From IMG/VR virus record IMGVR_UViG_3300030616_000506, positions 32,001 through 96,000 of that record: a DNA stretch of 64,000 nucleotides; one strand, written 5' to 3'. Source of the DNA: a virus. The notes under the pieces are model-generated. The model was not told the DNA's origin and made no database searches. It saw only the letters and a list, made by a program, of their open reading frames with translations. This document shows positions 1 through 64,000 of the stretch, piece after piece (within the stretch, counting starts at the first letter, position 1; every line of letters begins with the position of its first letter). The position numbers and the translations under genes were made by a program.

Positions 1-3000
1 TATGAGAGAGCCATTACAAATGCCGTAACTGTATCGGGATATCTAGGATCAGCCTTTGAAGAAGTTAAGGATAGAGTATCTGATCTAGCTGAAACTTTAA
101 GCAAAAAGACCGTATATAGCTCTTTAGAGGTAGCTAAGGCTTTTTACAGTATAGCATCAGCAGGTTATGATATATCTAAAATAACTGAACAAGAAGTTAT
201 ACCCATACTAAATTATGCTGCAGCAACTCAAGCTGAACTCGATACCGCTACACAAGCAGTATTAACAACCATTAAAGCATTTAATCTAACTCTAGAAGAT
301 ACCGCTAGAGTTACGGATGTATTTGTATCCGCAATTACATCATCATTTTTGACCATGGATAAGCTAAGGGAAGCCATGAAATATGTAGCTCCAATAGCGG
401 GTACCTTAGGAGTATCAGTAGAAGAAACAGTAGGAGCAGTAGCAGCATTAGCTAATGTTGGTATGGAAGGTGGACAAGCTGGACAACGTTTAAATATGGT
501 TCTAACTAAGTTACTAAAACCAACTGATAGAGCAAGAACTATGTTTGAGAGTATGGGGCTAACCATGCAAGATTTAGATCCTAATATACATTCCATAGTT
601 GATATTTTATATAAATTACAAGCAGCAAACTTTGGTGCTGCAGAAGCTGCAACTATGTTTAGAGCAAGAACAGCAGGTGCAGCAGTAGTATTAGTGGAAA
701 ATGCAGATTCGATAGCTAGAATGATAACTCAATATAAATTAGCTTTAGGAGTTACGGAAGCAGTAGCTCAAGCTCAAGAAGAAACTTTATGGGGAACTCT
801 AAAGAAAACTGCAGATGAAATGCAGAGAATAGCAATAAATATAGGAGAGCAGCTAGCTCCATCAATAGAAAATATATTAACAAGTTTATTAAGTACATTT
901 GAACCTCTGCTCTTAGGTTTAGGTAGCACTCTAAATAGTATATTCACTACTTTAACAGGTACATTTAATCAATTAAAGCCTCTAATACAGGGAATGGTTA
1001 ATGGTGTTGTTACTTTAGTTAATTCATTTTTATCTTTGTATAATATTATAAAGCCTATTTTACCAGTAATAATTATGTATTTCGTCATAATGAAAAGTTT
1101 AAAATTAATATTATGGGCTGTTGCTAAGGCTACAGTATTTTACTATAAAGTATTACTTCCATTAGCTAAATTCATAAGGATGTTAGTTACTTATAAGAAG
1201 ACATATGTAGGTGTCTCTCTTATGCTACATAAAGCTGTATTAGCTGAATCAGTAGCTAACGTTCAGGCAGCTGGATCTCAAGCTGTTTTAACTGGCTCAA
1301 CAGTTGCTTTAACAGGTGCTATAAAATCTCTAACTGCAGCTTTATTAACGAATCCTTTAACTTGGTTTGCTGTAGCTATAGGTGCAGTGGTTGCAGCATT
1401 TGCTGTGTTTGGAAGAGGTCAGCAAAAAATATCTAGATATGTTAGATCTTCAAGTGAAGAGATGGCTATTCAGATGGGAATAATGGAAGATACTGATAGT
1501 GTATTATTAAAATCTACTAAAAATATGAGAAAATTCTGGGGAGCTATGTCTGAATTATACTTTGAAAATAAGGAGGATCCTTGGTCCGCTATAAATATTG
1601 GAAAGTTTGCAGAGGATATGAAAATAACAGAAAAAGATCTTAGAGAGGTTTATAAAAGATTAATGGATGATACTGAAGAATATATAGGTATAAATAAAAA
1701 AGAATTAAGAGAAGCTCTAGAAACTTGGGGTAATATAGAATCAATTGAAGGTGTTGGAGCAATAATGAAAAATATAAGTAAGGAAACAGTAGAATATGTC
1801 AATAATTTAATAGCATCTGCAACTAAGAATAAAGAAAAATTAAGAGCTGTAGTAGATTTATCGGATGAATATATAGGATATCAAGTAGCTATAGAAAATG
1901 CTATACAAGCAGATAAAGATGAGAAAGTAGCATTGGATGCTCTAAATGATGCATATCTTAATAATGCAGATAGTTTAGATATATTAATAGAAAAAACTGA
2001 AGAATATGAAGCAGCTAAAGCAAAATCAACTAAAACTGATGAGTTGTTATTAACAGCCGTTAAAGATTTGTTAACTGGTATAAGATCCTATTCTGAAGAT
2101 TTATCGGGTGATGAGCCAGGAGGTAATCTAGATGAATGGGTAGGAATATTAGAAGATGCATCAGCAAAAACATTTGAATTATCTGAAAAACAGGCTAGAC
2201 AAACTATAATAATGAGAGATCAAAAAAATGCAGCTGTGGAATTATCTAGAGCTATTCTACAATATGGATCAAGTTCAGATGAAGCAGCTTCTGCACAAGA
2301 GCGTTTAAATACTCTAATAGAAGCTAGTGCTAGTCTTACTACTGAAATAGCTGAAATACAATCAGTAATAAATACAAACACTAGTTTATATAATGCAGTA
2401 TTGAAGGATAGAGTAGATGATACTCAATTATTGACTGATACAGAGAAATTATTATTACAAGATGCAAACAATATCATAAATATTAGAGATAAATCTATAA
2501 AGGCTGAGATAAAATATAATAAAGCTTTAGCTCAACAAAATGTTTTGGATAATATCAGAGAAAGTCACTCTACTATATTAGAAGAAAAGATGAGAATTTA
2601 CCTAGAAGCTCAACAAAAAATATTTGATATAGAAGAGAAACTATATAAATTAAGAGTTAATGAAGATGAACAAATGGAGGGATTATTTGATAAATTAGCT
2701 GAGCAAGGTCAGTTAACTGAAGAGATGATAAAAATGTATTCTGATATAGAAGAGGCTCAAGGAGCTATATTAGAAATTGAATATGACCATACTAGAGCTT
2801 TCGATGCTTTAACTGAATCTCAACAAGAAGTTGTTAAGGCATATTATAGGGGAGAAGTTGGTTTAGATGCATTAAGAGCTGCAGGTATAGATAATATAGA
2901 TATATTTGAAATATATAAACAAAGACAACAAGACTTAAAGGATGCTACAGATGCTTTTAGGGAAGCAATAATACCATTAGTTTCTGATTTAAAGGATATA

Positions 3001-5703
3001 GGAGCTATAACAGCTGAGACAGCACAAGCTTATTATGATATTATAGATAATGCTCTTGAAGTAGCTCAGGCTAATTTTGATATGTTAGAGAGTCAAAATG
3101 CTATAGTTGATAGTTGGAATGGTATGATAGACACTAATTCTATGTTAGCATTATCATTAATGGATAATGCAGACTCAGCATCTAGTGTTATAGATGTGTA
3201 TGACGAATTTTTAAATAAATTAGGAGTTACTAGACAGGAAGCATCTTCTACCATGGGATCCTTAGGAGCTCTTAGTGATGAAGAATTAATAGTTGGAGCT
3301 ACTCTAATACAAGCAGCTAAAAGTATAGGAGTTTATGAAGAAGGAATGTCTATAGCTGAATTAAAAAATAAACTAATGATTAAGTCCTTAGAAGATCTTA
3401 ATAATATAGCTACAGTAAGTCTTTCATCTATGGAACCTTATTATGAAATTGCTGATGCTGTTGGTGAATTAAAGACAGCTTTTGATTTAGCTAAGGATGC
3501 ATTACTAGACTTAACAGCTCAATTACAGGTATTTCTTGGTCTTACTAGTGAAGATATGTTTGAATTTTCAGTTGGATTTAATTTTAAAGAAGTTTTAGAG
3601 AGAGGATTCAAGGGAAATTTGGAAGCGTTACTAGATTTTGCAAAAGGGAAGGGATATGAGTTTTCATTTGATATTGCTAGTCAATGGGAAGGAGAAGATT
3701 GGAAGTCATTTATAGATGCAATAGATGATAATTATATGCCTGCACTTGAGGGAATACTAGAGGATGTATCTCCTGAAATAGATATAAATACTGAATGGGA
3801 TGGAAACGAATGGAAATCTTGGTATAGTAATTTAAGTAGTACCAAGAAAAATCAAATAAATAGAGCATTTGATAATTTTATATATAAATTTGAAGTTGGA
3901 ACATTATGGGATGGTACAGATTATGTTTCTTGGTATAATAGTTTATCATCAGATAAACAAACCGCTATAAAAACTATAATTGGGAATATGGGAGGAGATA
4001 TAAAAAATATAACAAAATGGGATAATGAAGATTGGGATAATTTTTTAAATACACTTCTTCCACAACATGAACTTGCTATCCAAGAATTAATGGATGCTTG
4101 GGATTTAACTTTTAATATACAACCAAATTTTGAAGAACCGAAAAAACCTGAGGAACCATTTAAGGATGTAGTAGTACTTCCAGATACACCTACTGGTAGT
4201 ATTGGATTATCAAAGGGTCAGACTGTAATTAGTCCAGATAAAGTAAAAATAATTCCAGATACACCTACTGGTAGTATTGGATTAGCTCCTGGTGATATAG
4301 TTGTAGATCGTGGAACTGTAGAAAAAGCAAATGCAGGAAACATAACTTTACCTCCAGGTATTCGTAATATTATAGAGAAAAGTCCATTAGGACATCTATT
4401 AAAACTTCAATCAGGTGGAATTATAACCAAACAACAACTTGCATTAATTGGAGAAAAAGGACCAGAAGCAATAATTCCTCTAACTGGTTCTAATAAAAAA
4501 GAAGGAGAGAAGATATTAGCTTCTATAATACCTGAATTTTTCCCAATAGTTCATGAAAAATTACCTACTTTACCACCAGGATCTAATATAGATCCCAGAG
4601 ATTGGTATGGAAACTCACTACCCCCTAAACCTTATTCTGGGTTCAATAAGGATGATTATGAATTCAATAAACTAGATTTATGGATTCAGGCTGAAGAAAA
4701 TTTAGGCAAATTAAATGATAGCTTAAAGAAAAGAGGAGTAAGTGAAGAAACTATTGCTAGATTAGCTCCTATAGCTGCTGATAAGTTTAAAGGAAAAATA
4801 GGAGACTCATCTAAAGAACTTGAATTTGCAATTGATTGGGTTATTCAAAATGAAAAGAAATCAGCTTTAGAAAAGATAAATATAGAAAAAACTGCTGCCG
4901 AAAGTGTATCTATCTCACTATCAGATTCTACCAATATGTTAACATCATCCTTTAATGATGTACTATCAGATTTTAGTGAAACATCCTTAACTGCATCTCA
5001 AAATTGGATACAATCAGTTCTAAAAAGCTCTGGGGATTGGCTAAGTTATATAAACACAACTTCACAAAACTGGTATGAATCAGTAGGAAATTCAGCTATC
5101 TCTCTTTATAATTACATTATTTCTTCATCAGACCAATTTAATACCCTATTAACTTCTACTGGAGGAGTATTCTCATCTCAAGTTTTATCAGCTAGTGTTG
5201 TATTATTATCTCATGCCACTATAGCTAGTGGATTGATAGTTGCAGCAGCTACTGAATTAATGAGAAAAATAAATGCTGCTAGCATCAATATTAACGTGCA
5301 ACATTCTCATGTGTTCTCTTATTATTATTATACCTTTGGTTGGGCTAAGGGAGGTATAGTACCCGGTCTACAAAAAGGAGATATAGTTAAGGGATCTCAA
5401 ATAATTGAAGTTGGAGAAAAAGGTGCAGAAGCTATAGTGCCATTAACGGGTACAAATAAGAAATTTGGTGAGAAAATATTACAAACAATAATACCTAAAT
5501 ATTATCCTGATTTATTTTTACAAGCTCAAACGGGGGGTCTCTTTGGTGGAGCCACTGGAGGTAGTGTTACTTATGGTGGTGATACTAATTATGTTGATGA
5601 GTATAATATAATGGGCCCCATAACAGTTACAGGAGTTCAAGACGTAAAAGGATTTATGGATAATTTAAAGATGAGAGCAAGGGCTACAGGAGCTAGAAAG
5701 TAA
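1..5703 (+). CDS. Tail tape measure protein, TP901 family (5' truncated; frame open from base 1)
   Basis: Frame 1 reads YERAITNAVTVSG...LEVAKAFYSIASAG...AAATQAELDTA...TMDKLREAMKYVAPIAGTLGVSVEETVGAVAALANVGMEGGQAG (TP901 core); hydrophobic stretch, long coiled-coil region, C-terminal GG...GEKGxEAIxPL motifs. Confidence 0.93.
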   Translation, partial: YERAITNAVTVSGYLGSAFEEVKDRVSDLAETLSKKTVYSSLEVAKAFYSIASAGYDISKITEQEVIPILNYAAATQAELDTATQAVLTTIKAFNLTLEDTARVTDVFVSAITSSFLTMDKLREAMKYVAPIAGTLGVSVEETVGAVAALANVGMEGGQAGQRLNMVLTKLLKPTDRARTMFESMGLTMQDLDPNIHSIVDILYKLQAANFGAAEAATMFRARTAGAAVVLVENADSIARMITQYKLALGVTEAVAQAQEETLWGTLKKTADEMQRIAINIGEQLAPSIENILTSLLSTFEPLLLGLGSTLNSIFTTLTGTFNQLKPLIQGMVNGVVTLVNSFLSLYNIIKPILPVIIMYFVIMKSLKLILWAVAKATVFYYKVLLPLAKFIRMLVTYKKTYVGVSLMLHKAVLAESVANVQAAGSQAVLTGSTVALTGAIKSLTAALLTNPLTWFAVAIGAVVAAFAVFGRGQQKISRYVRSSSEEMAIQMGIMEDTDSVLLKSTKNMRKFWGAMSELYFENKEDPWSAINIGKFAEDMKITEKDLREVYKRLMDDTEEYIGINKKELREALETWGNIESIEGVGAIMKNISKETVEYVNNLIASATKNKEKLRAVVDLSDEYIGYQVAIENAIQADKDEKVALDALNDAYLNNADSLDILIEKTEEYEAAKAKSTKTDELLLTAVKDLLTGIRSYSEDLSGDEPGGNLDEWVGILEDASAKTFELSEKQARQTIIMRDQKNAAVELSRAILQYGSSSDEAASAQERLNTLIEASASLTTEIAEIQSVINTNTSLYNAVLKDRVDDTQLLTDTEKLLLQDANNIINIRDKSIKAEIKYNKALAQQNVLDNIRESHSTILEEKMRIYLEAQQKIFDIEEKLYKLRVNEDEQMEGLFDKLAEQGQLTEEMIKMYSDIEEAQGAILEIEYDHTRAFDALTESQQEVVKAYYRGEVGLDALRAAGIDNIDIFEIYKQRQQDLKDATDAFREAIIPLVSDLKDIGAITAETAQAYYDIIDNALEVAQANFDMLESQNAIVDSWNGMIDTNSMLALSLMDNADSASSVIDVYDEFLNKLGVTRQEASSTMGSLGALSDEELIVGATLIQAAKSIGVYEEGMSIAELKNKLMIKSLEDLNNIATVSLSSMEPYYEIADAVGELKTAFDLAKDALLDLTAQLQVFLGLTSEDMFEFSVGFNFKEVLERGFKGNLEALLDFAKGKGYEFSFDIASQWEGEDWKSFIDAIDDNYMPALEGILEDVSPEIDINTEWDGNEWKSWYSNLSSTKKNQINRAFDNFIYKFEVGTLWDGTDYVSWYNSLSSDKQTAIKTIIGNMGGDIKNITKWDNEDWDNFLNTLLPQHELAIQELMDAWDLTFNIQPNFEEPKKPEEPFKDVVVLPDTPTGSIGLSKGQTVISPDKVKIIPDTPTGSIGLAPGDIVVDRGTVEKANAGNITLPPGIRNIIEKSPLGHLLKLQSGGIITKQQLALIGEKGPEAIIPLTGSNKKEGEKILASIIPEFFPIVHEKLPTLPPGSNIDPRDWYGNSLPPKPYSGFNKDDYEFNKLDLWIQAEENLGKLNDSLKKRGVSEETIARLAPIAADKFKGKIGDSSKELEFAIDWVIQNEKKSALEKINIEKTAAESVSISLSDSTNMLTSSFNDVLSDFSETSLTASQNWIQSVLKSSGDWLSYINTTSQNWYESVGNSAISLYNYIISSSDQFNTLLTSTGGVFSSQVLSASVVLLSHATIASGLIVAAATELMRKINAASININVQHSHVFSYYYYTFGWAKGGIVPGLQKGDIVKGSQIIEVGEKGAEAIVPLTGTNKKFGEKILQTIIPKYYPDLFLQAQTGGLFGGATGGSVTYGGDTNYVDEYNIMGPITVTGVQDVKGFMDNLKMRARATGARK
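3679..4063 (+). repeat. Four ~37-aa Trp-rich repeats in the TMP
   Basis: SQWEGEDWKSFIDAID / TEWDGNEWKSWYSNLSS / TLWDGTDYVSWYNSLSS / TKWDNEDWDNFLNTLL. Confidence 0.8.
4178..4284 (+). repeat. Perfect 32-bp direct repeat (4178-4209 and 4253-4284), in frame, encoding PDTPTGSIGL
   Basis: ttccagatacacctactggtagtattggatta occurs twice, 75 bp apart. Confidence 0.95.
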
Positions 5704-8700
5704 TGGTTAGTACATATTCGGTAATATTTAATTCTGGTCAGGGAACTCAATTTGAGTATGAGCCTGGTGGAAATGTAGATTATTTTACCATAACTAATTC
5801 AGATCAATCTTATTATCAAAATGCATCTTTAAGAATTCATAATTTATCTACTGATAATGAAGGTTATCTAGACTTAAATAATACATTAAAGATATATATA
5901 GATAATGAATTGGAATTCGATGGATACGTTAATAGAATACAGAAATCTTTAGAAGGGGTTAGAGTATATGATATTCAAGCTATAGGTAGAACGTACGATC
6001 TCTGGAGATTTATAACTTCTTCTAATACTAAATATAACAGCAAATATTCATCTTATATAGTATCATCTCTAGTTCATGATTATTGTTCAGGAAATGGAGT
6101 TTATATATCACCTCCTAAAATAGGTTCTACTTTAGGCTCTTATATTAATGAGATTACTTTTTCTGATATGGAAATAGGGAGTTGTATAGGTAGAATGGCT
6201 CAAATGGATGGTTATAGTTTTTTTGTTGATAGTGATAAGGTATTAAATTATTATCAACCTAAATTATCTCCTCAGTTTACCGTAGATGAAAGTGATGTAA
6301 TAGAGATGTCTCCTCATGAGAAATCAGATGACTCAATGAGGAATTCAATTTTAGTTATAGGATCAGTAGAATATGAGAAATATTCAGAAAATACAGAATC
6401 TCCTGATGGATATTATTACATATCAGGTCATAATAAATCTGATGGAGCTATTAGTGATGCCACTTACATAGCTCAAAGAATGAAGATTCCGAATAATCTT
6501 CATTTTGATAGATTAAGTTCAGTTAAACTTTATGTAGATAGAAGTTCTGGTGATAATACTCCTTATTATTTAAAGGGATCTATTAGAAAAGATGATGATG
6601 GATCTCCATCTAGTAATAGTACTATATTTCCGGTATCAAATGCATTTGTTAGCAGTGATTCCATGAAATTTATTGGTACCGATATTATGTCTCCTCCTGA
6701 TTGGACACCTTATTATTCATATCCAAATCCTGACTCTATAGATATTAGTGGAGGACAGACTATATGGTTAGTATTTAATTATGATGGTGCATCATCAGAT
6801 AAATATTGGAAATTAGCTTATAGTAATTTATCTAATTTATCTTATGGAGAAGATCCAGATGGCAATGGATTAAAAATTACAAATGATCCAAACTTAGTTG
6901 GAACTCTTTCAGCTCCTTATAGTGGTTCTATTCCTTATAAGAAAATGGAGGGTCTTGGAGATAAGAGTTGTGGTAAATGTGGTAATACCTCTTATTGGAT
7001 TGGGGGAGAGTATGGTATATTAGGACCTACTAATAGAATGTACGGAACAACATTTACTGTAGGTACTATTGCTGATAATAGTAGGTATCTTTTATCTGGG
7101 GTATCTATATATTGCTTTATATCTGGTCTAAATGGAGATGAAATTATAAAGCAGGTTATATATACTTTGGATGATGATGATAAACCTAAGGATGTATTAA
7201 TAACAAAATCCTTAGCAGTAGGAGAGGGGGATGTTATGCCATCTGGAGGAATAAATGATGCAGATTGGTTTTGGTTTCCCTTTAGTACTAATACATATCT
7301 TGAGGGTGGTAGGAAATATGCTTTAGTTTATAGTGGACAAACTAGTGGTTCAACTGCTGCATATACATTTGCTGAAGATAGAGCTTTTAATATTCCTGTA
7401 AGTAGCTCTTTTTCAGATCCATATGTAGGTGGTAAGTTATATAGAATAAATAGTGCACAAGATTCTAATACAGGAGAATTGGATTCTACTTATATATACT
7501 TTAATATATCCAGTACCGCTTATCCATATAACTATGGAAGTATAGATTATGACTCTTCTCATGAGCACATAATTTTCCATGTATCATCAGTAGGATTATC
7601 TCCTCAGGATGGATATACTTCAGGATCTATAAGATATAAAGAGTTCGGTATTACTGGTGGAGGTATAACTACTGATTTGGGAGAATTTATTATATCCTGC
7701 AATATAGAGAACTATACTGGAGGTAATTATACTAGTCAACCTAAAAGTGATGCATATGAAAAATATCATTCTAAATTAATATTTGGTTTATTTGATCCTA
7801 CCTCACCAGGTGGGAATGATTATAATCCAACAATGGGATTTGAATTTAATTTGGATTTATCTAGTCAAAGAAAATTAATTTATAATGAAACTACAACAGT
7901 TGGTACACAAGGATTTTATGGAGCTTATTGGCATGCACAAACATTTACATCTGATTTTCCATTTATCTTAACGGATCTATATTCTTATACAAAAAAGATG
8001 TTGGGTGGTACTATAACTTTTTGGGCATTCATAGAAAAAACAGATGCGAGTCATCATCCTGATGGTAATCCATTAGCTTCTGGATCTGTTACTACAAGTA
8101 ATGGAAATTTCTTATTTCATAGACATAATATGAATAATAATATTTATATTAGTGCTAATATGGAATATGCTATAGTATTAAAGTGTGAACATGGAGATAC
8201 TTCTAATTGTCCAGCTTATGGCAAAAATATAAATGTATCTAATCCATATGAAGATGGTAGTTGTTATGTAACTACTGATGGTGGATCATCATGGCAGCTT
8301 TATACAAGTTGGGCTAGTTGGCCAGCATCTTATGATGATATGCCCTTCAAGTTGTATGGTTTTGTTGATAAAGCTGTTAGACCAGTATTATGTACTAATA
8401 TAGATGATAGTACACCACAAAATCCTCAATATGTAACAGGAGATTGGTTTGCTACTGGAGCTAAAACTTACAAATGCCAGTTAGATGGATCTAATTTTTT
8501 ATTTTATATTGATGGAAGTTTAAAACAAACTTGGGATGTCTCTAATGTAACATTAAATGGTAATTATAAATTTGGAGCTGGTAATGAATATGATTGGAGT
8601 GGTTTTAGATTTATATTAGTTGATGGAGCTGGTTGTAAATATAGTTCAGGAACTATAGGAGAGATAAGTGGTAATATAAAATATATAAGTGTTCCAGCTA

Positions 8701-9155
8701 CAGATTTAATTTTATCTCGATCAACTGATTCAGGTCAAACTTGGACTAATGACTCCTCAAAACATCTGCTATATTCTATAGGATGGAATTATGATAATGT
8801 AAGAGGAGAGGCAGAATCTGATACTATAGATAAATATGGAAAACATTTTTATAAAGTTAATGAAAATTTATTAAATACATACGTTGATTGTGAAAATTAT
8901 GCAGAAAGATTAATGGATACCTATCAAAGTGGAATATCTACTGGAGAAATAACTATAGATGGAAGAACGGATGTAGATATAAAGACTAAATTTAGATACA
9001 GTGGTACAAATCTAGATCTAAAGGATAAATTTGTTATATCTCAATATGAGCAGATATTTGATAAAGATGGATTCAGAACTAAAATAATATATGGAGAAGC
9101 TCCTTATGATATAGCCAGAAAGGTGGCTAACCTAGAATCTGAGGTGTATGAATAA
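5703..9155 (+). CDS. Tail hub/Tal-like protein with inserted beta-sandwich (putative carbohydrate-binding) modules
   Basis: Directly after TMP (TAATG overlap); N-terminal hub-like segments (FDGYVNRI, YSFFVDSDKVLNY, RNSILVIG) and C-terminal TIDKYGKH...AERLM...GEITIDG flank a Ser/Gly/Tyr-rich insert. Confidence 0.7.
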   Translation: MVSTYSVIFNSGQGTQFEYEPGGNVDYFTITNSDQSYYQNASLRIHNLSTDNEGYLDLNNTLKIYIDNELEFDGYVNRIQKSLEGVRVYDIQAIGRTYDLWRFITSSNTKYNSKYSSYIVSSLVHDYCSGNGVYISPPKIGSTLGSYINEITFSDMEIGSCIGRMAQMDGYSFFVDSDKVLNYYQPKLSPQFTVDESDVIEMSPHEKSDDSMRNSILVIGSVEYEKYSENTESPDGYYYISGHNKSDGAISDATYIAQRMKIPNNLHFDRLSSVKLYVDRSSGDNTPYYLKGSIRKDDDGSPSSNSTIFPVSNAFVSSDSMKFIGTDIMSPPDWTPYYSYPNPDSIDISGGQTIWLVFNYDGASSDKYWKLAYSNLSNLSYGEDPDGNGLKITNDPNLVGTLSAPYSGSIPYKKMEGLGDKSCGKCGNTSYWIGGEYGILGPTNRMYGTTFTVGTIADNSRYLLSGVSIYCFISGLNGDEIIKQVIYTLDDDDKPKDVLITKSLAVGEGDVMPSGGINDADWFWFPFSTNTYLEGGRKYALVYSGQTSGSTAAYTFAEDRAFNIPVSSSFSDPYVGGKLYRINSAQDSNTGELDSTYIYFNISSTAYPYNYGSIDYDSSHEHIIFHVSSVGLSPQDGYTSGSIRYKEFGITGGGITTDLGEFIISCNIENYTGGNYTSQPKSDAYEKYHSKLIFGLFDPTSPGGNDYNPTMGFEFNLDLSSQRKLIYNETTTVGTQGFYGAYWHAQTFTSDFPFILTDLYSYTKKMLGGTITFWAFIEKTDASHHPDGNPLASGSVTTSNGNFLFHRHNMNNNIYISANMEYAIVLKCEHGDTSNCPAYGKNINVSNPYEDGSCYVTTDGGSSWQLYTSWASWPASYDDMPFKLYGFVDKAVRPVLCTNIDDSTPQNPQYVTGDWFATGAKTYKCQLDGSNFLFYIDGSLKQTWDVSNVTLNGNYKFGAGNEYDWSGFRFILVDGAGCKYSSGTIGEISGNIKYISVPATDLILSRSTDSGQTWTNDSSKHLLYSIGWNYDNVRGEAESDTIDKYGKHFYKVNENLLNTYVDCENYAERLMDTYQSGISTGEITIDGRTDVDIKTKFRYSGTNLDLKDKFVISQYEQIFDKDGFRTKIIYGEAPYDIARKVANLESEVYE

Positions 9156-9562
9156 TGGGAACTTATACTGATGGTCATGGTTTGAAGATTTATTTTTCTG
9201 GAGTTGCATATCCTAATCATTATATAGAATGTTGGTGTAAGAGATGGGATGAAAATGATTATGATATTATTATTGAAACTTTTTTAAGCTCTGGTGCTAG
9301 GGATGCCCTATTTAGTAATGTAGTTCCTGGATCTCTAAGAGAATATAGCAATTCTTTAGGATGGGTAATTAATTTAGATGGTACATTCTCAAGATCATCT
9401 AATACCTTAATATTTGAACCTCAACATGGATATGGTATATCTAGTTTGAGATCTAGAAAAATAGGTATAGTTAAAAATATTTCAGATACCTTTATAAATT
9501 CAAATAAATTTGATGTAAAAATAGAATCTAAGTGGAAAAGATCTTGGAGTGATTTCTCTTGA
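9155..9562 (+). CDS. Virion protein, 'RWD' paralog 1 (possible distal-tail-like)
   Basis: CWCKRWDENDYDIIIETFL...PG...NTLIFEP...KIE; homologous to 9559-9939 and 16289-16831. Confidence 0.6.
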   Translation: MGTYTDGHGLKIYFSGVAYPNHYIECWCKRWDENDYDIIIETFLSSGARDALFSNVVPGSLREYSNSLGWVINLDGTFSRSSNTLIFEPQHGYGISSLRSRKIGIVKNISDTFINSNKFDVKIESKWKRSWSDFS

Positions 9563-9939
9563 ATGATTTAATAATTAGTGGTAACTCTTGTTACATAAAG
9601 TGTAAATGCTCTAGATGGGATGTACAAAACTATAATGTTATTATAGAAACTTGGCTAAATAAATCCAATTATGAAGATTTAAGGGATAGTGTAAGACCGG
9701 GTGCAGTAGGAGAGTTATATAATATTCTAGGTAGACCTAGATACTACGATAAATCTTGGAGATCCTATAATACTTTATGGATATATCCTGACACTACAAG
9801 TAATTCTAATTTAAAGAATATGAGGGATGGTAATACTTTGATATATGTTAAGAATATTAATAGTTCACCGGTTGCTGGTGCATCTGGTTGGATAAATATT
9901 AAAATTGAAGGAATGATTAGCGGACAAGGTGCTTTATAA
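9559..9939 (+). CDS. Virion protein, 'RWD' paralog 2
   Basis: CKCSRWDVQNYNVIIETWL...RPGAVGELYNILGRPRYYDK...IKIEGMISG; TTG start overlapping the previous stop. Confidence 0.65.
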   Translation: MNDLIISGNSCYIKCKCSRWDVQNYNVIIETWLNKSNYEDLRDSVRPGAVGELYNILGRPRYYDKSWRSYNTLWIYPDTTSNSNLKNMRDGNTLIYVKNINSSPVAGASGWINIKIEGMISGQGAL

Positions 9940-10025
9940 TGTCAGGTATTGAAGTTATAGGACCATCTCATAAATATATTAAAACTAATAAATCCCCTTA
10001 CAAAAAACTTATAGAGGTAGTATAA
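9939..10025 (+). CDS. 28-aa mini-protein MSGIEVIGPSHKYIKTNKSPYKKLIEVV
   Basis: Fills the gap exactly with TAATG overlaps at both ends; loosely resembles the Lys-rich C-terminal tails of the next two genes. Confidence 0.55.
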   Translation: MSGIEVIGPSHKYIKTNKSPYKKLIEVV

Positions 10026-10615
10026 TGAAAGAAAAACTATATGAATATAATGATTTAGGTGCGATGGTAATTCCTGCATATTTATCTGGAAGTAAATGGT
10101 GGGGTCAAACTATAACCATAGGAAATGTAGGTACAAATGAAGACCATTATCTTACTGCATTAAAAATAACATTCCAAAAAAACAGTAATCCAAATGGAGA
10201 TTGTACTATTAGTGTTAGAAATGTTGATGGAGATGGATTACCAACTGGTGATGATTTAACTTCCACATCACTTAGCTGTAGTGATTTTCCAACTGATAAT
10301 AATGTATCAACTAAATTGGAATTTGATAATAATATAAAATTAAAGAAGGATACATCTTATGCCTTTATATTTAGAGCTCCAGAAGCAGATACCTCAAATA
10401 ATTTAAATATGGCATATAAACCAGCTGACTATGGTGGAGGGTGTTTTTTAGAATCATCTGATGATGGAGAATCTTGGTCCAAAGTTGACGAGGGTGTATC
10501 TGATACTGAATTTTGGGAATATGGAACTGTAGGATATGAAACAAAATTCATCAAAGTTCCAGGAAAGAAAATTAAATTTAATAAAGTTTCTAATAAAGGA
10601 TTTAAAATAGGATAA
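10025..10615 (+). CDS. Virion/adhesin protein, single beta-sandwich module with Lys-rich C-terminal tail
   Basis: GQTITIG...YAFIFRA...SSDDGESW resembles the modules in 5703-9155; ends KFIKVPGKKIKFNKVSNKGFKIG. Confidence 0.6.
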   Translation: MKEKLYEYNDLGAMVIPAYLSGSKWWGQTITIGNVGTNEDHYLTALKITFQKNSNPNGDCTISVRNVDGDGLPTGDDLTSTSLSCSDFPTDNNVSTKLEFDNNIKLKKDTSYAFIFRAPEADTSNNLNMAYKPADYGGGCFLESSDDGESWSKVDEGVSDTEFWEYGTVGYETKFIKVPGKKIKFNKVSNKGFKIG

Positions 10616-10619
10616 AATT

Positions 10620-10667
10620 ATGTTGGATTCAATTGAAATTTATATATCAGGAACAGGTGCTTTATAA
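10620..10667 (+). CDS. 15-aa mini-ORF MLDSIEIYISGTGAL (possible relic of an RWD gene 3' end)
   Basis: Ends ...ISGTGAL-TAATG, like ...ISGQGAL-TAATG at 9939; coupled to the start at 10667. Confidence 0.4.
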   Translation: MLDSIEIYISGTGAL

Positions 10668-11755
10668 TGCCAGATGCATATGAATACTTTACGGCACCAG
10701 CAAACTCCTTTGGAATAAAGGAAGCTAAATTTATTAAGTGGCCATATTTCTGGAATCTCCTTCACAATAATGCTGTATGGCAAATGGAGGGATGGAATCC
10801 AGTAACTGAAGAGTGGCAGGATAACTATGAAGGTACTAATCTAAATAACTGGTTAGATATAGATTTAGCACCAAATGAAGATGGATCTCAGGAAAAGATT
10901 ACTTTATCCTTTACATCTCCTTATACAACCAAATATAGATTTGGATTTGCATTCAATCTTAGAGTTAAACAATACATAGATAATAGTGGTAATCATCAAT
11001 ATACTCTCACTATCCCTACATCTGATGATGAAGAGGATGAAGAGTATGAGATAATATTTGATTGGTCTGATGTAGTTCCCTTAATACAGACTGGAACTAT
11101 TACAGTAACTCATGGTATTAAAGAAGTTGGTGGTAAGAATTATTTCTGGGTAAAATTAACAGGAACTAGTAATTTAGCTGAAGGAAATACATTTGTTATT
11201 GATCCTTGGTTTGGTAGTCAAGCAGAAGGAGGAACTATTGCTAGTATAGAGGATACTTTATATTCATCTTATGTTCAGATGGCTGCTGTAGATTCTATTG
11301 CTAATAGTATTACAGTACGTATAGCTACTGGAACATATGCTAAGGGAGTTAAATGTGCAATTTATGACTCTTCTCTTAATAAAATAGCTGAGACAGAGAG
11401 CATTAGTGCATTGAGGGATATTGATTGGTATACTTTTGAATTTGATATACCACCTGAATTAACGGCTAGTGCTTGGTATTATATTTGTGTTCTTGGGGAC
11501 GGTGGCTCTGGTAATAATTATGGTTATTATGCAACAAGTGGTGGTTGGGGAGTTTGGTCAGAATCTGAAAGTTATCCAACTATTCCTGCAACACTTGGGA
11601 AGGATTCAGAAAAAGATTCAAATGGCATTTTTAATATTTATTGTACTTATACTGAAATTAGTGGAGAAGAAACTTCTCCAGTCAAAGTAAATAAAGTTCA
11701 AGGTAAATTTGTTAAATTAAATAAAGTTAGTGGTAGAAAAATTAAAATAGGATAA
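10667..11755 (+). CDS. Virion/adhesin protein, two domains, Lys-rich C-terminal tail
   Basis: Tail-module context; VIDP linker then jelly-roll-like domain (VKCAIYD...WYTFEF...WYYICV); ends VKVNKVQGKFVKLNKVSGRKIKIG. Confidence 0.6.
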   Translation: MPDAYEYFTAPANSFGIKEAKFIKWPYFWNLLHNNAVWQMEGWNPVTEEWQDNYEGTNLNNWLDIDLAPNEDGSQEKITLSFTSPYTTKYRFGFAFNLRVKQYIDNSGNHQYTLTIPTSDDEEDEEYEIIFDWSDVVPLIQTGTITVTHGIKEVGGKNYFWVKLTGTSNLAEGNTFVIDPWFGSQAEGGTIASIEDTLYSSYVQMAAVDSIANSITVRIATGTYAKGVKCAIYDSSLNKIAETESISALRDIDWYTFEFDIPPELTASAWYYICVLGDGGSGNNYGYYATSGGWGVWSESESYPTIPATLGKDSEKDSNGIFNIYCTYTEISGEETSPVKVNKVQGKFVKLNKVSGRKIKIG

Positions 11756-11805
11756 AATTATGATGGATTCATTGGATAAAATATTTTAAGAATAGAGGTA
11801 ATTAA

Positions 11806-14541
11806 ATGGCAAGTACATGGTATTCTAGTATGAGCTCTGGATCGGTGATCCACTATACTAATTGGAATAATATGGTTGATACCATATGGTGTCAAGGTGG
11901 TATTAGCGGAAGCTATGTTGGCCACTCAAGTAATACTACTACTGCTCATGGATTAGATTCCTATGCAGGCAATACTAGTCTAGTAACTCTAGGTACTGTA
12001 ACTACAGGTACTTGGAATGGTACTGCTGTTGATAGTAATTATATAACATTAGCATCTGGTGAACAATATCATTCTGCTTATATGTCGGGTAGTAAGTACA
12101 CTAATGCTTATCTATCAGGTCATTATTATACTAGAGCTTATCAAAGTGCTCAGATTGCATCTTATGGTACATCTGATGTTGATATGAGTAATCTAATAGC
12201 TAGTACAAATGCAATAACTAGATTTGCAGATTCATCTTCTATACAAACTAAATTTTTATTAAGTGGAGAAACCTTAAATGCTATATCTGCTAATAGAATA
12301 TGGGCTGGTACCGGTTATATTTCTGCACAAACTGGTATATATGCTTATTTTATATCAGCCGAAAACACTAATTTAACAGGAACTGGTATATCTGATATAG
12401 TTGAGGATACCACTCCACAACTTGGAGGTGATTTGGATGCTAATTTAAAATCCATATACAATGCAACTAGTATATCAAGTTCATCAATATCTGGAGGTTC
12501 AATAATAACTAATTCTATAGGAATAGGTACAATAAATCCATCTGCATCTATTCATATAAGATATGGATATGCTCAAGGATTACCAGTTTTAGGTACTGAT
12601 GCTAATAAAGGTTTATTAATTCAAAATAATACTGATGGAACTTCTATTGCCTCTATGACTTTAATAGGAGGTGATGGAGCTGATGCTGGTGGTGGTGCTG
12701 CAAAAATACAATTCGGTGATAATGGAAATGATGATCAGGGATATATTACTTATGAGAATGCTACAAATTCATTTAAAATAGGTGCTAATCACGGTACTAG
12801 ATTAGTCTTATCTGGCAGTAAATTATATGTAGGTGGATCAAATACAGCTTCTTATCCACTACAAGTAAATGGCTCCACATATTCCACTGCATATTCAGGT
12901 GGTGTATATGGAGATGATGCAGATCATATATTCAAAAAAGCAGGAAATCAAATATTTAAGATAAACCAAGAAGCTAATGCATATAATCACACTAATTTAT
13001 ATGGATCTGATGATACTGGAGAATTTTTATATATATATGCTAATACTAAGGATGGTTACCCTAAAATACAACTTCAAGGAAGTGGAGGTACCTATATATG
13101 GCTGAAGTCTGGAGCAGCTTCTAGAGGTCTTTATATAGCAGATGATCTTAGAGGTCAATTAATTAGAATACATGCTACTGGAGGAACTACCGATACAACT
13201 AATAAAATAATAGGTGTTGGAACTGCTGATAGACTCTTTATAGGAGGAGCTAATAAATCTTCTCCCTATATATTAATTGGTAAAAATGAAGCAAGCGAAG
13301 GTATAGAATATAATGCTGAAGGAGATCACATCTTTAAAGTTGATGGAAATAATAGATTCAAAATAGATGATGTATATATATCAACATCTACTGGTTTATA
13401 TGCAGACTGGATCTCTGGTAATAATAGTAATTTATCAATGGCTCCTGGTGGCTCAGAGGGTCAAATACAATATAATAATACTACTATGGGAGGAGCTGAC
13501 GCTTTATACTGGGATGATACAACAAATAGATTAGGTGTTGGAACTGCAAATCCATCAGCTGCAGTTCATATAGCTAGTGGAACTGCAGAGGGATTAACCG
13601 GTTTGGCTGGAAGACAAACTGGTTTATTAATACAATCTAATGAAGATGCATCTAAAAAAGCTTATATTACTTTAATTGGTGGTGATGGAGCCGGAGGAGG
13701 AGCAGGTGGTGGATCCATAGAATTTGGTGATAGTGATAGTATATCTCAGGGATCTATAACTTATGCTAATGCAGATGATGAAATGAATTTTAGTGCTGAT
13801 AATGTTAACAGTATGAATTTAGCAAAACAAAAATTATATGTTGGTGGAGCAGTCACACCAAATTATACTCTACATGTTGGTGGTACTACTCATTCAGTAG
13901 TATATTCAGGTGGGGTATATGGTGATGAAACAGATCATATGTTTAAAAAAGCTGGAAATCAAATACTTAAAATAGATGACTCTGGAGATTATACACTATT
14001 ATATGGTAAAGATGCTACTACTAATAGTTTAAAGATATATGCAAATTCAGTTGATATAAATCCTCATATAGAAGCTCATGGAAGCTCTGGATTTTATGTA
14101 TATATACCATCTGGGTCATCAAATGGATTTTTTATGGTACAACCCAGTGGGGAGGCAAATTCTCAATTATTTAAATTTTATAAAAAGGATGCTGATAGAA
14201 CCTGTTATTTAGAGGGAACAGCAGGTAATCCAGATTATGATATACTGATTAGACCTAGACCTGGAGAACCTAGTATGAGATTAGATACTGTGGATGATAC
14301 AATAGAATTTCAAGTCGGTGGTAATGATAGGTTTAAGATAGATAACACTTATATTTCAACTTCTACAGGTTTGTATGCTTATTGGATATCTACTAATTCT
14401 AATGGTATGATAAGCTCATTTGATGGAGAATCTAATAAAATAGCTGTAGTTAAATCATCTGAAGATAAAATAGTATTTAGAGATATTGTATGTACTAAAA
14501 CTGATGTTGTTGTTGCTAATAATAGTGTTGTAATGGCTTAG
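11806..14541 (+). CDS. Tail fibre / receptor-binding protein with internal duplication
   Basis: Fibre motifs SLVTLGTVTTGTWNGTAV, DIVEDTTPQLGGDLD, IGIGTINP/LGVGTANP, PGGSEGQIQYNN; GAGGT RBS. Confidence 0.8.
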   Translation: MASTWYSSMSSGSVIHYTNWNNMVDTIWCQGGISGSYVGHSSNTTTAHGLDSYAGNTSLVTLGTVTTGTWNGTAVDSNYITLASGEQYHSAYMSGSKYTNAYLSGHYYTRAYQSAQIASYGTSDVDMSNLIASTNAITRFADSSSIQTKFLLSGETLNAISANRIWAGTGYISAQTGIYAYFISAENTNLTGTGISDIVEDTTPQLGGDLDANLKSIYNATSISSSSISGGSIITNSIGIGTINPSASIHIRYGYAQGLPVLGTDANKGLLIQNNTDGTSIASMTLIGGDGADAGGGAAKIQFGDNGNDDQGYITYENATNSFKIGANHGTRLVLSGSKLYVGGSNTASYPLQVNGSTYSTAYSGGVYGDDADHIFKKAGNQIFKINQEANAYNHTNLYGSDDTGEFLYIYANTKDGYPKIQLQGSGGTYIWLKSGAASRGLYIADDLRGQLIRIHATGGTTDTTNKIIGVGTADRLFIGGANKSSPYILIGKNEASEGIEYNAEGDHIFKVDGNNRFKIDDVYISTSTGLYADWISGNNSNLSMAPGGSEGQIQYNNTTMGGADALYWDDTTNRLGVGTANPSAAVHIASGTAEGLTGLAGRQTGLLIQSNEDASKKAYITLIGGDGAGGGAGGGSIEFGDSDSISQGSITYANADDEMNFSADNVNSMNLAKQKLYVGGAVTPNYTLHVGGTTHSVVYSGGVYGDETDHMFKKAGNQILKIDDSGDYTLLYGKDATTNSLKIYANSVDINPHIEAHGSSGFYVYIPSGSSNGFFMVQPSGEANSQLFKFYKKDADRTCYLEGTAGNPDYDILIRPRPGEPSMRLDTVDDTIEFQVGGNDRFKIDNTYISTSTGLYAYWISTNSNGMISSFDGESNKIAVVKSSEDKIVFRDIVCTKTDVVVANNSVVMA
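12514..14391 (+). repeat. Tandem ~290-aa domain duplication in the fibre (about 12514-13416 and 13528-14391)
   Basis: Both copies contain GLLIQ..LIGGDGA..FGD..QG.ITY..KLYVGG..YSGGVYGD..DH.FKKAGNQI..RFKID..YISTSTGLYA.WIS. Confidence 0.9.
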
Positions 14542-14573
14542 ATTTAATAAAATTAATAAAGGAGATAATAATT

Positions 14574-14672
14574 ATGAATAATAAAAATAATAAAAGGAAT
14601 GTATATGATGTTTATTTTGGAATTGATAGAATAATGATTTATAATATGGACTTATTAAAAGGAGGTGGCTGA
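14574..14672 (+). CDS. Possible 32-aa mini-protein
   Basis: AAGGAG upstream of ATG; MNNKNNKRNVYDVYFGIDRIMIYNMDLLKGGG fills the gap. Confidence 0.3.
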   Translation: MNNKNNKRNVYDVYFGIDRIMIYNMDLLKGGG

Positions 14673-14674
14673 TA

Positions 14675-15280
14675 ATGGTTCATCATTCTGGTTTAACTGG
14701 AACTCAACTCCATAATCCTAGAGGTATTCAGTATGCTGATGATATATTAGATTGGGATTCAAATCGTTGGTTTAATTCTGGTATTATATGGAATGGTAGT
14801 TACTGGGTTCCTAAATCAAGTAGTAATACATCAGAAGGAGGATCAGCTACTCTAGATGAATTAACCGATACTAATCTAACTACTCCAGCTAGTGGAGAAA
14901 CTTTAGTATATAAAGCTGATGATGAAAAATGGGAAAATGAGCTTCCATCTCTTACTTATAATGTGGCTAACGTTATACTATATTCAGGACAATATTTAAG
15001 TATGGCTAGATATTCTACTAGTGAATGTACTTATATATGGCAAGCATCTGTTTGTAATTCAGGTGGAGCATCCGTTAGTGGACTAAATATAGAATTATTA
15101 TGTAATGATACTAGTGTTTATAAAACATCATCTGCTATTTTACAGAAAGGATATCCTCTTGATAAAGCTCAACCAGGTGAAATAGAAATTAGAATAATGC
15201 ATTCAGGTGGACATACTTATGGAAGTCAAGAACATCAACTTGAATATGGTATGGGTTTTATGCAAGTATCTGTTTATTAA
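14675..15280 (+). CDS. Minor tail/fibre-associated protein
   Basis: GGAGGTGG RBS; LDELTDTNLTTPASGETLVY....KWEN fibre-type repeat; Ser-Gly rich. Confidence 0.6.
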   Translation: MVHHSGLTGTQLHNPRGIQYADDILDWDSNRWFNSGIIWNGSYWVPKSSSNTSEGGSATLDELTDTNLTTPASGETLVYKADDEKWENELPSLTYNVANVILYSGQYLSMARYSTSECTYIWQASVCNSGGASVSGLNIELLCNDTSVYKTSSAILQKGYPLDKAQPGEIEIRIMHSGGHTYGSQEHQLEYGMGFMQVSVY

Positions 15281-15295
15281 TCTAGGGAGTAATAT

Positions 15296-15568
15296 ATGAC
15301 TAATATTAATTATCCAGAATCAGTAACTAACAATTATGAGAAAGCAGCTTTTCTTTATAGAGTTCAGGAATTATTGAGATTAGAATTCAATAATAAGGGT
15401 AAACAATATAGAGAGAAGAAAATCTCAGATGAGGATTGGAAATCCTATAAAAAGGAGTGGGATAATAAACATCTAAAGATAGTTAATGCTATGTTAGAAA
15501 TTAGATCTCAACTTCAAAATGATGATAGTTTAGAGGTTGATCTAGAAAATATCTTTACTGGTAAATAA
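15296..15568 (+). CDS. Hypothetical helical protein (possible fibre assembly chaperone)
   Basis: GGGAG RBS; charged helical 90 aa in the tail module. Confidence 0.55.
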   Translation: MTNINYPESVTNNYEKAAFLYRVQELLRLEFNNKGKQYREKKISDEDWKSYKKEWDNKHLKIVNAMLEIRSQLQNDDSLEVDLENIFTGK

Positions 15569-15570
15569 AT

Positions 15571-16263
15571 ATGCCTATAGAAGATTTTCATAAACTTTAT
15601 GTTGAACTAGATCCTAGTAGTAAAATAACTAAGAGTCACACTAGAGTAACCGCTAATTCTTTACCTAGAAATGAAGTTGCATATGTCTATAAAGACTTTG
15701 GTAAAGATTATTTTAAAGATATTATCCATCTTTTTGAAATATTTATAGGGACATATGATGCTAATTCAGAGTGTGTATTATATGGAGTAGAAAATAACTT
15801 AGGAGATTATGCCCAATGTACAGCTGCAGGTCTTGCTGGGTTCCATGCTTTAATTATAAATACAGAAAATAAGAGATATCTTTATTTTAAGGACAATGAT
15901 TCTCACAGTGATTCTAATGCTACTATTGGAATAAATACCCTTTATTATCCTAAGATAACTAGAGTTGGTACCACAGTTTCAATGGTTATTTATACAGATG
16001 CTGCTAGAACTAATATTCTTGATACTGTATCTATAACTACATCAGCTGAAGGATTGAGATATTTATATCCTTTAATGGGAGATAGTGGAGATCAAGCTGA
16101 TCAAATCTTTAATGGATATTCTCAGAATTATGATTTACAAGAAGGACATCCTTATACAAAGGGAGGAACCTACTTAGGTTCAATGAATTATGGTGATGGA
16201 ACCCATTTGAGATCATCTAATAATGGGAATAAGGATAATCTAATAGGCACTTGTTACCAATAA
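15571..16263 (+). CDS. Hypothetical virion protein, possibly ConA/lectin-like fold
   Basis: Beta-rich pattern (LYYPKITRVGTTVSMVIYTD); tail-module context. Confidence 0.5.
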   Translation: MPIEDFHKLYVELDPSSKITKSHTRVTANSLPRNEVAYVYKDFGKDYFKDIIHLFEIFIGTYDANSECVLYGVENNLGDYAQCTAAGLAGFHALIINTENKRYLYFKDNDSHSDSNATIGINTLYYPKITRVGTTVSMVIYTDAARTNILDTVSITTSAEGLRYLYPLMGDSGDQADQIFNGYSQNYDLQEGHPYTKGGTYLGSMNYGDGTHLRSSNNGNKDNLIGTCYQ

Positions 16264-16278
16264 CTTTTTATATATATA
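16256..16278 (+). promoter_or_regulatory. Possible archaeal BRE-TATA-like element upstream of 16289
   Basis: accaataactttttatatatata; spacing to ATG is somewhat short and the genome is AT-rich. Confidence 0.2.
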
Positions 16279-16288
16279 AGTAATTGAT

Positions 16289-16831
16289 ATGGCATCTGAT
16301 AAGCAAAATTATCCCAATGCTGGTCATAAAGCATTTCCCTATTTTTTTACTACTGATGAAGATGATGTTAATCCCATAGAGGGATTTTGGTTAAAGGAGC
16401 CTTACTCTCCACCCTTTGTGGAGGATTATAAATATAACTATGATCTAGCTATATTCTATAATTCTTTAGCAGGAAATGATTTTGTTGATTGTAGATGTAG
16501 CAGATGGGATATTCAGAATTATAATGTTATAGTGGAGACATGGTTAAATTCTACAGACTTAAAGAGTATTAGAGATAATATAAGACCTGGAGCTGTAGGT
16601 GAACTATATAATATATTAGGAAGACCTCGATATTACGATAAAACCTGGAGAGGTAAAAATACTCTAAGGTTATTACCTACACCATCATCTGCTAGTATGA
16701 GAACTAGTAATCTAAAAAATATGAGAGATGAGACATTAATATATGTTAAAAATATAACCACTCATCCCATAAATGAAAATTGGACTGAAATAAAAATAGA
16801 GGGAATGATTAGCGGAACTAATAGTTTATAA
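16289..16831 (+). CDS. Virion protein, 'RWD' paralog 3 with N-terminal extension
   Basis: CRCSRWDIQNYNVIVETWL...RPGAVGELYNILGRPRYYDK...IKIEGMISG, very similar to 9559-9939. Confidence 0.7.
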   Translation: MASDKQNYPNAGHKAFPYFFTTDEDDVNPIEGFWLKEPYSPPFVEDYKYNYDLAIFYNSLAGNDFVDCRCSRWDIQNYNVIVETWLNSTDLKSIRDNIRPGAVGELYNILGRPRYYDKTWRGKNTLRLLPTPSSASMRTSNLKNMRDETLIYVKNITTHPINENWTEIKIEGMISGTNSL

Positions 16832-16863
16832 AAAAGTCGAGGACTACCAAAAAAAGGCTCAAA

Positions 16864-16905
16864 TTTTGCTCGAGGATTGCCGGAAACGGCCCTCTCGCTG
16901 CAAAA
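16864..16905 (+). other. GC-rich stem-loop with GAAA tetraloop in the convergent intergenic region (terminator, structured RNA or DNA signal)
   Basis: TTTTGC-tc-GAGG-att-GCCG-GAAA-CGGC-CCTC-tcgct-GCAAAA, three nested stems. Confidence 0.6.
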
Positions 16906-16937
16906 CGTTTTTCACGAATGGTAAAGGTCCAACCATA

Positions 16938-16978
16938 TAAAAAAAGGGGTATTTTCCCTCCTGTTATAAGGAGAGAAT
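16938..16978 (-). terminator. Possible terminator of the minus-strand arm
   Basis: CTCCT-gttata-AGGAG hairpin (16958-16973) and a T7 tract on the minus strand (A run 16939-16945) downstream of the last gene. Confidence 0.35.
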
Positions 16979-17003
16979 TAAAGTGCCTCAGAATCGCTTA
17001 AAA

Positions 17004-17855
17004 TCAATCTTTATTTTTGGTGCTCATAGCACCCTTAATTTTAAGCCAATCTTTATTTTTTCTAATTTCTATATTCTTTTTCCATGATGCATCCAATACT
17101 TTTGGGTCTATGCCTAACTCTCTGGATTTATATATTAGTGATCTAAGATCCTTAGGAAAACATAATCCTCCAAAACCAAAGTCTCCATCATGTCCCGGAA
17201 CATCCATATGAGAATTACCTATTCTACCGTCAGCTAATAGCATTTTCTTTACCTCTTCAAAATCTATACCTAATTTTTGGCATATCTGATAATATTCGTT
17301 CATTAATGATACTTTAACTGAAAAGAAACAGTTGGCTGAATATTTAACCATTTCAGCTGTAGTTGGATCAGTCCAATATATAGGAGTATGGATAAATCTC
17401 TCTCTATAGAGTTTATCTACTTCACATAGATCATCTGGATCTCCCCCTATAATAATTCTAGAAGAATTTATAAAATCTAATTTTGATGTTCTTGCAGTTA
17501 AAAACTCTGGATTAAACACAATTCTTAAGTGAGGTATATTTTTTTTTATTCTCTCCGTAGTTCCAGGAGGAATAGTGGATTTTATTATAAGTATCTTTTT
17601 TGGAGTAATATATTCTCTACTTTTTTCTATTGTTTTTTCCAATATAGAAATATCACATTCTCCTGTATCAATATCAGATGGTGTAGGTACACATATAAAT
17701 ATAAAGTCACTATCCCTTATAGTCTCTTCAAATGTATTCTCAGATATAATAGGATCTATATCATATATTCTAAAATCAGCTATTTGAGCAAATCCATGTT
17801 GAATTGCTCTTCCGACCATTCCAAATCCTATAATTCCTATTATACATTTCTTCAT
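17004..17855 (-). CDS. UDP-glucose/GDP-mannose dehydrogenase family, short form
   Basis: GFGMVG, CVPTP, KSTIPPGT, NPEFL, AEMVKY..N, GFGGLCFPKD. Confidence 0.92.
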   Translation of the reverse strand: MKKCIIGIIGFGMVGRAIQHGFAQIADFRIYDIDPIISENTFEETIRDSDFIFICVPTPSDIDTGECDISILEKTIEKSREYITPKKILIIKSTIPPGTTERIKKNIPHLRIVFNPEFLTARTSKLDFINSSRIIIGGDPDDLCEVDKLYRERFIHTPIYWTDPTTAEMVKYSANCFFSVKVSLMNEYYQICQKLGIDFEEVKKMLLADGRIGNSHMDVPGHDGDFGFGGLCFPKDLRSLIYKSRELGIDPKVLDASWKKNIEIRKNKDWLKIKGAMSTKNKD

Positions 17856-18421
17856 ATCTTTTTCCTCATAACTACAAGTGTATTTCTTCTACCATATAGT
17901 TCTCTGGGTATCTTATTTTTTCCAATTGATTTTATTATATCAAAGTACTCTTCAAGTCCATATAGTGTATCTAAATTATGATAATAATCATGTATAAATA
18001 AAACTGATTTCTCATCCATATATTTGAGGGCTGCTAAAGCACAAGCTTTTCTAGATCTACCATCTATTAATATTGCATCAAATCTTTTCTCTCCAAATTT
18101 CTCTATATAATTTATGTAATTTTTATAAAATATATCATCACAATATGGATATTTATCTACCTTTTTAACTTTCGCTAGATTCATATATACATTATCATAA
18201 CGTTTAAATTTCTCTATCCTATCTTTAACTTGTAAGAAAAAGTCCTTGTCATGCTCTATACTATAGTATTTTTTTACAAATTTTGGAAAGTAGACTGTAC
18301 TACCACCTGCTCCCCACTCTAACATTATGCTATTCTTATCTAAATAAGATACAACACAAGAAATCTCTTTAAGTGTCATTAATGGAGTATCACCTAAATT
18401 TCCTTTTTTACTTATCTTCAT
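17852..18421 (-). CDS. Class I SAM-dependent methyltransferase (probable start 18421)
   Basis: LEWGAGGST, SIEHD, FDAILIDGR..R, IHD. Confidence 0.8.
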   Translation of the reverse strand: MKISKKGNLGDTPLMTLKEISCVVSYLDKNSIMLEWGAGGSTVYFPKFVKKYYSIEHDKDFFLQVKDRIEKFKRYDNVYMNLAKVKKVDKYPYCDDIFYKNYINYIEKFGEKRFDAILIDGRSRKACALAALKYMDEKSVLFIHDYYHNLDTLYGLEEYFDIIKSIGKNKIPRELYGRRNTLVVMRKKI

Positions 18422-19373
18422 ATATAATCCTTGTTCCCTCATCCTCAAAGTTAAATGGTAATTCCTTAAGATCACTTAGGGCATATCTAACATCATTCTG
18501 TTTATCTGGTTCACAATAGAATAAAATAAAACCACCAGATCCAGCTCCACATATCTTTCCACCCTTAGCTCCAGATTTTATTCCTCTATTATAAATATCA
18601 TCTATTATATTATTACTAACCTTACCAGTACTCTTCTTTATTTTCCATACTTCATTAAGATAATAACCCATATCTTTTAGGTTATCTTTAATTATATCAT
18701 CATAAATGCACTTTGCTAACCAACATAGATCAGATACATCATTATATATGTCATCATATCTTTCTTTTTGGTCCTTCAATACACTTCCAGCACATCTCGT
18801 CATACCAGTATGAAATAATAACATATTATCCTGCATTTTATTATAGGTCTCTATATCAGTAAATACTGGAGATATCTTAACTCCTTTTCTATTAAATATC
18901 AACTTATTTAGACCTCCAAAGGTACATGCATATTGATCTTGTTTACCTATTGGTTCTCCCAATATTTCTATTTCAATCTTACATGCATCTTCAGCTAATT
19001 TGGATCTATTGAAGGTTATACCCTTATATGTATATAGTGCATTAAGTAATCCAACGGTAAACGCAGAACTTGATCCTAATCCACTTCCTCCTACTGTATC
19101 TGCTAGAGATACTATTTCAAGAGGTTCTTCTATATCAGCGTACTTAAGACATTCTCTAATTATAGGATGTTTGATATCATTTATATTACTTACAGTTTCT
19201 ACATCTCTATAAACTACTCTAAACTTATCTGAATGACTTTTGGTTATCATAACATATATATATTTATCTATTGTTGTTGATATCACAAATCCATCATTAT
19301 GTTTATAGTAATTCTCTAGGTCTGATAGACCTCCAGCGAGACTTAATCTATAAGGTGTCTTAGATATTATCAT
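18408..19373 (-). CDS. hddA: GHMP kinase, D-glycero-alpha-D-manno-heptose-7-phosphate kinase-like
   Basis: KTPYRLSLAGG.SD, GSGLGSSS, IGKQDQY, GGKICGAGSGGF. Confidence 0.85.
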   Translation of the reverse strand: MIISKTPYRLSLAGGLSDLENYYKHNDGFVISTTIDKYIYVMITKSHSDKFRVVYRDVETVSNINDIKHPIIRECLKYADIEEPLEIVSLADTVGGSGLGSSSAFTVGLLNALYTYKGITFNRSKLAEDACKIEIEILGEPIGKQDQYACTFGGLNKLIFNRKGVKISPVFTDIETYNKMQDNMLLFHTGMTRCAGSVLKDQKERYDDIYNDVSDLCWLAKCIYDDIIKDNLKDMGYYLNEVWKIKKSTGKVSNNIIDDIYNRGIKSGAKGGKICGAGSGGFILFYCEPDKQNDVRYALSDLKELPFNFEDEGTRIIYEDK

Positions 19374-20250
19374 TCTTCATCAAATATTCAACAGTTCTAT
19401 TTACAGCTTCTTGTGTTGTATAATTAGGTTTCCATCTAGTTTCTAATAACTTTCTATTATCCAATATAGTTATAGGTACATCTCCCTTCCAACCTCTATC
19501 TCCTCCAGTAAATATTAATTTTGTTTCATCATCAGTTACTATTTCTGATATGTATCTAGCTAAATTTTTAATTTTTACTGTATCTGATGCAGCTAAGTTA
19601 TATATATTAAAATTACTATCACTATGGGGTAAATTACAAAATGCATCTATACAATCCTCTACATCTAGAAATTGTTTAGTTTGGTTACCGTCTCCTAAAA
19701 CTTCTAACTCTTTAGGATTTTCCTTTAATTTTTTAACAAAGTCTTTAATAACTCCATGTGTATTACTAGGACCTATTATATTTCCTAACCTAAATATGTA
19801 GGACTTTATATCAAAACAATGACTATAAGCTGATATAAGTTTCTCACAAGCTAACTTGCTTGCTCCATACATAGAAATAGGTTCTAAATTAGGTGCATCT
19901 TCTTTTGTAGGGATATCTACCCTTTCTCCATATATAGTAGCACTAGAAGTAAATACTAATTTCTTACAACCGTTACTTACCATAAATTCTAATACAGAAT
20001 GAGTTCCTATTATATTATAACTTAAATCTATAGATCTATTTTCTACTCCACCTCTTACATCTGCATTTGCAGCTAAATGATATATAATATCATATTTCTT
20101 ATCTGGATAATCTCTTGGTATATTTATATTCTTATCTATCTTTAGATCTATAATATCAACTTCATGTCCTTCTGATGTAAGTCTATCAACTAGATGACTT
20201 CCTATGAATCCCTTTCCTCCTGTAACTAATATATTCATATTTTTCTCCAT
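19360..20250 (-). CDS. NAD-dependent epimerase/dehydratase (extended SDR)
   Basis: TGGKGFIG, HLAANADVR, YGASK, GGDRGWKGDVP. Confidence 0.92.
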   Translation of the reverse strand: MEKNMNILVTGGKGFIGSHLVDRLTSEGHEVDIIDLKIDKNINIPRDYPDKKYDIIYHLAANADVRGGVENRSIDLSYNIIGTHSVLEFMVSNGCKKLVFTSSATIYGERVDIPTKEDAPNLEPISMYGASKLACEKLISAYSHCFDIKSYIFRLGNIIGPSNTHGVIKDFVKKLKENPKELEVLGDGNQTKQFLDVEDCIDAFCNLPHSDSNFNIYNLAASDTVKIKNLARYISEIVTDDETKLIFTGGDRGWKGDVPITILDNRKLLETRWKPNYTTQEAVNRTVEYLMKNDNI

Positions 20251-21098
20251 ATTCTAGGTATACCATGTATCTCTTCTTTATCCTTTAATTCAACCTTAAG
20301 ATGTAATTCAAAACCATATTTAGGTAATAATTTCTCTATATTTAAGTTGTGTGCAGAATATTTCCAATTTTTACCATGATCTCTTATATAAAGTATACCG
20401 TCTTTCCTTATAACATCCCTAAATACATCCAGCATATAGTATACTAGATCTTCATTTATCTCTTGTAAAACTTGAACACAAAGTATTTTATCAAAGTAAT
20501 TCTTAGGTAAGATATCAGCTCTCCAAGTAGGTATATGGTATATTCCAGGATCATATATTTTTAATTTATTATTATCTAAATATTCTACTAATCGATGCTT
20601 TGATTTAGAATAGTATAGATTCTGCATACAATAAGACTGTAGTATAGCATCCATACCAACATATACTAGATCATCCTTAAATTGTGATAGTAAATTGATT
20701 TGTCTTCCATATCCTGGTCCGAAATCTAGAATTTTATTACCCTTATATAAATAAGTATATAAATAATCTTCTGCATTATATCTCCCTATAGTAGAATAAT
20801 ATTTATCAAAGTCTTTAATTTTTACAATAGCATCATCATAGAAATAACTAGAATTAATATAGGGTTCTATATAATCATCATCAATATTGTCTTTAAATTC
20901 ACTTTTAGATATCCAATCCATCCATTTATTTATATCCTTAATCCCTTCATAAGTATCAAAGGTTGATGGATAATTATCTGGATATTTAACATGTTCTATT
21001 CTCTCTTCTTGATAATCCCAAGATATCATCCAAGGTTTAATATATTTCTTATCTTCTTTAATTACTTCTCGAAATCTTCTTTCAATCTTAGTATGCAT
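20235..21098 (-). CDS. Putative sugar O-methyltransferase (class I SAM)
   Basis: ILDFGPGYGR, VGMD, FDKILC..VLQE, GILYI. Confidence 0.75.
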   Translation of the reverse strand: MHTKIERRFREVIKEDKKYIKPWMISWDYQEERIEHVKYPDNYPSTFDTYEGIKDINKWMDWISKSEFKDNIDDDYIEPYINSSYFYDDAIVKIKDFDKYYSTIGRYNAEDYLYTYLYKGNKILDFGPGYGRQINLLSQFKDDLVYVGMDAILQSYCMQNLYYSKSKHRLVEYLDNNKLKIYDPGIYHIPTWRADILPKNYFDKILCVQVLQEINEDLVYYMLDVFRDVIRKDGILYIRDHGKNWKYSAHNLNIEKLLPKYGFELHLKVELKDKEEIHGIPRIWRKI

Positions 21099-21868
21099 TT
21101 TTTAATATCCCATTGATATTTAATATCTGACAAATCTACATCTCTATTTACAATCAAAGGAATTTCATCAATTTGATCATTTGTAAATGGTAAATCAGTT
21201 AATGTTCCATGATCAGAAGTTATTAATATAGTTTGATATCCAGATAACTCTTCTATATATTTAATTACCTCTCGATATCTTCTAACTCCCCATAGATAAA
21301 CTTCTTTCTTTAGAGCTTTATCTTTTCTTATTTCATCGTAAGTCTTTAATGAAGGTAATCTACCTAATTCATATGGGCCAGGAAACATAACTGCTCCCTT
21401 AACTATAGATGAATGTATCCAGAATAAGTCATAGTCATCTCTTGCAGCTTCAGCAAATATACAAAGCTCTTCACAAGGTACTCTCTTAACACCTTTATCT
21501 TCTAGACTATGATAAAATTTCCATACTTGTTCACCAGAATATGGAGAATCTCCTACAACTTTCTCAAAGAATTTTGACTTATCAAAGTGATCCCAGACTA
21601 AATCTAATTTATTACCAAATCTATCTTCCCAAATGAAGGATTCGGTTTTATATTTATCTGTAAATCTAGTAAAGAAATCTGGATGTAGATTCTTAATTCT
21701 CTCTCCACTCCATAAACAAGTTAGTCCTATAGGAGTAGCTGATACTCCCTGCATCGAGAATGGTCTAACATCGCATCTTATCATCCTCATGGATTGCTCT
21801 TTAAATATATCTTTATATAAATCTTTTGCATATTTCCAGTTTAATCCATCAATACTAATTATTATCAT
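21062..21868 (-). CDS. Alkaline phosphatase/phosphodiesterase superfamily protein
   Basis: IIISIDG, SATPIGLTCLWSG (Thr nucleophile position), LITSDHG, IPLIV. Confidence 0.75.
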   Translation of the reverse strand: MIIISIDGLNWKYAKDLYKDIFKEQSMRMIRCDVRPFSMQGVSATPIGLTCLWSGERIKNLHPDFFTRFTDKYKTESFIWEDRFGNKLDLVWDHFDKSKFFEKVVGDSPYSGEQVWKFYHSLEDKGVKRVPCEELCIFAEAARDDYDLFWIHSSIVKGAVMFPGPYELGRLPSLKTYDEIRKDKALKKEVYLWGVRRYREVIKYIEELSGYQTILITSDHGTLTDLPFTNDQIDEIPLIVNRDVDLSDIKYQWDIKKCILRLKEDFEK

Positions 21869-23151
21869 TATATTAATTCAACTATCTCTTTAATTGTACA
21901 ACATTTATTATTTACATCAAAACTTCTCTTATTTATTAATATAGATTCTGCCACTATTTTCATACTTAAATAACTAGCTCTTAACAAATGATTTGCATAT
22001 ATTACTATTGATGCTCCTAATTTTTGTAAATCTTCTTCATACATATGATTATATGTACTTGGAACTAATACTAGTGGAACTCTATTTTTAATATTTTTAT
22101 ATTTATTACAAAATTCTATTAATTCTGTTGGTATATGGTTTTTACTATGTATCATAATAGCATCTGCACCAGCTGATATATAAGCTTTTGCTCTGATTAA
22201 AGCATCTTCAACTCCTTTATTAGCAATTAATGATTCTATTCTAGCTATTATCATAAAATCTTCTGTTAATTTGGAATTAATACCCAATTTAATTTTTTCA
22301 CAGAAATTCTCTACAGATTCTTGAGAGTGAGTAGTATTATCTAACAATGAATTTTTTTTAGGATATTTTTTATCTTCTATTATTATAGCAGAGACTCCTA
22401 TTCTTTCTAGTGTTTTTACCATAGATACAAAATTCTCTTTTGTTCCTCCAGTATCACCATCTACTATTATAGGCTTAGTGGTTACTTCTATTATTTCATT
22501 TACTCTCTGAAGTCTAGATGTGAAGTCTACTATTTCTATATCAGGTTTTCCTTTAGATGCAGAATCAGTTAAACTACTTTCCCATATTGCATCAAACTCT
22601 AGTATATTATTATCATTTTCTATTTTAGTCTTTTCTACTATAATACCTGATAGTCCATTATGAGATTCTAGTACTCTAACTAATGGCTTATACTTTAATA
22701 GGTTCTTTAGAGCTTTTCTTCTCTCATTTGGAGTTATACCATTTTTTAATTTGTTATTTATTAATTTAGTGGAGGATATCCCCTCAGTATAAGATGGCTC
22801 TATTAATTCTCCACCCCATTCACTAATAATATCTATAACATTCTGTCTTATCTCTGACTGTATTCCCTTCTTCCAATCATCACCATGCACTACATAATCT
22901 GGTTTATATTTAATGAGGTTATCTGTATAATCTAATGTATATTGAGGTACTACTCTAGTAACTCCATTTATATTACTAATAACTTTTTTTCTTTGTTCGT
23001 ATGAAGTTATTGGAACTCTTTTATATGAAGCTATAGCTTGATCTGTTAATAGACCTACTATTACATCTCCATAATCTCTAGCTTTATCAATTAGATTAAT
23101 ATGACCTACATGCAGGTAATCTGCTGACATTCCAACATATACTGTCTTCAT
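21868..23151 (-). CDS. pepM: Cytidylyltransferase-phosphoenolpyruvate mutase fusion (Fom1-like architecture)
   Basis: N-terminal HVGH, VHGDDW, GISST; C-terminal DGDTG, EDKKYPKKNS (EDK-x5-NS signature), ARIES, GADAIMIHS, IYAN. Confidence 0.96.
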   Translation of the reverse strand: MKTVYVGMSADYLHVGHINLIDKARDYGDVIVGLLTDQAIASYKRVPITSYEQRKKVISNINGVTRVVPQYTLDYTDNLIKYKPDYVVHGDDWKKGIQSEIRQNVIDIISEWGGELIEPSYTEGISSTKLINNKLKNGITPNERRKALKNLLKYKPLVRVLESHNGLSGIIVEKTKIENDNNILEFDAIWESSLTDSASKGKPDIEIVDFTSRLQRVNEIIEVTTKPIIVDGDTGGTKENFVSMVKTLERIGVSAIIIEDKKYPKKNSLLDNTTHSQESVENFCEKIKLGINSKLTEDFMIIARIESLIANKGVEDALIRAKAYISAGADAIMIHSKNHIPTELIEFCNKYKNIKNRVPLVLVPSTYNHMYEEDLQKLGASIVIYANHLLRASYLSMKIVAESILINKRSFDVNNKCCTIKEIVELI

Positions 23152-23771
23152 AATAACTCTCTTACTTTTTTATATTCAGTAGCTAGATTTAATATATGAG
23201 CTAATGCTACACCATGAGGTATATCATATTTAGCAGTTAGTGCATATGACATACCATGTATTATATTAGTTCCAGTATAATCTATAGCATTACCAGCTAA
23301 TATACTAGCATATAACCAATCATCATTTCTTATAGATTCTATAGCTTCTAAACAAATTGTAGCTATATGAGGTTTACATTTCTTAGATGTAAATGATTCT
23401 ATAATATGACATAGACAATCTATCTTACTAGCTATTTCTATCTCTTTTGGTAGATGCTCTAAATATTCATATTTTAATTTAGTTAGTGGTAACTTACAAT
23501 CTATGTTATGTTTCTTTCCTTCATGCCAATATACTGCGTGTCTCGTTCCAGATGCACCTGAGTATGTAGTAGGTATTGCTATTATTTGATATCTACATAA
23601 AATCTTAGCAGTATCTATCACAGAACCCCCTCCAATAGCTATGACCTCATCATATAGATTTCTCTTCTGGACTATTCTTATATCTGGTGGATGCTCTACT
23701 ATATATATTTTATCATATTTCCAATCATCTGCATATTTCCTAGTTGAAGGGCTTACAACCATTAATCTCAT
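23148..23771 (-). CDS. Iron-containing alcohol dehydrogenase, phosphonoacetaldehyde reductase-like (short)
   Basis: GGGSVIDTAK, IPTT, D.LCH..E, HGMSYALT, PHG; adjacent to pepM. Confidence 0.85.
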   Translation of the reverse strand: MRLMVVSPSTRKYADDWKYDKIYIVEHPPDIRIVQKRNLYDEVIAIGGGSVIDTAKILCRYQIIAIPTTYSGASGTRHAVYWHEGKKHNIDCKLPLTKLKYEYLEHLPKEIEIASKIDCLCHIIESFTSKKCKPHIATICLEAIESIRNDDWLYASILAGNAIDYTGTNIIHGMSYALTAKYDIPHGVALAHILNLATEYKKVRELL

Positions 23772-24249
23772 TATAAAACCTCTCAGTTATATCTTTATGT
23801 TTCATATCTATTCTAGGTGGTATATCTTTATCATCTTTCTTTATTTTTATTACACTACAGTTACATAGGTCAGTAAAATTAATAGCATCACTACAAGTTT
23901 TCTGTCCACCTGTACTTTGATATTGATTATTATCTAATATACATAATGTAAGATTTGGTAAATCTAACTTATTCATTAATGTTAATGTACCTAAACTCAT
24001 TAATACCTCTCCATCACCAGCTATTACTAATACTTCTCTATTGGTATGTAGAGCTAATCCTATTCCAAATCCCAATGCAGATCCCATGGAACCCATCATA
24101 TAGAAGTTAGCTGGTCTGTCACATACTCTATATAATTCTCTACTTATCATTCCTGCAGATGAAACTACCAGTTCATCATCAAATCTTTTTGATAAAAGTT
24201 CTACGATTTCTCTTCTTGATTTTAATGAATTTGTAATTATCATATTCAA
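23740..24249 (-). CDS. Phosphonopyruvate decarboxylase beta (TPP-binding) subunit
   Basis: GMISREL, FYMMGSMG, GDG..LM, LDNNQYQSTGGQ. Confidence 0.88.
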   Translation of the reverse strand: MNMIITNSLKSRREIVELLSKRFDDELVVSSAGMISRELYRVCDRPANFYMMGSMGSALGFGIGLALHTNREVLVIAGDGEVLMSLGTLTLMNKLDLPNLTLCILDNNQYQSTGGQKTCSDAINFTDLCNCSVIKIKKDDKDIPPRIDMKHKDITERFYNEINGCKPFN

Positions 24250-24544
24250 GTAATTCTAATAAATATTTGGATATCTTATACATAAACTTATGATGTGCAG
24301 GATCTTTCCTCAAACTTATAATCAAGTGAGGTAGTGGTATATTATAAGGCTTATATAGACTAGTTACTATATCTACTATATTACCTATTCCACTATTTTG
24401 CATATACACTTCTGGTTTCTTACCTGCAAACCATGCTCCAGCTGCGATAGCCATAGCTTCTCCTTCACTAGTGCATGGTACATCTACATCTTTAATAAAT
24501 TCCTTTAATTTAGAGCAAGGAATTCCATACTTAATCTTCTTCAT
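24179..24544 (-). CDS. Phosphonopyruvate decarboxylase alpha subunit (short)
   Basis: GIPCSKLK, EGEAMAIAAG, MQNSGIGN. Confidence 0.88.
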   Translation of the reverse strand: MKKIKYGIPCSKLKEFIKDVDVPCTSEGEAMAIAAGAWFAGKKPEVYMQNSGIGNIVDIVTSLYKPYNIPLPHLIISLRKDPAHHKFMYKISKYLLELLEYDNYKFIKIKKRNRRTFIKKI

Positions 24545-24695
24545 CTTTATATGGAGACGGCACTCTAATTATTTCATCTCCCTTATATCCACAATGTGAG
24601 CATCTCCAGAACCAAATTAGAAAATTATCTTTTTCTATATTGCCCCATTCTAGACCACTCTTACATCTTGGACAAATATATTCTTCACCAGCCAT
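24531..24695 (-). CDS. 54-aa zinc-ribbon microprotein (not in ORF track)
   Basis: MAGEEYICPRCKSGLEWGNIEKDNFLIWFWRCSHCGYKGDEIIRVPSPYKDEED; overlaps both neighbours. Confidence 0.75.
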   Translation of the reverse strand: MAGEEYICPRCKSGLEWGNIEKDNFLIWFWRCSHCGYKGDEIIRVPSPYKDEED

Positions 24696-25320
24696 AAAAT
24701 TTCTCTGGGTTTGCTTTAGCTATTCTATACATTCTTTCATATCCTAGATGTGGGGATTGATTCTTTCTGTTTGGGAATGGAATTCCTTCTATAATAGGTT
24801 TATCTAAGAATTTACACAATATTTTCCATGTATCTTTTGACCCAGGTTTATAATTATTCCATTCTATTTCCAAGAAATCTTCCCTATCTTTAAAATATTC
24901 CTTTACATTCTTATTATGATTTCTATACAATTCCAACATATCTTCTTTGTGTGTAGCTAAATATTTAAATCCGTATTCTTCATAATTTCTTTTATCTACT
25001 TTTGCTCGTCTTTCTATTGTCTTGGACCTCATGTTTTGATATAGGATATCAATTATCCATTCTTCCTCTGGACGCTCTACAAATACGAATTTTGAATTTG
25101 GATATTTTTTATCAAATTCTTTGTAAATATACGGCCATGGATAATCTTCAAATGCATCATAATTATTTGCTACTTTCCATAATTCTTCATAATTACCTTC
25201 ATTCCAATCTATTACTAATTTTCCTACATTTTCTATGACTCTATATCCAAGAATTTGTAGAGCTGTACCAAATGCTGAAGTTCCAGTTTTACCCATTCCT
25301 ACATATAATACTTTTTCTAT
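24685..25320 (-). CDS. Sulfotransferase family protein (probable ATA start at 25320)
   Basis: KVLYVGMGKTGTSA P-loop-like motif, FED.PW, YPNSKF...R, W..LC.FL; GAGGTGA RBS 4 nt before ATA. Confidence 0.8.
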   Translation of the reverse strand: MEKVLYVGMGKTGTSAFGTALQILGYRVIENVGKLVIDWNEGNYEELWKVANNYDAFEDYPWPYIYKEFDKKYPNSKFVFVERPEEEWIIDILYQNMRSKTIERRAKVDKRNYEEYGFKYLATHKEDMLELYRNHNKNVKEYFKDREDFLEIEWNNYKPGSKDTWKILCKFLDKPIIEGIPFPNRKNQSPHLGYERMYRIAKANPEKFYGW

Positions 25321-25352
25321 ATTATCACCTCACATCCTTTTACTGTTGGATA

Positions 25353-25955
25353 TCATTCATATATCTGCAATTTTAATACATCTTCAATTGATTTTAAATC
25401 TTTTTCAAAGAATTCTACATTATTTCTTATTTTGTTATCATCCCAATCCCACCATTTTAATTTTAAGAGATATTTTCTAATATCCTCATTAAATCTATAT
25501 TTTATACGCTTAGCTGGTACTCCTCCAACTATTGAATAGTGATCTATGTCTTTAGTTACTACTGCTCCAGCTCCTATTACAGCTCCATTACCTATAGTTA
25601 CTCCTTCTAGAATTATTACTCTAGTTCCTATCCACACATCATTTCCTATATTAACTGCTTTTTTACTATTTCTTAAACCTCGATTACCTATGATTGTGTC
25701 ATATAAAGCTCTACTTATAGAAGGTTGTTTGGTATTATAATTAACTGTTTGAAATATAACTTCTCTAGCTATATTACAATATTTACCTATATTTATCTCT
25801 CCACCATAAAATTCACACCCTTCATTAACTATACTTCCGTGATCTAGATAAACATTTCCCTTAACTTTAGTATTTATATTACTAACTCCAGTATGTCCTC
25901 TAACAAAAAACTTACCTTTGCCTCTCATATAAATTTGTTTGTATCCTTCTTTCAT
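25353..25955 (-). CDS. Hexapeptide O-acetyltransferase (CatB/Vat-like)
   Basis: IGNDVWIG...[16 protein letters not shown]...GGVPAK.IKYRF..KWWDW. Confidence 0.9.
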
Positions 25956-27202
25956 ACTTTATCCTTATGTCTAAATACAACATATCTTCTATATTTATCT
26001 ATCAATCTCTTTTGCTCATATCTTAAATCTTCATTTGATAAAGTCTTTGTGTTCACCCAATTATTATTGTATTCATCAAAGGTTGACCAATCCCAATCTT
26101 TCATCAAATCATGATCATAATATTCGTTATTAGGGAACGGTGATAATAAAGCAAATCCTACCATATCTGGCTCTAATTCATCACATAATTCTTCTGTCAT
26201 TTTTATATCTTCAATTGTTTCATTTGGCATTCCTAATAAAAAATAAGCTCTAGTTTTAATACCATACTCTTTAGTTAATTTGAATGCATCCCTTATCTTA
26301 TCTACATTTGTATGTTTATTCATATCCTTTAGTATTCTAGGAGATCCACTCTCTACTCCATACCATAATTCTGTACAGTTAGCTTTATATAGATGTTCCA
26401 ATAAATCTCTGTTTATGGTATTAACGTGAGCATTAGCACCAAAAGGTATATTAATATTTCTTTTAATCTTCTCATTACAGAATTCTTTTACCTTACCTCT
26501 ATTTAAGGTAAAGGTATCATCTGCAAACTTTATAAAATCTATATTCCACTTATTTACGGTATATTCAAATTCATCTAAAACATTAATTGGAGATCTTATT
26601 CTAGCTTTACTACCCCATAAAAATCTACTACAACAAAAGCTACAATTAAATGGACATCCTCTACTACTAAATATAGATGTTATTCTCTTACCTCCATCAT
26701 TATAAGCTTGTTGTATATTCCTCTCATTCTTGATAGTATCCCTATCAGGATAAGGTAAGTTATCTAAATTCTTAATAGATCTAGAATTAACTATAGTATT
26801 TCTACTTTGTCTATTTTCTAATATATTTCTAACTATCCTATAGAAGGATAACTCTCCCTCTCCCTCTATGACTATGTCTACATCTTTCTCTCTTATAACA
26901 TCTTTAGGTAGACATGTAGGATGTATTCCTCCCATAACTATCCAATTATTTTCACTTCTTAATTTCTTAGATAAATCAAGAGCATGTTTAAATTGTGGAC
27001 TAGTGCATCCGAATCCTATTATATCAGAATCTTCTGCTCCTCTTAATATGGTTTTATCACTATCATAAAAACCTGAATAGAAATTTATATCTAAATCTTC
27101 TTTAATATATTTTCTCAAAGTAGATATTATATATCCTATACCAAGTGCTTCCCATGTATGTCCTTTATATCCAACATTAGGTTGTATAAATGTTATTTTC
27201 AT
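25952..27202 (-). CDS. Cobalamin-binding radical SAM enzyme (class B methylase-like)
   Basis: [38 protein letters not shown]. Confidence 0.93.
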
Positions 27203-27936
27203 TTAGCCTCTATTAATTTCCACCCATTTCTTGTGGCCCATCTAACATATCCAGTTCTGTTTATCCAGTGCTCTTGTCTTCTCCAAGATGCAGTTGCATC
27301 ATCATCTTTATTAGGCATTATTTCTTTTTTATACATTGGTAACATCCCTTCTTCTGGTGGATGTGGGGTATAAACTTTGCAGTTACCATATTTCTGTATT
27401 GTGTATGCAAAGTGCATATCCGATATAGCTACATAGGTAGGAGGTTTCTCTCTTAGAAAATGTTGTGTATAACTATTTGGATAAAAAGATACTCCTCCAC
27501 CAAAATCTACTAGTTCTAACTCTCCATTCCTTACTTTACTTGATATTCTAGTATTAGGAAGATAAGATTTCTTACTACTTAATCTAACTCCTCTCTGTAC
27601 ATACCATCCTTGAGTCTCTTCTTGCTTCTTAATAGCCCACTCTACAAATTTAGGACCTGGAGGTCTATCATCATCTATGGCTAATATATAATCAGACTTA
27701 GTTAGATGTCCTAACATTATAAAGGCTATAGTTTCAAACCTATTAGTATTACTATTAATAATATCTATCTTTAGCTCATCATCTTTTATATGTATATCCT
27801 TACCATCTTCAGTACAATTATTATTCCATATCATTACCCTCTCTATAGGATATGTAAATTCTTTTATTCTCTTTATTAGAATAGGAATATTATCTGGTCT
27901 TCTATAAGATGGTATTAGGATTGTTACTGATTTCAT
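27199..27936 (-). CDS. GT-A fold glycosyltransferase
   Basis: ILIPSYRR, IWNN, LAIDDD. Confidence 0.75.
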   Translation of the reverse strand: MKSVTILIPSYRRPDNIPILIKRIKEFTYPIERVMIWNNNCTEDGKDIHIKDDELKIDIINSNTNRFETIAFIMLGHLTKSDYILAIDDDRPPGPKFVEWAIKKQEETQGWYVQRGVRLSSKKSYLPNTRISSKVRNGELELVDFGGGVSFYPNSYTQHFLREKPPTYVAISDMHFAYTIQKYGNCKVYTPHPPEEGMLPMYKKEIMPNKDDDATASWRRQEHWINRTGYVRWATRNGWKLIEAK

Positions 27937-28889
27937 TCTACCTCATCTAACAGTTTTCTTATATACTTCTTATCTCCCTTAAAGAACATATCTTCTTTAT
28001 ATCCACCATTATCTATATCTCTTTCTATAACTAATAAGTCATCTATTTCCTTTATAGCTGATATTTCATCATCATATAGAATTTCTTCATATATTTTTTC
28101 ACCTGGTCTTATACCTATTCTCTCTATCTTAACGGTCTTATCTTTAGAATATTTATCTATAAGAGCATCAATTATATCTCCAGTTTTGATGATGGGCATT
28201 CTCTTTAGGAATATCTCATCTCCTTTAGATAAATATAATCCCTTAATAACTATCTCTGCAGCCTGGACTGGTTTTAAATAGAATCTGGTCATCTTTAGAT
28301 CTGTTATAGTTATAGGTTCTCTCTCTTGTATTTGTTCCTTAACTATAGGAACTACGGATCTATTGGAGAATAAGACATTACCGAATCTAGTTACTGAGAA
28401 TATTGTATTCTTATATTTCTTGCTAGCTAATCTAGTTAGATATTCTCCTATTAGTTTAGTCATTCCATAATAACTAATAGGATTTACAGCTTTATCTGAA
28501 CTTAGATATATAAATTTCTTAATATCATATTTACCACTACATTTTATAACATTTTTTGTTCCATTTATATTAGTATCATATACCATATCTCTAAATTCTT
28601 CTGCTTCTGGAACAAATTTATATGCAGCAGCATGTATTACATAATCTACATTATAAAATAAATCATCTAACTCATTTAAATTTCTAATATCTACATGTTC
28701 TAAATTAAATTTAGACCAGTTATCATAGAAATCTTCTTTAAATTCCAATAATTCACCTATATCATTGGATATTATTTTGATTAATTTTATGTCATACTTT
28801 AATAAATTTCTACATATTTCTTTACCTATAGATCCACTTCCACCTGTTATTAGAATGATTTTGTTTTTATAAAAATCTTCTATTTCCAT
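27933..28889 (-). CDS. NDP-HexNAc 4,6-dehydratase (PseB/CapD-like)
   Basis: TGGSGSIG, HAAAYKFVP, SSDKAVNP, YGMTK, RFGNV, IRPGEK. Confidence 0.9.
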   Translation of the reverse strand: MEIEDFYKNKIILITGGSGSIGKEICRNLLKYDIKLIKIISNDIGELLEFKEDFYDNWSKFNLEHVDIRNLNELDDLFYNVDYVIHAAAYKFVPEAEEFRDMVYDTNINGTKNVIKCSGKYDIKKFIYLSSDKAVNPISYYGMTKLIGEYLTRLASKKYKNTIFSVTRFGNVLFSNRSVVPIVKEQIQEREPITITDLKMTRFYLKPVQAAEIVIKGLYLSKGDEIFLKRMPIIKTGDIIDALIDKYSKDKTVKIERIGIRPGEKIYEEILYDDEISAIKEIDDLLVIERDIDNGGYKEDMFFKGDKKYIRKLLDEVE

Positions 28890-29917
28890 TTTAAATCTTT
28901 AATATTATACATTGGTACATCCATAAACTTATTCCAATTAGGATCCAATTCTCCTTTGTTGTGATTATGCCACATCTTATATCTTCTAAGTTGAATTTTA
29001 GAGGGTTTCCAAGAATTAGCTCTTATATGTTTAACTCTAAATATATTTCTCATCATAATATCATCTCTAATTTGTGGTTTAGGAGCAGGATCATCTATTT
29101 CATATATATAATTTTGTGATGCAACTCTTTTGTATTTACTTATCATGGCTAATCTATTACCAGCATCCATATCAATACCGGCTAGGGCTCCATCGTATAA
29201 CTCATCATATCCATTAATTTCTAACATTTCTTCCATTGATACTGTAGCTGAACATGTCCAAAACATATTCATTGGTATCACTGGGTGTATTTCATCAGTA
29301 AATGTTAAAGGCTTATGTTCTCCTCTCCATCCATCCTTTATGAATTCTACCTTTCTAGGGCCTAATTTCTGTTCCTTTTCATAATTATACTTGTCCTTAT
29401 CGTATTTAATACACCTAAAGGATCTTCCCGTCATATATTTACCTTCTTTCCATAGGTTCCATATCTCCTCTAGTATATATTTATTGAATATGATTAAATC
29501 ATCTATATGCCATATAAGTTCTCCATCTGCATTAATAACTCCAGTATTCTTATTATTTGCTACTGTTTGATATTGTGGACCTAATTTATGCCATATAGAA
29601 GGTTTTTCCTTAACTAGCTTTATTGGAAAATTACATTCCTTCTGATATTCTCTTACGAGTTCTTCTGCATCTTCTGGATATCTATGGCTGATGATCAATT
29701 CAAAATCCTTAAATGTTTGGCTCTCCAAACAATTAAGGGTAGGCTCCAGTATATGTTTAGCATTGAACAAATTCCATCCAGCTAATTCTATAAATTCATC
29801 TGTGAATATTGAGTTATAATCATCAGTTTCTTCTAAACCTTTCTGTATTTCATTCATTTTATGTATAACATTTTTATTTAATCTGTTTGTAGTTAGTATA
29901 ACACTAATTTTATGCAT
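28880..29917 (-). CDS. Family 2-like glycosyltransferase
   Basis: ISVILTT, L..QTFKDFELII, KNTG...ADGELIWHIDD, INGYDE. Confidence 0.8.
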   Translation of the reverse strand: MHKISVILTTNRLNKNVIHKMNEIQKGLEETDDYNSIFTDEFIELAGWNLFNAKHILEPTLNCLESQTFKDFELIISHRYPEDAEELVREYQKECNFPIKLVKEKPSIWHKLGPQYQTVANNKNTGVINADGELIWHIDDLIIFNKYILEEIWNLWKEGKYMTGRSFRCIKYDKDKYNYEKEQKLGPRKVEFIKDGWRGEHKPLTFTDEIHPVIPMNMFWTCSATVSMEEMLEINGYDELYDGALAGIDMDAGNRLAMISKYKRVASQNYIYEIDDPAPKPQIRDDIMMRNIFRVKHIRANSWKPSKIQLRRYKMWHNHNKGELDPNWNKFMDVPMYNIKDLKWK

Positions 29918-31295
29918 ATAATCCTTCCTTAAGTTGTTTGTAATTATTATAAATTTTATCCTTATATTTACTATACTCTTCAGATACTTCTATGATTTCC
30001 TTTATTCCATCATCTATACTATACTTATACCTTATACCTAACTCTTTCATTAATTTAAGAGAATTTATTATATAGTCTCTCTTATCTAACATATCTTCTT
30101 TTGTTCTTATATCACAATCTGGTATAATGCTCTTTATCTTTTCACCTATTGTACGGATATCTTCACTCTCTGAAGATATATTGTAGGTTTTACCCTTAAT
30201 CACATTTATTGGAGCTTCTATACACTTCTTATATATAAGAGCTGCATCCTTTACATGACAGAATCCTCTATATTGATTTCCTCCATATATAGTTATCTCC
30301 TTATCTATACAACCCTTTATTGATAGAAGATTGATAACCAAATCAAATCTCATCCTATCTGATAAGCCATATAAAGTGCCCATCCTTAATATTATTGGTG
30401 AGAAGTTTTCATCTGATAACTCCAATATCCCCTTTTCTGATTCTAGTTTCATTCTTGCATAAAGAGATACTGGATTTAACTCAGATTTCTCATCTAATAA
30501 ACGGTTGTGCTTACTTGCTCCATATACACTACAGGTTGATGCAAATATAAATCTATTTATTTGACTATACTTACAAATCTCTGCAATCATCTTTGATGCT
30601 AAGTAGTTAATCTCTATTGTTTCTTCTGGATTTAAAGAGGATGCTTCATCTCCAACTATAGCTGCTAGATGAATAACAGCATCCACACTCTTGGTAGCTT
30701 CTATCAAATCCTTTAGGTTTCTTATGTCTCCCAATATAAATTTAAAGTTCGGATTGTTCTCTATTTTCTCTATACCTGATCTACCATAAGTTAGGTTATC
30801 CAAAACCTTAACCTTATAACCTGCATCCAATAATATCTTAGAAAGAACTGACCCTAAGTATCCTGCTCCACCTATTATTAAAATATTTTTTATTATATTA
30901 TTTTCCTTATACCCATCCTCTAATTTTCCTTGATAACCCTTTTCTGATATGAATATTACATCAATTATCTTATCTTCCTCATCTATTATAGGTATAGCTA
31001 AAACTCCTCTCTCAGGTAATTTCTTCCTTACATTTTTCTTGTTTAATATATTCTCTATAGTTAATTTATTCCATCCCCTTCTTAGGAATATAGGTTTCTT
31101 ATTTATGATATCAACTATATTATCTTCAACTGTGTGACCTTTTAGAATAGCACTCCTAATATCTCCATCTGTCACAGATCCAATCAATTTATTGTTTTCA
31201 GTTATAAATAATATACCATAACCCATTATATCTAACTTCTTCATTATACCCTTTAGGTTGTTTGATTTGTCTGCTATTATAGAATTCAATTTCAT
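29910..31295 (-). CDS. CBS-pair + NAD-dependent epimerase/dehydratase fusion
   Basis: N-terminal GSVTDGDIR...IPIIDE (CBS); C-terminal GGAGYLG, HLAAIVGD, STCSVYG, YARMK, RMRFDL. Confidence 0.88.
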   Translation of the reverse strand: MKLNSIIADKSNNLKGIMKKLDIMGYGILFITENNKLIGSVTDGDIRSAILKGHTVEDNIVDIINKKPIFLRRGWNKLTIENILNKKNVRKKLPERGVLAIPIIDEEDKIIDVIFISEKGYQGKLEDGYKENNIIKNILIIGGAGYLGSVLSKILLDAGYKVKVLDNLTYGRSGIEKIENNPNFKFILGDIRNLKDLIEATKSVDAVIHLAAIVGDEASSLNPEETIEINYLASKMIAEICKYSQINRFIFASTCSVYGASKHNRLLDEKSELNPVSLYARMKLESEKGILELSDENFSPIILRMGTLYGLSDRMRFDLVINLLSIKGCIDKEITIYGGNQYRGFCHVKDAALIYKKCIEAPINVIKGKTYNISSESEDIRTIGEKIKSIIPDCDIRTKEDMLDKRDYIINSLKLMKELGIRYKYSIDDGIKEIIEVSEEYSKYKDKIYNNYKQLKEGLYA

Positions 31296-32371
31296 TTATA
31301 ATATTCCTTTATTTTATCTGCTACATAATCTACTTCTTTAAATGTTAGGGATGGATATAAAGGTATATTTAATATCCTTTTAGAGATTTTTTCTGTTACT
31401 GGAAGTTTAATCCTTTTATCATAATATAGTGGAGTCAAATGTACAGGTGGATCAAAATAAGGTTTTGTTGATATTCCATTATCTAATAAATATTTCATTA
31501 GATTATCTCTATCATTCACTTCTATTGGCATCATTTGAAAGACATGATGAAAATATGGATTTATTGGAGGTCTATTAATGTTTATATATCTATGTAATTT
31601 ATGGATGTATCTTTCAGCTAACTTTCTTCTTTTATTAGAATATATGTAAATATCCTTAAGTTGAGAAATAGCCAAAGCTGCACATATGGTTGGCATTCTA
31701 AAGTTATATCCTAGATATATATATTCATCATCTTTTCTTCCATGTGACCTTATTAATTTTAATTTTTCATATATCTTATCATCATCTAATACTAGTAATC
31801 CTCCCTCTCCTGAAGTTATTACTTTAGTCTGACATAGACTATACATTCCACAATTTCCGAAGGAACCAGTATGGTCTCCATATATTCTAGCACCCATGGA
31901 TTCTGCTGCATCTTCAAAGAATAATAACTTATGATCTTCTGCTAAATCTTTTAGAGCCTTTGTATAATATGCTGGACAACCTGCATAGTGAACTACAGTT
32001 ATGGCTTTAGTTTTAGTAGTTATTTTTTCCTTTACTGATTCTATATCTAAACCATAAGTTTTATCCTCTATATCAGCAAAGACTGGTTTGGCACCAACAA
32101 ATGCTACTGAGTTTGCTGTTGAAATAAAGGTAAAGGAAGGTACTATCACTTCATCTCCTTGCTTTATATCATATGCTAACATCATAGCATGTAATGCAGC
32201 AGTTCCATTACAAAATGCCAAGCAATGTTTCCTACCTGAAAAGTCTGCTACTCTTTTTTCTAAATCTTCTATTTCTGGACCGACTGCCCAGAAATTTCCT
32301 CTTTTTATAACTGATGTTATTGATGATATGTCTTCCTTACTCCAAATCATTTTATAGAGTGGTACATTCAT
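31292..32371 (-). CDS. DegT/DnrJ/EryC1/StrS sugar aminotransferase
   Basis: NGTAALH, PSFTFISTAN, EDAAESMG, K.ITSGEGG, GYNFRM. Confidence 0.95.
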   Translation of the reverse strand: MNVPLYKMIWSKEDISSITSVIKRGNFWAVGPEIEDLEKRVADFSGRKHCLAFCNGTAALHAMMLAYDIKQGDEVIVPSFTFISTANSVAFVGAKPVFADIEDKTYGLDIESVKEKITTKTKAITVVHYAGCPAYYTKALKDLAEDHKLLFFEDAAESMGARIYGDHTGSFGNCGMYSLCQTKVITSGEGGLLVLDDDKIYEKLKLIRSHGRKDDEYIYLGYNFRMPTICAALAISQLKDIYIYSNKRRKLAERYIHKLHRYININRPPINPYFHHVFQMMPIEVNDRDNLMKYLLDNGISTKPYFDPPVHLTPLYYDKRIKLPVTEKISKRILNIPLYPSLTFKEVDYVADKIKEYYK

Positions 32372-33519
32372 TCAGCCTTTCCTCCATTTATAAGTGCCTC
32401 AAGTATATTTTTCTTTCTTTCCCAAGAGAATTTCCTCCTCTCGAAGATATTTCTATTCCAATATTTCTCTACTATTGTCCAGAACTCTTTATGAGTATAA
32501 CCAGTAAAGTCTAACCAATCATCTAGTATTTTCTGATCTAGTTTATGGTCATTATTCAATACTAATTTAACTGCAGTATCCCTATCGATATATCCATTCC
32601 ATATCCAATAACAAGCTACATCGGTTGCTCTAGAGAAACCTAATTTTGGATATTTTAACCAAGAGTTCAATAAGTATCCTGGAGTATCTATTGCATCATA
32701 GTCCTCTATGTAACCTGATCTTTTCCATTCATTAGATAAATCCTTGAAACCGAATTTCTCTGCAAGTTTGTGGTTAGTTCTTCCATCCCATGGTATAAAG
32801 TAACTTAAATATATAGGATCGAGTTTAGCATTATCTATATCCTTCTTTGTGGGATATTTGAGTGCATTCAAATCTTTTTCATTTATCCCCTTACTCTTCC
32901 AATATTTTAAATCTAGTGGTGTAGCTACAGTGTTATATATTTGTTCTTTAGCTGAATAAGTATCCTTATTCTGTACTCCTCCATACATAAAGCTAACATC
33001 CTCTCCATACACAACTAGTGAGATATTATAATTAATTGCTACTCTTAAAGGAACTACATAAAGAGCTAAATCTAGTGGCATAGCACCAAAACAACTCTCT
33101 TCAAATGCAATTCTTGTCATTTTTCTGGCTACATCTCTATTTAGATTGATAGATATAACATCACATCCAAATACATCGCTCATATTATTAAAGTTATGTA
33201 GTCCTGCTTTAGTCCATCCAAAGTATGTAGCTACATTTACCAATAAGGGATTCATCCCTAATACTTCCTTCATTATATAAATCTGGTAATAGCTATCCTT
33301 TCCGCCACTTACTCCAATTACACAATCATAATACCCATCATCTCTTCTATATTTATTACATAACTTAACTAATTCCTTCCATCTCTTATTCCAATCTATG
33401 GTTTTTCTATAGTCGTTAGACTTACAGGCAGAGCATATTCCATCTTCTCCTATAACTACTCCTGGTTTAGTGTTAGGTAATACACATTTCTTACAATACT
33501 TTATCATATTTCTCTCCAC
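32368..33519 (-). CDS. N-acetyl sugar amidotransferase (WbuX/PseA/PtmG-like)
   Basis: YCKKCVLPNTKP, C.AC, YDC.IGVSGGKDS, KYPKLGFSRATD. Confidence 0.9.
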   Translation of the reverse strand: MERNMIKYCKKCVLPNTKPGVVIGEDGICSACKSNDYRKTIDWNKRWKELVKLCNKYRRDDGYYDCVIGVSGGKDSYYQIYIMKEVLGMNPLLVNVATYFGWTKAGLHNFNNMSDVFGCDVISINLNRDVARKMTRIAFEESCFGAMPLDLALYVVPLRVAINYNISLVVYGEDVSFMYGGVQNKDTYSAKEQIYNTVATPLDLKYWKSKGINEKDLNALKYPTKKDIDNAKLDPIYLSYFIPWDGRTNHKLAEKFGFKDLSNEWKRSGYIEDYDAIDTPGYLLNSWLKYPKLGFSRATDVACYWIWNGYIDRDTAVKLVLNNDHKLDQKILDDWLDFTGYTHKEFWTIVEKYWNRNIFERRKFSWERKKNILEALINGGKAE

Positions 33520-33935
33520 TCATTATCTATAACATCAAATAGGATAGTTTTATCTCCACTTCCTCTGATTATACTTCTGGCTCTAACTTTAATGTTTGCT
33601 GGTATATTTGAGTTTGGTAATATAAGAGTATATGCTCCTATCACGGTATTGTCTCCTATACTTATTTTTCCATTGATTCCACTCTCAGTATCTTCTGATA
33701 TAATGGAACAATGAGGACCCATCTGAACATTATCTCCTATTTCTATAATATATTTAGCATTCATATGTGTAAAGTTCCCTATATCAATATTTTTACCCAA
33801 TTTTAAATTATCTGAATGTAAACATCTCCATCCATATTTTTTTCCTATTGGACATGATTTCCATCCTGAATCCTCATATGCCCAACCATCTTCATCAAAT
33901 ATAGGGTTTTTCCAATTTTTAAATCTATTCATCAA
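33504..33935 (-). CDS. Hexapeptide acyltransferase
   Basis: LGKNIDIG, IGDNVQMG, IGDNTVIG repeats. Confidence 0.8.
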   Translation of the reverse strand: MMNRFKNWKNPIFDEDGWAYEDSGWKSCPIGKKYGWRCLHSDNLKLGKNIDIGNFTHMNAKYIIEIGDNVQMGPHCSIISEDTESGINGKISIGDNTVIGAYTLILPNSNIPANIKVRARSIIRGSGDKTILFDVIDNEWREI

Positions 33936-34665
33936 TCAAATCAGCTTCCCATATTATTAACTTTTTACCATCTTTCTCTATATATGCTCCTCTATATGGA
34001 TAACTTAAAGCTCTAATTTTTTTATAAATATCATCTATATCATCATCTAGATTTATTTTATTATCTTTTAATTTAGGTTTATCAAAATAAATAGCTTTAT
34101 TCTTATCCTGGGGTATCCTAGGAGCAGTTCCATTCAATATTTTTGGTATATATTTTTTAATAAGTTCTTGACCACATTCTATCACATAACTATATACATC
34201 AGAGGAATCGCTATTCTCTCCTAAAGTGAAAGTGGATTGTCCTATTATATCTCCGGAGTCCATTTCTTCATTTATGTAGAACATAGTAACTCCAGATTCA
34301 GTAATATCATTTAATATAGTATTTATTATGGGAGCTGGACCTCTACCGAATGGTAATAATGTAGGATGGAATCCTATAAAGGTATATTTATCTAGTAGTT
34401 TCTTATCTATTATCTGTCTCCAACCAGCTACTATAATTATATCAGGTTTTAATCTGTCTAGTAATTCTTCCTGCTCATTTATATTATCTATTTTATATAA
34501 AGGTAATTCAAATACCTCAAAGTTATTATTAATATCATACATAATTGTTTTAGATTCAGATGATAAAGTTATTATGGCATCTACTATTCTACCCTTATAC
34601 ATTCTAGTTAGAGTCTGCAATAAATGCCATCCGAAGTCATTAGCTGATAACCATACTATTTTCAT
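33925..34665 (-). CDS. Sugar N-formyltransferase (Fmt fold)
   Basis: AGWRQII, HPTLLP.GRG.AP, DSGDII, IRALSYPYRGA. Confidence 0.88.
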   Translation of the reverse strand: MKIVWLSANDFGWHLLQTLTRMYKGRIVDAIITLSSESKTIMYDINNNFEVFELPLYKIDNINEQEELLDRLKPDIIIVAGWRQIIDKKLLDKYTFIGFHPTLLPFGRGPAPIINTILNDITESGVTMFYINEEMDSGDIIGQSTFTLGENSDSSDVYSYVIECGQELIKKYIPKILNGTAPRIPQDKNKAIYFDKPKLKDNKINLDDDIDDIYKKIRALSYPYRGAYIEKDGKKLIIWEADLIDE

Positions 34666-35312
34666 ATTATCTCCCTAATTAATTTAAATCCTTCTGCATA
34701 TGATGTATTAATTTCAGATCCTCTTTTTCTTGCTAGTGCAGTTATTCCACTTATTGATCTTGGATGTGGATGCTCCTTTAATTCACTACTATAGCATTCC
34801 ATGGCTTGTAATTTCTTTTTTATAAATTTGGATATATCTACGTATACATTTGGTGTAAATCCATAGAGTCCCCACTCAGTCTCTGATAATGTCTCATACA
34901 TAAATACTTTCTTTATATCACATCTATCAGGTCTAGAGGCAACCAATGAGCATTCTGAAATTTTTATATGATCTTGATGTAAATCTCCATTATATGGTAT
35001 ATATAGAATATCAGGTTTAATATCTTTAATTACTTCTGATATTTTATCTATAAGAGTAGAATAATCTATATATTTAGTTAAATCAGTTGTTGGTAATCCA
35101 AGTGATATAGAACTACTTATACCAAGAGTTTTACAGGATTTTAATATTTCATTCTCTCTGTTATTTATATAATCAATAGACCACTTAGGTTGATGAGGTT
35201 TACTAACTATACATAGATTTATCTCTTGTCCTTCATTACTATATCTAGCTATAGTTCCACCACATCCTAAAACTTCATCATCTCCATGTGGAGCTATAAT
35301 TAAGATTTTCAT
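34662..35312 (-). CDS. PIG-L/LmbE family de-N-acetylase
   Basis: APHGDDEVLGCGG, HQDH, YETLSETEW, AEGF. Confidence 0.92.
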   Translation of the reverse strand: MKILIIAPHGDDEVLGCGGTIARYSNEGQEINLCIVSKPHQPKWSIDYINNRENEILKSCKTLGISSSISLGLPTTDLTKYIDYSTLIDKISEVIKDIKPDILYIPYNGDLHQDHIKISECSLVASRPDRCDIKKVFMYETLSETEWGLYGFTPNVYVDISKFIKKKLQAMECYSSELKEHPHPRSISGITALARKRGSEINTSYAEGFKLIREII

Positions 35313-36118
35313 AATATCTCTCTAATAAATTTTATTACATTATCACTAGCATGCTTAATAGACATATCAGCTACTTTACTTTCTCTATCTTTATTTCTTT
35401 TTCCTATAGATATAATCTGATCTGGCTTTATTAAGAAATGAGCTTCATAGTATTGACATGAGGAATTTGTAATAAATCTATTACAATCCTTTAATAATCT
35501 AAGAAATTCTGGTCTAGGTAAGTTATAATGAGTAACCATATTCTCTAGTAAATCTGAATATTTATCTCCATTAGGTTCTATCCAAATATAGTTAAAGTCT
35601 CTAATCTTTTCGATATTTTCTATCTCTTTTAAGATATTCTCTTCCGATTCTCTAGTAACTGGATTATATAATATAAGATCATAATCTCCTTTCTTTACTC
35701 CATACTCTTTTGTTATATCAATTTCTTCATCCACTTCTAGATTATCTAACATTATATTACCTATTGTTATAACACAATATTTTTTATCAACACTTTTACA
35801 AAGGTCCTTCACTCTTTGCTTTGCTTTATTATTTGTACATAACTGAAAATCACTCATTAGTGTTATAGCATGTCTATATACATCATCATGTAATTCAAAG
35901 CTAGACTTCTCACCTGCCCATAGATGAATTATTTTTTTATTCTCTCTATATCTTTCCAAAACAAAGTCAAATGTTTCTTTTCTATCCCCAACAGCTAGTA
36001 TATAATCTGATTTCTCATAATCATCAGTATACATATCTTCACTTATTAACTTATCAACTAATTTGCTAATAGCTCCATTAGAAGCACGATTAAATGATGC
36101 TACAAAGATCTTAGGCAT
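35309..36118 (-). CDS. neuC: UDP-GlcNAc 2-epimerase, hydrolysing (NeuC/LegG-like, short)
   Basis: GDRKE, H..AGE, DDVYRHAIT, PNGD, NSS, IGKR. Confidence 0.8.
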   Translation of the reverse strand: MPKIFVASFNRASNGAISKLVDKLISEDMYTDDYEKSDYILAVGDRKETFDFVLERYRENKKIIHLWAGEKSSFELHDDVYRHAITLMSDFQLCTNNKAKQRVKDLCKSVDKKYCVITIGNIMLDNLEVDEEIDITKEYGVKKGDYDLILYNPVTRESEENILKEIENIEKIRDFNYIWIEPNGDKYSDLLENMVTHYNLPRPEFLRLLKDCNRFITNSSCQYYEAHFLIKPDQIISIGKRNKDRESKVADMSIKHASDNVIKFIREIL

Positions 36119-36771
36119 TTAACCATCCTACCAAATTGCTCTGGATTTATAGATACCAACTTATCAGGAGTATTCATATTATGAGTTAATGTTATATGTT
36201 TCTCAACTACTGAGTATTTTCTATCATAATATAAACCTCTAGTGTGATCTGATATACCTACATTATATCCCAATTTTTCTAATTCCTCTACTCTTTCTAG
36301 ATGTGAATTAAAACAAGGATATTTACTAACACAATGTAATAATGTTACATTAGCATCAGGAATATATGATAATGCTTTCTCTATTTCTTCTAAAGTTGCC
36401 ATCCCATCTTTGTGGATTAGACTTCCAGTACTTAGTAAGATAGGCTTATCTTTACTAGCTACCTCTCTTAAGAAGTTTATATTTCCTAAGTATGTACTAG
36501 CTATCTTATACATAGGTACTAAATCATCTAACATATGTATAGATTCAAAGGTATGAGGAGTACATAAAAAGGTTATATTTTTCTTATCACAATATTCTTT
36601 TAAATCTCTAAAATCTTTATCAAATAACCAATATTTTTGAAGATTCCTAATATGATAAATTCTCTGAAATTTTATTGCATCGGCATCTGCATCTTTAGCT
36701 GCATCAACTAATTTCTTAGCTATTTCTACATCTCCATTATGATTTATTCCAGCTTCAGCTATTATTATCAT
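36100..36771 (-). CDS. neuB: Nonulosonic acid synthase (NeuB family, no SAF domain)
   Basis: IIAEAGINHNGD, AIKFQ, KIAS, LSTG, HCVSKYP, SDHT, EKHITL. Confidence 0.93.
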   Translation of the reverse strand: MIIIAEAGINHNGDVEIAKKLVDAAKDADADAIKFQRIYHIRNLQKYWLFDKDFRDLKEYCDKKNITFLCTPHTFESIHMLDDLVPMYKIASTYLGNINFLREVASKDKPILLSTGSLIHKDGMATLEEIEKALSYIPDANVTLLHCVSKYPCFNSHLERVEELEKLGYNVGISDHTRGLYYDRKYSVVEKHITLTHNMNTPDKLVSINPEQFGRMVKCLRSL

Positions 36772-37465
36772 TTTCTACTATCACTACCTTTAAATTATAT
36801 AATAAATTTAACCCATTAAATAACATTCTCTTATTATTACAATAAACTGTCCAAGCTCTAATGGAATCTTTACTCTCTTTTATATCAAATGGCATTATAT
36901 GTTCTCTATGTTTGATTTTATATCCATTTTTTCCTAAAAAATTTTCTATAAAAGATATAGGAAATAGATTATATCCAGATTGCCAATATTCCTTATTTTT
37001 AGTTCTAAATTTTAATTTAACTTCTATATCATAGTCATTAAATATTGATACTAATATTAATATTCCATTATACTTAAGATGTTTTAAAACATTTTTTAAA
37101 ACTAATTTATAATCTTCAAATATAGTTAGAACTCCAACCATAGTTATTACATCAAATTTTTTATTTAAATTAAATTTTTTTACATCATCCACAAAAAATT
37201 CTATATTTTCCTTACTAAATCTTTCTTTAGCATTATTTATTAAGTTATCACTATTATCAAATGCATACAATTTATTTCTAATATTTAAACTTCTTTGTAG
37301 ATAAACTGGTAATTCTCCAGATGCTGTACCTATATCTAATATATCTATATATTCACTGTCATATCTTTTCTCTACAATATTTCTTATTTCCTTGTATATC
37401 TCTTTTATCATAAAGTTATCTCCCTCCTTTTTATAAATATAATCATTATCTATCATTTCTATCAT
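36755..37465 (-). CDS. Class I SAM-dependent methyltransferase
   Basis: ILDIGTASG, FDVITM.GVL, LKYNGILI. Confidence 0.85.
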   Translation of the reverse strand: MIEMIDNDYIYKKEGDNFMIKEIYKEIRNIVEKRYDSEYIDILDIGTASGELPVYLQRSLNIRNKLYAFDNSDNLINNAKERFSKENIEFFVDDVKKFNLNKKFDVITMVGVLTIFEDYKLVLKNVLKHLKYNGILILVSIFNDYDIEVKLKFRTKNKEYWQSGYNLFPISFIENFLGKNGYKIKHREHIMPFDIKESKDSIRAWTVYCNNKRMLFNGLNLLYNLKVVIVENDNNS

Positions 37466-38030
37466 TTTTACTCTCCATATAGTATCTAGCTAGCCTAAAA
37501 TCTTCATATGTATCTATATCTAATGAAGATTCTCTATCCATTAAAATAAATCCCATATTTTTTGTATAAATCTTATCCTTAAATACATATACTGCACCAT
37601 TTGGATAATATACATATGGAGCGATTTCTTTTACTGAGATAACTGATTCAAAGCTACCTTTTATATAAGTTTCTATACATTTATCTATATGCTTAGCTTT
37701 TCTTAAAGGAGATGTTGGTTGTAATAATACATAAAAATCTGGTTTGTGATCATGAGGTATCCATAAATCTAAGTCATCAACAACTTCTTGTGATGTAGCT
37801 GTATCTGTAGCTAACTCTCTAGGTCTATCTCTTTCCTTTAATCCATATTTCTTACCTATCTTTAATACTACTGGATCATCAGATGATATAAATATATCAT
37901 TTATATATTTAGATTTCTTAGCTTCTTCTATGGCATATTCAATTAAGGTCTTATTATTTATAGTTCTTATATTCTTATGTGGTAATCTTTTTGATCCCTT
38001 TCTAGCTGGTATAATTCCGTATATTTTCAT
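37446..38030 (-). CDS. neuA: CMP-nonulosonate synthetase (acylneuraminate cytidylyltransferase)
   Basis: IPARKGSKRLPHKN, SSDD, RP.ELATD, LQPTSPLR, NGAVY, DIDT.EDF. Confidence 0.95.
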   Translation of the reverse strand: MKIYGIIPARKGSKRLPHKNIRTINNKTLIEYAIEEAKKSKYINDIFISSDDPVVLKIGKKYGLKERDRPRELATDTATSQEVVDDLDLWIPHDHKPDFYVLLQPTSPLRKAKHIDKCIETYIKGSFESVISVKEIAPYVYYPNGAVYVFKDKIYTKNMGFILMDRESSLDIDTYEDFRLARYYMESKNDRNDR

Positions 38031-38031
38031 A

Positions 38032-38892
38032 TTAAAAATTATGTGCTGGATAGCAATCCTTACATAATGTTAGAGCTCTGTGATTCATATTATCTAGTAA
38101 GGCTCTAATCCCATCCAACTGTGGATTATTATTCCATATATCATATAAGGAATTTTTATGTATATTTCCTATAGTTAATAAATTATCATAATCTCCACAA
38201 CATGCTGTTACCTTTCCATCCCAATCTACACTTAATTTTCTATGAACCTCAGTACAAGGTATATGACATCTCTTAGTTGTTTGATCTAACCTTTCCCAGT
38301 TTGTCTTACCTACACTTACTTCATCTACTATTTTAGACCATTTATTTAAGAATCTATTTTTTCCTTTAATATCATCAGCTGTAGTTGTTATATGTATATA
38401 GGGTTTATCTCTATCTCTTCTCATTTCTACTAATTTCTTTATATTAGCTTCAAGTATATCATATGGAGCTCCTCTAATGTATTCATACTCCTTTTTGTTT
38501 AATCCTTGCATTGAAAATATGATTGAATCTAATTTCATATCAATTATTGCTCTCATATTAGATTCTGATATAACTAATCCATTATTTGTTATATGTAATA
38601 AGTGATCAGATGATTTTATCAAATTTGAGAAATCTATTATATGAGGATGTAAGAAAGGCTCTCCCCATCTAATAAATCTAATACCGACATCTTTTCCCTT
38701 AATTTGTTTTAATATTAAGTTAAATGTCTCTCTAGACATAAATCCTTTATCTCTCTTCATTATATTTCTAGAGCACATTTTACACATTAAGTTACAATGA
38801 TTAGTTAATTCTACATCTATTATAAGAGGAAAATCTCTACTCTTACTTAAATCATCATCGTAATATTTCCTAAAAGGATTATCTCTACTCAT
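38032..38892 (-). CDS. Radical SAM protein with SPASM/twitch domain
   Basis: CNLMCKMC, GEPFLH, C...DGKVTACCGD..IGNI..IWN...CKDC. Confidence 0.92.
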   Translation of the reverse strand: MSRDNPFRKYYDDDLSKSRDFPLIIDVELTNHCNLMCKMCSRNIMKRDKGFMSRETFNLILKQIKGKDVGIRFIRWGEPFLHPHIIDFSNLIKSSDHLLHITNNGLVISESNMRAIIDMKLDSIIFSMQGLNKKEYEYIRGAPYDILEANIKKLVEMRRDRDKPYIHITTTADDIKGKNRFLNKWSKIVDEVSVGKTNWERLDQTTKRCHIPCTEVHRKLSVDWDGKVTACCGDYDNLLTIGNIHKNSLYDIWNNNPQLDGIRALLDNMNHRALTLCKDCYPAHNF

Positions 38893-39653
38893 TAATCTCC
38901 ACCACTTAAAGTGAATATTTCACCTGATGAAAAACTTCCATAATCTGATGCTAGGAATTCTATCATTCCAGCTATCTCTTCTGGTTTACCTGCTCTACCT
39001 AGGGGTATCATCTTAATTCGTTTTTCTTTATCTCTATCAGTTCTTCCAAGCTTATCATGTATTGGAGTATCAGTATATCCAGGTCTTATACAATTAACTA
39101 ATATATTATGTTTAACTCCTTCTTTTGCAAATCTAAGAGACATAGATTCTATTCCTATTTTTGATACTGCATAATGTACTGTATTAGGACTTCCCCCATA
39201 CTTAACTGATATGGAGCTCAAATTAATTATCTTACCTCCACCATTATTCATCATAAATGTGTATGCATCTCTCATAAGAAAGTATGTAGCGAATAAGTTA
39301 AGATTTAACATCTCTATGAAATCTGATTTTTCTAGATTTAGAAAATTTCTTGAAGAAATTGTTCCTGCATTGTTAACTAGTATATCTATTTTACCATAGT
39401 GATTTATAAACCTACTAACTAGAGATTTGACAAATCTCTCATCTGTAAGATCTCCTTTAAAGATTTTACATTTATCTCCTTCTAAATGCTTGATTTTATC
39501 TATATTAGAGTTACAACACACTCCAACATAAGCTCCATCCTTAAGAAACATCTTAACTGCTTCTAGACCTATTCCAGAGCTTCCTCCAGTTATTAATACT
39601 CTCTTATTATTTATTCCCCTCATAGTATTTAACCCAGTTTTCAAAGTTTTCAC
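38892..39653 (-). CDS. Short-chain dehydrogenase/reductase
   Basis: TGGSSGIG, NNAG, YAVSK, IPLGR.G.PEE. Confidence 0.93.
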   Translation of the reverse strand: MKTLKTGLNTMRGINNKRVLITGGSSGIGLEAVKMFLKDGAYVGVCCNSNIDKIKHLEGDKCKIFKGDLTDERFVKSLVSRFINHYGKIDILVNNAGTISSRNFLNLEKSDFIEMLNLNLFATYFLMRDAYTFMMNNGGGKIINLSSISVKYGGSPNTVHYAVSKIGIESMSLRFAKEGVKHNILVNCIRPGYTDTPIHDKLGRTDRDKEKRIKMIPLGRAGKPEEIAGMIEFLASDYGSFSSGEIFTLSGGD

Positions 39654-40491
39654 TACCTATTAGAACTCCCTTAACATCACATTCTTTACAAGGTATTATA
39701 TTTCTATCCTTTTTATATAGAGATCTTCTTATTTTATCCAAACTATCTCCATTCCATATTTCAAATATGTGACTATTTTCTATGGATCCAACTATAACTT
39801 GTTTTCTCCAATCATGTGGACAACATATAACATCTCCATTATAATCTATCATAACCTGATAGAATGGATAATAGCAACTTCTTTTAAGTGGTTTTTTCAA
39901 TGGAGAGACATTTGTATTATCTATAGATATCATTCCAGCTCTATTAGATAATATTATCCCAAAGTTTTCTTCTACTGTATAATATCTTTTTCTTAATTTT
40001 ATATTATCTTCTTTTAATTTTAACTTACTTTTTATATCATTAAAGTGTTTTACTTGAAATTCTCCATCGTATAAACTAATAAGTAATGTATCTAAACCTT
40101 TATCCATTAGTGATTTTATTTTATGTTCTGTTGCAAAGTCTCCATTAGTTATTATTTCTAAATGAGTATTTGGATTATACTTTTTAGTTAAATATATTAA
40201 CTCTTCTAACTCTGGATGTAATAGAGGCTCTGAAAATCCAGAGAATAAAATAGTTCCATTAAAATTTATTCCTTTAAGATCTTCCATCAATTTTTCGTAG
40301 AGTTTTACATCCATATATTCATCTTTATTACCATATAACTCTTCATTATATCTTGGACAAAACTTACATTTTCTATTACATAGTCCAAGTATATTTATTT
40401 CTACTAATGAAAACATAGGTACATTCTTGTATTTAGATATGTAATTACTTAAAAGTTTATCTTTTCTATTTAAATTAGTATCTATAGTCAT
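39607..40491 (-). CDS. Radical SAM protein with SPASM/twitch domain
   Basis: CNRKCKFC, SEPLLH, NRAG, CYYP...GDVICC..DW...CKEC. Confidence 0.92.
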   Translation of the reverse strand: MTIDTNLNRKDKLLSNYISKYKNVPMFSLVEINILGLCNRKCKFCPRYNEELYGNKDEYMDVKLYEKLMEDLKGINFNGTILFSGFSEPLLHPELEELIYLTKKYNPNTHLEIITNGDFATEHKIKSLMDKGLDTLLISLYDGEFQVKHFNDIKSKLKLKEDNIKLRKRYYTVEENFGIILSNRAGMISIDNTNVSPLKKPLKRSCYYPFYQVMIDYNGDVICCPHDWRKQVIVGSIENSHIFEIWNGDSLDKIRRSLYKKDRNIIPCKECDVKGVLIGSENFENWVKYYEGNK

Positions 40492-41428
40492 TCTCCATCT
40501 CCTTTATAAGCTCTATACTATTTTCTGATGCTATATTCCTTATATTATTTCTAATATTAGATCTTTCACTTGAGTCTATATTTCTAGGACATTTTTCTTT
40601 CTTTAGAATTCTCTTATATCTTTTATGTATATCTCTACCAATAAATTTTTCTAACTCATTACAGATTGGATATGGATTAGTAATAAAACTATCAAAATCT
40701 ATAAAGTAAACTTTTTGTTTATCTTTATTGTTTAAATTATTATAAGCTTGCATATCGCTTTTCTCTAAATTATAAACCATCTTCACTACTCTATCTATAG
40801 GTTTCATCTTAAGATAATCTACTTCCCAATCAATAGCATATATAGGTATTGTGTATCCCTTCCAATCGTATGTTAATTCTATTGTAGATGGATCTACTCC
40901 TATTCTATCTCCAAATCCTCTCTTGTAAATAGCATTAATCACATCTAATGGGTTTCTCTTTATATAAATCAGTTTTAATCTTTTATCAAATGATTTCAAT
41001 AGAATATTTATATCAGTTAAAGCATTTGCTTTCATATTTTGAAATATTGGTTTATTATTTATTATTTCTTCATTTATCTTTTCTCTTTCTCCTCTGAATA
41101 TCCTTTTTATATAATCTAAAGGATAAGGATACTTAGTGAAAGAAGTACCGTCAGTTAATCTAAAGTTTATATCTCTTCCTATATACAATTCATATAATCT
41201 TCTATCTGTTTCTGATTTTAATAAAGTTATAGCTACATCCTCACTAATTTTTCCTAATCTATAAAGAGATAATATATAATAGAAAGAGTAATCTTCTTTG
41301 GATTTTTCAACTCCTTTATAACACTCTAGCAATCTAGATAATATTATCTTTCCTGAACTACAATGTCCATCAATAAATATTACATCTGATGGATATGTGT
41401 TATTTCTTATTAAATTTATATTATTCAT
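40475..41428 (-). CDS. Sulfotransferase-like P-loop protein
   Basis: FIDGHCSSGK, IYIKRNP.D, FDSFITNP..I...L..F. Confidence 0.65.
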   Translation of the reverse strand: MNNINLIRNNTYPSDVIFIDGHCSSGKIILSRLLECYKGVEKSKEDYSFYYILSLYRLGKISEDVAITLLKSETDRRLYELYIGRDINFRLTDGTSFTKYPYPLDYIKRIFRGEREKINEEIINNKPIFQNMKANALTDINILLKSFDKRLKLIYIKRNPLDVINAIYKRGFGDRIGVDPSTIELTYDWKGYTIPIYAIDWEVDYLKMKPIDRVVKMVYNLEKSDMQAYNNLNNKDKQKVYFIDFDSFITNPYPICNELEKFIGRDIHKRYKRILKKEKCPRNIDSSERSNIRNNIRNIASENSIELIKEMENDYRY

Positions 41429-42275
41429 CCATGATTCCTTTGTATGTTAACTTATTATCTATATACAATTTACTATTTTTAGATGTTATATATATTCCAT
41501 CCATTCCTTCTTCTCTTATCTCTTGGTCCATCCATTGAATTGTATCTGACATTCCTCTTATTATTCTATTATGCCATTCAGGTCTAGGCCATGGTGTATC
41601 TGTTATGTGAGTTTTATTAGGATCCAATCTATTATTATTTTTCATTCTAAATTCCAGATCAGATAATCTATTCTTTAAAATTACATTTTCGAATACTTCT
41701 CTAACTTTATCATGTTTTATCCATTTTTCTGTATCTTCATAGAAATCCCTTTGACAATTTAAATCTATTCCTATTAATCTAATTTCTGTAGCACCTAGTA
41801 TCAATGCACAATTTATAGCTGCTGATAGAGAACCTCTAAATCTAAATAGAGGTTGATTAAAATTATGAGCTCTACATTGTTTAAATGTATGAGGAGGATC
41901 TCTTTCATCTGTAAACCATGGAGTTCTACTTGGATAGAACCAAGCATTTCTTCTATAAATTGGAATAATCTTCTTAAAACCCTTCTTTATAGCATACTCT
42001 ATATCTTCTGGGTAATATAAGAGTAAAGTTGTATCAAAATTTTTATATAGAGATAGTATATCTAATTTGATATCAAACGTTCTTTCCTTCTTATTGTAAA
42101 TACTATCTATATTAGAGTTTGGTCTTTCATATGTCATAAAGTATTTAGTTGGTATACCACAATAAGGCCAACCACCAAAAGATAATGTATTTTTATCTTT
42201 GAGATATTCCCACTCTTCTTCTGTTATTTCATCTACTGATGGACCTGTGCCCATCACATAAAATATGTTGCTCAT
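41421..42275 (-). CDS. Maf/DUF115-like protein, candidate nonulosonate transferase
   Basis: VMGTGPSV, GSLSAAINCALILGATEIRLIGIDL. Confidence 0.65.
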   Translation of the reverse strand: MSNIFYVMGTGPSVDEITEEEWEYLKDKNTLSFGGWPYCGIPTKYFMTYERPNSNIDSIYNKKERTFDIKLDILSLYKNFDTTLLLYYPEDIEYAIKKGFKKIIPIYRRNAWFYPSRTPWFTDERDPPHTFKQCRAHNFNQPLFRFRGSLSAAINCALILGATEIRLIGIDLNCQRDFYEDTEKWIKHDKVREVFENVILKNRLSDLEFRMKNNNRLDPNKTHITDTPWPRPEWHNRIIRGMSDTIQWMDQEIREEGMDGIYITSKNSKLYIDNKLTYKGIMDE

Positions 42276-43360
42276 ATGAAGTTTTTATGTTCAGGTGGAT
42301 GTAACAATTTCCATACATACTCATTTATGGAGTGAGTCCTACAATCAGAATAACAAAACTTGTGGCAATCTATATTAGCATGTCTCTTTATTACTTCCTT
42401 ATATCTATCACTATGGAGTATATCAGTTAGTGAGTCTTTCATTAAGTCTCCTATTAGAAACTTATCCCACCATTCCTTCTCAAAGAACATACCACAGCCA
42501 AACACCTTACCATCACCACTAGTATATAATAAGAACGGAACTCCCATACAGTGATCATATTCTCTCTTACCTTCTCCCATTATATGACTCCATTTCGCTA
42601 TTACATTGTACTTTCCTTCACTCTGAGCTTCTGCCTCCTCTAGTATATCTGAAAAACTACTATAATTACCTAACTTATCGTATATCCCCAATCTGTTATC
42701 TCTTGTATCACTACATTGTTTTATGACATGATAATCAACACCTAACTCCTTTCCTAGCTTTGCTAGTGGAACCATTTCTTCTGCATCTCTTGGTGTTAGA
42801 ACAGATTGTAATCCTATTGTTACTGGTAAATCATTCTCTTCTTTCTTCTGCACACAAAATCTTATATTATTTATAACATCATCAAAAGATTTACTACCAT
42901 GTAATTTCCTATATGCATCATCACTAGCTGCACTAATATTAAATCTAATCCATGTTAATCTTTCAAGTGCATCTTCTCCATCCTTCCCTCTATTAAATAA
43001 TGCTCCATTAGTAGCTAGAGCCATATCCATACCAGATTTCTTACCTATTCTAATAGCATCATATACTGCTGGATTTAATAGAGGTTCTCCTTCTCCTACT
43101 AATCCCATAGATTTTACTCCTATGTCTCCGGCATCCTTTATATATTTTAATAAAGGTTTTCTAGGAAATATCTTATTATAACCCTTTTTATAGAAATTAC
43201 CCTGTATAACTCCAAAGCAATAATGACATCTTATATTACATCCTTTACTTAAACCTGCATCTATATGAAGAGGTGCAATTACTTCTCCATTTAACCATTT
43301 AGAAACTCTATCTGGATGCCACATCATTTTGTTTCCATCCATTAAATATCTATCTGTCAT
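42272..43360 (-). CDS. Radical SAM/SPASM protein (paralog of 43370-44431)
   Basis: CNIRCHYC, GEGEP, C.G.PF...GDG.V..C; ends HPPEHKNFI. Confidence 0.92.
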   Translation of the reverse strand: MTDRYLMDGNKMMWHPDRVSKWLNGEVIAPLHIDAGLSKGCNIRCHYCFGVIQGNFYKKGYNKIFPRKPLLKYIKDAGDIGVKSMGLVGEGEPLLNPAVYDAIRIGKKSGMDMALATNGALFNRGKDGEDALERLTWIRFNISAASDDAYRKLHGSKSFDDVINNIRFCVQKKEENDLPVTIGLQSVLTPRDAEEMVPLAKLGKELGVDYHVIKQCSDTRDNRLGIYDKLGNYSSFSDILEEAEAQSEGKYNVIAKWSHIMGEGKREYDHCMGVPFLLYTSGDGKVFGCGMFFEKEWWDKFLIGDLMKDSLTDILHSDRYKEVIKRHANIDCHKFCYSDCRTHSINEYVWKLLHPPEHKNFI

Positions 43361-43369
43361 AATCTCATC

Positions 43370-44431
43370 CTATATAAAATTAATATGTTCTGGTGGATGT
43401 TTCAATACCCATAGAAATTCATTTATCTCATCGTGTCTACAAGTTAATAGGCAATTCTTATGTACATCTATCTTTTCTATTTCTTTCATTATATTATTAT
43501 ATTTCTCACTATTTAGAATATCCTTTATAGAATTTTCTTTGATATTACCTAAGCTCTTTCTATTAAGTGCTGAAAAACCACTACAAACATATACATCTCC
43601 AGTTCCTGACATCTGTAAAATAAAGTTGCCTCCATAACAAGTATCATAAGTCTTCTTCTGTTTTTTAATTTGTTCTCTCTTTATTATTACTTCATAAGCG
43701 TCAGTTGATAAACCTTCACATTCTCTGAATGTCTCTTCTAAAACATTCTTATCTGATATTATATATTTTTTATCTATTAAATCATTGAAAGTACACTGCT
43801 TTACCATAGCGTAGTCTACTCCTAACTCCTTTCCAATTTTACAGAAATTTATAATATCATCCTTTAGAGTAGATATAAGTACCATTTGTATACCTATGGT
43901 TATAGGTAGATTATATTTTTTCTTTATATCTACACACTTTTTTATATTCTCTTTAACTTTATAAAAATTATTCTTACTGGTATTTGCTGTTTTAGCATAA
44001 GTATCTGGACTTCCAGCTACCATATTAAATCTAATAAATGTCAATGCTTCCAAAAATTCTCTAAGACCTTCTTCCTTCATCAATATTCCATTGGTTGATA
44101 TTCCTATATCTAGTCCACATTCTTTGGCATTCGTAACCGCCTCATAGGCATTTGGATGTAACATGGGTTCTCCATCACCAAATACACCTATAGCCTTTAT
44201 ACCTATATCCTTACAATCTCTAAAGAATTTTTTTAATATATCCAATGGAATAAACTCTTTTTTAGTTTGATTATATGTAGCATATTCACAATATTTGCAT
44301 CCTATATTACAATTCTTAGTAAAACTCATATCAATATATAAAGGATAAATCTTCTTACCATTCATCCAATCCTGTACTCTATCAAGATGCCAATACAATT
44401 TGTGTCCTCCTATAAGATACTTATTCTCCAT
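43370..44431 (-). CDS. Radical SAM/SPASM protein
   Basis: CNIGCKYC, GDGEP, CYG...GDVYVC; ends HPPEHINFI. Confidence 0.92.
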   Translation of the reverse strand: MENKYLIGGHKLYWHLDRVQDWMNGKKIYPLYIDMSFTKNCNIGCKYCEYATYNQTKKEFIPLDILKKFFRDCKDIGIKAIGVFGDGEPMLHPNAYEAVTNAKECGLDIGISTNGILMKEEGLREFLEALTFIRFNMVAGSPDTYAKTANTSKNNFYKVKENIKKCVDIKKKYNLPITIGIQMVLISTLKDDIINFCKIGKELGVDYAMVKQCTFNDLIDKKYIISDKNVLEETFRECEGLSTDAYEVIIKREQIKKQKKTYDTCYGGNFILQMSGTGDVYVCSGFSALNRKSLGNIKENSIKDILNSEKYNNIMKEIEKIDVHKNCLLTCRHDEINEFLWVLKHPPEHINFI

Positions 44432-45269
44432 AGTAGTCCTCCTTATAATCCTTTATGGCCTCTCTCCATGATCTCATCATAGATGTTTTTTCTGATAGTA
44501 ATCCGGTGTTTATATTCTTTCTTCCTTTATGTGGAAAGTTTTTATATGATGAGGGTTTCACTTCTTTATTCAATCTTAGTTCCTCTACTATAGATTTCAT
44601 AAATTCATATAGGGAAACCTTATCAGAATTTGATGTATGATATAATCCATACTCATAGTTCTGCTCTATAAGATCTCTAAGTTTTCTTGCAATATCCTTA
44701 TTATATGTAGGAGTACTATAAACATCATCTGCTATATTTAACACTCTTCTCTTATCGCTCTTTAACATTTTCTCTACGAATTGATTATCTCTTCCATTTA
44801 TACCAAATACTATAGGTAATCTTAAGATATAATATTTATCTCCTCCTTTCTTTATAAAATAATCTCCCATAGATTTTGTAATTCCATAGAGATTTAGAGG
44901 AGTTGGTAAATCAGACTCTACATATGGACCGTTATCTCCAAATACACTTTCTGTACTAAAATGTATTAATAAATAATTATATCTCCTAGATAGTTCAGTT
45001 AAGAACTTTGGATACATAGAATTTATTAATATTGCTTTCTTTGGATAATCCTCACATCTATCTATACCTTGGAAGGAGGTTGCATTTACTAATATATCTG
45101 GTTTATATTCTAACACCATTTCTTCTGTATCTTCAAAATTCTCTAGATTAAAATCCTTGCTATTTTTTCCTATAACTTCATAGTCTTCCTTAAATTCACT
45201 ATAGATAGCACTTCCAACTTTTCCAGTGTATCCTAATAATAACATTCTTTTCTTATTTGTAGTCTTCAT
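44421..45269 (-). CDS. rmlD: dTDP-4-dehydrorhamnose reductase-like (RmlD family)
   Basis: G.TGKVG, HFSTESVF, P.NLYGITK, TPTY. Confidence 0.8.
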   Translation of the reverse strand: MKTTNKKRMLLLGYTGKVGSAIYSEFKEDYEVIGKNSKDFNLENFEDTEEMVLEYKPDILVNATSFQGIDRCEDYPKKAILINSMYPKFLTELSRRYNYLLIHFSTESVFGDNGPYVESDLPTPLNLYGITKSMGDYFIKKGGDKYYILRLPIVFGINGRDNQFVEKMLKSDKRRVLNIADDVYSTPTYNKDIARKLRDLIEQNYEYGLYHTSNSDKVSLYEFMKSIVEELRLNKEVKPSSYKNFPHKGRKNINTGLLSEKTSMMRSWREAIKDYKEDYYGE

Positions 45270-46500
45270 TTCTCTCTTTATTATATAACTCTATATCCTT
45301 AAACATTTTCTCAACATAATTATCAATATCCCTTCTCAACTTTACAACCTTATTTAGTTGAAATAAATCTCCAAATCTAATATTCTTATTCTTGTAATAA
45401 TCTTGCCATATTTTAGTTCCTGGATATGGAGTAAACCTATTTAGGGATATATAGGTAGGCTCTATTTTATACATAAGTTTTTCAGTTTTCTTTATATCTT
45501 CTAAAGTTTCAAATGGAAATCCTACCATAATATATGCATTCCACTTTACTCCTTCTTCATTTATTAATTTGGATTTTTTTATTATCTCTTCTATAGTTAT
45601 ATTCTTTCTTATCTCATCTAGTATACCTTGAGAACCACTCTCTACCCCAACAAATAATCTATCTCCTCCATACTCTTTGAAGGATTTAAGCATACTCCTT
45701 GATATGGGAGGTACTCTAGTTAATGCTCTAAATTTCAGTTTATTCTTCTTCATAATATTTCCTATGGTGTGGTATCTCTTCATATTTAATATTAAATTGT
45801 CGTCTAGCACCTTAATTGAGACTCGATCTCCGAATCTGTTAGCTATATCTTGCAATTCTTCTTCAATATATTTTATACTCCTGTACTCTATCTTCTTATC
45901 TAAATTCATGGAGTTACAACAATATGTACAGGAATTATGACATCCAACAGATGTCAGTATACAGGATATATCTCTAGGAGTATATTCTTCTGAATTCACT
46001 ATTAAATTTATATTGGGTCTTCTGTCAATCAAGTTTTTTATCTTAGGAACAACTTCATCAAATATCTTATTAAATTTATACTTAGGGTTGGATTGAAACA
46101 TAGCTTGTACATGAGTTCCCCCTAATATTATTTTTAAATTATTTCCAAATTCCTCCCTAGCTATTTCTGCTACTCTTCTTGATGACTCTATTTTAGGTGA
46201 TATAGAGGATATTCCCAATATGTCTGGAGAGTATTTCTTTATTGCATTTCTAATGTCCTTCCATATAGGTAATTTATCGTTCTCTAAATTCTTATAATAC
46301 TTAGGAAAACTCCTAATTAATTCTGATCTACTTAATGTCCTACAATTATTGTCTCTGACATCTCCGTCATATATATTAACTTCATACCCTAGCTTCTTAA
46401 AGTAGGTACCCACCAAGGTTATAGTTTGTGGATAGTACCATCTATCATAACCAAATAGTTTATAGTAAGGAGGTTCAATTAGTAGGACAGATTTGCTCAT
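45253..46500 (-). CDS. Cobalamin-binding radical SAM enzyme
   Basis: GGTH, TSVGCHNSCTYC, DDN, GVESG, GFPFET, PYPGT. Confidence 0.88.
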   Translation of the reverse strand: MSKSVLLIEPPYYKLFGYDRWYYPQTITLVGTYFKKLGYEVNIYDGDVRDNNCRTLSRSELIRSFPKYYKNLENDKLPIWKDIRNAIKKYSPDILGISSISPKIESSRRVAEIAREEFGNNLKIILGGTHVQAMFQSNPKYKFNKIFDEVVPKIKNLIDRRPNINLIVNSEEYTPRDISCILTSVGCHNSCTYCCNSMNLDKKIEYRSIKYIEEELQDIANRFGDRVSIKVLDDNLILNMKRYHTIGNIMKKNKLKFRALTRVPPISRSMLKSFKEYGGDRLFVGVESGSQGILDEIRKNITIEEIIKKSKLINEEGVKWNAYIMVGFPFETLEDIKKTEKLMYKIEPTYISLNRFTPYPGTKIWQDYYKNKNIRFGDLFQLNKVVKLRRDIDNYVEKMFKDIELYNKERNEDYK

Positions 46501-46979
46501 ACATCCCTATCCCTTCTTAAGCTTATGAAAGTAGGTTTCTTGTTGTAGTATGATTTGATTAATATTCTCTTAACTTCTTCTGAATTTTTAGGAAAACAAT
46601 AACTATCTATATTCTTAAACATAGTCATATAAGTTCCGTTATTTAATAATTCATGGGTTATTCCTTGACCAGGATAGTCTGCATATCCAATTAATTTAAC
46701 ATTAACATTTTGTTGATCTATATCTATTTTTATTTGCTCAAAAGCTCTTTCAGTTAAGAAAGGAGTTATTGTGTATATGTAAGGCTTATAACCTTCTAAT
46801 GCCATACCTGCAGCAATTCCTACCATACTTTGTTCACATAAACCTATATTAATAAATCTTTCAGGAAATTTATTTCTAAATTCATCAAATATTCTAAATC
46901 CTATATCTCCAACTATAAGTAATATATCATCATCTTTCTCTGCTAACTCTAACAGAGTTTCTGCAAATTGTCTACGCAA
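46497..46979 (-). CDS. Transketolase-like pyrimidine-binding subunit (no C-terminal domain)
   Basis: GDIGF, RFINIGLCEQ..G.AAG.A, RAFEQIK; TTG start. Confidence 0.9.
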   Translation of the reverse strand: MRRQFAETLLELAEKDDDILLIVGDIGFRIFDEFRNKFPERFINIGLCEQSMVGIAAGMALEGYKPYIYTITPFLTERAFEQIKIDIDQQNVNVKLIGYADYPGQGITHELLNNGTYMTMFKNIDSYCFPKNSEEVKRILIKSYYNKKPTFISLRRDRDV

Positions 46980-47676
46980 TTAACTCACTATCCATAGGAA
47001 TTCTATTGTGCCATTCTGGATTATTCTCCATTATGGAGAATCCTTTGCCCTTTATAGTATTTGCTACAATAACATTATAATATTCTTCATTTAGAGTATT
47101 AAAACAAGTAGTTATCTCATCTAAATTATGTCCATCCACAAAAGATGTTATAGCTCCAAACGATTCTAATTTATCTCCTATATCATTTAATTTTAATATA
47201 TTTTTTGTATAATCCAAAGCTTGTATATTGTTTTTATCTATAATAACTACTAGATTATTTAATTTATGATGATTAGCTATTAGTAAACTTTCCCAAGTTG
47301 TTCCTTCCTGAAGCTCTCCATCACTTATTAAAACATATATTTTTCCAGCCTTATTAGTTAATTTTCTAGCCAATGCCATTCCAACTGCTATAGGCAATCC
47401 ATGTCCTAAACTTCCAGTAGTTGTATGTATTCCATTTTCTATATCTAGATCTGGATGTCCCTTATATATATTAGGATTATATCCTAACTCTCTAAGAACT
47501 GCATATAAAGCTAAACACCCATGACCCTTACTAAATATAAATCTATCTTTATCTGATAGAATATTATATATAGAAATTAGGATTTCTACACATGACATAG
47601 CAGGAGCTACATGTCCATTATTAGTTTCTCTTGATAATTTTATTATCTCTTCTCTGATTTGTTTTGGGTTAATCAT
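46972..47676 (-). CDS. Transketolase-like N-terminal TPP-binding subunit
   Basis: GH, DRFIFSKGH, GSLGHGL, SDGELQEG..WE, T.KGKG...ME....WH. Confidence 0.93.
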   Translation of the reverse strand: MINPKQIREEIIKLSRETNNGHVAPAMSCVEILISIYNILSDKDRFIFSKGHGCLALYAVLRELGYNPNIYKGHPDLDIENGIHTTTGSLGHGLPIAVGMALARKLTNKAGKIYVLISDGELQEGTTWESLLIANHHKLNNLVVIIDKNNIQALDYTKNILKLNDIGDKLESFGAITSFVDGHNLDEITTCFNTLNEEYYNVIVANTIKGKGFSIMENNPEWHNRIPMDSELIA

Positions 47677-48583
47677 TTAGTACCTTTTTTATGAATGAAT
47701 CTATCTTTTCATAATTTAGATATTCTTTATTACATGGATAACTACATGCAATAGCTCCAGCTACATTTCCTAAAAATGCTATTATCTCTAGAGGTGCATT
47801 TATAAAAGCTAATGGAGAGGTTAAAGATAAAAATGTATCTCCCGCTCCTATACTATCCAATATGGTATCTGTTAAAGCTGGCATTTTAACTATCTCTCCA
47901 TCTCTATATAAGATGCAACCATCTCTCCCTAAAGTTATTGCTACTGTTACTCCATTTTTTATTTTCTTTCTTAATATATCTTCTACACTATCATATTGAT
48001 TACTATATGCTAATCTAAGTTCATGTTGGCTAATACATATAAAGTTAGGTCTACTATATTTATTAATAGTACTCAATCCATTGTTACCTGCATTTCTTTG
48101 AACATTCAAAGCTATGAAGTTAGCTTTATCTTCAATGTTTGAAATAATATCATTCTTAAATAATCCATGCCCAAAATCAGCTATTATTACCATATCATAA
48201 AAAGGAAGATTAAAATTAATATTTCTAATGTCTATTTCATCATTTTTGATAACTGAATAAGTTTCAAATAATTTTTGATTATCTTCTATATATCTTGTTT
48301 TTTTTATTGTTTCTCCGTTAGTATTAAAATGGATATCAGAAAAATCTGTTAGATGGTTATAAATCGCTTTTACTCCTCCATCATAAATTTCTTTATATTC
48401 ATTTTTGAATGCTGCTATTGGAGATTTACCTGATTTACCTAAAGTGTAACCATATTGATATTCATCTATTATAGTCTCTCCTATAACCAATATCTTTAAA
48501 TGCTTTAGTTTGTCTATGTAACTTATAATATCATTATAAGAATACTTTTCCTTAAATATATTCAAATTATTCATTTCAACCAT
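47669..48583 (-). CDS. PfkB-family kinase, HldE/RfaE kinase-domain-like
   Basis: LVIGETIIDEY, DFGHG, ITLG..G, DSIGAGD. Confidence 0.85.
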   Translation of the reverse strand: MVEMNNLNIFKEKYSYNDIISYIDKLKHLKILVIGETIIDEYQYGYTLGKSGKSPIAAFKNEYKEIYDGGVKAIYNHLTDFSDIHFNTNGETIKKTRYIEDNQKLFETYSVIKNDEIDIRNINFNLPFYDMVIIADFGHGLFKNDIISNIEDKANFIALNVQRNAGNNGLSTINKYSRPNFICISQHELRLAYSNQYDSVEDILRKKIKNGVTVAITLGRDGCILYRDGEIVKMPALTDTILDSIGAGDTFLSLTSPLAFINAPLEIIAFLGNVAGAIACSYPCNKEYLNYEKIDSFIKKVLND

Positions 48584-49497
48584 TTATCCATGAATTGAAT
48601 TATATTATTTTTATTTAAATCTTCATTCTTCTGTATCATCATGTATTTAGATTTATCTCTCCAAAAATGCATACTATCTCCATATACACCTTTAGCTTGT
48701 TTCCACCATTCTTTTCCTCTAGCTGGAGGCTTTCCATTTTTTTCTACTAGTGGAATATCCATTAATATCATAGGCTTATTTAGCATTTCCATCCAGCAGT
48801 CAGGTCCTGATGGTGGAGTTATACAAAATGATGAGTTATTTACTATACTTATAAATTTATTTATATCATTATTATAATAAGGTATCAATTTGTCAAAATA
48901 TTTATTTAAAGGTTTATAATGTTCTCCAGTTTGCCAATATTCATATTTATCACCATAATGTTCTTTAACTATTTTTACTAACTCTTTATATCTAAAAAAG
49001 TCTGAATTTCTCTGTGTATTATGAAATGGAGTATATCTTATATGAAATAATATATATGGTTTATCTATATTAGTCATCTTTAGTTCTATGTGAGGACTCT
49101 TATTATTTTCCATTCTATATTTATTTAAATAATTAAGAAAAGACATATGGCTATGAACCTTCCTTCCTTCTTTTTCTTCATAGAGAGGAGGAGAATCTTC
49201 ATAAAAAGTACCGTAATCATCTAGATATAATATTTGATCATATTCATCATAGGAATTTTTCCTATTTATAAATATTATTGGTAATATAGAGTCAGATTCA
49301 GGAAATTCAATATCGATCCTATTTCCTCTTATATCTGAGAACATATAATTTAATGGCCACTCTATAAATATATGATAATCTTCATACCCTAGCTCCTTTC
49401 CTTTATAATAACAAGCTTGTATTATATAAGCTAATTCTCCAAATCTTAATTTCCACTGTCTCTCTCTTCTTATAGCAAATAATATATTTTTATTCAT
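48571..49497 (-). CDS. Hypothetical protein, possibly GT-B glycosyltransferase
   Basis: FGE, ILFHIR, RNS, I..SSF.I...SGP pattern similar to GT9-like proteins. Confidence 0.45.
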   Translation of the reverse strand: MNKNILFAIRRERQWKLRFGELAYIIQACYYKGKELGYEDYHIFIEWPLNYMFSDIRGNRIDIEFPESDSILPIIFINRKNSYDEYDQILYLDDYGTFYEDSPPLYEEKEGRKVHSHMSFLNYLNKYRMENNKSPHIELKMTNIDKPYILFHIRYTPFHNTQRNSDFFRYKELVKIVKEHYGDKYEYWQTGEHYKPLNKYFDKLIPYYNNDINKFISIVNNSSFCITPPSGPDCWMEMLNKPMILMDIPLVEKNGKPPARGKEWWKQAKGVYGDSMHFWRDKSKYMMIQKNEDLNKNNIIQFMDKWLK

Positions 49498-50216
49498 AAT
49501 CTTAACTCCACTTCTTCTATATCTTCTGGATGTGATATTTCATTTAAATGTTCTGTCCAATATCCATTAAACTTTATACCATCATCTATCATTAAATTTA
49601 TTGTATTTGTAATTATCTTCTCATCAAATCTACTATCATAATGAGTTCTATCTATATAATCATAGACTCTATTATCAAAGTAATATGCTCCACAATTAAC
49701 GTAATTAGATGTAGGTCTAGTAGATTTCTCATTTATAAATTTTATTTCCCAGAAACCAAATTCTCTTAAGGGTTTTCCTTTATCTATTGTACCATACTCA
49801 TATAACCTATTAAATTTTTCTGTAAATAAAAGAGAGTTTTTCATCTTAATTAGATTATTTAATTCTGATTTATTGTATATTATATCACCTGATAGTACCA
49901 AGATATTCCTATTCTTTGTATGGGTTTTAGTTAACTTTATTGCATCTGCCGTTCCAGATAGTTTCTTTTGATGAATGAACTGTATATCCATATCACTATA
50001 GTTATATTTTATATAGGACTTTATTATACTTTCCTTATAGTTACTTATAATAAATATTTTATTTACATCTATGTCCTTTATAGCATCTAATAGCCAGCCA
50101 ATTATGGGTTTATTTTTAACTTCTACCATAGTCTTGGGTCTGTCTTCAGTTAAAGGCATTAATCTAGATCCTACTCCAGCTGCCATTATGATACAATCTA
50201 CTTTATTTTTCTGCAT
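49494..50216 (-). CDS. Sugar-1-phosphate nucleotidyltransferase
   Basis: MAAGVGSRLMPLTEDRPK, Q....GTADA, SGD, YG, EK. Confidence 0.92.
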   Translation of the reverse strand: MQKNKVDCIIMAAGVGSRLMPLTEDRPKTMVEVKNKPIIGWLLDAIKDIDVNKIFIISNYKESIIKSYIKYNYSDMDIQFIHQKKLSGTADAIKLTKTHTKNRNILVLSGDIIYNKSELNNLIKMKNSLLFTEKFNRLYEYGTIDKGKPLREFGFWEIKFINEKSTRPTSNYVNCGAYYFDNRVYDYIDRTHYDSRFDEKIITNTINLMIDDGIKFNGYWTEHLNEISHPEDIEEVELRL

Positions 50217-58626: not shown

Positions 58627-59196
58627 TTAGACCTTATTCCTATAAAGTTTCGGGTCTATAACATCCTTTGCTTTATCAATATCCAAATCTGGATAGTATA
58701 TCCTAAGTTCATTTAATTCACTTGGATAGTTACCATTATTAAATAGTCCTCTATGGGATATTAATATCAATTTTACATCGTCTCTTTTTCTCATTTCATC
58801 TAATATATTATTTCTAAGTTTAATTAACGCTAATCTTAAATCTTCTTTATCAGCTTCATACTCTTTGGAAGCCATTTTTAGTGTCGATTCAATTATTTCC
58901 TTTATATTTCTATCCATAAATATTACTTCATATTTACCCTTTGGTAGATATTTAAGACCATAAGCAGTTATTTTAATAAATTTACCTTTATATTTATCGA
59001 ATGGAAAATCCCCATTTTTTAGTTTATTTATTATTTTACCCTTCTCTAGTTCATAGTATCCTTTAGGATTATTCTTATCAGCTTCTCTAGAATCATCATA
59101 AGCTATCGGTAATCCTCCAGCTTTTAGTATTTGCATCATTAGACTAGTTCCAGATCTCTCTATACCAGATACGATATAGTTAGTCTTCTCGTTCAT
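58627..59196 (-). CDS. Sulfotransferase family protein
   Basis: IVSGIERSGTSLMMQIL, NPKGYYE, IDPKLYRN. Confidence 0.85.
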   Translation of the reverse strand: MNEKTNYIVSGIERSGTSLMMQILKAGGLPIAYDDSREADKNNPKGYYELEKGKIINKLKNGDFPFDKYKGKFIKITAYGLKYLPKGKYEVIFMDRNIKEIIESTLKMASKEYEADKEDLRLALIKLRNNILDEMRKRDDVKLILISHRGLFNNGNYPSELNELRIYYPDLDIDKAKDVIDPKLYRNKV

Positions 59197-59516
59197 ATCT
59201 TACTCACCATTAATTTATCTATATACTCTTGATATGTGATATTATTTAAATCCTCTAAATTATTTATAGCTTCTAAAGCTTCATATATATCTATTGTATA
59301 TTCTCCATCTTTAAATTTAATTTTAATATTTTCTCCACTGGATACGGGCTGTCCTAGTAATTTCAAATCTATGTTAGCGTAAGGATTATCCTCAGCACTC
59401 ATTTCTATATTGTATGCAGTCATCCCCCATAATTTAAATGCAAATTTAGATCCATTATCACCCATAGTTATAATCATGTAATCTCCGTTCATTTGAATTG
59501 ATCTGTCCTTCTTCAT
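59193..59516 (-). CDS. Hypothetical protein
   Basis: ORF with ATGA overlap; no motif recognised. Confidence 0.55.
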   Translation of the reverse strand: MKKDRSIQMNGDYMIITMGDNGSKFAFKLWGMTAYNIEMSAEDNPYANIDLKLLGQPVSSGENIKIKFKDGEYTIDIYEALEAINNLEDLNNITYQEYIDKLMVSKI

Positions 59517-59610
59517 AATCTTACCGCCATTATAGCTTCTCCATATTCATTTATATCCATATGTATAACTATTTGGAGAAGTAGTTGTAGTATAATATGC
59601 AGTAATACCT

Positions 59611-59967
59611 TTAATTTCTACCATACGAATCTTCTAACCTTACAATATCTTCCTCTTTACATTCTCCGATTTGTATTTCTACAAATATAAAGTCTTTATC
59701 ATCTGATAAATTTTCTGCTCGGTGAATCATTCCTCTCGGAATATCTATATTATATCCCTTACTACAATACACTTTATCTTCATCTCTTGTTATTATACCT
59801 TCTCCTTCTACCACTATCCAATATTCATCTCTCTTTCTATGAACTTGCTTACTGAGTCTCTGATTTGGTTTAATTACAATCCTCTTAACCTTATAATTAG
59901 GTTTTTCTAAGATTAGTGCGTATGATCCCCACGGTTTAAGAGTTATCTCTTCACAATATATTTCCAT
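59611..59967 (-). CDS. Cupin, mannose-6-phosphate isomerase type II C-terminal domain
   Basis: KPWGSY, VKRI, LS.Q.H..R.E.W, HR.EN, EIQ.G...EEDIVRLED.YGR. Confidence 0.92.
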   Translation of the reverse strand: MEIYCEEITLKPWGSYALILEKPNYKVKRIVIKPNQRLSKQVHRKRDEYWIVVEGEGIITRDEDKVYCSKGYNIDIPRGMIHRAENLSDDKDFIFVEIQIGECKEEDIVRLEDSYGRN

Positions 59968-59969
59968 AT

Positions 59970-60131
59970 TTATCTTCCAAATGTTATAATTAAAATTGCC
60001 ATTATTATCTTATCAACTATCCATAAAGCTATAAGCCATGAGGTTTTTTTATCTATAGATGCTGTATCCTCTACAATGTCATCAACATCAACTGATATTT
60101 CTTCTATTTGTCCATTTTCTAGTTTATTCAT
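59970..60131 (-). CDS. 53-aa single-TM protein (not in ORF track)
   Basis: MNKLENGQIEEISVDVDDIVEDTASIDKKTSWLIALWIVDKIIMAILIITFGR. Confidence 0.6.
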   Translation of the reverse strand: MNKLENGQIEEISVDVDDIVEDTASIDKKTSWLIALWIVDKIIMAILIITFGR

Positions 60132-60265
60132 ATTTCATACTCTTGTACTGGATAAGGTCCTAATATCATATCTCTCTCACAGAAACACATAGGACATCTT
60201 GGTGGTGCATAAGTCGGAACTGTGAAAAACTCTTCACATCTTTTACAATAATACTTATATTCCAT
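60128..60265 (-). CDS. 45-aa zinc-finger microprotein (not in ORF track)
   Basis: YYCKRCEEFF......PRCPMC; overlaps both neighbours. Confidence 0.7.
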   Translation of the reverse strand: MEYKYYCKRCEEFFTVPTYAPPRCPMCFCERDMILGPYPVQEYEI

Positions 60266-60570
60266 TAATATCTCTTCCTATGTAATTTAGGTCTCTTTAT
60301 ATTCTTAATCATTTTCTTATTTATTTCGTTCTCTATATCTATATCTAGATATCCACAAAGATCAAATAATCTTATAAAGGTATCAGCTATCTCTTCCTTA
60401 AAGTTATCCTTATCTCCAAGTCTATCTGCTTCACAAGCTTCTCCTAGCTCTGTAACTATAAGCATTAATTTAGTTGGTATATCATTAGATGCATTCCAAA
60501 ATCCTTTTTCCTTAGCTATTCTATGACATTCTATTACATAATCATTTATATCATACATTATTCCCACCAT
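60265..60570 (-). CDS. MazG-like nucleotide pyrophosphohydrolase (start probably 60558)
   Basis: EKGFW, LMLIVTELGEACEA, EEIADTFIRLFDL, K...N..RP..H.K.Y. Confidence 0.88.
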   Translation of the reverse strand: MVGIMYDINDYVIECHRIAKEKGFWNASNDIPTKLMLIVTELGEACEADRLGDKDNFKEEIADTFIRLFDLCGYLDIDIENEINKKMIKNIKRPKLHRKRY

Positions 60571-60725
60571 CTATTATTACAATGATTGCATTCAAATAAT
60601 CTTTCTTCAATTAATTTCCATATAACTCTATGTACCCATCTTCTTCTATATTTATTTAATTTCTTTATATTTCTAGATCCACACTCTGGGCACTTCTTTT
60701 TATAGAAATTCCATATCTTGCTCAT
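60558..60725 (-). CDS. 55-aa basic zinc-ribbon protein (not in ORF track)
   Basis: KKCPECGS......LFECNHCNNRWWE; TAATG overlaps at both ends. Confidence 0.72.
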   Translation of the reverse strand: MSKIWNFYKKKCPECGSRNIKKLNKYRRRWVHRVIWKLIEERLFECNHCNNRWWE

Positions 60726-60907
60726 TATTTCCAAGTTTCCTTATCTAGTTCTTCCTCTACCTCTGGATATCTCAATAATAATTCTGTGATTATAGCTTCT
60801 ATAGTTTCAAAGTTATCGTTGTCTTTCAGTATTTTATATTCATCTCTAACTAACTCTAATTCATATACTGCTCTTAATATATGTCTATCAATATCTATAT
60901 TACTCAT
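60725..60907 (-). CDS. Hypothetical protein (probable start 60907)
   Basis: AAGGAG upstream of MSNIDIDRH. Confidence 0.55.
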   Translation of the reverse strand: MSNIDIDRHILRAVYELELVRDEYKILKDNDNFETIEAIITELLLRYPEVEEELDKETWK

Positions 60908-61025
60908 TTTCTTTCTCCTTCCATTTACATCTTTTATTCTCTTCATCCCACCATATACAATCATTAAATGACTGACCACATTCTAATCCGTAGCCAGTCA
61001 CAAAACTAATATCACAAAGTGGCAC
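60900..61025 (-). CDS. 41-aa Cys-rich microprotein (GTG start, not in ORF track)
   Basis: MPLCDISFVTGYGLECGQSFNDCIWWDEENKRCKWKEKENE; AGGAGA upstream. Confidence 0.45.
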   Translation of the reverse strand: MPLCDISFVTGYGLECGQSFNDCIWWDEENKRCKWKEKENE

Positions 61026-61752
61026 TCATATCTCCTAAGCCCACTAAGCCATCTCTATCATGAGCTAACCACTTAATTAACTCATTTTTATTTGGATCAG
61101 AACTATTATACCAATAATTAATCCAATAATTATATTTAGCTACTGATGCACTTAGTGCCTGCTTAAAGGTATACCCATCACATAGGGCTTTCCATAATTC
61201 ATTTGATGATTCATAGAATCCCTTAGCATATTTATCATCGTATGGATCTCTCATTATGGATCCTTCTGTCAACCAAGTCCATGATATATTAAATCCAGCA
61301 TAAGATTTAGCTCCAGTAGCTATCATTGCTGGTCCAAGTAGATTTGCTGTTAAGCATGATAACAAATAAATAATTTTACCTTTTGTCTTAGCACATTCTA
61401 TTGATGTAAATATCGGTTTTTCATCATCACCTGTATATATACTGGGAGCTCCATGTCCAAAACCATGAATGCTAGCTGGTTTATATTTATCTATTAATTC
61501 ATATATCTTAGTCTTCTTAGCATCAGTTGCTCTTATGTCTATTATATCCCATTTATTCTTACTATCTGCATCGATAACTGAATGATACAAACCATTATAA
61601 CCATGAGTACAGTAATGACAATTTTTTGGTCTAATAAACATCATATTATTTTTCTCTGTATCATCTGGTTCTTTAGTCTTATTATACCACCAATATAAGA
61701 ATAATACTGCACCTACTATAACTGCTCCTATTAAGACTTCTATCCAACCCAT
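61012..61752 (-). CDS. Membrane-anchored clan CD (caspase/gingipain-fold) cysteine protease-like protein B
   Basis: N-terminal TM helix; HGFGHG and IYLLSC His-Cys dyad; GAKSYAGF; LVGLGD. Confidence 0.75.
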   Translation of the reverse strand: MGWIEVLIGAVIVGAVLFLYWWYNKTKEPDDTEKNNMMFIRPKNCHYCTHGYNGLYHSVIDADSKNKWDIIDIRATDAKKTKIYELIDKYKPASIHGFGHGAPSIYTGDDEKPIFTSIECAKTKGKIIYLLSCLTANLLGPAMIATGAKSYAGFNISWTWLTEGSIMRDPYDDKYAKGFYESSNELWKALCDGYTFKQALSASVAKYNYWINYWYNSSDPNKNELIKWLAHDRDGLVGLGDMSATL

Positions 61753-61762
61753 AGATATACCT

Positions 61763-61966
61763 CTATTGATTTTTTAATTTCTTGAGTTCATCTTGCAGTT
61801 TCTTCTCTGCCATCATGAATTCAATACCTTCATCGGTTTCATTTTCCACAGCTTCTAATATTTGTTCAGGAGTCCACTCTCTACCCATAGTATATACAGA
61901 TATAAGTTCTCCTTCATCATATTTCTTTTTTATATCTTCCTTCAATTTATTCCAGGATATTCTCAT
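61763..61966 (-). CDS. Small partner protein B (homolog of 62668-63006)
   Basis: W..L...I..KY.EG.L...G..WTPEQ..E.V.....G; AAGGAGG RBS. Confidence 0.7.
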   Translation of the reverse strand: MRISWNKLKEDIKKKYDEGELISVYTMGREWTPEQILEAVENETDEGIEFMMAEKKLQDELKKLKNQ

Positions 61967-61984
61967 TATATCCCTCCTTAAATC

Positions 61985-62671
61985 TTAATTTAAAACATTT
62001 ATGAATATATTTTCTACATCCGTAACTACTTCTTCATTATCATCCACTTCAATTAACTTTGCATTCATATTTCCTAAAAATACTAATGTATCCCTATTCC
62101 ATATTAGATGTGCAGGAGAGTACCCTTGTTGTATCAATTGATCTATACAATAATCATATTTATCCAACATTCTGTCCTTAGCCTCATCGAAAGTGTCTCC
62201 ATCCATTAGTGCTATCCACAACTCACACTCTGCATCTCTGTATTCCCATTTAGTTGATGCCCAGAATATGTCATTATGTCCACAGAATGCTACTCCTCCA
62301 TTATTAATTATATAACAACCTATTCCATTATCTGCTCCAGTGTGGCAAGATATAAAGTGAACTATTCTATCTGGACTTAAGATATCCATATGTCCTTGGT
62401 CACCACACCACCACACCATTTTAGTATCATGTCCACTTATAGTCCATTTACTTCCATGTCCTTCTTCCAGTATTCCTCTAGGATTAGTATCACTAACAGA
62501 TTGTCTTACATTAGGTCCAACTGCGTTCTCTTTAGTTATATTTATTATATCCCATAATCCTAAATTTTCTGCATAAGGTTTGACATAATATTGTATCCAA
62601 TCATGTATGTACTTACATGCATTGTCTTGATATGGACACACAAATGTCATCTTTGAATTATCACTATTCAT
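61985..62671 (-). CDS. Clan CD (caspase/gingipain-fold) cysteine protease-like protein A
   Basis: LEEGHG and VHFISC His-Cys dyad; GGVAFCGH; WNRDTLVFLGN; paralog of 61012-61752. Confidence 0.75.
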   Translation of the reverse strand: MNSDNSKMTFVCPYQDNACKYIHDWIQYYVKPYAENLGLWDIINITKENAVGPNVRQSVSDTNPRGILEEGHGSKWTISGHDTKMVWWCGDQGHMDILSPDRIVHFISCHTGADNGIGCYIINNGGVAFCGHNDIFWASTKWEYRDAECELWIALMDGDTFDEAKDRMLDKYDYCIDQLIQQGYSPAHLIWNRDTLVFLGNMNAKLIEVDDNEEVVTDVENIFINVLN

Positions 62672-63006
62672 ATATAATCCAATATATATTCTATAAAGTT
62701 ATTTTCTATACTTAGTAGTTTTATACCAAATCTACTCCTTTTTCTGATTTCTTCCATTTGTTGGTCAGGAGTAAAGGTACCTTCACTACAAGTTATATCC
62801 ATAAGTTTTCCATCTGCGTATCTCATTTCTAGTCTCAATGTTAATAAATCCCAGTTAGGTTCATGTGTTAACGGTAAATCTATATCTTCTTTATATAAAT
62901 CATTAGCTGAATAATATGTATCCTCTATTTTCAATATAGGATAATTATCTTCTTTCAATTTTCTTAAAATTTTCATAACTTCCTTATCTATCATGTCCAA
63001 CCTCAA
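62668..63006 (-). CDS. Small partner protein A
   Basis: W.LL..RL..RYADG.L...EGTFTPDQ..EEI......G; ATGA-coupled to protease A. Confidence 0.65.
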   Translation of the reverse strand: MRLDMIDKEVMKILRKLKEDNYPILKIEDTYYSANDLYKEDIDLPLTHEPNWDLLTLRLEMRYADGKLMDITCSEGTFTPDQQMEEIRKRSRFGIKLLSIENNFIEYILDYI

Positions 63007-63277
63007 TAGTATATGTAGTATTTTCTTCTATACCGTTCCATTCACTAGTTATATGTTCTCTATAACCCCAGAACCACCAATGTTTTAGATTATAAGAGCA
63101 ATCAACTACATCTCCTTTCTTTCTTATCCTAGAGATAATTTTATATTTTTTAAATGGCCATATTAAAAACCATTCTCTCCAGTATATATCAAAGGGAACT
63201 TTAGAGGCAACTTTCTTTGGTGCCTCTACTTTACTTATCCATATTATTGGCATATTAATCTTATTTAATATAACCAA
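62984..63277 (-). CDS. Small Ig-like beta protein, basic and Trp-rich
   Basis: VEAPKKVASKVPFDIYW...YTIEVG parallels 63261-63572. Confidence 0.5.
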   Translation of the reverse strand: MVILNKINMPIIWISKVEAPKKVASKVPFDIYWREWFLIWPFKKYKIISRIRKKGDVVDCSYNLKHWWFWGYREHITSEWNGIEENTTYTIEVGHDR

Positions 63278-63572
63278 CTTCTAATACAACTTCTAATGTT
63301 TCTGTTATACCAGTATTAAATGTAACTACTTTATTTACTGTTCCACCAGATGGTATTGTTTCTTCCCAATTATCATAAGTAGTATCGGTATCATAAAGTT
63401 TACCGAAACAAGTATCCGTTGCACCATTATTTGTACAATCATATGATATATCGAAGGATTCTCCTGATTCTACTTCAGTTGGATAAGTTAAATTATTAAT
63501 ACTACAATTAGCATGTTGTATTATTGATATTGAAATATTTTTTGTATCCGTTATTACTTCTACCATATTCAT
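63261..63572 (-). CDS. Ig-like (CARDB-type) domain protein
   Basis: LTYPTEVESGESFDISYDCTNNG...IPSGGT...VVLEVG. Confidence 0.65.
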   Translation of the reverse strand: MNMVEVITDTKNISISIIQHANCSINNLTYPTEVESGESFDISYDCTNNGATDTCFGKLYDTDTTYDNWEETIPSGGTVNKVVTFNTGITETLEVVLEVGYIK

Positions 63573-63615
63573 TACTCCTATTTATTTTTCTTTATTGACA
63601 TTTAAACTTTCTTAC

Positions 63616-63813
63616 TTACTCTCTTGTTAATGTTGCTCCACATTTAGGACATTTTCTAGTATTACATGGTTCTGCCCATGTATGTTCAGTTTTATATCCA
63701 CAAGATGGACATACACAGTTTCCACCTGGTCCACTTCCAGGTTTATCTCCTTGTGGATATCTACCTCTACCTGGTCTTTGGAATCTAGTTCCTCTACCTC
63801 TTCTTGGTCTCAT
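63616..63813 (-). CDS. Small Arg/Gly-rich, multi-Cys metal-binding protein
   Basis: GPGGNCVCPSCGY..EH....PC...KCPKCGA.LTRE, a pattern I recall from archaea and anaerobic bacteria; AAGGAG RBS. Confidence 0.75.
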   Translation of the reverse strand: MRPRRGRGTRFQRPGRGRYPQGDKPGSGPGGNCVCPSCGYKTEHTWAEPCNTRKCPKCGATLTRE

Positions 63814-63849
63814 ATTTATTCTCCTTAAGTTTTATACATTAAACATAAA

Positions 63850-64000
63850 TTAGTCTTTTCCTAATTTACAAATTCTTGCAAACCAATAGTGATAGTTATA
63901 ATATAGTAATGTATTAAATATATTCCATACTATAGATGAGCTTATAGCCCATTCCCATTTCCAAGTATTTGCTGTTATTCCATAGAAGAAATACCAAAAT
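63850..64000 (-). CDS. 3' end of a small membrane protein (DUF2061-like), 5' truncated
   Basis: ...FWYFFYGITANTWKWEWAISSSIVWNIFNTLLYYNYHYWFARICKLGKD-stop. Confidence 0.5.
   Translation of the reverse strand, partial: FWYFFYGITANTWKWEWAISSSIVWNIFNTLLYYNYHYWFARICKLGKD

Follow-up and report, generated by a model that had tools for sequence, protein, structure and literature searches.

A large tailed phage of marine sediment, whose genome is at least 144.5 kb, fairly probably encodes its own early phosphonate pathway to CMP-2-hydroxyethylphosphonate (CMP-HEP), from which the phosphonyl group would be transferred to a sugar made by a surrounding glycan-synthesis island. In the present study, the window was the whole stretch of 64,000 nucleotides that was analysed. 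Four contiguous genes were found in it on the minus strand at 21868-24544, coding for the alpha and beta subunits of phosphonopyruvate decarboxylase (Ppd), an iron-dependent alcohol dehydrogenase (Fe-ADH) and a fusion of a Fom1-type cytidylyltransferase (CyTase) with PEP mutase (PepM) (Table 1). The profile matches of these genes had E-values of 1e-20 to 1e-114, so chance matches are excluded. By Pfam and NCBIfam profiles, the coordinates and content of the cluster were as the original prediction gave them, and the module does lie within a glycan-synthesis island. The identities of the four enzymes also stood, but their size had been overlooked: three of them are about half the normal length (121, 169 and 207 aa).

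Table 1. Features of the window and of the contig that carries it
Feature	Position	Strand	Basis or remark
Block of tail genes (tape measure, further tail proteins downstream)	1..16831	+	PHROG tape-measure families, best E 6e-31
Co-oriented glycan-synthesis island enclosing the module (~39 kb)	17004..55561	-	Pfam/NCBIfam content
Soluble alkaline-phosphatase (AP)-superfamily protein, 268 aa, NPP/phosphoethanolamine-transferase-like	21062..21868	-	AF2 and Foldseek
Fom1-type CyTase (residues 1-135) and PepM (residues 145-427), 427 aa	21868..23151	-	CTP_transf_like and PEP_mutase (PF13714)
Mini Fe-ADH, 207 aa, predicted phosphonoacetaldehyde reductase	23148..23771	-	Pfam ADH_Fe_C, Fe-ADH
Mini Ppd beta subunit (PP domain), at most 169 aa	23740..24249	-	TPP_enzyme_C; Ppd positions 170-298/360
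Mini Ppd alpha subunit (PYR domain), 121 aa	24179..24544	-	TIGR03297 positions 6-126/360, E 3e-23
Sulfotransfer_4	24685-25296	-	Pfam; variable cassette
Hexapeptide acyltransferase	25353-25955	-	Pfam; variable cassette
B12-binding radical SAM enzyme	25952-27202	-	Pfam; variable cassette
TerL	same contig as module		PHROG E 5e-85
Portal	same contig as module		PHROG E 8e-29
Capsid protein, HK97-type	same contig as module		PHROG E 3e-16; carries PF05065

The PepM fusion scored 379.2 bits as a whole protein, above the TIGR02320 equivalog cut-off of 319.55, and the phosphonopyruvate hydrolase and methylisocitrate lyase profiles gave it 158 and 109 bits. An EDK-X5-NS active-site motif marks PepM among the members of the ICL superfamily. 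The motif IIIEDKKYPKKNS of the translation matches this pattern, which confirms the intact EDKKYPKKNS reported earlier; the same pattern was the PepM filter in PMC8942020. Among solved structures, the PepM domain matched the PepMs 5UNC and 1M1B (E 1e-43). The CyTase domain was recognised by PF01467 with 55 bits, above the cut-off, and contains the nucleotide-binding motifs HVGH and GISST (HxGH and (R/x)TxGISTT-type). Its best solved match was the Fom1 CyTase domain 5X3D (E 3e-50, residues 3-132), a result that supports, as a prediction, the chemistry PEP > phosphonopyruvate > phosphonoacetaldehyde > HEP > CMP-HEP of the original prediction. HEP is cytidylylated by Fom1, as Cho et al. reportedly found in 2017, and cytidylylation of HEP by CTP is the predicted role of the phage domain.

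The decarboxylase is split and short. The start of the beta gene is uncertain; from its TTG codon, the gene shares 71 nt with the alpha gene. Against Pfam, alpha reached 16.6 bits with TPP_enzyme_N (cut-off 26.8), and beta 52 bits with TPP_enzyme_C, above its cut-off; beta scored slightly higher for the beta subunit of sulfopyruvate decarboxylase (129 bits) than for Ppd (110 bits). The catalytic Glu27 of alpha is invariant in 15 viral homologues, and homologues of 111-129 aa are present in other viral contigs. Beta has the ThDP/Mg motif GDG-X26-N, of which all 14 viral beta sequences keep Gly78, Asp79 and Asn107, with Gly or Ala as the third motif residue. A split two-subunit ThDP enzyme, 9iz3, has been solved, and its chains A and B matched phage alpha (E 1e-7; residues 20-82, catalytic Glu included) and phage beta (E 5e-23; residues 12-129). 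The solved subunits are 181 and 186 aa long, whereas phage beta is 17 residues shorter, and phage alpha is without ~40 residues at the N-terminus and some of the C-terminal region. The predicted alpha/beta complex had an ipSAE of 0.84 (best of three controls, 0.00), which shows likeness only and may reflect model memory, since the like complex 9iz3 is already solved. Of 80 solved complexes, 58 attained this mark, as did 2 of 110 mismatched pairs. The docking runs shared at least 94% of contacts, with a partner pLDDT of at least 74.

For the mini ADH, both Pfam families exceeded their gathering thresholds, ADH_Fe_C (PF25137) with 57.9 bits against 27 and Fe-ADH (PF00465) with 34.4 against 31.3, and the best NCBIfam match was TIGR03405, the phosphonate-type Fe-ADH. 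Thirty-one homologues of ~203-289 aa show no variation at PTT, at the GGG of GGGS or at the metal ligands D118, H172 and H186, and at least 90% of them also keep H122 and the Ser that ends GGGS. The AF2 model was confident (pLDDT 95, pTM 0.90), and Foldseek aligned it with Fe-ADHs at a TM-score of 0.80-0.83 by query and only 0.45-0.50 by target. The full two-domain Fe-ADH architecture (~350-390 aa) is absent, with 45-50% of the targets covered; relative to 1VHD, the protein is short by ~50 N-terminal and ~80 C-terminal residues.

Together, the Ppd halves and the ADH amount to 497 aa, against ~740-780 aa in 40-odd cellular loci, where Ppd has 353-437 aa and the ADH mostly 364-400 aa. The NCBIfam scores of Ppd-alpha, Ppd-beta and ADH (82.3, 110.2 and 71.7 bits) are far under the equivalog cut-offs (312.5, 312.5 and 423.7), so the activity of the shortened enzymes remains a prediction. 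These scores, the shortening by 30-45% and the ends missing relative to 1VHD are what would be expected if the short genes were decayed or non-catalytic remnants, with PepM alone or nothing functional and HEP not made. We regard this as very improbable, because open frames of the same length are kept at deep divergence in six contigs of one viral group (A) and ~17 of another (B), the catalytic residues do not vary, dN/dS stays below 1, and the predicted folds are compact and confident. Moreover, the PepM equilibrium is unfavourable, and a lone PepM is thermodynamically futile if the decarboxylase is absent. As judged from sequences and models, the three short enzymes are not wrecks, given their recurring sizes and order, invariant catalytic residues, dN/dS below 1, the ADH fold and the predicted Ppd docking.

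Similar four-gene sets were found in ~25 other viral contigs. In group A, intact ORFs of the same sizes and order occur in six independent large virus-like contigs (the window and five more) at 35-71% identity; pairwise dN/dS of the mini enzymes was 0.13-0.58 where computable, and these values are rough because dS is saturated. Group B comprises a related cassette of a second viral lineage in ~20 IMG/VR contigs, one of which (G003, locus L079) is a complete 189-kb DTR genome whose viral nature is seen in TerL and protease matches and direct terminal repeats. Like the window, this cassette type, for example in L079, combines CyTase-PepM with a mini Ppd, split into chains of 121-129 and 152-158 aa, and a short ADH of 260-270 aa, and glycosyltransferases and a TagF-like transferase flank it. 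It differs in that PepM comes first, the ADH retains a C-terminal extension of ~45-60 residues, the TerL of G003 is unrelated to that of the window, and its PepM clade lies beside Pelagibacteraceae (weak support, 84). PepM phylogeny sets the six group-A rows and a long-branch outlier, L097, apart from the remaining 65 rows by a branch whose SH-aLRT support is 99%. A cell-like contig has the same mini module as well; its neighbours there are a flippase of the Polysacc_synt family, a protein of the sulfatase family, an A24 peptidase of archaeal type and DnaJ.

The original prediction hinged on physical linkage of the locus to viral genes. TerL, portal, protease and capsid protein are encoded on the contig of the module (PHROG), and the tape measure lies inside the window, its ORF having 2057 aa on the full contig. 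With TerL, portal, HK97-fold capsid protein and tape measure on one molecule (PHROG, PF05065), the virus belongs to the Caudoviricetes. The linkage recurs elsewhere, as in the related phage contig L002 the same module adjoins homologous tail genes. It could be argued that the locus is a cellular glycan island, or a misassembly, wrongly fused to phage DNA, since the contig was assembled from a metagenome, its CheckV completeness is 45%, and cells often carry G+C-poor glycan islands. This we consider extremely improbable. The G+C content is uniform (26-34%), and L002 and L070 are syntenic with the window. Homologues of the tail block adjoin the island in L002, L070 and L074, all from other samples. 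In addition, contigs of two sequencing runs from different studies tile the region that joins the tail genes to the module, at even depth (~105x and ~9x); the Logan contigs are individually short, and one of the runs may be the window's own sample.

In the pathway that we favour, the PepM domain would isomerise PEP to phosphonopyruvate, and the mini ThDP decarboxylase (alpha 121 and beta 169 aa) would yield phosphonoacetaldehyde, drawing the unfavourable equilibrium forward. The core-only 207-aa Fe-ADH would then reduce this to HEP, which the Fom1-type domain would activate to CMP-HEP. Strong homology underlies the first and fourth steps, while the second and third, as predictions, rest on weaker homology together with conservation, fold prediction and context. 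The cassette has neither an AEP transaminase nor an unknown gene of HepD or MpnS size by Pfam/NCBIfam scan. In a fifth step, CMP-HEP may give its phosphonyl group to a sugar from the surrounding soluble island, and the product probably decorates the glycan that this island builds.

The candidate transferase for this last step is the adjacent 268-aa AP-superfamily protein. Pfam and NCBIfam scans gave no match for it; its AF2 model (pLDDT 92) was assigned by Foldseek, with probability 1.0, to EptC, MCR-1, LtaS, ENPP7 and sulfatases. D7, T45, D145, H152, D219 and H220 are invariant, and the N-terminal metal Asp, Thr nucleophile and SDHG-type motif of the AP fold are represented by D7, T45, D219 and H220. 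In the Atlas, its closest clusters are PF01663 families of small size, mainly archaeal. The gene adjoins the module in the window and in L002, and it is also present in the relative L070, whose copy has no PepM nearer than 10 kb; its role may therefore not be specific to phosphonates. From its modelled fold, it is a candidate phosphonyl transferase or CMP-phosphonate diesterase. Five other viral cassettes (L072, L073, L009, L079, L002) contain or adjoin a transferase for a CDP/CMP-activated donor or another phosphoryl transferase, and LicD-like (L072, L073) or TagF-like (L009, L079) enzymes would take the transferase position there; in G000, LicD-like and TagF-like genes are both absent.

The module belongs to a variable block, 21868-27202, which is entirely without counterpart in the syntenic L070 and includes the sulfotransferase, acyltransferase and B12-binding radical SAM genes. 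In L074, a sulfotransferase homologue (55% identity) is followed after 4 bases by a 41-aa ORF, which in turn runs into the module. The acyltransferase has TIGR03308, a phosphonate-metabolism hexapeptide transferase, as its best NCBIfam match (124 bits, under the cut-off). Since this block resembles a Fom1/Fom2/FomC/Fom3 gene set, it might make a free small-molecule phosphonate, such as a fosfomycin-like compound or 2-hydroxypropylphosphonate, and not a glycan decoration; the radical SAM enzyme would be Fom3-like, and the AP-superfamily neighbour, which could hydrolyse CMP-phosphonate, would split off CMP in the manner of FomD. The radical SAM enzyme does match P-methyltransferase families weakly (96-103 bits, far under the cut-offs), but its best NCBIfam matches are generic (BchE, HpnJ), and B12 radical SAM genes are present in the PepM-less L070 as well. 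Neither the HppE epoxidase nor the FomD family was matched among the island ORFs scanned with general profile sets. The LicD/TagF transferases and glycosyltransferases that accompany the module in other viral cassettes fit glycan tailoring, and overall we find free-phosphonate synthesis improbable.

The island contains a nonulosonic-acid route, a heptose route, a split transketolase and six radical SAM enzymes, together with methyl-, formyl-, acyl- and sulfotransferases. Glycosyltransferases are few, three being clear, and this was counted against glycan decoration. In a crude hydropathy scan of the minus-strand island genes, no multi-pass membrane proteins were seen, and the island proteins all appear to be soluble. 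Maf-type MptE-like domains are used for direct protein glycosylation. The ORF at 41421-42275 resembles viral clusters in which just 15-16% of members have such a domain, a pointer to direct protein glycosylation that we take as a lead only.

The proposed transfer would most likely be to glycans on virion proteins synthesised in the cytoplasm, and less likely to the host surface. The original prediction had the product cap the virus's own glycans, for which the host surface could be an equal candidate. The same pathway might deliver CMP-HEP or HEP-bearing sugars to the host envelope machinery, so that the surface of the infected cell is remodelled and the virion remains undecorated; possible purposes would be a block to superinfection, or keeping progeny from sticking to debris. 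An island that is chiefly devoted to nucleotide-sugar synthesis and tailoring, with so few glycosyltransferases, would suit this, as membrane transferases and export could come from the host. The flippase beside the mini module in the cell-like contig, and the interpretation of cellular PepM clusters as surface decoration (PMC8931226), point the same way. Yet the hydropathy scan revealed no flippase, polymerase or priming transferase in the island, the island adjoins tail genes in three related phages, and the MptE-like lead concerns direct protein glycosylation. We rate delivery to the host envelope as unlikely, though deserving real weight. The broader proposal, that HEP-tagged glycans on virion proteins, made by a wholly virus-encoded soluble pathway, occur in many uncultured tailed viruses (at least two unrelated lineages, ~25 contigs), is put forward tentatively and with rather low confidence. 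Sulfation, acylation or methylation might modify such glycans further. If virion HEP glycans do exist, viruses would be direct producers of environmental phosphonate, and for their enzyme families the ADH of 207 aa and the Ppd of 121+169 aa would mark the minimal catalytic core.

Among known systems, the early fosfomycin pathway of Streptomyces (Fom1, Fom2, FomC) comprises the four activities predicted here, shares the CyTase-PepM fusion and leads to CMP-HEP. It differs from the phage module, in which Ppd is split and shortened, the ADH has 207 aa against ~370-380, and the setting is a glycan island and not an antibiotic cluster. Cellular CyTase-PepM/Ppd/Fe-ADH cassettes (Pelagibacteraceae, Bacteroidales, Treponema, Woesearchaeota and others) have the same predicted product, a PepM that is 51-61% identical, and a place among polysaccharide genes (PMC8931226, PMC8942020). 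Their Ppd is a single chain, their Ppd and ADH are of the larger sizes given above, and their order is PepM, Ppd, ADH, whereas that of the phage is Ppd-alpha, Ppd-beta, ADH, PepM. As to viruses, we found no tailed-phage phosphonate module described or biochemically characterised in the literature searched, and PepM was absent from the 364 huge phage genomes scanned by Li & Horsman 2022 (PMC8942020). The earlier statement that no viral example is characterised is thus upheld for tailed phages and for biochemistry, but it overlooked a Borg PepM fusion (PMC12660748) and the AEP pathway that Li & Horsman 2022 predicted in one giant-virus (NCLDV) MAG, with the gene neighbourhood GCF 881 (PMC8942020). 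Like the present module, GCF 881 is a virus-encoded PepM pathway beside sugar genes and was interpreted as making a viral phosphonoglycan (PMC8942020). It belongs to a eukaryotic giant virus and has a PepM-Ppd fusion and the AEP (transaminase) branch, whereas the present module is that of a tailed phage and follows the HEP (reductase) branch.

In the present study, the four contiguous genes that the original prediction had placed at 21868-24544 of the window were found as described, since the ORF positions and the Pfam and NCBIfam matches agree there and the EDK-X5-NS motif is present. The four ORFs are closely packed or overlapping and are listed in the table in transcription order (24544 to 21868). 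The last of them codes for a fusion protein in which Pfam places CTP_transf_like at residues 9-132 and PEP_mutase at residues 149-405, and it scores 379 bits against NCBIfam TIGR02320 (cut-off 319.55). Its translation contains HVGH, GISST and EDKKYPKKNS. The nearest solved structure of the N-terminal domain is the Fom1 cytidylyltransferase domain 5X3D (E 3e-50), and those of the C-terminal part are the PepMs 5UNC and 1M1B (E ~1e-43).

Features of the phosphonate module, of the surrounding glycan island and of a second viral cassette (window coordinates unless a locus is named)
Feature	Position	Strand	Description
Mini Ppd-alpha ORF	24544-24179	minus	121 aa; matches N-terminal third of Ppd
Mini Ppd-beta ORF	24249-23740	minus	169 aa; matches ThDP-binding part of Ppd; Pfam TPP_enzyme_C above cut-off
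Mini Fe-ADH ORF	23771-23148	minus	207 aa; Pfam Fe-ADH; best NCBIfam match is phosphonate-type Fe-ADH
CyTase-PepM fusion ORF	23151-21868	minus	427 aa; Pfam and NCBIfam TIGR02320
UDP-glucose dehydrogenase	17004-17855	minus	283 aa; short for Pfam family, lacks C-terminal domain
NeuC-like / Epimerase_2	35309-36118	minus	269 aa; short for family
NeuB	36100-36771	minus	223 aa; short for family
CMP-sugar synthetase	37446-38030	minus	194 aa; short for family
Nonulosonic-acid route	island	minus	PseB-like dehydratase, DegT aminotransferase, WbuX-type amidotransferase, formyl- and acyltransferases, de-N-acetylase, NeuC-, NeuB- and NeuA-like
Heptose route	island	minus	SIS isomerase, HAD phosphatase, PfkB and GHMP kinases, nucleotidyltransferase
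Other island genes	island	minus	split transketolase; methyl- and sulfotransferases; three GTs
G003 cassette	L079 3877-6771		PepM, mini Ppd-alpha, mini Ppd-beta, 260-aa ADH

The module is physically linked to virus genes, as the original prediction needed it to be. The first 11 kb of the 144,545-bp IMG/VR virus record, of which the window is bases 32001-96000, code for TerL, portal, head protease and HK97-type capsid protein; the record also has a tape measure of 2057 aa that extends into the window, and genes for DNA polymerase, RNR and MazG. The same module lies 0.8 kb further away from homologous tail genes in L002, a 137.8-kb IMG/VR relative (CheckV 87% complete) with a TerL 59% identical across the shared part. 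Logan contigs of two marine-sediment runs from different studies cover 8000-27900 evenly (depth ~105x and ~9x); one of these runs may be that of the source sample. No RNA data set was among those listed as containing this part of the window. G+C is uniform at 26-34%. The only labels on the capsid-protein homologues are those of bins, and these belong to different phyla (Actinobacteria, Thorarchaeota). No tRNA gene was found in the 128 kb scanned (the contig but for the part immediately before the window). The TerL of this record (L005:1416-3821) has 801 aa, compared with 469 aa in the relative G001, with a ~330-aa insert between residues 54 and 384; stretch 32-279 matches DnaC-like and primase PHROGs, and the insert could be an intein or some other mobile element. 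The tail block contains an insertion/deletion polymorphism at 9926-10655: a 728-bp stretch there, which includes an ORF at 10025-10615 and ends GT..AG, is missing from the run X2 contigs and from a minority of the run X1 contigs.

The small size of the first three enzymes raises the question of frameshifted pseudogenes. Among 40-odd cellular loci with a 51-61% identical CyTase-PepM, the order is PepM, then Ppd, then ADH where present; Ppd is a single chain of 353-437 aa (few are split or fused) and ADH mostly has 364-400 aa. In contrast, the phage order is Ppd-alpha, Ppd-beta, ADH and PepM, with 121, 169 and 207 aa for the first three. Because the whole Ppd and ADH stretch totals 1397 nt, no full-length genes are concealed by frameshifts, and on this total and the conserved short forms elsewhere we rejected frameshifted pseudogenes as the origin of the short ORFs. 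The same order was found in L002 and four more large virus-like contigs, with sizes of 111-123, 155-169, 207-253 and 420-431 aa. The module adjoins a family-B DNA polymerase in L009; L072 carries a clamp-loader-like gene, an SNF2 helicase and a T4 endoV-like gene, and L073 contains an intein, these three being called virus-like on gene content only. In the related phage locus L074, the module region abuts homologues of the tail genes of the window phage. In this module type (group A), every frame is open at 35-71% amino-acid identity, and pairwise dN/dS is 0.13-0.58 where computable, a rough estimate as dS is saturated. Catalytic Glu27 of Ppd-alpha is invariant; Ppd-beta of the window has a complete GDG-X26-N ThDP motif, of which Gly-Asp and Asn107 are invariant in 14 viral sequences. 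A set of 31 short ADHs (~203-289 aa) shows no variation in the GGG motif, in PTT or in three of the four metal ligands, and at least 90% of them have the fourth ligand, H122. By these sequence comparisons, the short Ppd halves and ADH are conserved and not decayed.

Structure models led to a similar picture. The 207-aa ADH model (pLDDT 95, pTM 0.90) gave TM 0.80-0.83 against Fe-ADHs by query but only 0.45-0.50 by target, and thus it represents a core-only enzyme, without ~50 N-terminal and ~80 C-terminal residues of 1VHD. Compared with the split Ppd of PDB structure 9iz3 (alpha 181 aa, beta 186 aa), phage alpha aligns to chain residues 61-122 and phage beta to chain residues 3-120. The predicted alpha/beta docking score was 0.84 (best of three controls 0.00; contact agreement at least 94%, partner pLDDT at least 74), a mark attained by 58 of 80 solved pairs and 2 of 110 mismatched pairs; since the 9iz3 complex already exists, this result speaks for likeness and not for binding. 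Half-size yet conserved, this Ppd and Fe-ADH would be natural minimal versions, useful for enzymology and compact pathway engineering.

The module is embedded in a sugar island of ~39 kb (genes 17004-55561), and all genes from 17004 to 63572 lie on the minus strand. In addition to the routes in the table, the island codes for six radical SAM enzymes, of which two bind B12. Several of its sugar enzymes are also short for their families, and protein shrinkage looks island-wide, beyond the phosphonate genes alone. A LAGLIDADG homing endonuclease gene lies inside the island at 51736-52584, and its homologue adjoins the module in L074.

For the pathway, PepM would form phosphonopyruvate, the ThDP decarboxylase would pull the reaction on to phosphonoacetaldehyde, the mini ADH would reduce this to 2-hydroxyethylphosphonate (HEP) and the Fom1-type domain would give CMP-HEP. 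HEP looks like the final phosphonate, because the cassette contains neither an AEP transaminase nor a gene of HepD or MpnS size. Comparison with the syntenic phage locus L070 defined a seven-gene variable cassette at 21868-27202 (PepM, ADH, two Ppd halves, sulfotransferase, hexapeptide acyltransferase and B12 radical SAM enzyme), in place of which L070:9034-10004 has two small ORFs of unknown kind (121 and 201 aa). As the last three enzymes share this cassette, they could possibly tailor HEP or its sugar; the sulfotransferase accompanies the module in L074 too.

The fate of CMP-HEP after its synthesis we infer from the neighbouring genes. Directly after pepM, the gene at 21062-21868 codes for a 268-aa protein with no Pfam match, whose model (pLDDT 92) has an alkaline-phosphatase-superfamily fold, like phosphoethanolamine transferases, LtaS and NPPs. 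Metal Asp, Thr45 and SDHG are invariant in the family; its profile found nothing significant among PDB sequences, and the placement is by fold comparison only. Its homologue abuts the module in L002, and the position beside the module is taken by a LicD-like gene in L072 and L073 and by a TagF-like gene in L009 and L079; in the window phage, BLAST and phmmer found no LicD-like or TagF-like gene. All three types transfer phosphoryl groups, and LicD and TagF use CDP/CMP-activated donors. These neighbours are thus candidates for the poorly defined step of phosphonate attachment to glycans. The close relative L070 retains the 268-aa gene with no PepM within 10 kb, which counts against a phosphonate-specific role of this protein.

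On the target, our preferred reading is that virion proteins are glycosylated in the cytoplasm. The island adjoins the tail genes and appears to code for soluble proteins only, a crude hydropathy scan having found no multi-pass membrane protein among its genes. One ORF without Pfam match (41421-42275, 284 aa) resembles viral clusters of which 15-16% of members have an MptE-like (Maf/DUF115) domain; as a lead only, its product might be a nonulosonate transferase that acts on proteins. A serious rival to this reading is that host machinery is used to remodel the surface of the host, instead of virion decoration.

A short-ADH profile recovered 32 IMG/VR loci, a lower bound because the search was pattern-seeded. 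About 20 of them form group B, with PepM first, split mini Ppd (121-129 and 152-158 aa) and ADH of 260-270 aa. One of them belongs to G003 (IMGVR_UViG_3300007511_000001), a genome of 189 kb that is complete, with direct terminal repeats, protease and a TerL (match 5e-62) unrelated to that of the window phage. The genes on either side of its cassette (locus L079) include GT8- and GT2-like genes and one for a TagF-like CDP-alcohol phosphotransferase. The layout of this cassette recurs in about 17 more IMG/VR contigs. In a PepM tree of 72 rows, with midpoint root only and sampling limited by the route of locus discovery, a branch with 99% SH-aLRT splits six group-A rows and the long-branch outlier L097 from the other 65, and 16 group-B rows form a clade (support 92) adjoining Pelagibacteraceae (support 84). 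The group-A module also occurs in a 120-kb cell-like contig of P0054 (ENA ERZ27252253; a 2.5-kb piece is L117), beside full-length sugar enzymes, a flippase, a sulfatase-family protein, an archaeal-type A24 peptidase (Arc_PepC_II) and DnaJ. The mini module therefore seems to move between viruses and cells, which hints at exchange with an archaeon. This contig is one lead to an archaeal host; another is that the Atlas clusters closest to the 268-aa protein are mostly archaeal, but on these leads we make no host call. The mini-ADH profile gave no strong match (E 1e-40, 1e-42) in 401 genomes sampled from the phylum to which a Woesearchaeota genome belongs, nor in 401 sampled from that of a 'PVC group' genome; with samples only and no positive control, this result carries little weight.

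In a previous scan of RefSeq viruses, 501 giant-virus MAGs and 364 huge phages, Li & Horsman 2022 reported a single viral PepM, which belongs to an AEP pathway of a giant-virus MAG; phages had none (PMC8942020). A PepM-CyTase fusion is known from Borg elements (PMC12660748), and virome papers report genes for phosphonate degradation or give 'phosphonate metabolism' as a generic category. Our full-text literature search found no description of a phosphonate biosynthesis pathway in a tailed phage. Vibrio phage Va2 (MW073017), annotated with a 'phosphoenolpyruvate mutase', was considered as a cultured-phage precedent and rejected: the gene (L118:2890-4194) has EDK-X6-NS (EDKNPSAKINS), a long C-terminal extension, no Ppd neighbour and 29% identity over 151 residues, and it is probably not a canonical PepM. 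Human-faecal 'Bacteriophage sp.' matches of 49-51% identity were set aside as unannotated 6-8 kb records. Viruses have so far not been counted among phosphonate sources; a phage with the whole CMP-HEP route in its own glycan factory, together with recurring viral cassettes, would add a new source, and would supply a new reason for phosphonate tagging, namely a hydrolysis-resistant mark on virions or infected cells.

Follow-up and report, generated by a model that had tools for sequence, protein, structure and literature searches.

Two cassettes, each formed by a small partner gene and the gene for a predicted cysteine peptidase of clan CD, lie side by side in the virus record IMGVR_UViG_3300030616_000506. 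The best explanation, for which the odds are judged slightly better than even, is that these are two cognate pairs of a viral two-gene operon in which the partner serves in trans as a regulator or chaperone and proteins of the envelope or surface are the targets of the protease. The co-occurrence of one such small protein with one protease is near-obligate, and the pair is carried by viruses of archaea. Coordinates below are those of the window, a stretch of 64,000 nt that corresponds to positions 32,001 to 96,000 of the record.

Arrangement of the locus

The four ORFs described in a sequence-only reading of the window are all present on the minus strand. In the order of transcription they are partner A (62668..63006), protease A (61985..62671), partner B (61763..61966) and protease B (61012..61752). 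Partner A is of the long type. Its ORF can be read from a TTG at position 63006 (112 aa), but this start is less likely than the ATG at 62994, which has GAGG 7 nt upstream and gives the 108 aa product found as database protein P0156. Protease A is a predicted soluble clan CD cysteine peptidase of 228 aa (His72 codon 62456-62458, Cys109 codon 62345-62347). Partner B, recognised by the partner HMM, is of the short type (67 aa), and protease B is a predicted clan CD cysteine peptidase of 246 aa with an N-terminal membrane anchor (His100 codon 61453-61455, Cys133 codon 61354-61356). The stop codon of partner A and the start codon of protease A overlap in ATGA, AAGGAGGG is found 6 nt before the ATG of partner B, and GAGGT precedes the ATG of protease B. 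From this overlap and the SD-like sites, translation is predicted to be coupled within pairs.

Two further small genes are located upstream on the same strand. The first predicts a 97-aa protein with a WWFWGY motif (62984..63277), and its stop overlaps the partner A start. It belongs to cluster c8, which is found directly before a long-type partner in 4 loci, and is regarded as a syntenic accessory gene. The second predicts a 103-aa protein (63261..63572), probably a beta-sandwich, which is a likely accessory member of the module. This protein has no match in Pfam or PHROG and shares 33% identity (E 1e-10) with residues 250-347 of P0003, where a domain of the same type is fused C-terminally to a protease of the family. 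Homologs of the 103-aa and 97-aa proteins occupy the equivalent places in the related virus locus L008 (2870-3190 and 3195-3476, respectively), with the order kept. The unit probably extends to 63572, since a related virus has both genes in synteny and a fusion of one of them to a protease occurs elsewhere. No RNA family was found with Rfam over 58000-64000.

Predicted fold and catalytic dyad of the proteases

The fold was read from an AlphaFold2 model of protease A (pLDDT 95.2, pTM 0.88), which was compared with other structures using Foldseek and VIA-align. The model is an alpha/beta/alpha sandwich with a central sheet (strands at 4-12, 41-46, 64-70, 103-107, 128-132 and 196-200) and helices on the flanks, as expected for clan CD. 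Almost all of the top 41 VIA-align matches are proteins with the clan CD fold (Z 8.9-17.9). The best are 8tl0 (SAVED-CHAT, Z 17.9), the gingipains RgpB (4ief, Z 15.7) and Kgp (4rbm, Z 15.4) and separase (14.5), and legumain is also among the top matches. Foldseek matches of the model to clan CD entries range from E 1.8e-6 to 1e-4, all with prob 1.00.

In protease A, GHG (71-73) follows strand 64-70 and SC (108-109) follows strand 103-107, so that in the model the His comes before the Cys and each stands after a hydrophobic core strand, the arrangement of a clan CD dyad. H72, G73 and C109 are invariant among 74 sequences. The Cys is kept in all 201 full-length members and the His in 196, with the remaining 5 interrupted by inteins; at least 5 relatives carry inteins within 0-4 residues of GHG. 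When compared by hhalign with nine orthocaspases, the GHG of the family falls on the catalytic SGHG of Peptidase_C14 (prob 64.5%, E 6e-5), a match that is only local and covers 37 columns around the catalytic His. The clan CD fold claimed earlier from the letters is therefore supported by the structural matches of the model and by alignment of the His with the orthocaspase catalytic His, and the essentially invariant His and Cys are placed at the ends of the expected strands. Proteases A and B are accordingly predicted to be clan CD enzymes with an intact dyad and cysteine endopeptidase activity. The active-site inteins and the full retention of the dyad argue that this activity is under strong selection.

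Extent and architecture of the protease family

A word-indexed homolog search with protease A matched only protease A, and the family was revealed by an exhaustive profile search. With 50% clustering, this search recovered 1,337 representatives at E<=1e-3, of which 572 remain at E<=1e-10. Nothing in Pfam, NCBIfam, PHROGs or the PDB sequences matches the family significantly. Peptidase family C25 (PF01364) is not matched by proteases A and B at E<=1 or by any of 74 members at E<=0.01, and a faint match was seen in 2 of the 74 (E 0.016). None of the 74 matches CHAT (PF12770) even at E<=5 among the 25 families listed, and neither these members nor proteases A and B have a Pfam match to Peptidase family C14 (PF00656). 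In a limited literature library, searches for archaeal-virus proteases of caspase-like, gingipain-like or clan CD type found no description of the family. The earlier view that the pair is undescribed thus agrees with the searches, in which no library model, solved structure or paper describing a protease-partner pair was found.

Approximately 40% of family members are membrane-anchored and ∼25% have long Ig-like arrays, the long members carrying Big_3_5, PEGA, CarboxypepD_reg and Flg_new_2 arrays. An Ig-like or beta-sandwich domain directly follows the catalytic domain in some relatives only. N-termini start at the first core strand, or at a TM helix in protease B, with no prodomain. No signal peptides were seen in the family, which suggests an enzyme at the cytoplasmic face. 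Basic tails after C-terminal TM helices and N-x-S/T-rich Cys knots in relatives look extracellular, and the membrane topology predicted for the proteases is ambiguous.

Viral hosts and genomic surroundings

The record is that of a marine-sediment tailed virus encoding the archaeal ribosomal protein eS17. Among sequencing runs, two DNA data sets from marine sediment were found, one of which may be the source, and no RNA data set was listed. Loci found by searching with the partner contain MCM-like AAA, AbrB/MazE-like, STIV_B116-like, HTH_45 and archaeal Pilin_N families, and these, together with eS17, identify the hosts as archaea. Relatives are overwhelmingly located on virus-like metagenomic contigs. 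A similar pair had been suggested for CPR/DPANN genomes in the sequence-only reading; just one sub-threshold ESM Atlas cluster is labelled Aenigmatarchaeota, and among 185,579 species genomes only three MAG contigs were matched by a peptide-pattern scan of a kind that could miss divergent cellular homologs.

In the window, the module is found among replication and nucleotide-metabolism genes (RNR, MazG-like, PolB) and not among tail genes. Several virus groups share the order of the genes that flank the pair. Cys-knot and TM proteins are found as neighbours. Many of these neighbours, and proteases themselves, end in GGGG/PPP followed by a TM segment and KKK; no C-terminal signals of this type were found beside the module in the window.

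Linkage of partner and protease

Linkage was counted over 71 proteases with enough upstream DNA, the partner being detected by HMM. A partner is present upstream on the same strand in 62 of these, directly adjacent in 54 and within 3 kb in 8 more. Three of the 9 proteases with no called partner are ORF-start artefacts in which the partner is present. The most divergent protease subclade (L087, L089, L090 and L091) has no recognisable partner. In the reverse direction, all 5 loci found with the partner carry a protease directly downstream (HMM E 1e-79 to 1e-86) that starts at or overlaps the partner stop. Some loci have two partner paralogs for one protease, and in one fusion, P0147, a partner-like domain (355-447) follows the protease domain (26-218). 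The co-occurrence check with HMMs for both genes, which had been put forward along with the sequence-only reading, hence finds the linkage in nearly every locus and in both search directions, and partner homologs elsewhere are linked to the protease (62/71 and 5/5).

Two old subtypes

The resemblance between the two cassettes, noted earlier from the letters, holds for both genes. Proteases A and B share 26% identity over 223 columns (E 1e-14) and partners A and B 22% identity (E 6e-6). GHG, SC and the (W/H).RD.LV.LG.M.A.L end were found in both proteases. In the motif that had been given for the partners, the columns W, L, Y, G, L, TP, Q, E and G are common to both, but W..L.....Y as written is too short by two residues. 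Protease B has a hydrophobic N-terminal helix at approximately residues 3-23, followed by NKTKEPDD, and this helix is absent from protease A, consistent with the claim that A is soluble and B anchored. A tandem duplication had also been proposed. The paralogy stands but is ancient, and a recent duplication is ruled out by the trees of both genes and by the absence of DNA similarity; no DNA repeats linking the two cassettes were found. As the cassettes have no DNA-level similarity and belong to two old subtypes, the term tandemly duplicated can be used only in the sense of ancient paralogy.

The subtype represented by cassette A combines a long partner with a soluble or Ig-extended protease, and that of cassette B a short partner with a membrane-anchored protease. 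When partner type is placed on the protease tree, 5 changes are needed, versus 18.8 with shuffled labels. Protease B is near the family consensus and shares 81% identity with its L012 counterpart, and partner B is 84% identical to the L012 partner. Protease A is very divergent, with an end branch of 2.45 in the tree, and does not include the family loop DPYxDxYAxGF. Constraining it to the L008/L033/L056 clade gave a likelihood better than that of the free search (p-AU 0.72), and this grouping agrees with synteny and with the partner tree, where partner A lies nearest to the long partners of L008, L033 and L056. Partner and protease have diverged in parallel into two old subtypes.

The partner proteins

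Both partners are detected by the partner HMM (partner A, E 2.8e-22; partner B, E 5.7e-20). The partner appears to be a small alpha/beta protein, with a helix/beta-hairpin/helix pattern read from the alignment. Its core is approximately 65 residues, in which L55 and G94 alone are nearly invariant. Its conserved positions include Arg and Gly-Arg. In the long form, a hairpin followed by a TPxE helix seems to be repeated internally. The core has neither TM nor pore-forming features, and it lacks an invariant motif that could be a cleavage site.

No similarity of the partner to known inhibitors, prodomains or solved structures was detectable. The partner profile gave nothing below E 0.05 against PDB sequences, Pfam gave scattered single matches only (E>0.05), and no DNA-binding family was found among 32 partners. 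In the ESM Atlas, one short and one long partner matched only sub-threshold clusters of hypothetical proteins, and no structure. Weak matches of partner B to HTH_Tnp_1 (E 0.082) and phrog_1238 (E 0.007), and of partner A to Hepatitis_core (E 0.057), are regarded as noise.

Proposed role of the pair

Under the preferred explanation, the partner would be a dedicated subunit synthesised in step with the protease, and would most probably act in trans as an inhibitor or chaperone resembling a prodomain. Until the infection reaches the right stage, it may hold the protease in a folded, latent form or may direct it. The protease would then cleave envelope or surface proteins of the host or the virus, with one copy working in the cytosol and the other at the membrane. 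An inhibitor or chaperone role is a guess by analogy with securin-separase, staphostatin-staphopain and the LSAM domain of legumain, together with the gene order and the one fusion. The association with beta-sandwich and Cys-knot proteins of surface type points to targets in the envelope or on the virion surface rather than to replication proteins. The location of the module in the window, the ambiguous topology, the partner's lack of similarity to known inhibitors or prodomains and the protease subclade in which no partner is recognisable were counted against the preferred explanation.

A more specific form of this idea, that the pair is a device of archaeal viruses for cutting the S-layer or surface anchors of the envelope, is considered unlikely. 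The clan CD protease would be latent while bound by its partner, in most cases with a membrane tether, and would be released late in infection to open the protein envelope for virion exit or, alternatively, would be carried on virions to open the envelope on entry. According to a 2024 review, tailed archaeal viruses outside those of pseudomurein-walled methanogens have no known holin-endolysin equivalent, and how tailed archaeal viruses get through the protein walls of cells is still an open question (PMC10791045). An envelope-cutting pair, if real, would be a functional counterpart of the bacterial holin-endolysin system.

Strict adjacency and the coupled expression predicted from the gene layout would equally suit a partner that is the substrate or cargo of the protease, a latent effector cleaved for activation or release. 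Csx30 is cut in this way by the Craspase CHAT protease, and bacterial gasdermins by neighbouring caspase-like proteases. CHAT is the best structural match, and the conserved Arg and Gly-Arg positions could provide a P1 site. However, the ∼65-residue core has neither TM or pore-forming features nor an invariant candidate cleavage motif, some loci have two partner paralogs per protease, and the pair is located in viral gene blocks of structural type and not in defence islands, making this reading improbable. Somewhat poorer prospects are given to a partner that acts as a substrate-recognition adaptor and presents the target to the protease. In lasso-peptide maturation, B1 (RRE) and B2 (cysteine protease) form a split pair of this kind. 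The small helix/beta-hairpin/helix pattern, the repeat in the long form, as for a binding module, and the way in which partner type tracks protease architecture would all fit an adaptor, but no PqqD/RRE match was obtained for the partner in the Pfam search at E<=1 and no gene resembling a precursor peptide is conserved beside the pair.

A small first gene whose stop overlaps the next start is also the usual layout of type II toxin-antitoxin modules, and the pair is carried by mobile elements, with two cassettes in one genome. An upstream antidote and a downstream protease toxin might then serve addiction, host shut-off or superinfection exclusion. This is very unlikely given that none of 32 partners has a recognisable DNA-binding domain, that membrane anchors (∼40%) and long Ig-like arrays (∼25%) are atypical for such toxins, and that the genes flanking the pair keep their order in several virus groups, whereas toxin-antitoxin modules usually move on their own. 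Lowest in probability, and hardly to be expected, is a transpeptidase (GPI8/legumain-ligase-like or sortase-like) that removes C-terminal signals of neighbouring viral surface proteins and attaches the proteins elsewhere. The structures matched include PIG-K (Z 10.4-11.5), a subunit of GPI transamidase that is likewise a caspase-fold domain with its TM helix at the C-terminus, and the GGGG/PPP, TM and KKK ends of neighbours and proteases could be such signals. Nevertheless, the PIG-K scores are well below those of CHAT and the gingipains, protease A is predicted to be soluble and has no such signals nearby in the window, and nothing found here separates ligase from hydrolase chemistry.

Comparison with known systems

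Clan CD proteases run key cell switches, among them caspases, separase, gingipains and the CHAT effectors of CRISPR and CBASS. The present family is a large predicted branch of this clan, with >1,300 clusters at 50% identity, carried mainly by uncultivated archaeal viruses. For protease biochemists it would supply a compact 228-aa caspase-fold enzyme with a candidate regulator, and for archaeal virologists a candidate for the processing of envelope or surface proteins.

The closest structures are CHAT proteases (SAVED-CHAT, 8tl0; Csx29 TPR-CHAT, 7zoq/8eey), with Z 17.9 and an rmsd of 2.5 over 178 residues. SAVED-CHAT, which functions in CBASS/type III CRISPR signalling, resembles the model of protease A with a Foldseek E of 1.8e-6, and both have a His/Cys dyad on a caspase fold. 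In the type III-E Craspase, the CHAT protease Csx29 is likewise encoded beside small dedicated partner proteins. However, the likeness to CHAT is structural only, as the viral family has no Pfam CHAT sequence match. The viral proteases have no SAVED, TPR or other sensor domain and are encoded here by a virus rather than in host defence islands, and sequence searches revealed no relationship of the viral partner to Csx30/Csx31.

The gingipains RgpB and Kgp of Porphyromonas gingivalis (MEROPS C25) match over 188-192 residues (Z 15.7 and 15.4), and the Ig-like or beta-sandwich domain placed directly after the catalytic domain in some viral relatives extends the similarity. Protease A has 228 residues compared with 420-450 in the gingipain catalytic domain, and falls below the Pfam threshold. 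The viral family has no signal peptide, N-terminal prodomain or type IX secretion C-terminal domain, and its possible equivalent of a prodomain is a separate gene. Among viral proteins in BFVD, caspase/metacaspase-like gene products of giant eukaryotic viruses and an uncharacterised Myoviridae protein were matched by Foldseek (E 7e-6 to 1e-3), with TM-scores of only 0.45-0.52 and 10-15% identity. These match Peptidase_C14 or C11 and are mostly from viruses of eukaryotes, and no coupled partner gene is described for them.

Separase, also of clan CD, is a strong structural match (Z 12.8-14.5). Securin-separase, staphopain-staphostatin and legumain-LSAM have in common with the viral pair, which is known from its genes, the logic of a protease with a dedicated small co-expressed protein, although staphopain belongs to clan CA. 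No sequence similarity of securin, staphostatin or LSAM to the partner was found. The P0147 fusion places the partner-like domain C-terminal to the protease, as LSAM is in legumain.

Gene content of the module

Six closely packed genes occupy the minus strand from 63572 to 61012 of the window, which is bases 32001-96000 of a linear, 144.5 kb IMG/VR virus record. In order of transcription they encode a 103-aa protein (63261-63572), a 97-aa protein (62984-63277) immediately before partner A, partner A itself (112 aa if it starts at a TTG), protease A (228 aa), partner B (67 aa) and protease B (246 aa). For partner A, the ATG at 62994 (108 aa) is the more likely start, as it is preceded by GAGG and matches the database protein P0156. 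The partner A stop overlaps the protease A start (ATGA), and one Shine-Dalgarno-like site precedes each of partner B and protease B. Of the two proteases, only B carries a hydrophobic helix at its N-terminus. The motifs listed for these proteins in the sequence-only reading are present in them. The module probably consists of six genes rather than four, because the two upstream genes keep their order in a related virus locus (L008) and in the database relative P0003 the protease carries a fused homolog of the 103-aa protein (E 1e-10). An Rfam search of both strands gave no RNA family match.

A 65-aa protein just upstream of the module (63616-63813, minus strand) combines a double CxxC zinc ribbon with an N-terminus rich in Arg and Gly; its matches to Pfam zinc ribbons are only weak. 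The same strand carries a ∼38-kb sugar/phosphonate biosynthesis island (17004-55561) with PEP mutase, epimerase and B12-radical SAM genes, and a 499-aa gene (57103-58602) that reads as ribonucleotide-reductase-like. The module's context also includes a MazG-like gene and one for a DNA polymerase of family B; L003:12858-15413 (minus strand) forms part of this context too. Tail genes, including one for a tape-measure-like protein, lie on the opposite strand (349-16831).

Fold and active site of the proteases

Neither protease matched Pfam, PHROGs, NCBIfam or PDB sequences, and a word-indexed homolog search with protease A returned only itself. When 1.84 billion cluster representatives were searched exhaustively with a profile, 1,337 relatives passed E≤1e-3 and 572 passed E≤1e-10. 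An AlphaFold2 model of protease A, built on an alignment of 74 relatives, has a pLDDT of 95.2 and a pTM of 0.88. Its top Foldseek matches in the PDB are all clan CD (SAVED-CHAT, gingipain R, CED-3, caspase-7 and Csx29; E 1.8e-6 to 1e-4, prob 1.00). In a second, independent all-against-all structural search, nearly all of the first 41 rows were clan CD-fold proteins, with Z scores of 17.9 for SAVED-CHAT, 15.7 for RgpB, 15.4 for Kgp, 12.8-14.5 for separase, 13.3 for legumain and 12.7-13.5 for metacaspases. In the model, core strand 64-70 is directly followed by G71-H72-G73 and core strand 103-107 by S108-C109, the clan CD placement of His and Cys. The clan CD fold first proposed from sequence is borne out by both searches and by this arrangement.

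Across the 74 aligned sequences, no columns other than H72, G73 and C109 are invariant. Among 201 full-length members the Cys is retained in all and the His in 196; in the remaining five an intein interrupts the His site. In a profile-profile comparison the family GHG aligned with the catalytic SGHG of orthocaspases, represented by nine cyanobacterial sequences (prob 64.5%, E 6e-5). Model and alignments together show an intact catalytic core of clan CD type.

Inteins typically insert at functionally critical sites. At least five relatives carry one 0-4 residues from GHG, at two separate insertion points, and one intein-bearing relative has an additional insertion further along the protease domain, which suggests that inteins invaded the viral protease independently several times. 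Those beside GHG are of LAGLIDADG type (database proteins P0006 and P0088; loci L060:2681-4600, L061:2705-4537, L075:2687-4558 and L063:3628-5271).

Linkage of partner and protease

A partner HMM was seeded with both partners of the window plus two similar proteins from L008 and L010, and iterated on ORFs from 88 loci after removal of protease ORFs. Linkage was counted for 71 distinct proteases whose contigs extend 250 nt or more upstream. A partner homolog lies directly upstream on the same strand in 54 (gap ≤50 nt, overlap frequent) and within 3 kb in a further 8; none was detected for 9, three of which are artefacts of ORF-start calling. In the reverse direction the partner profile finds 71 proteins. 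At all five sampled loci, chosen on long contigs, a 252-261-aa protein begins at or overlaps the partner stop and matches the protease HMM (E 1e-79 to 1e-86). The co-occurrence expected from the sequence-only reading is thus found both ways. In P0147, another database relative, a partner-like domain is fused C-terminal to the protease domain.

The partner core of ∼65 residues is predicted from the alignment to run helix, beta-hairpin, 'TPEQ' helix and terminal AEKKL helix, and the long form has an extra N-terminal 'hairpin + TPxE' repeat. Searches of Pfam, PDB sequences and the ESM Atlas with the partner gave nothing above noise. Gene order and sequence comparison show a partner that is near-obligate, translationally coupled to the protease and co-diverged with it. 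Two short partner paralogs stand in tandem upstream of one protease at L079:634-1061, L084:3376-3791 and L080:3-392.

Two cassette types

The two cassettes had been read as a tandem duplication. Paralogy is supported for the proteases (26% identity, E 1e-14) and the partners (22% identity, E 6e-6), but a recent event is ruled out, as the cassettes belong to two old subtypes and no DNA-level repeat was found between them. Short partners (66-80 aa) accompany membrane-anchored proteases of roughly 245-285 aa, and long partners (105-134 aa) accompany soluble or long, Ig-extended proteases. Mapped on the protease tree, partner type requires 5 changes, against 18.8 with shuffled labels. By these features cassette B is of the short, membrane type; its protease and partner share 81% and 84% identity with those of locus L012.

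Protease A forms a very long branch. A tree that keeps it with the clade of loci L008, L033 and L056 has a higher likelihood than the one from the unconstrained search (p-AU 0.72), consistent with the partner tree and with upstream synteny shared with L008. As these three lines agree, cassette A is assigned as a fast-evolving ortholog of the long-type cassette in the related 116-kb virus (L008). The DPYxDxYAxGF loop, conserved elsewhere in the family, is missing from protease A, so its specificity may differ from that of the rest. A 9.5-kb metagenomic contig (L063:261-5271) mirrors the window in carrying a long-type and a short-type cassette, separated by 3 kb, which hints that the two types are non-redundant.

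In the 116-kb virus, a tandem pair of paralogs that share an SGGLDS PP-loop motif and look QueC/ExsB-like when judged by eye lies just upstream of the module (L008:1556-2833), and a glutaredoxin-like gene lies just downstream.

Architectures, neighbours and occurrence

The bare protease domain makes up 64 of the 201 full-length members. A single C-terminal TM helix with a short basic tail behind it is found in ∼84, an N-terminal TM helix in 6, and a long C-terminal extension in ∼50, with Big_3_5, PEGA, CarboxypepD_reg and InlB-B-repeat domains. A Cys knot (C-x7-C-x3-GC-x-W-x4-C-H) separates protease domain and TM helix in ∼20. No signal peptide was predicted in any of the 201.

In 14-22-kb viral contigs the pair is embedded in a conserved gene block that encodes TM, beta-sandwich and multi-Cys-knot proteins. 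Elsewhere a beta-helix, tailspike-like gene precedes it, or CarboxypepD_reg, Big_3_5 or PKD proteins follow. The block, common to L015, L017, L019, L021, L023, L027, L029, L031 and L046, comprises a glutaredoxin-like 72-aa protein, an 86-aa protein, a 3-TM 90-aa protein, an N-TM beta-sandwich protein of ∼165 aa, Cys-knot proteins, partner, protease, further Cys-knot/TM proteins and a 3-TM ∼235-aa protein. These contigs look like an undescribed group of small, membrane-protein-rich viruses. Proteins with up to 6 Cys-knot repeats (C-x7-C-x3-GC-Y/W-W-Y-x3-4-C-H), often preceded by N-x-S/T sequons, adjoin the pair at L017:4910-8440 and L019:2605-3393 and 4907-8351. Some have a terminal TM helix and basic tail, none a signal peptide, and one family member weakly matches Pfam PSI (plexin repeat).

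The window's source record encodes ribosomal protein eS17 (archaeal/eukaryotic) above the Pfam cut-off, a family found among control genomes in four archaea only. Among the gene families on the partner-seeded contigs are MCM-like AAA, AbrB/MazE-like, STIV_B116-like, HTH_45 and archaeal Pilin_N. Gene content shows the family to be carried by viruses of archaea. A peptide-pattern scan of 185,579 species genomes gave only three matching contigs, short or virus-like, and the window stretch is present in two marine-sediment data sets.

Possible function

The partner would be a regulatory subunit dedicated to its protease, with a prodomain-like chaperone or inhibitor function in trans the most probable one; alternatively, it could be a substrate, adaptor or antidote. 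The proteases may act on proteins of the envelope or surface, either the host's or the virus's, with one copy in the cytosol and the other at the membrane. The cues to topology conflict: the absence of signal peptides and the charges that follow the N-terminal helix of protease B would favour an enzyme on the cytoplasmic face, whereas in relatives the basic tails after the C-terminal TM helices and the Cys knots rich in sequons have an extracellular look, or would fit an internal viral membrane. A device of archaeal viruses for opening the host envelope at virion exit or entry is a candidate role that we consider unlikely.

Comparison with known systems

None of the 74 members matched a protease family at E≤0.01, and two reach no more than E 0.016 with Peptidase_C25. 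As sequence-level links to named families are almost nil, the protease is treated as a new family inside clan CD, outside C25, C14 and CHAT; it fails their profile tests, has none of their accessory domains and is encoded by viruses. In BFVD there is no close viral relative; the top matches there are a Myoviridae protein that is uncharacterised and caspase-like proteins of giant viruses (TM 0.45-0.52), and a literature search found no paper describing the family or the pair. The clan CD family and its obligate partner are new, but the general kind is already known: Craspase with Csx30, separase with securin and legumain with its LSAM domain likewise pair a clan CD protease with a small partner of its own, and would be the nearest analogies.
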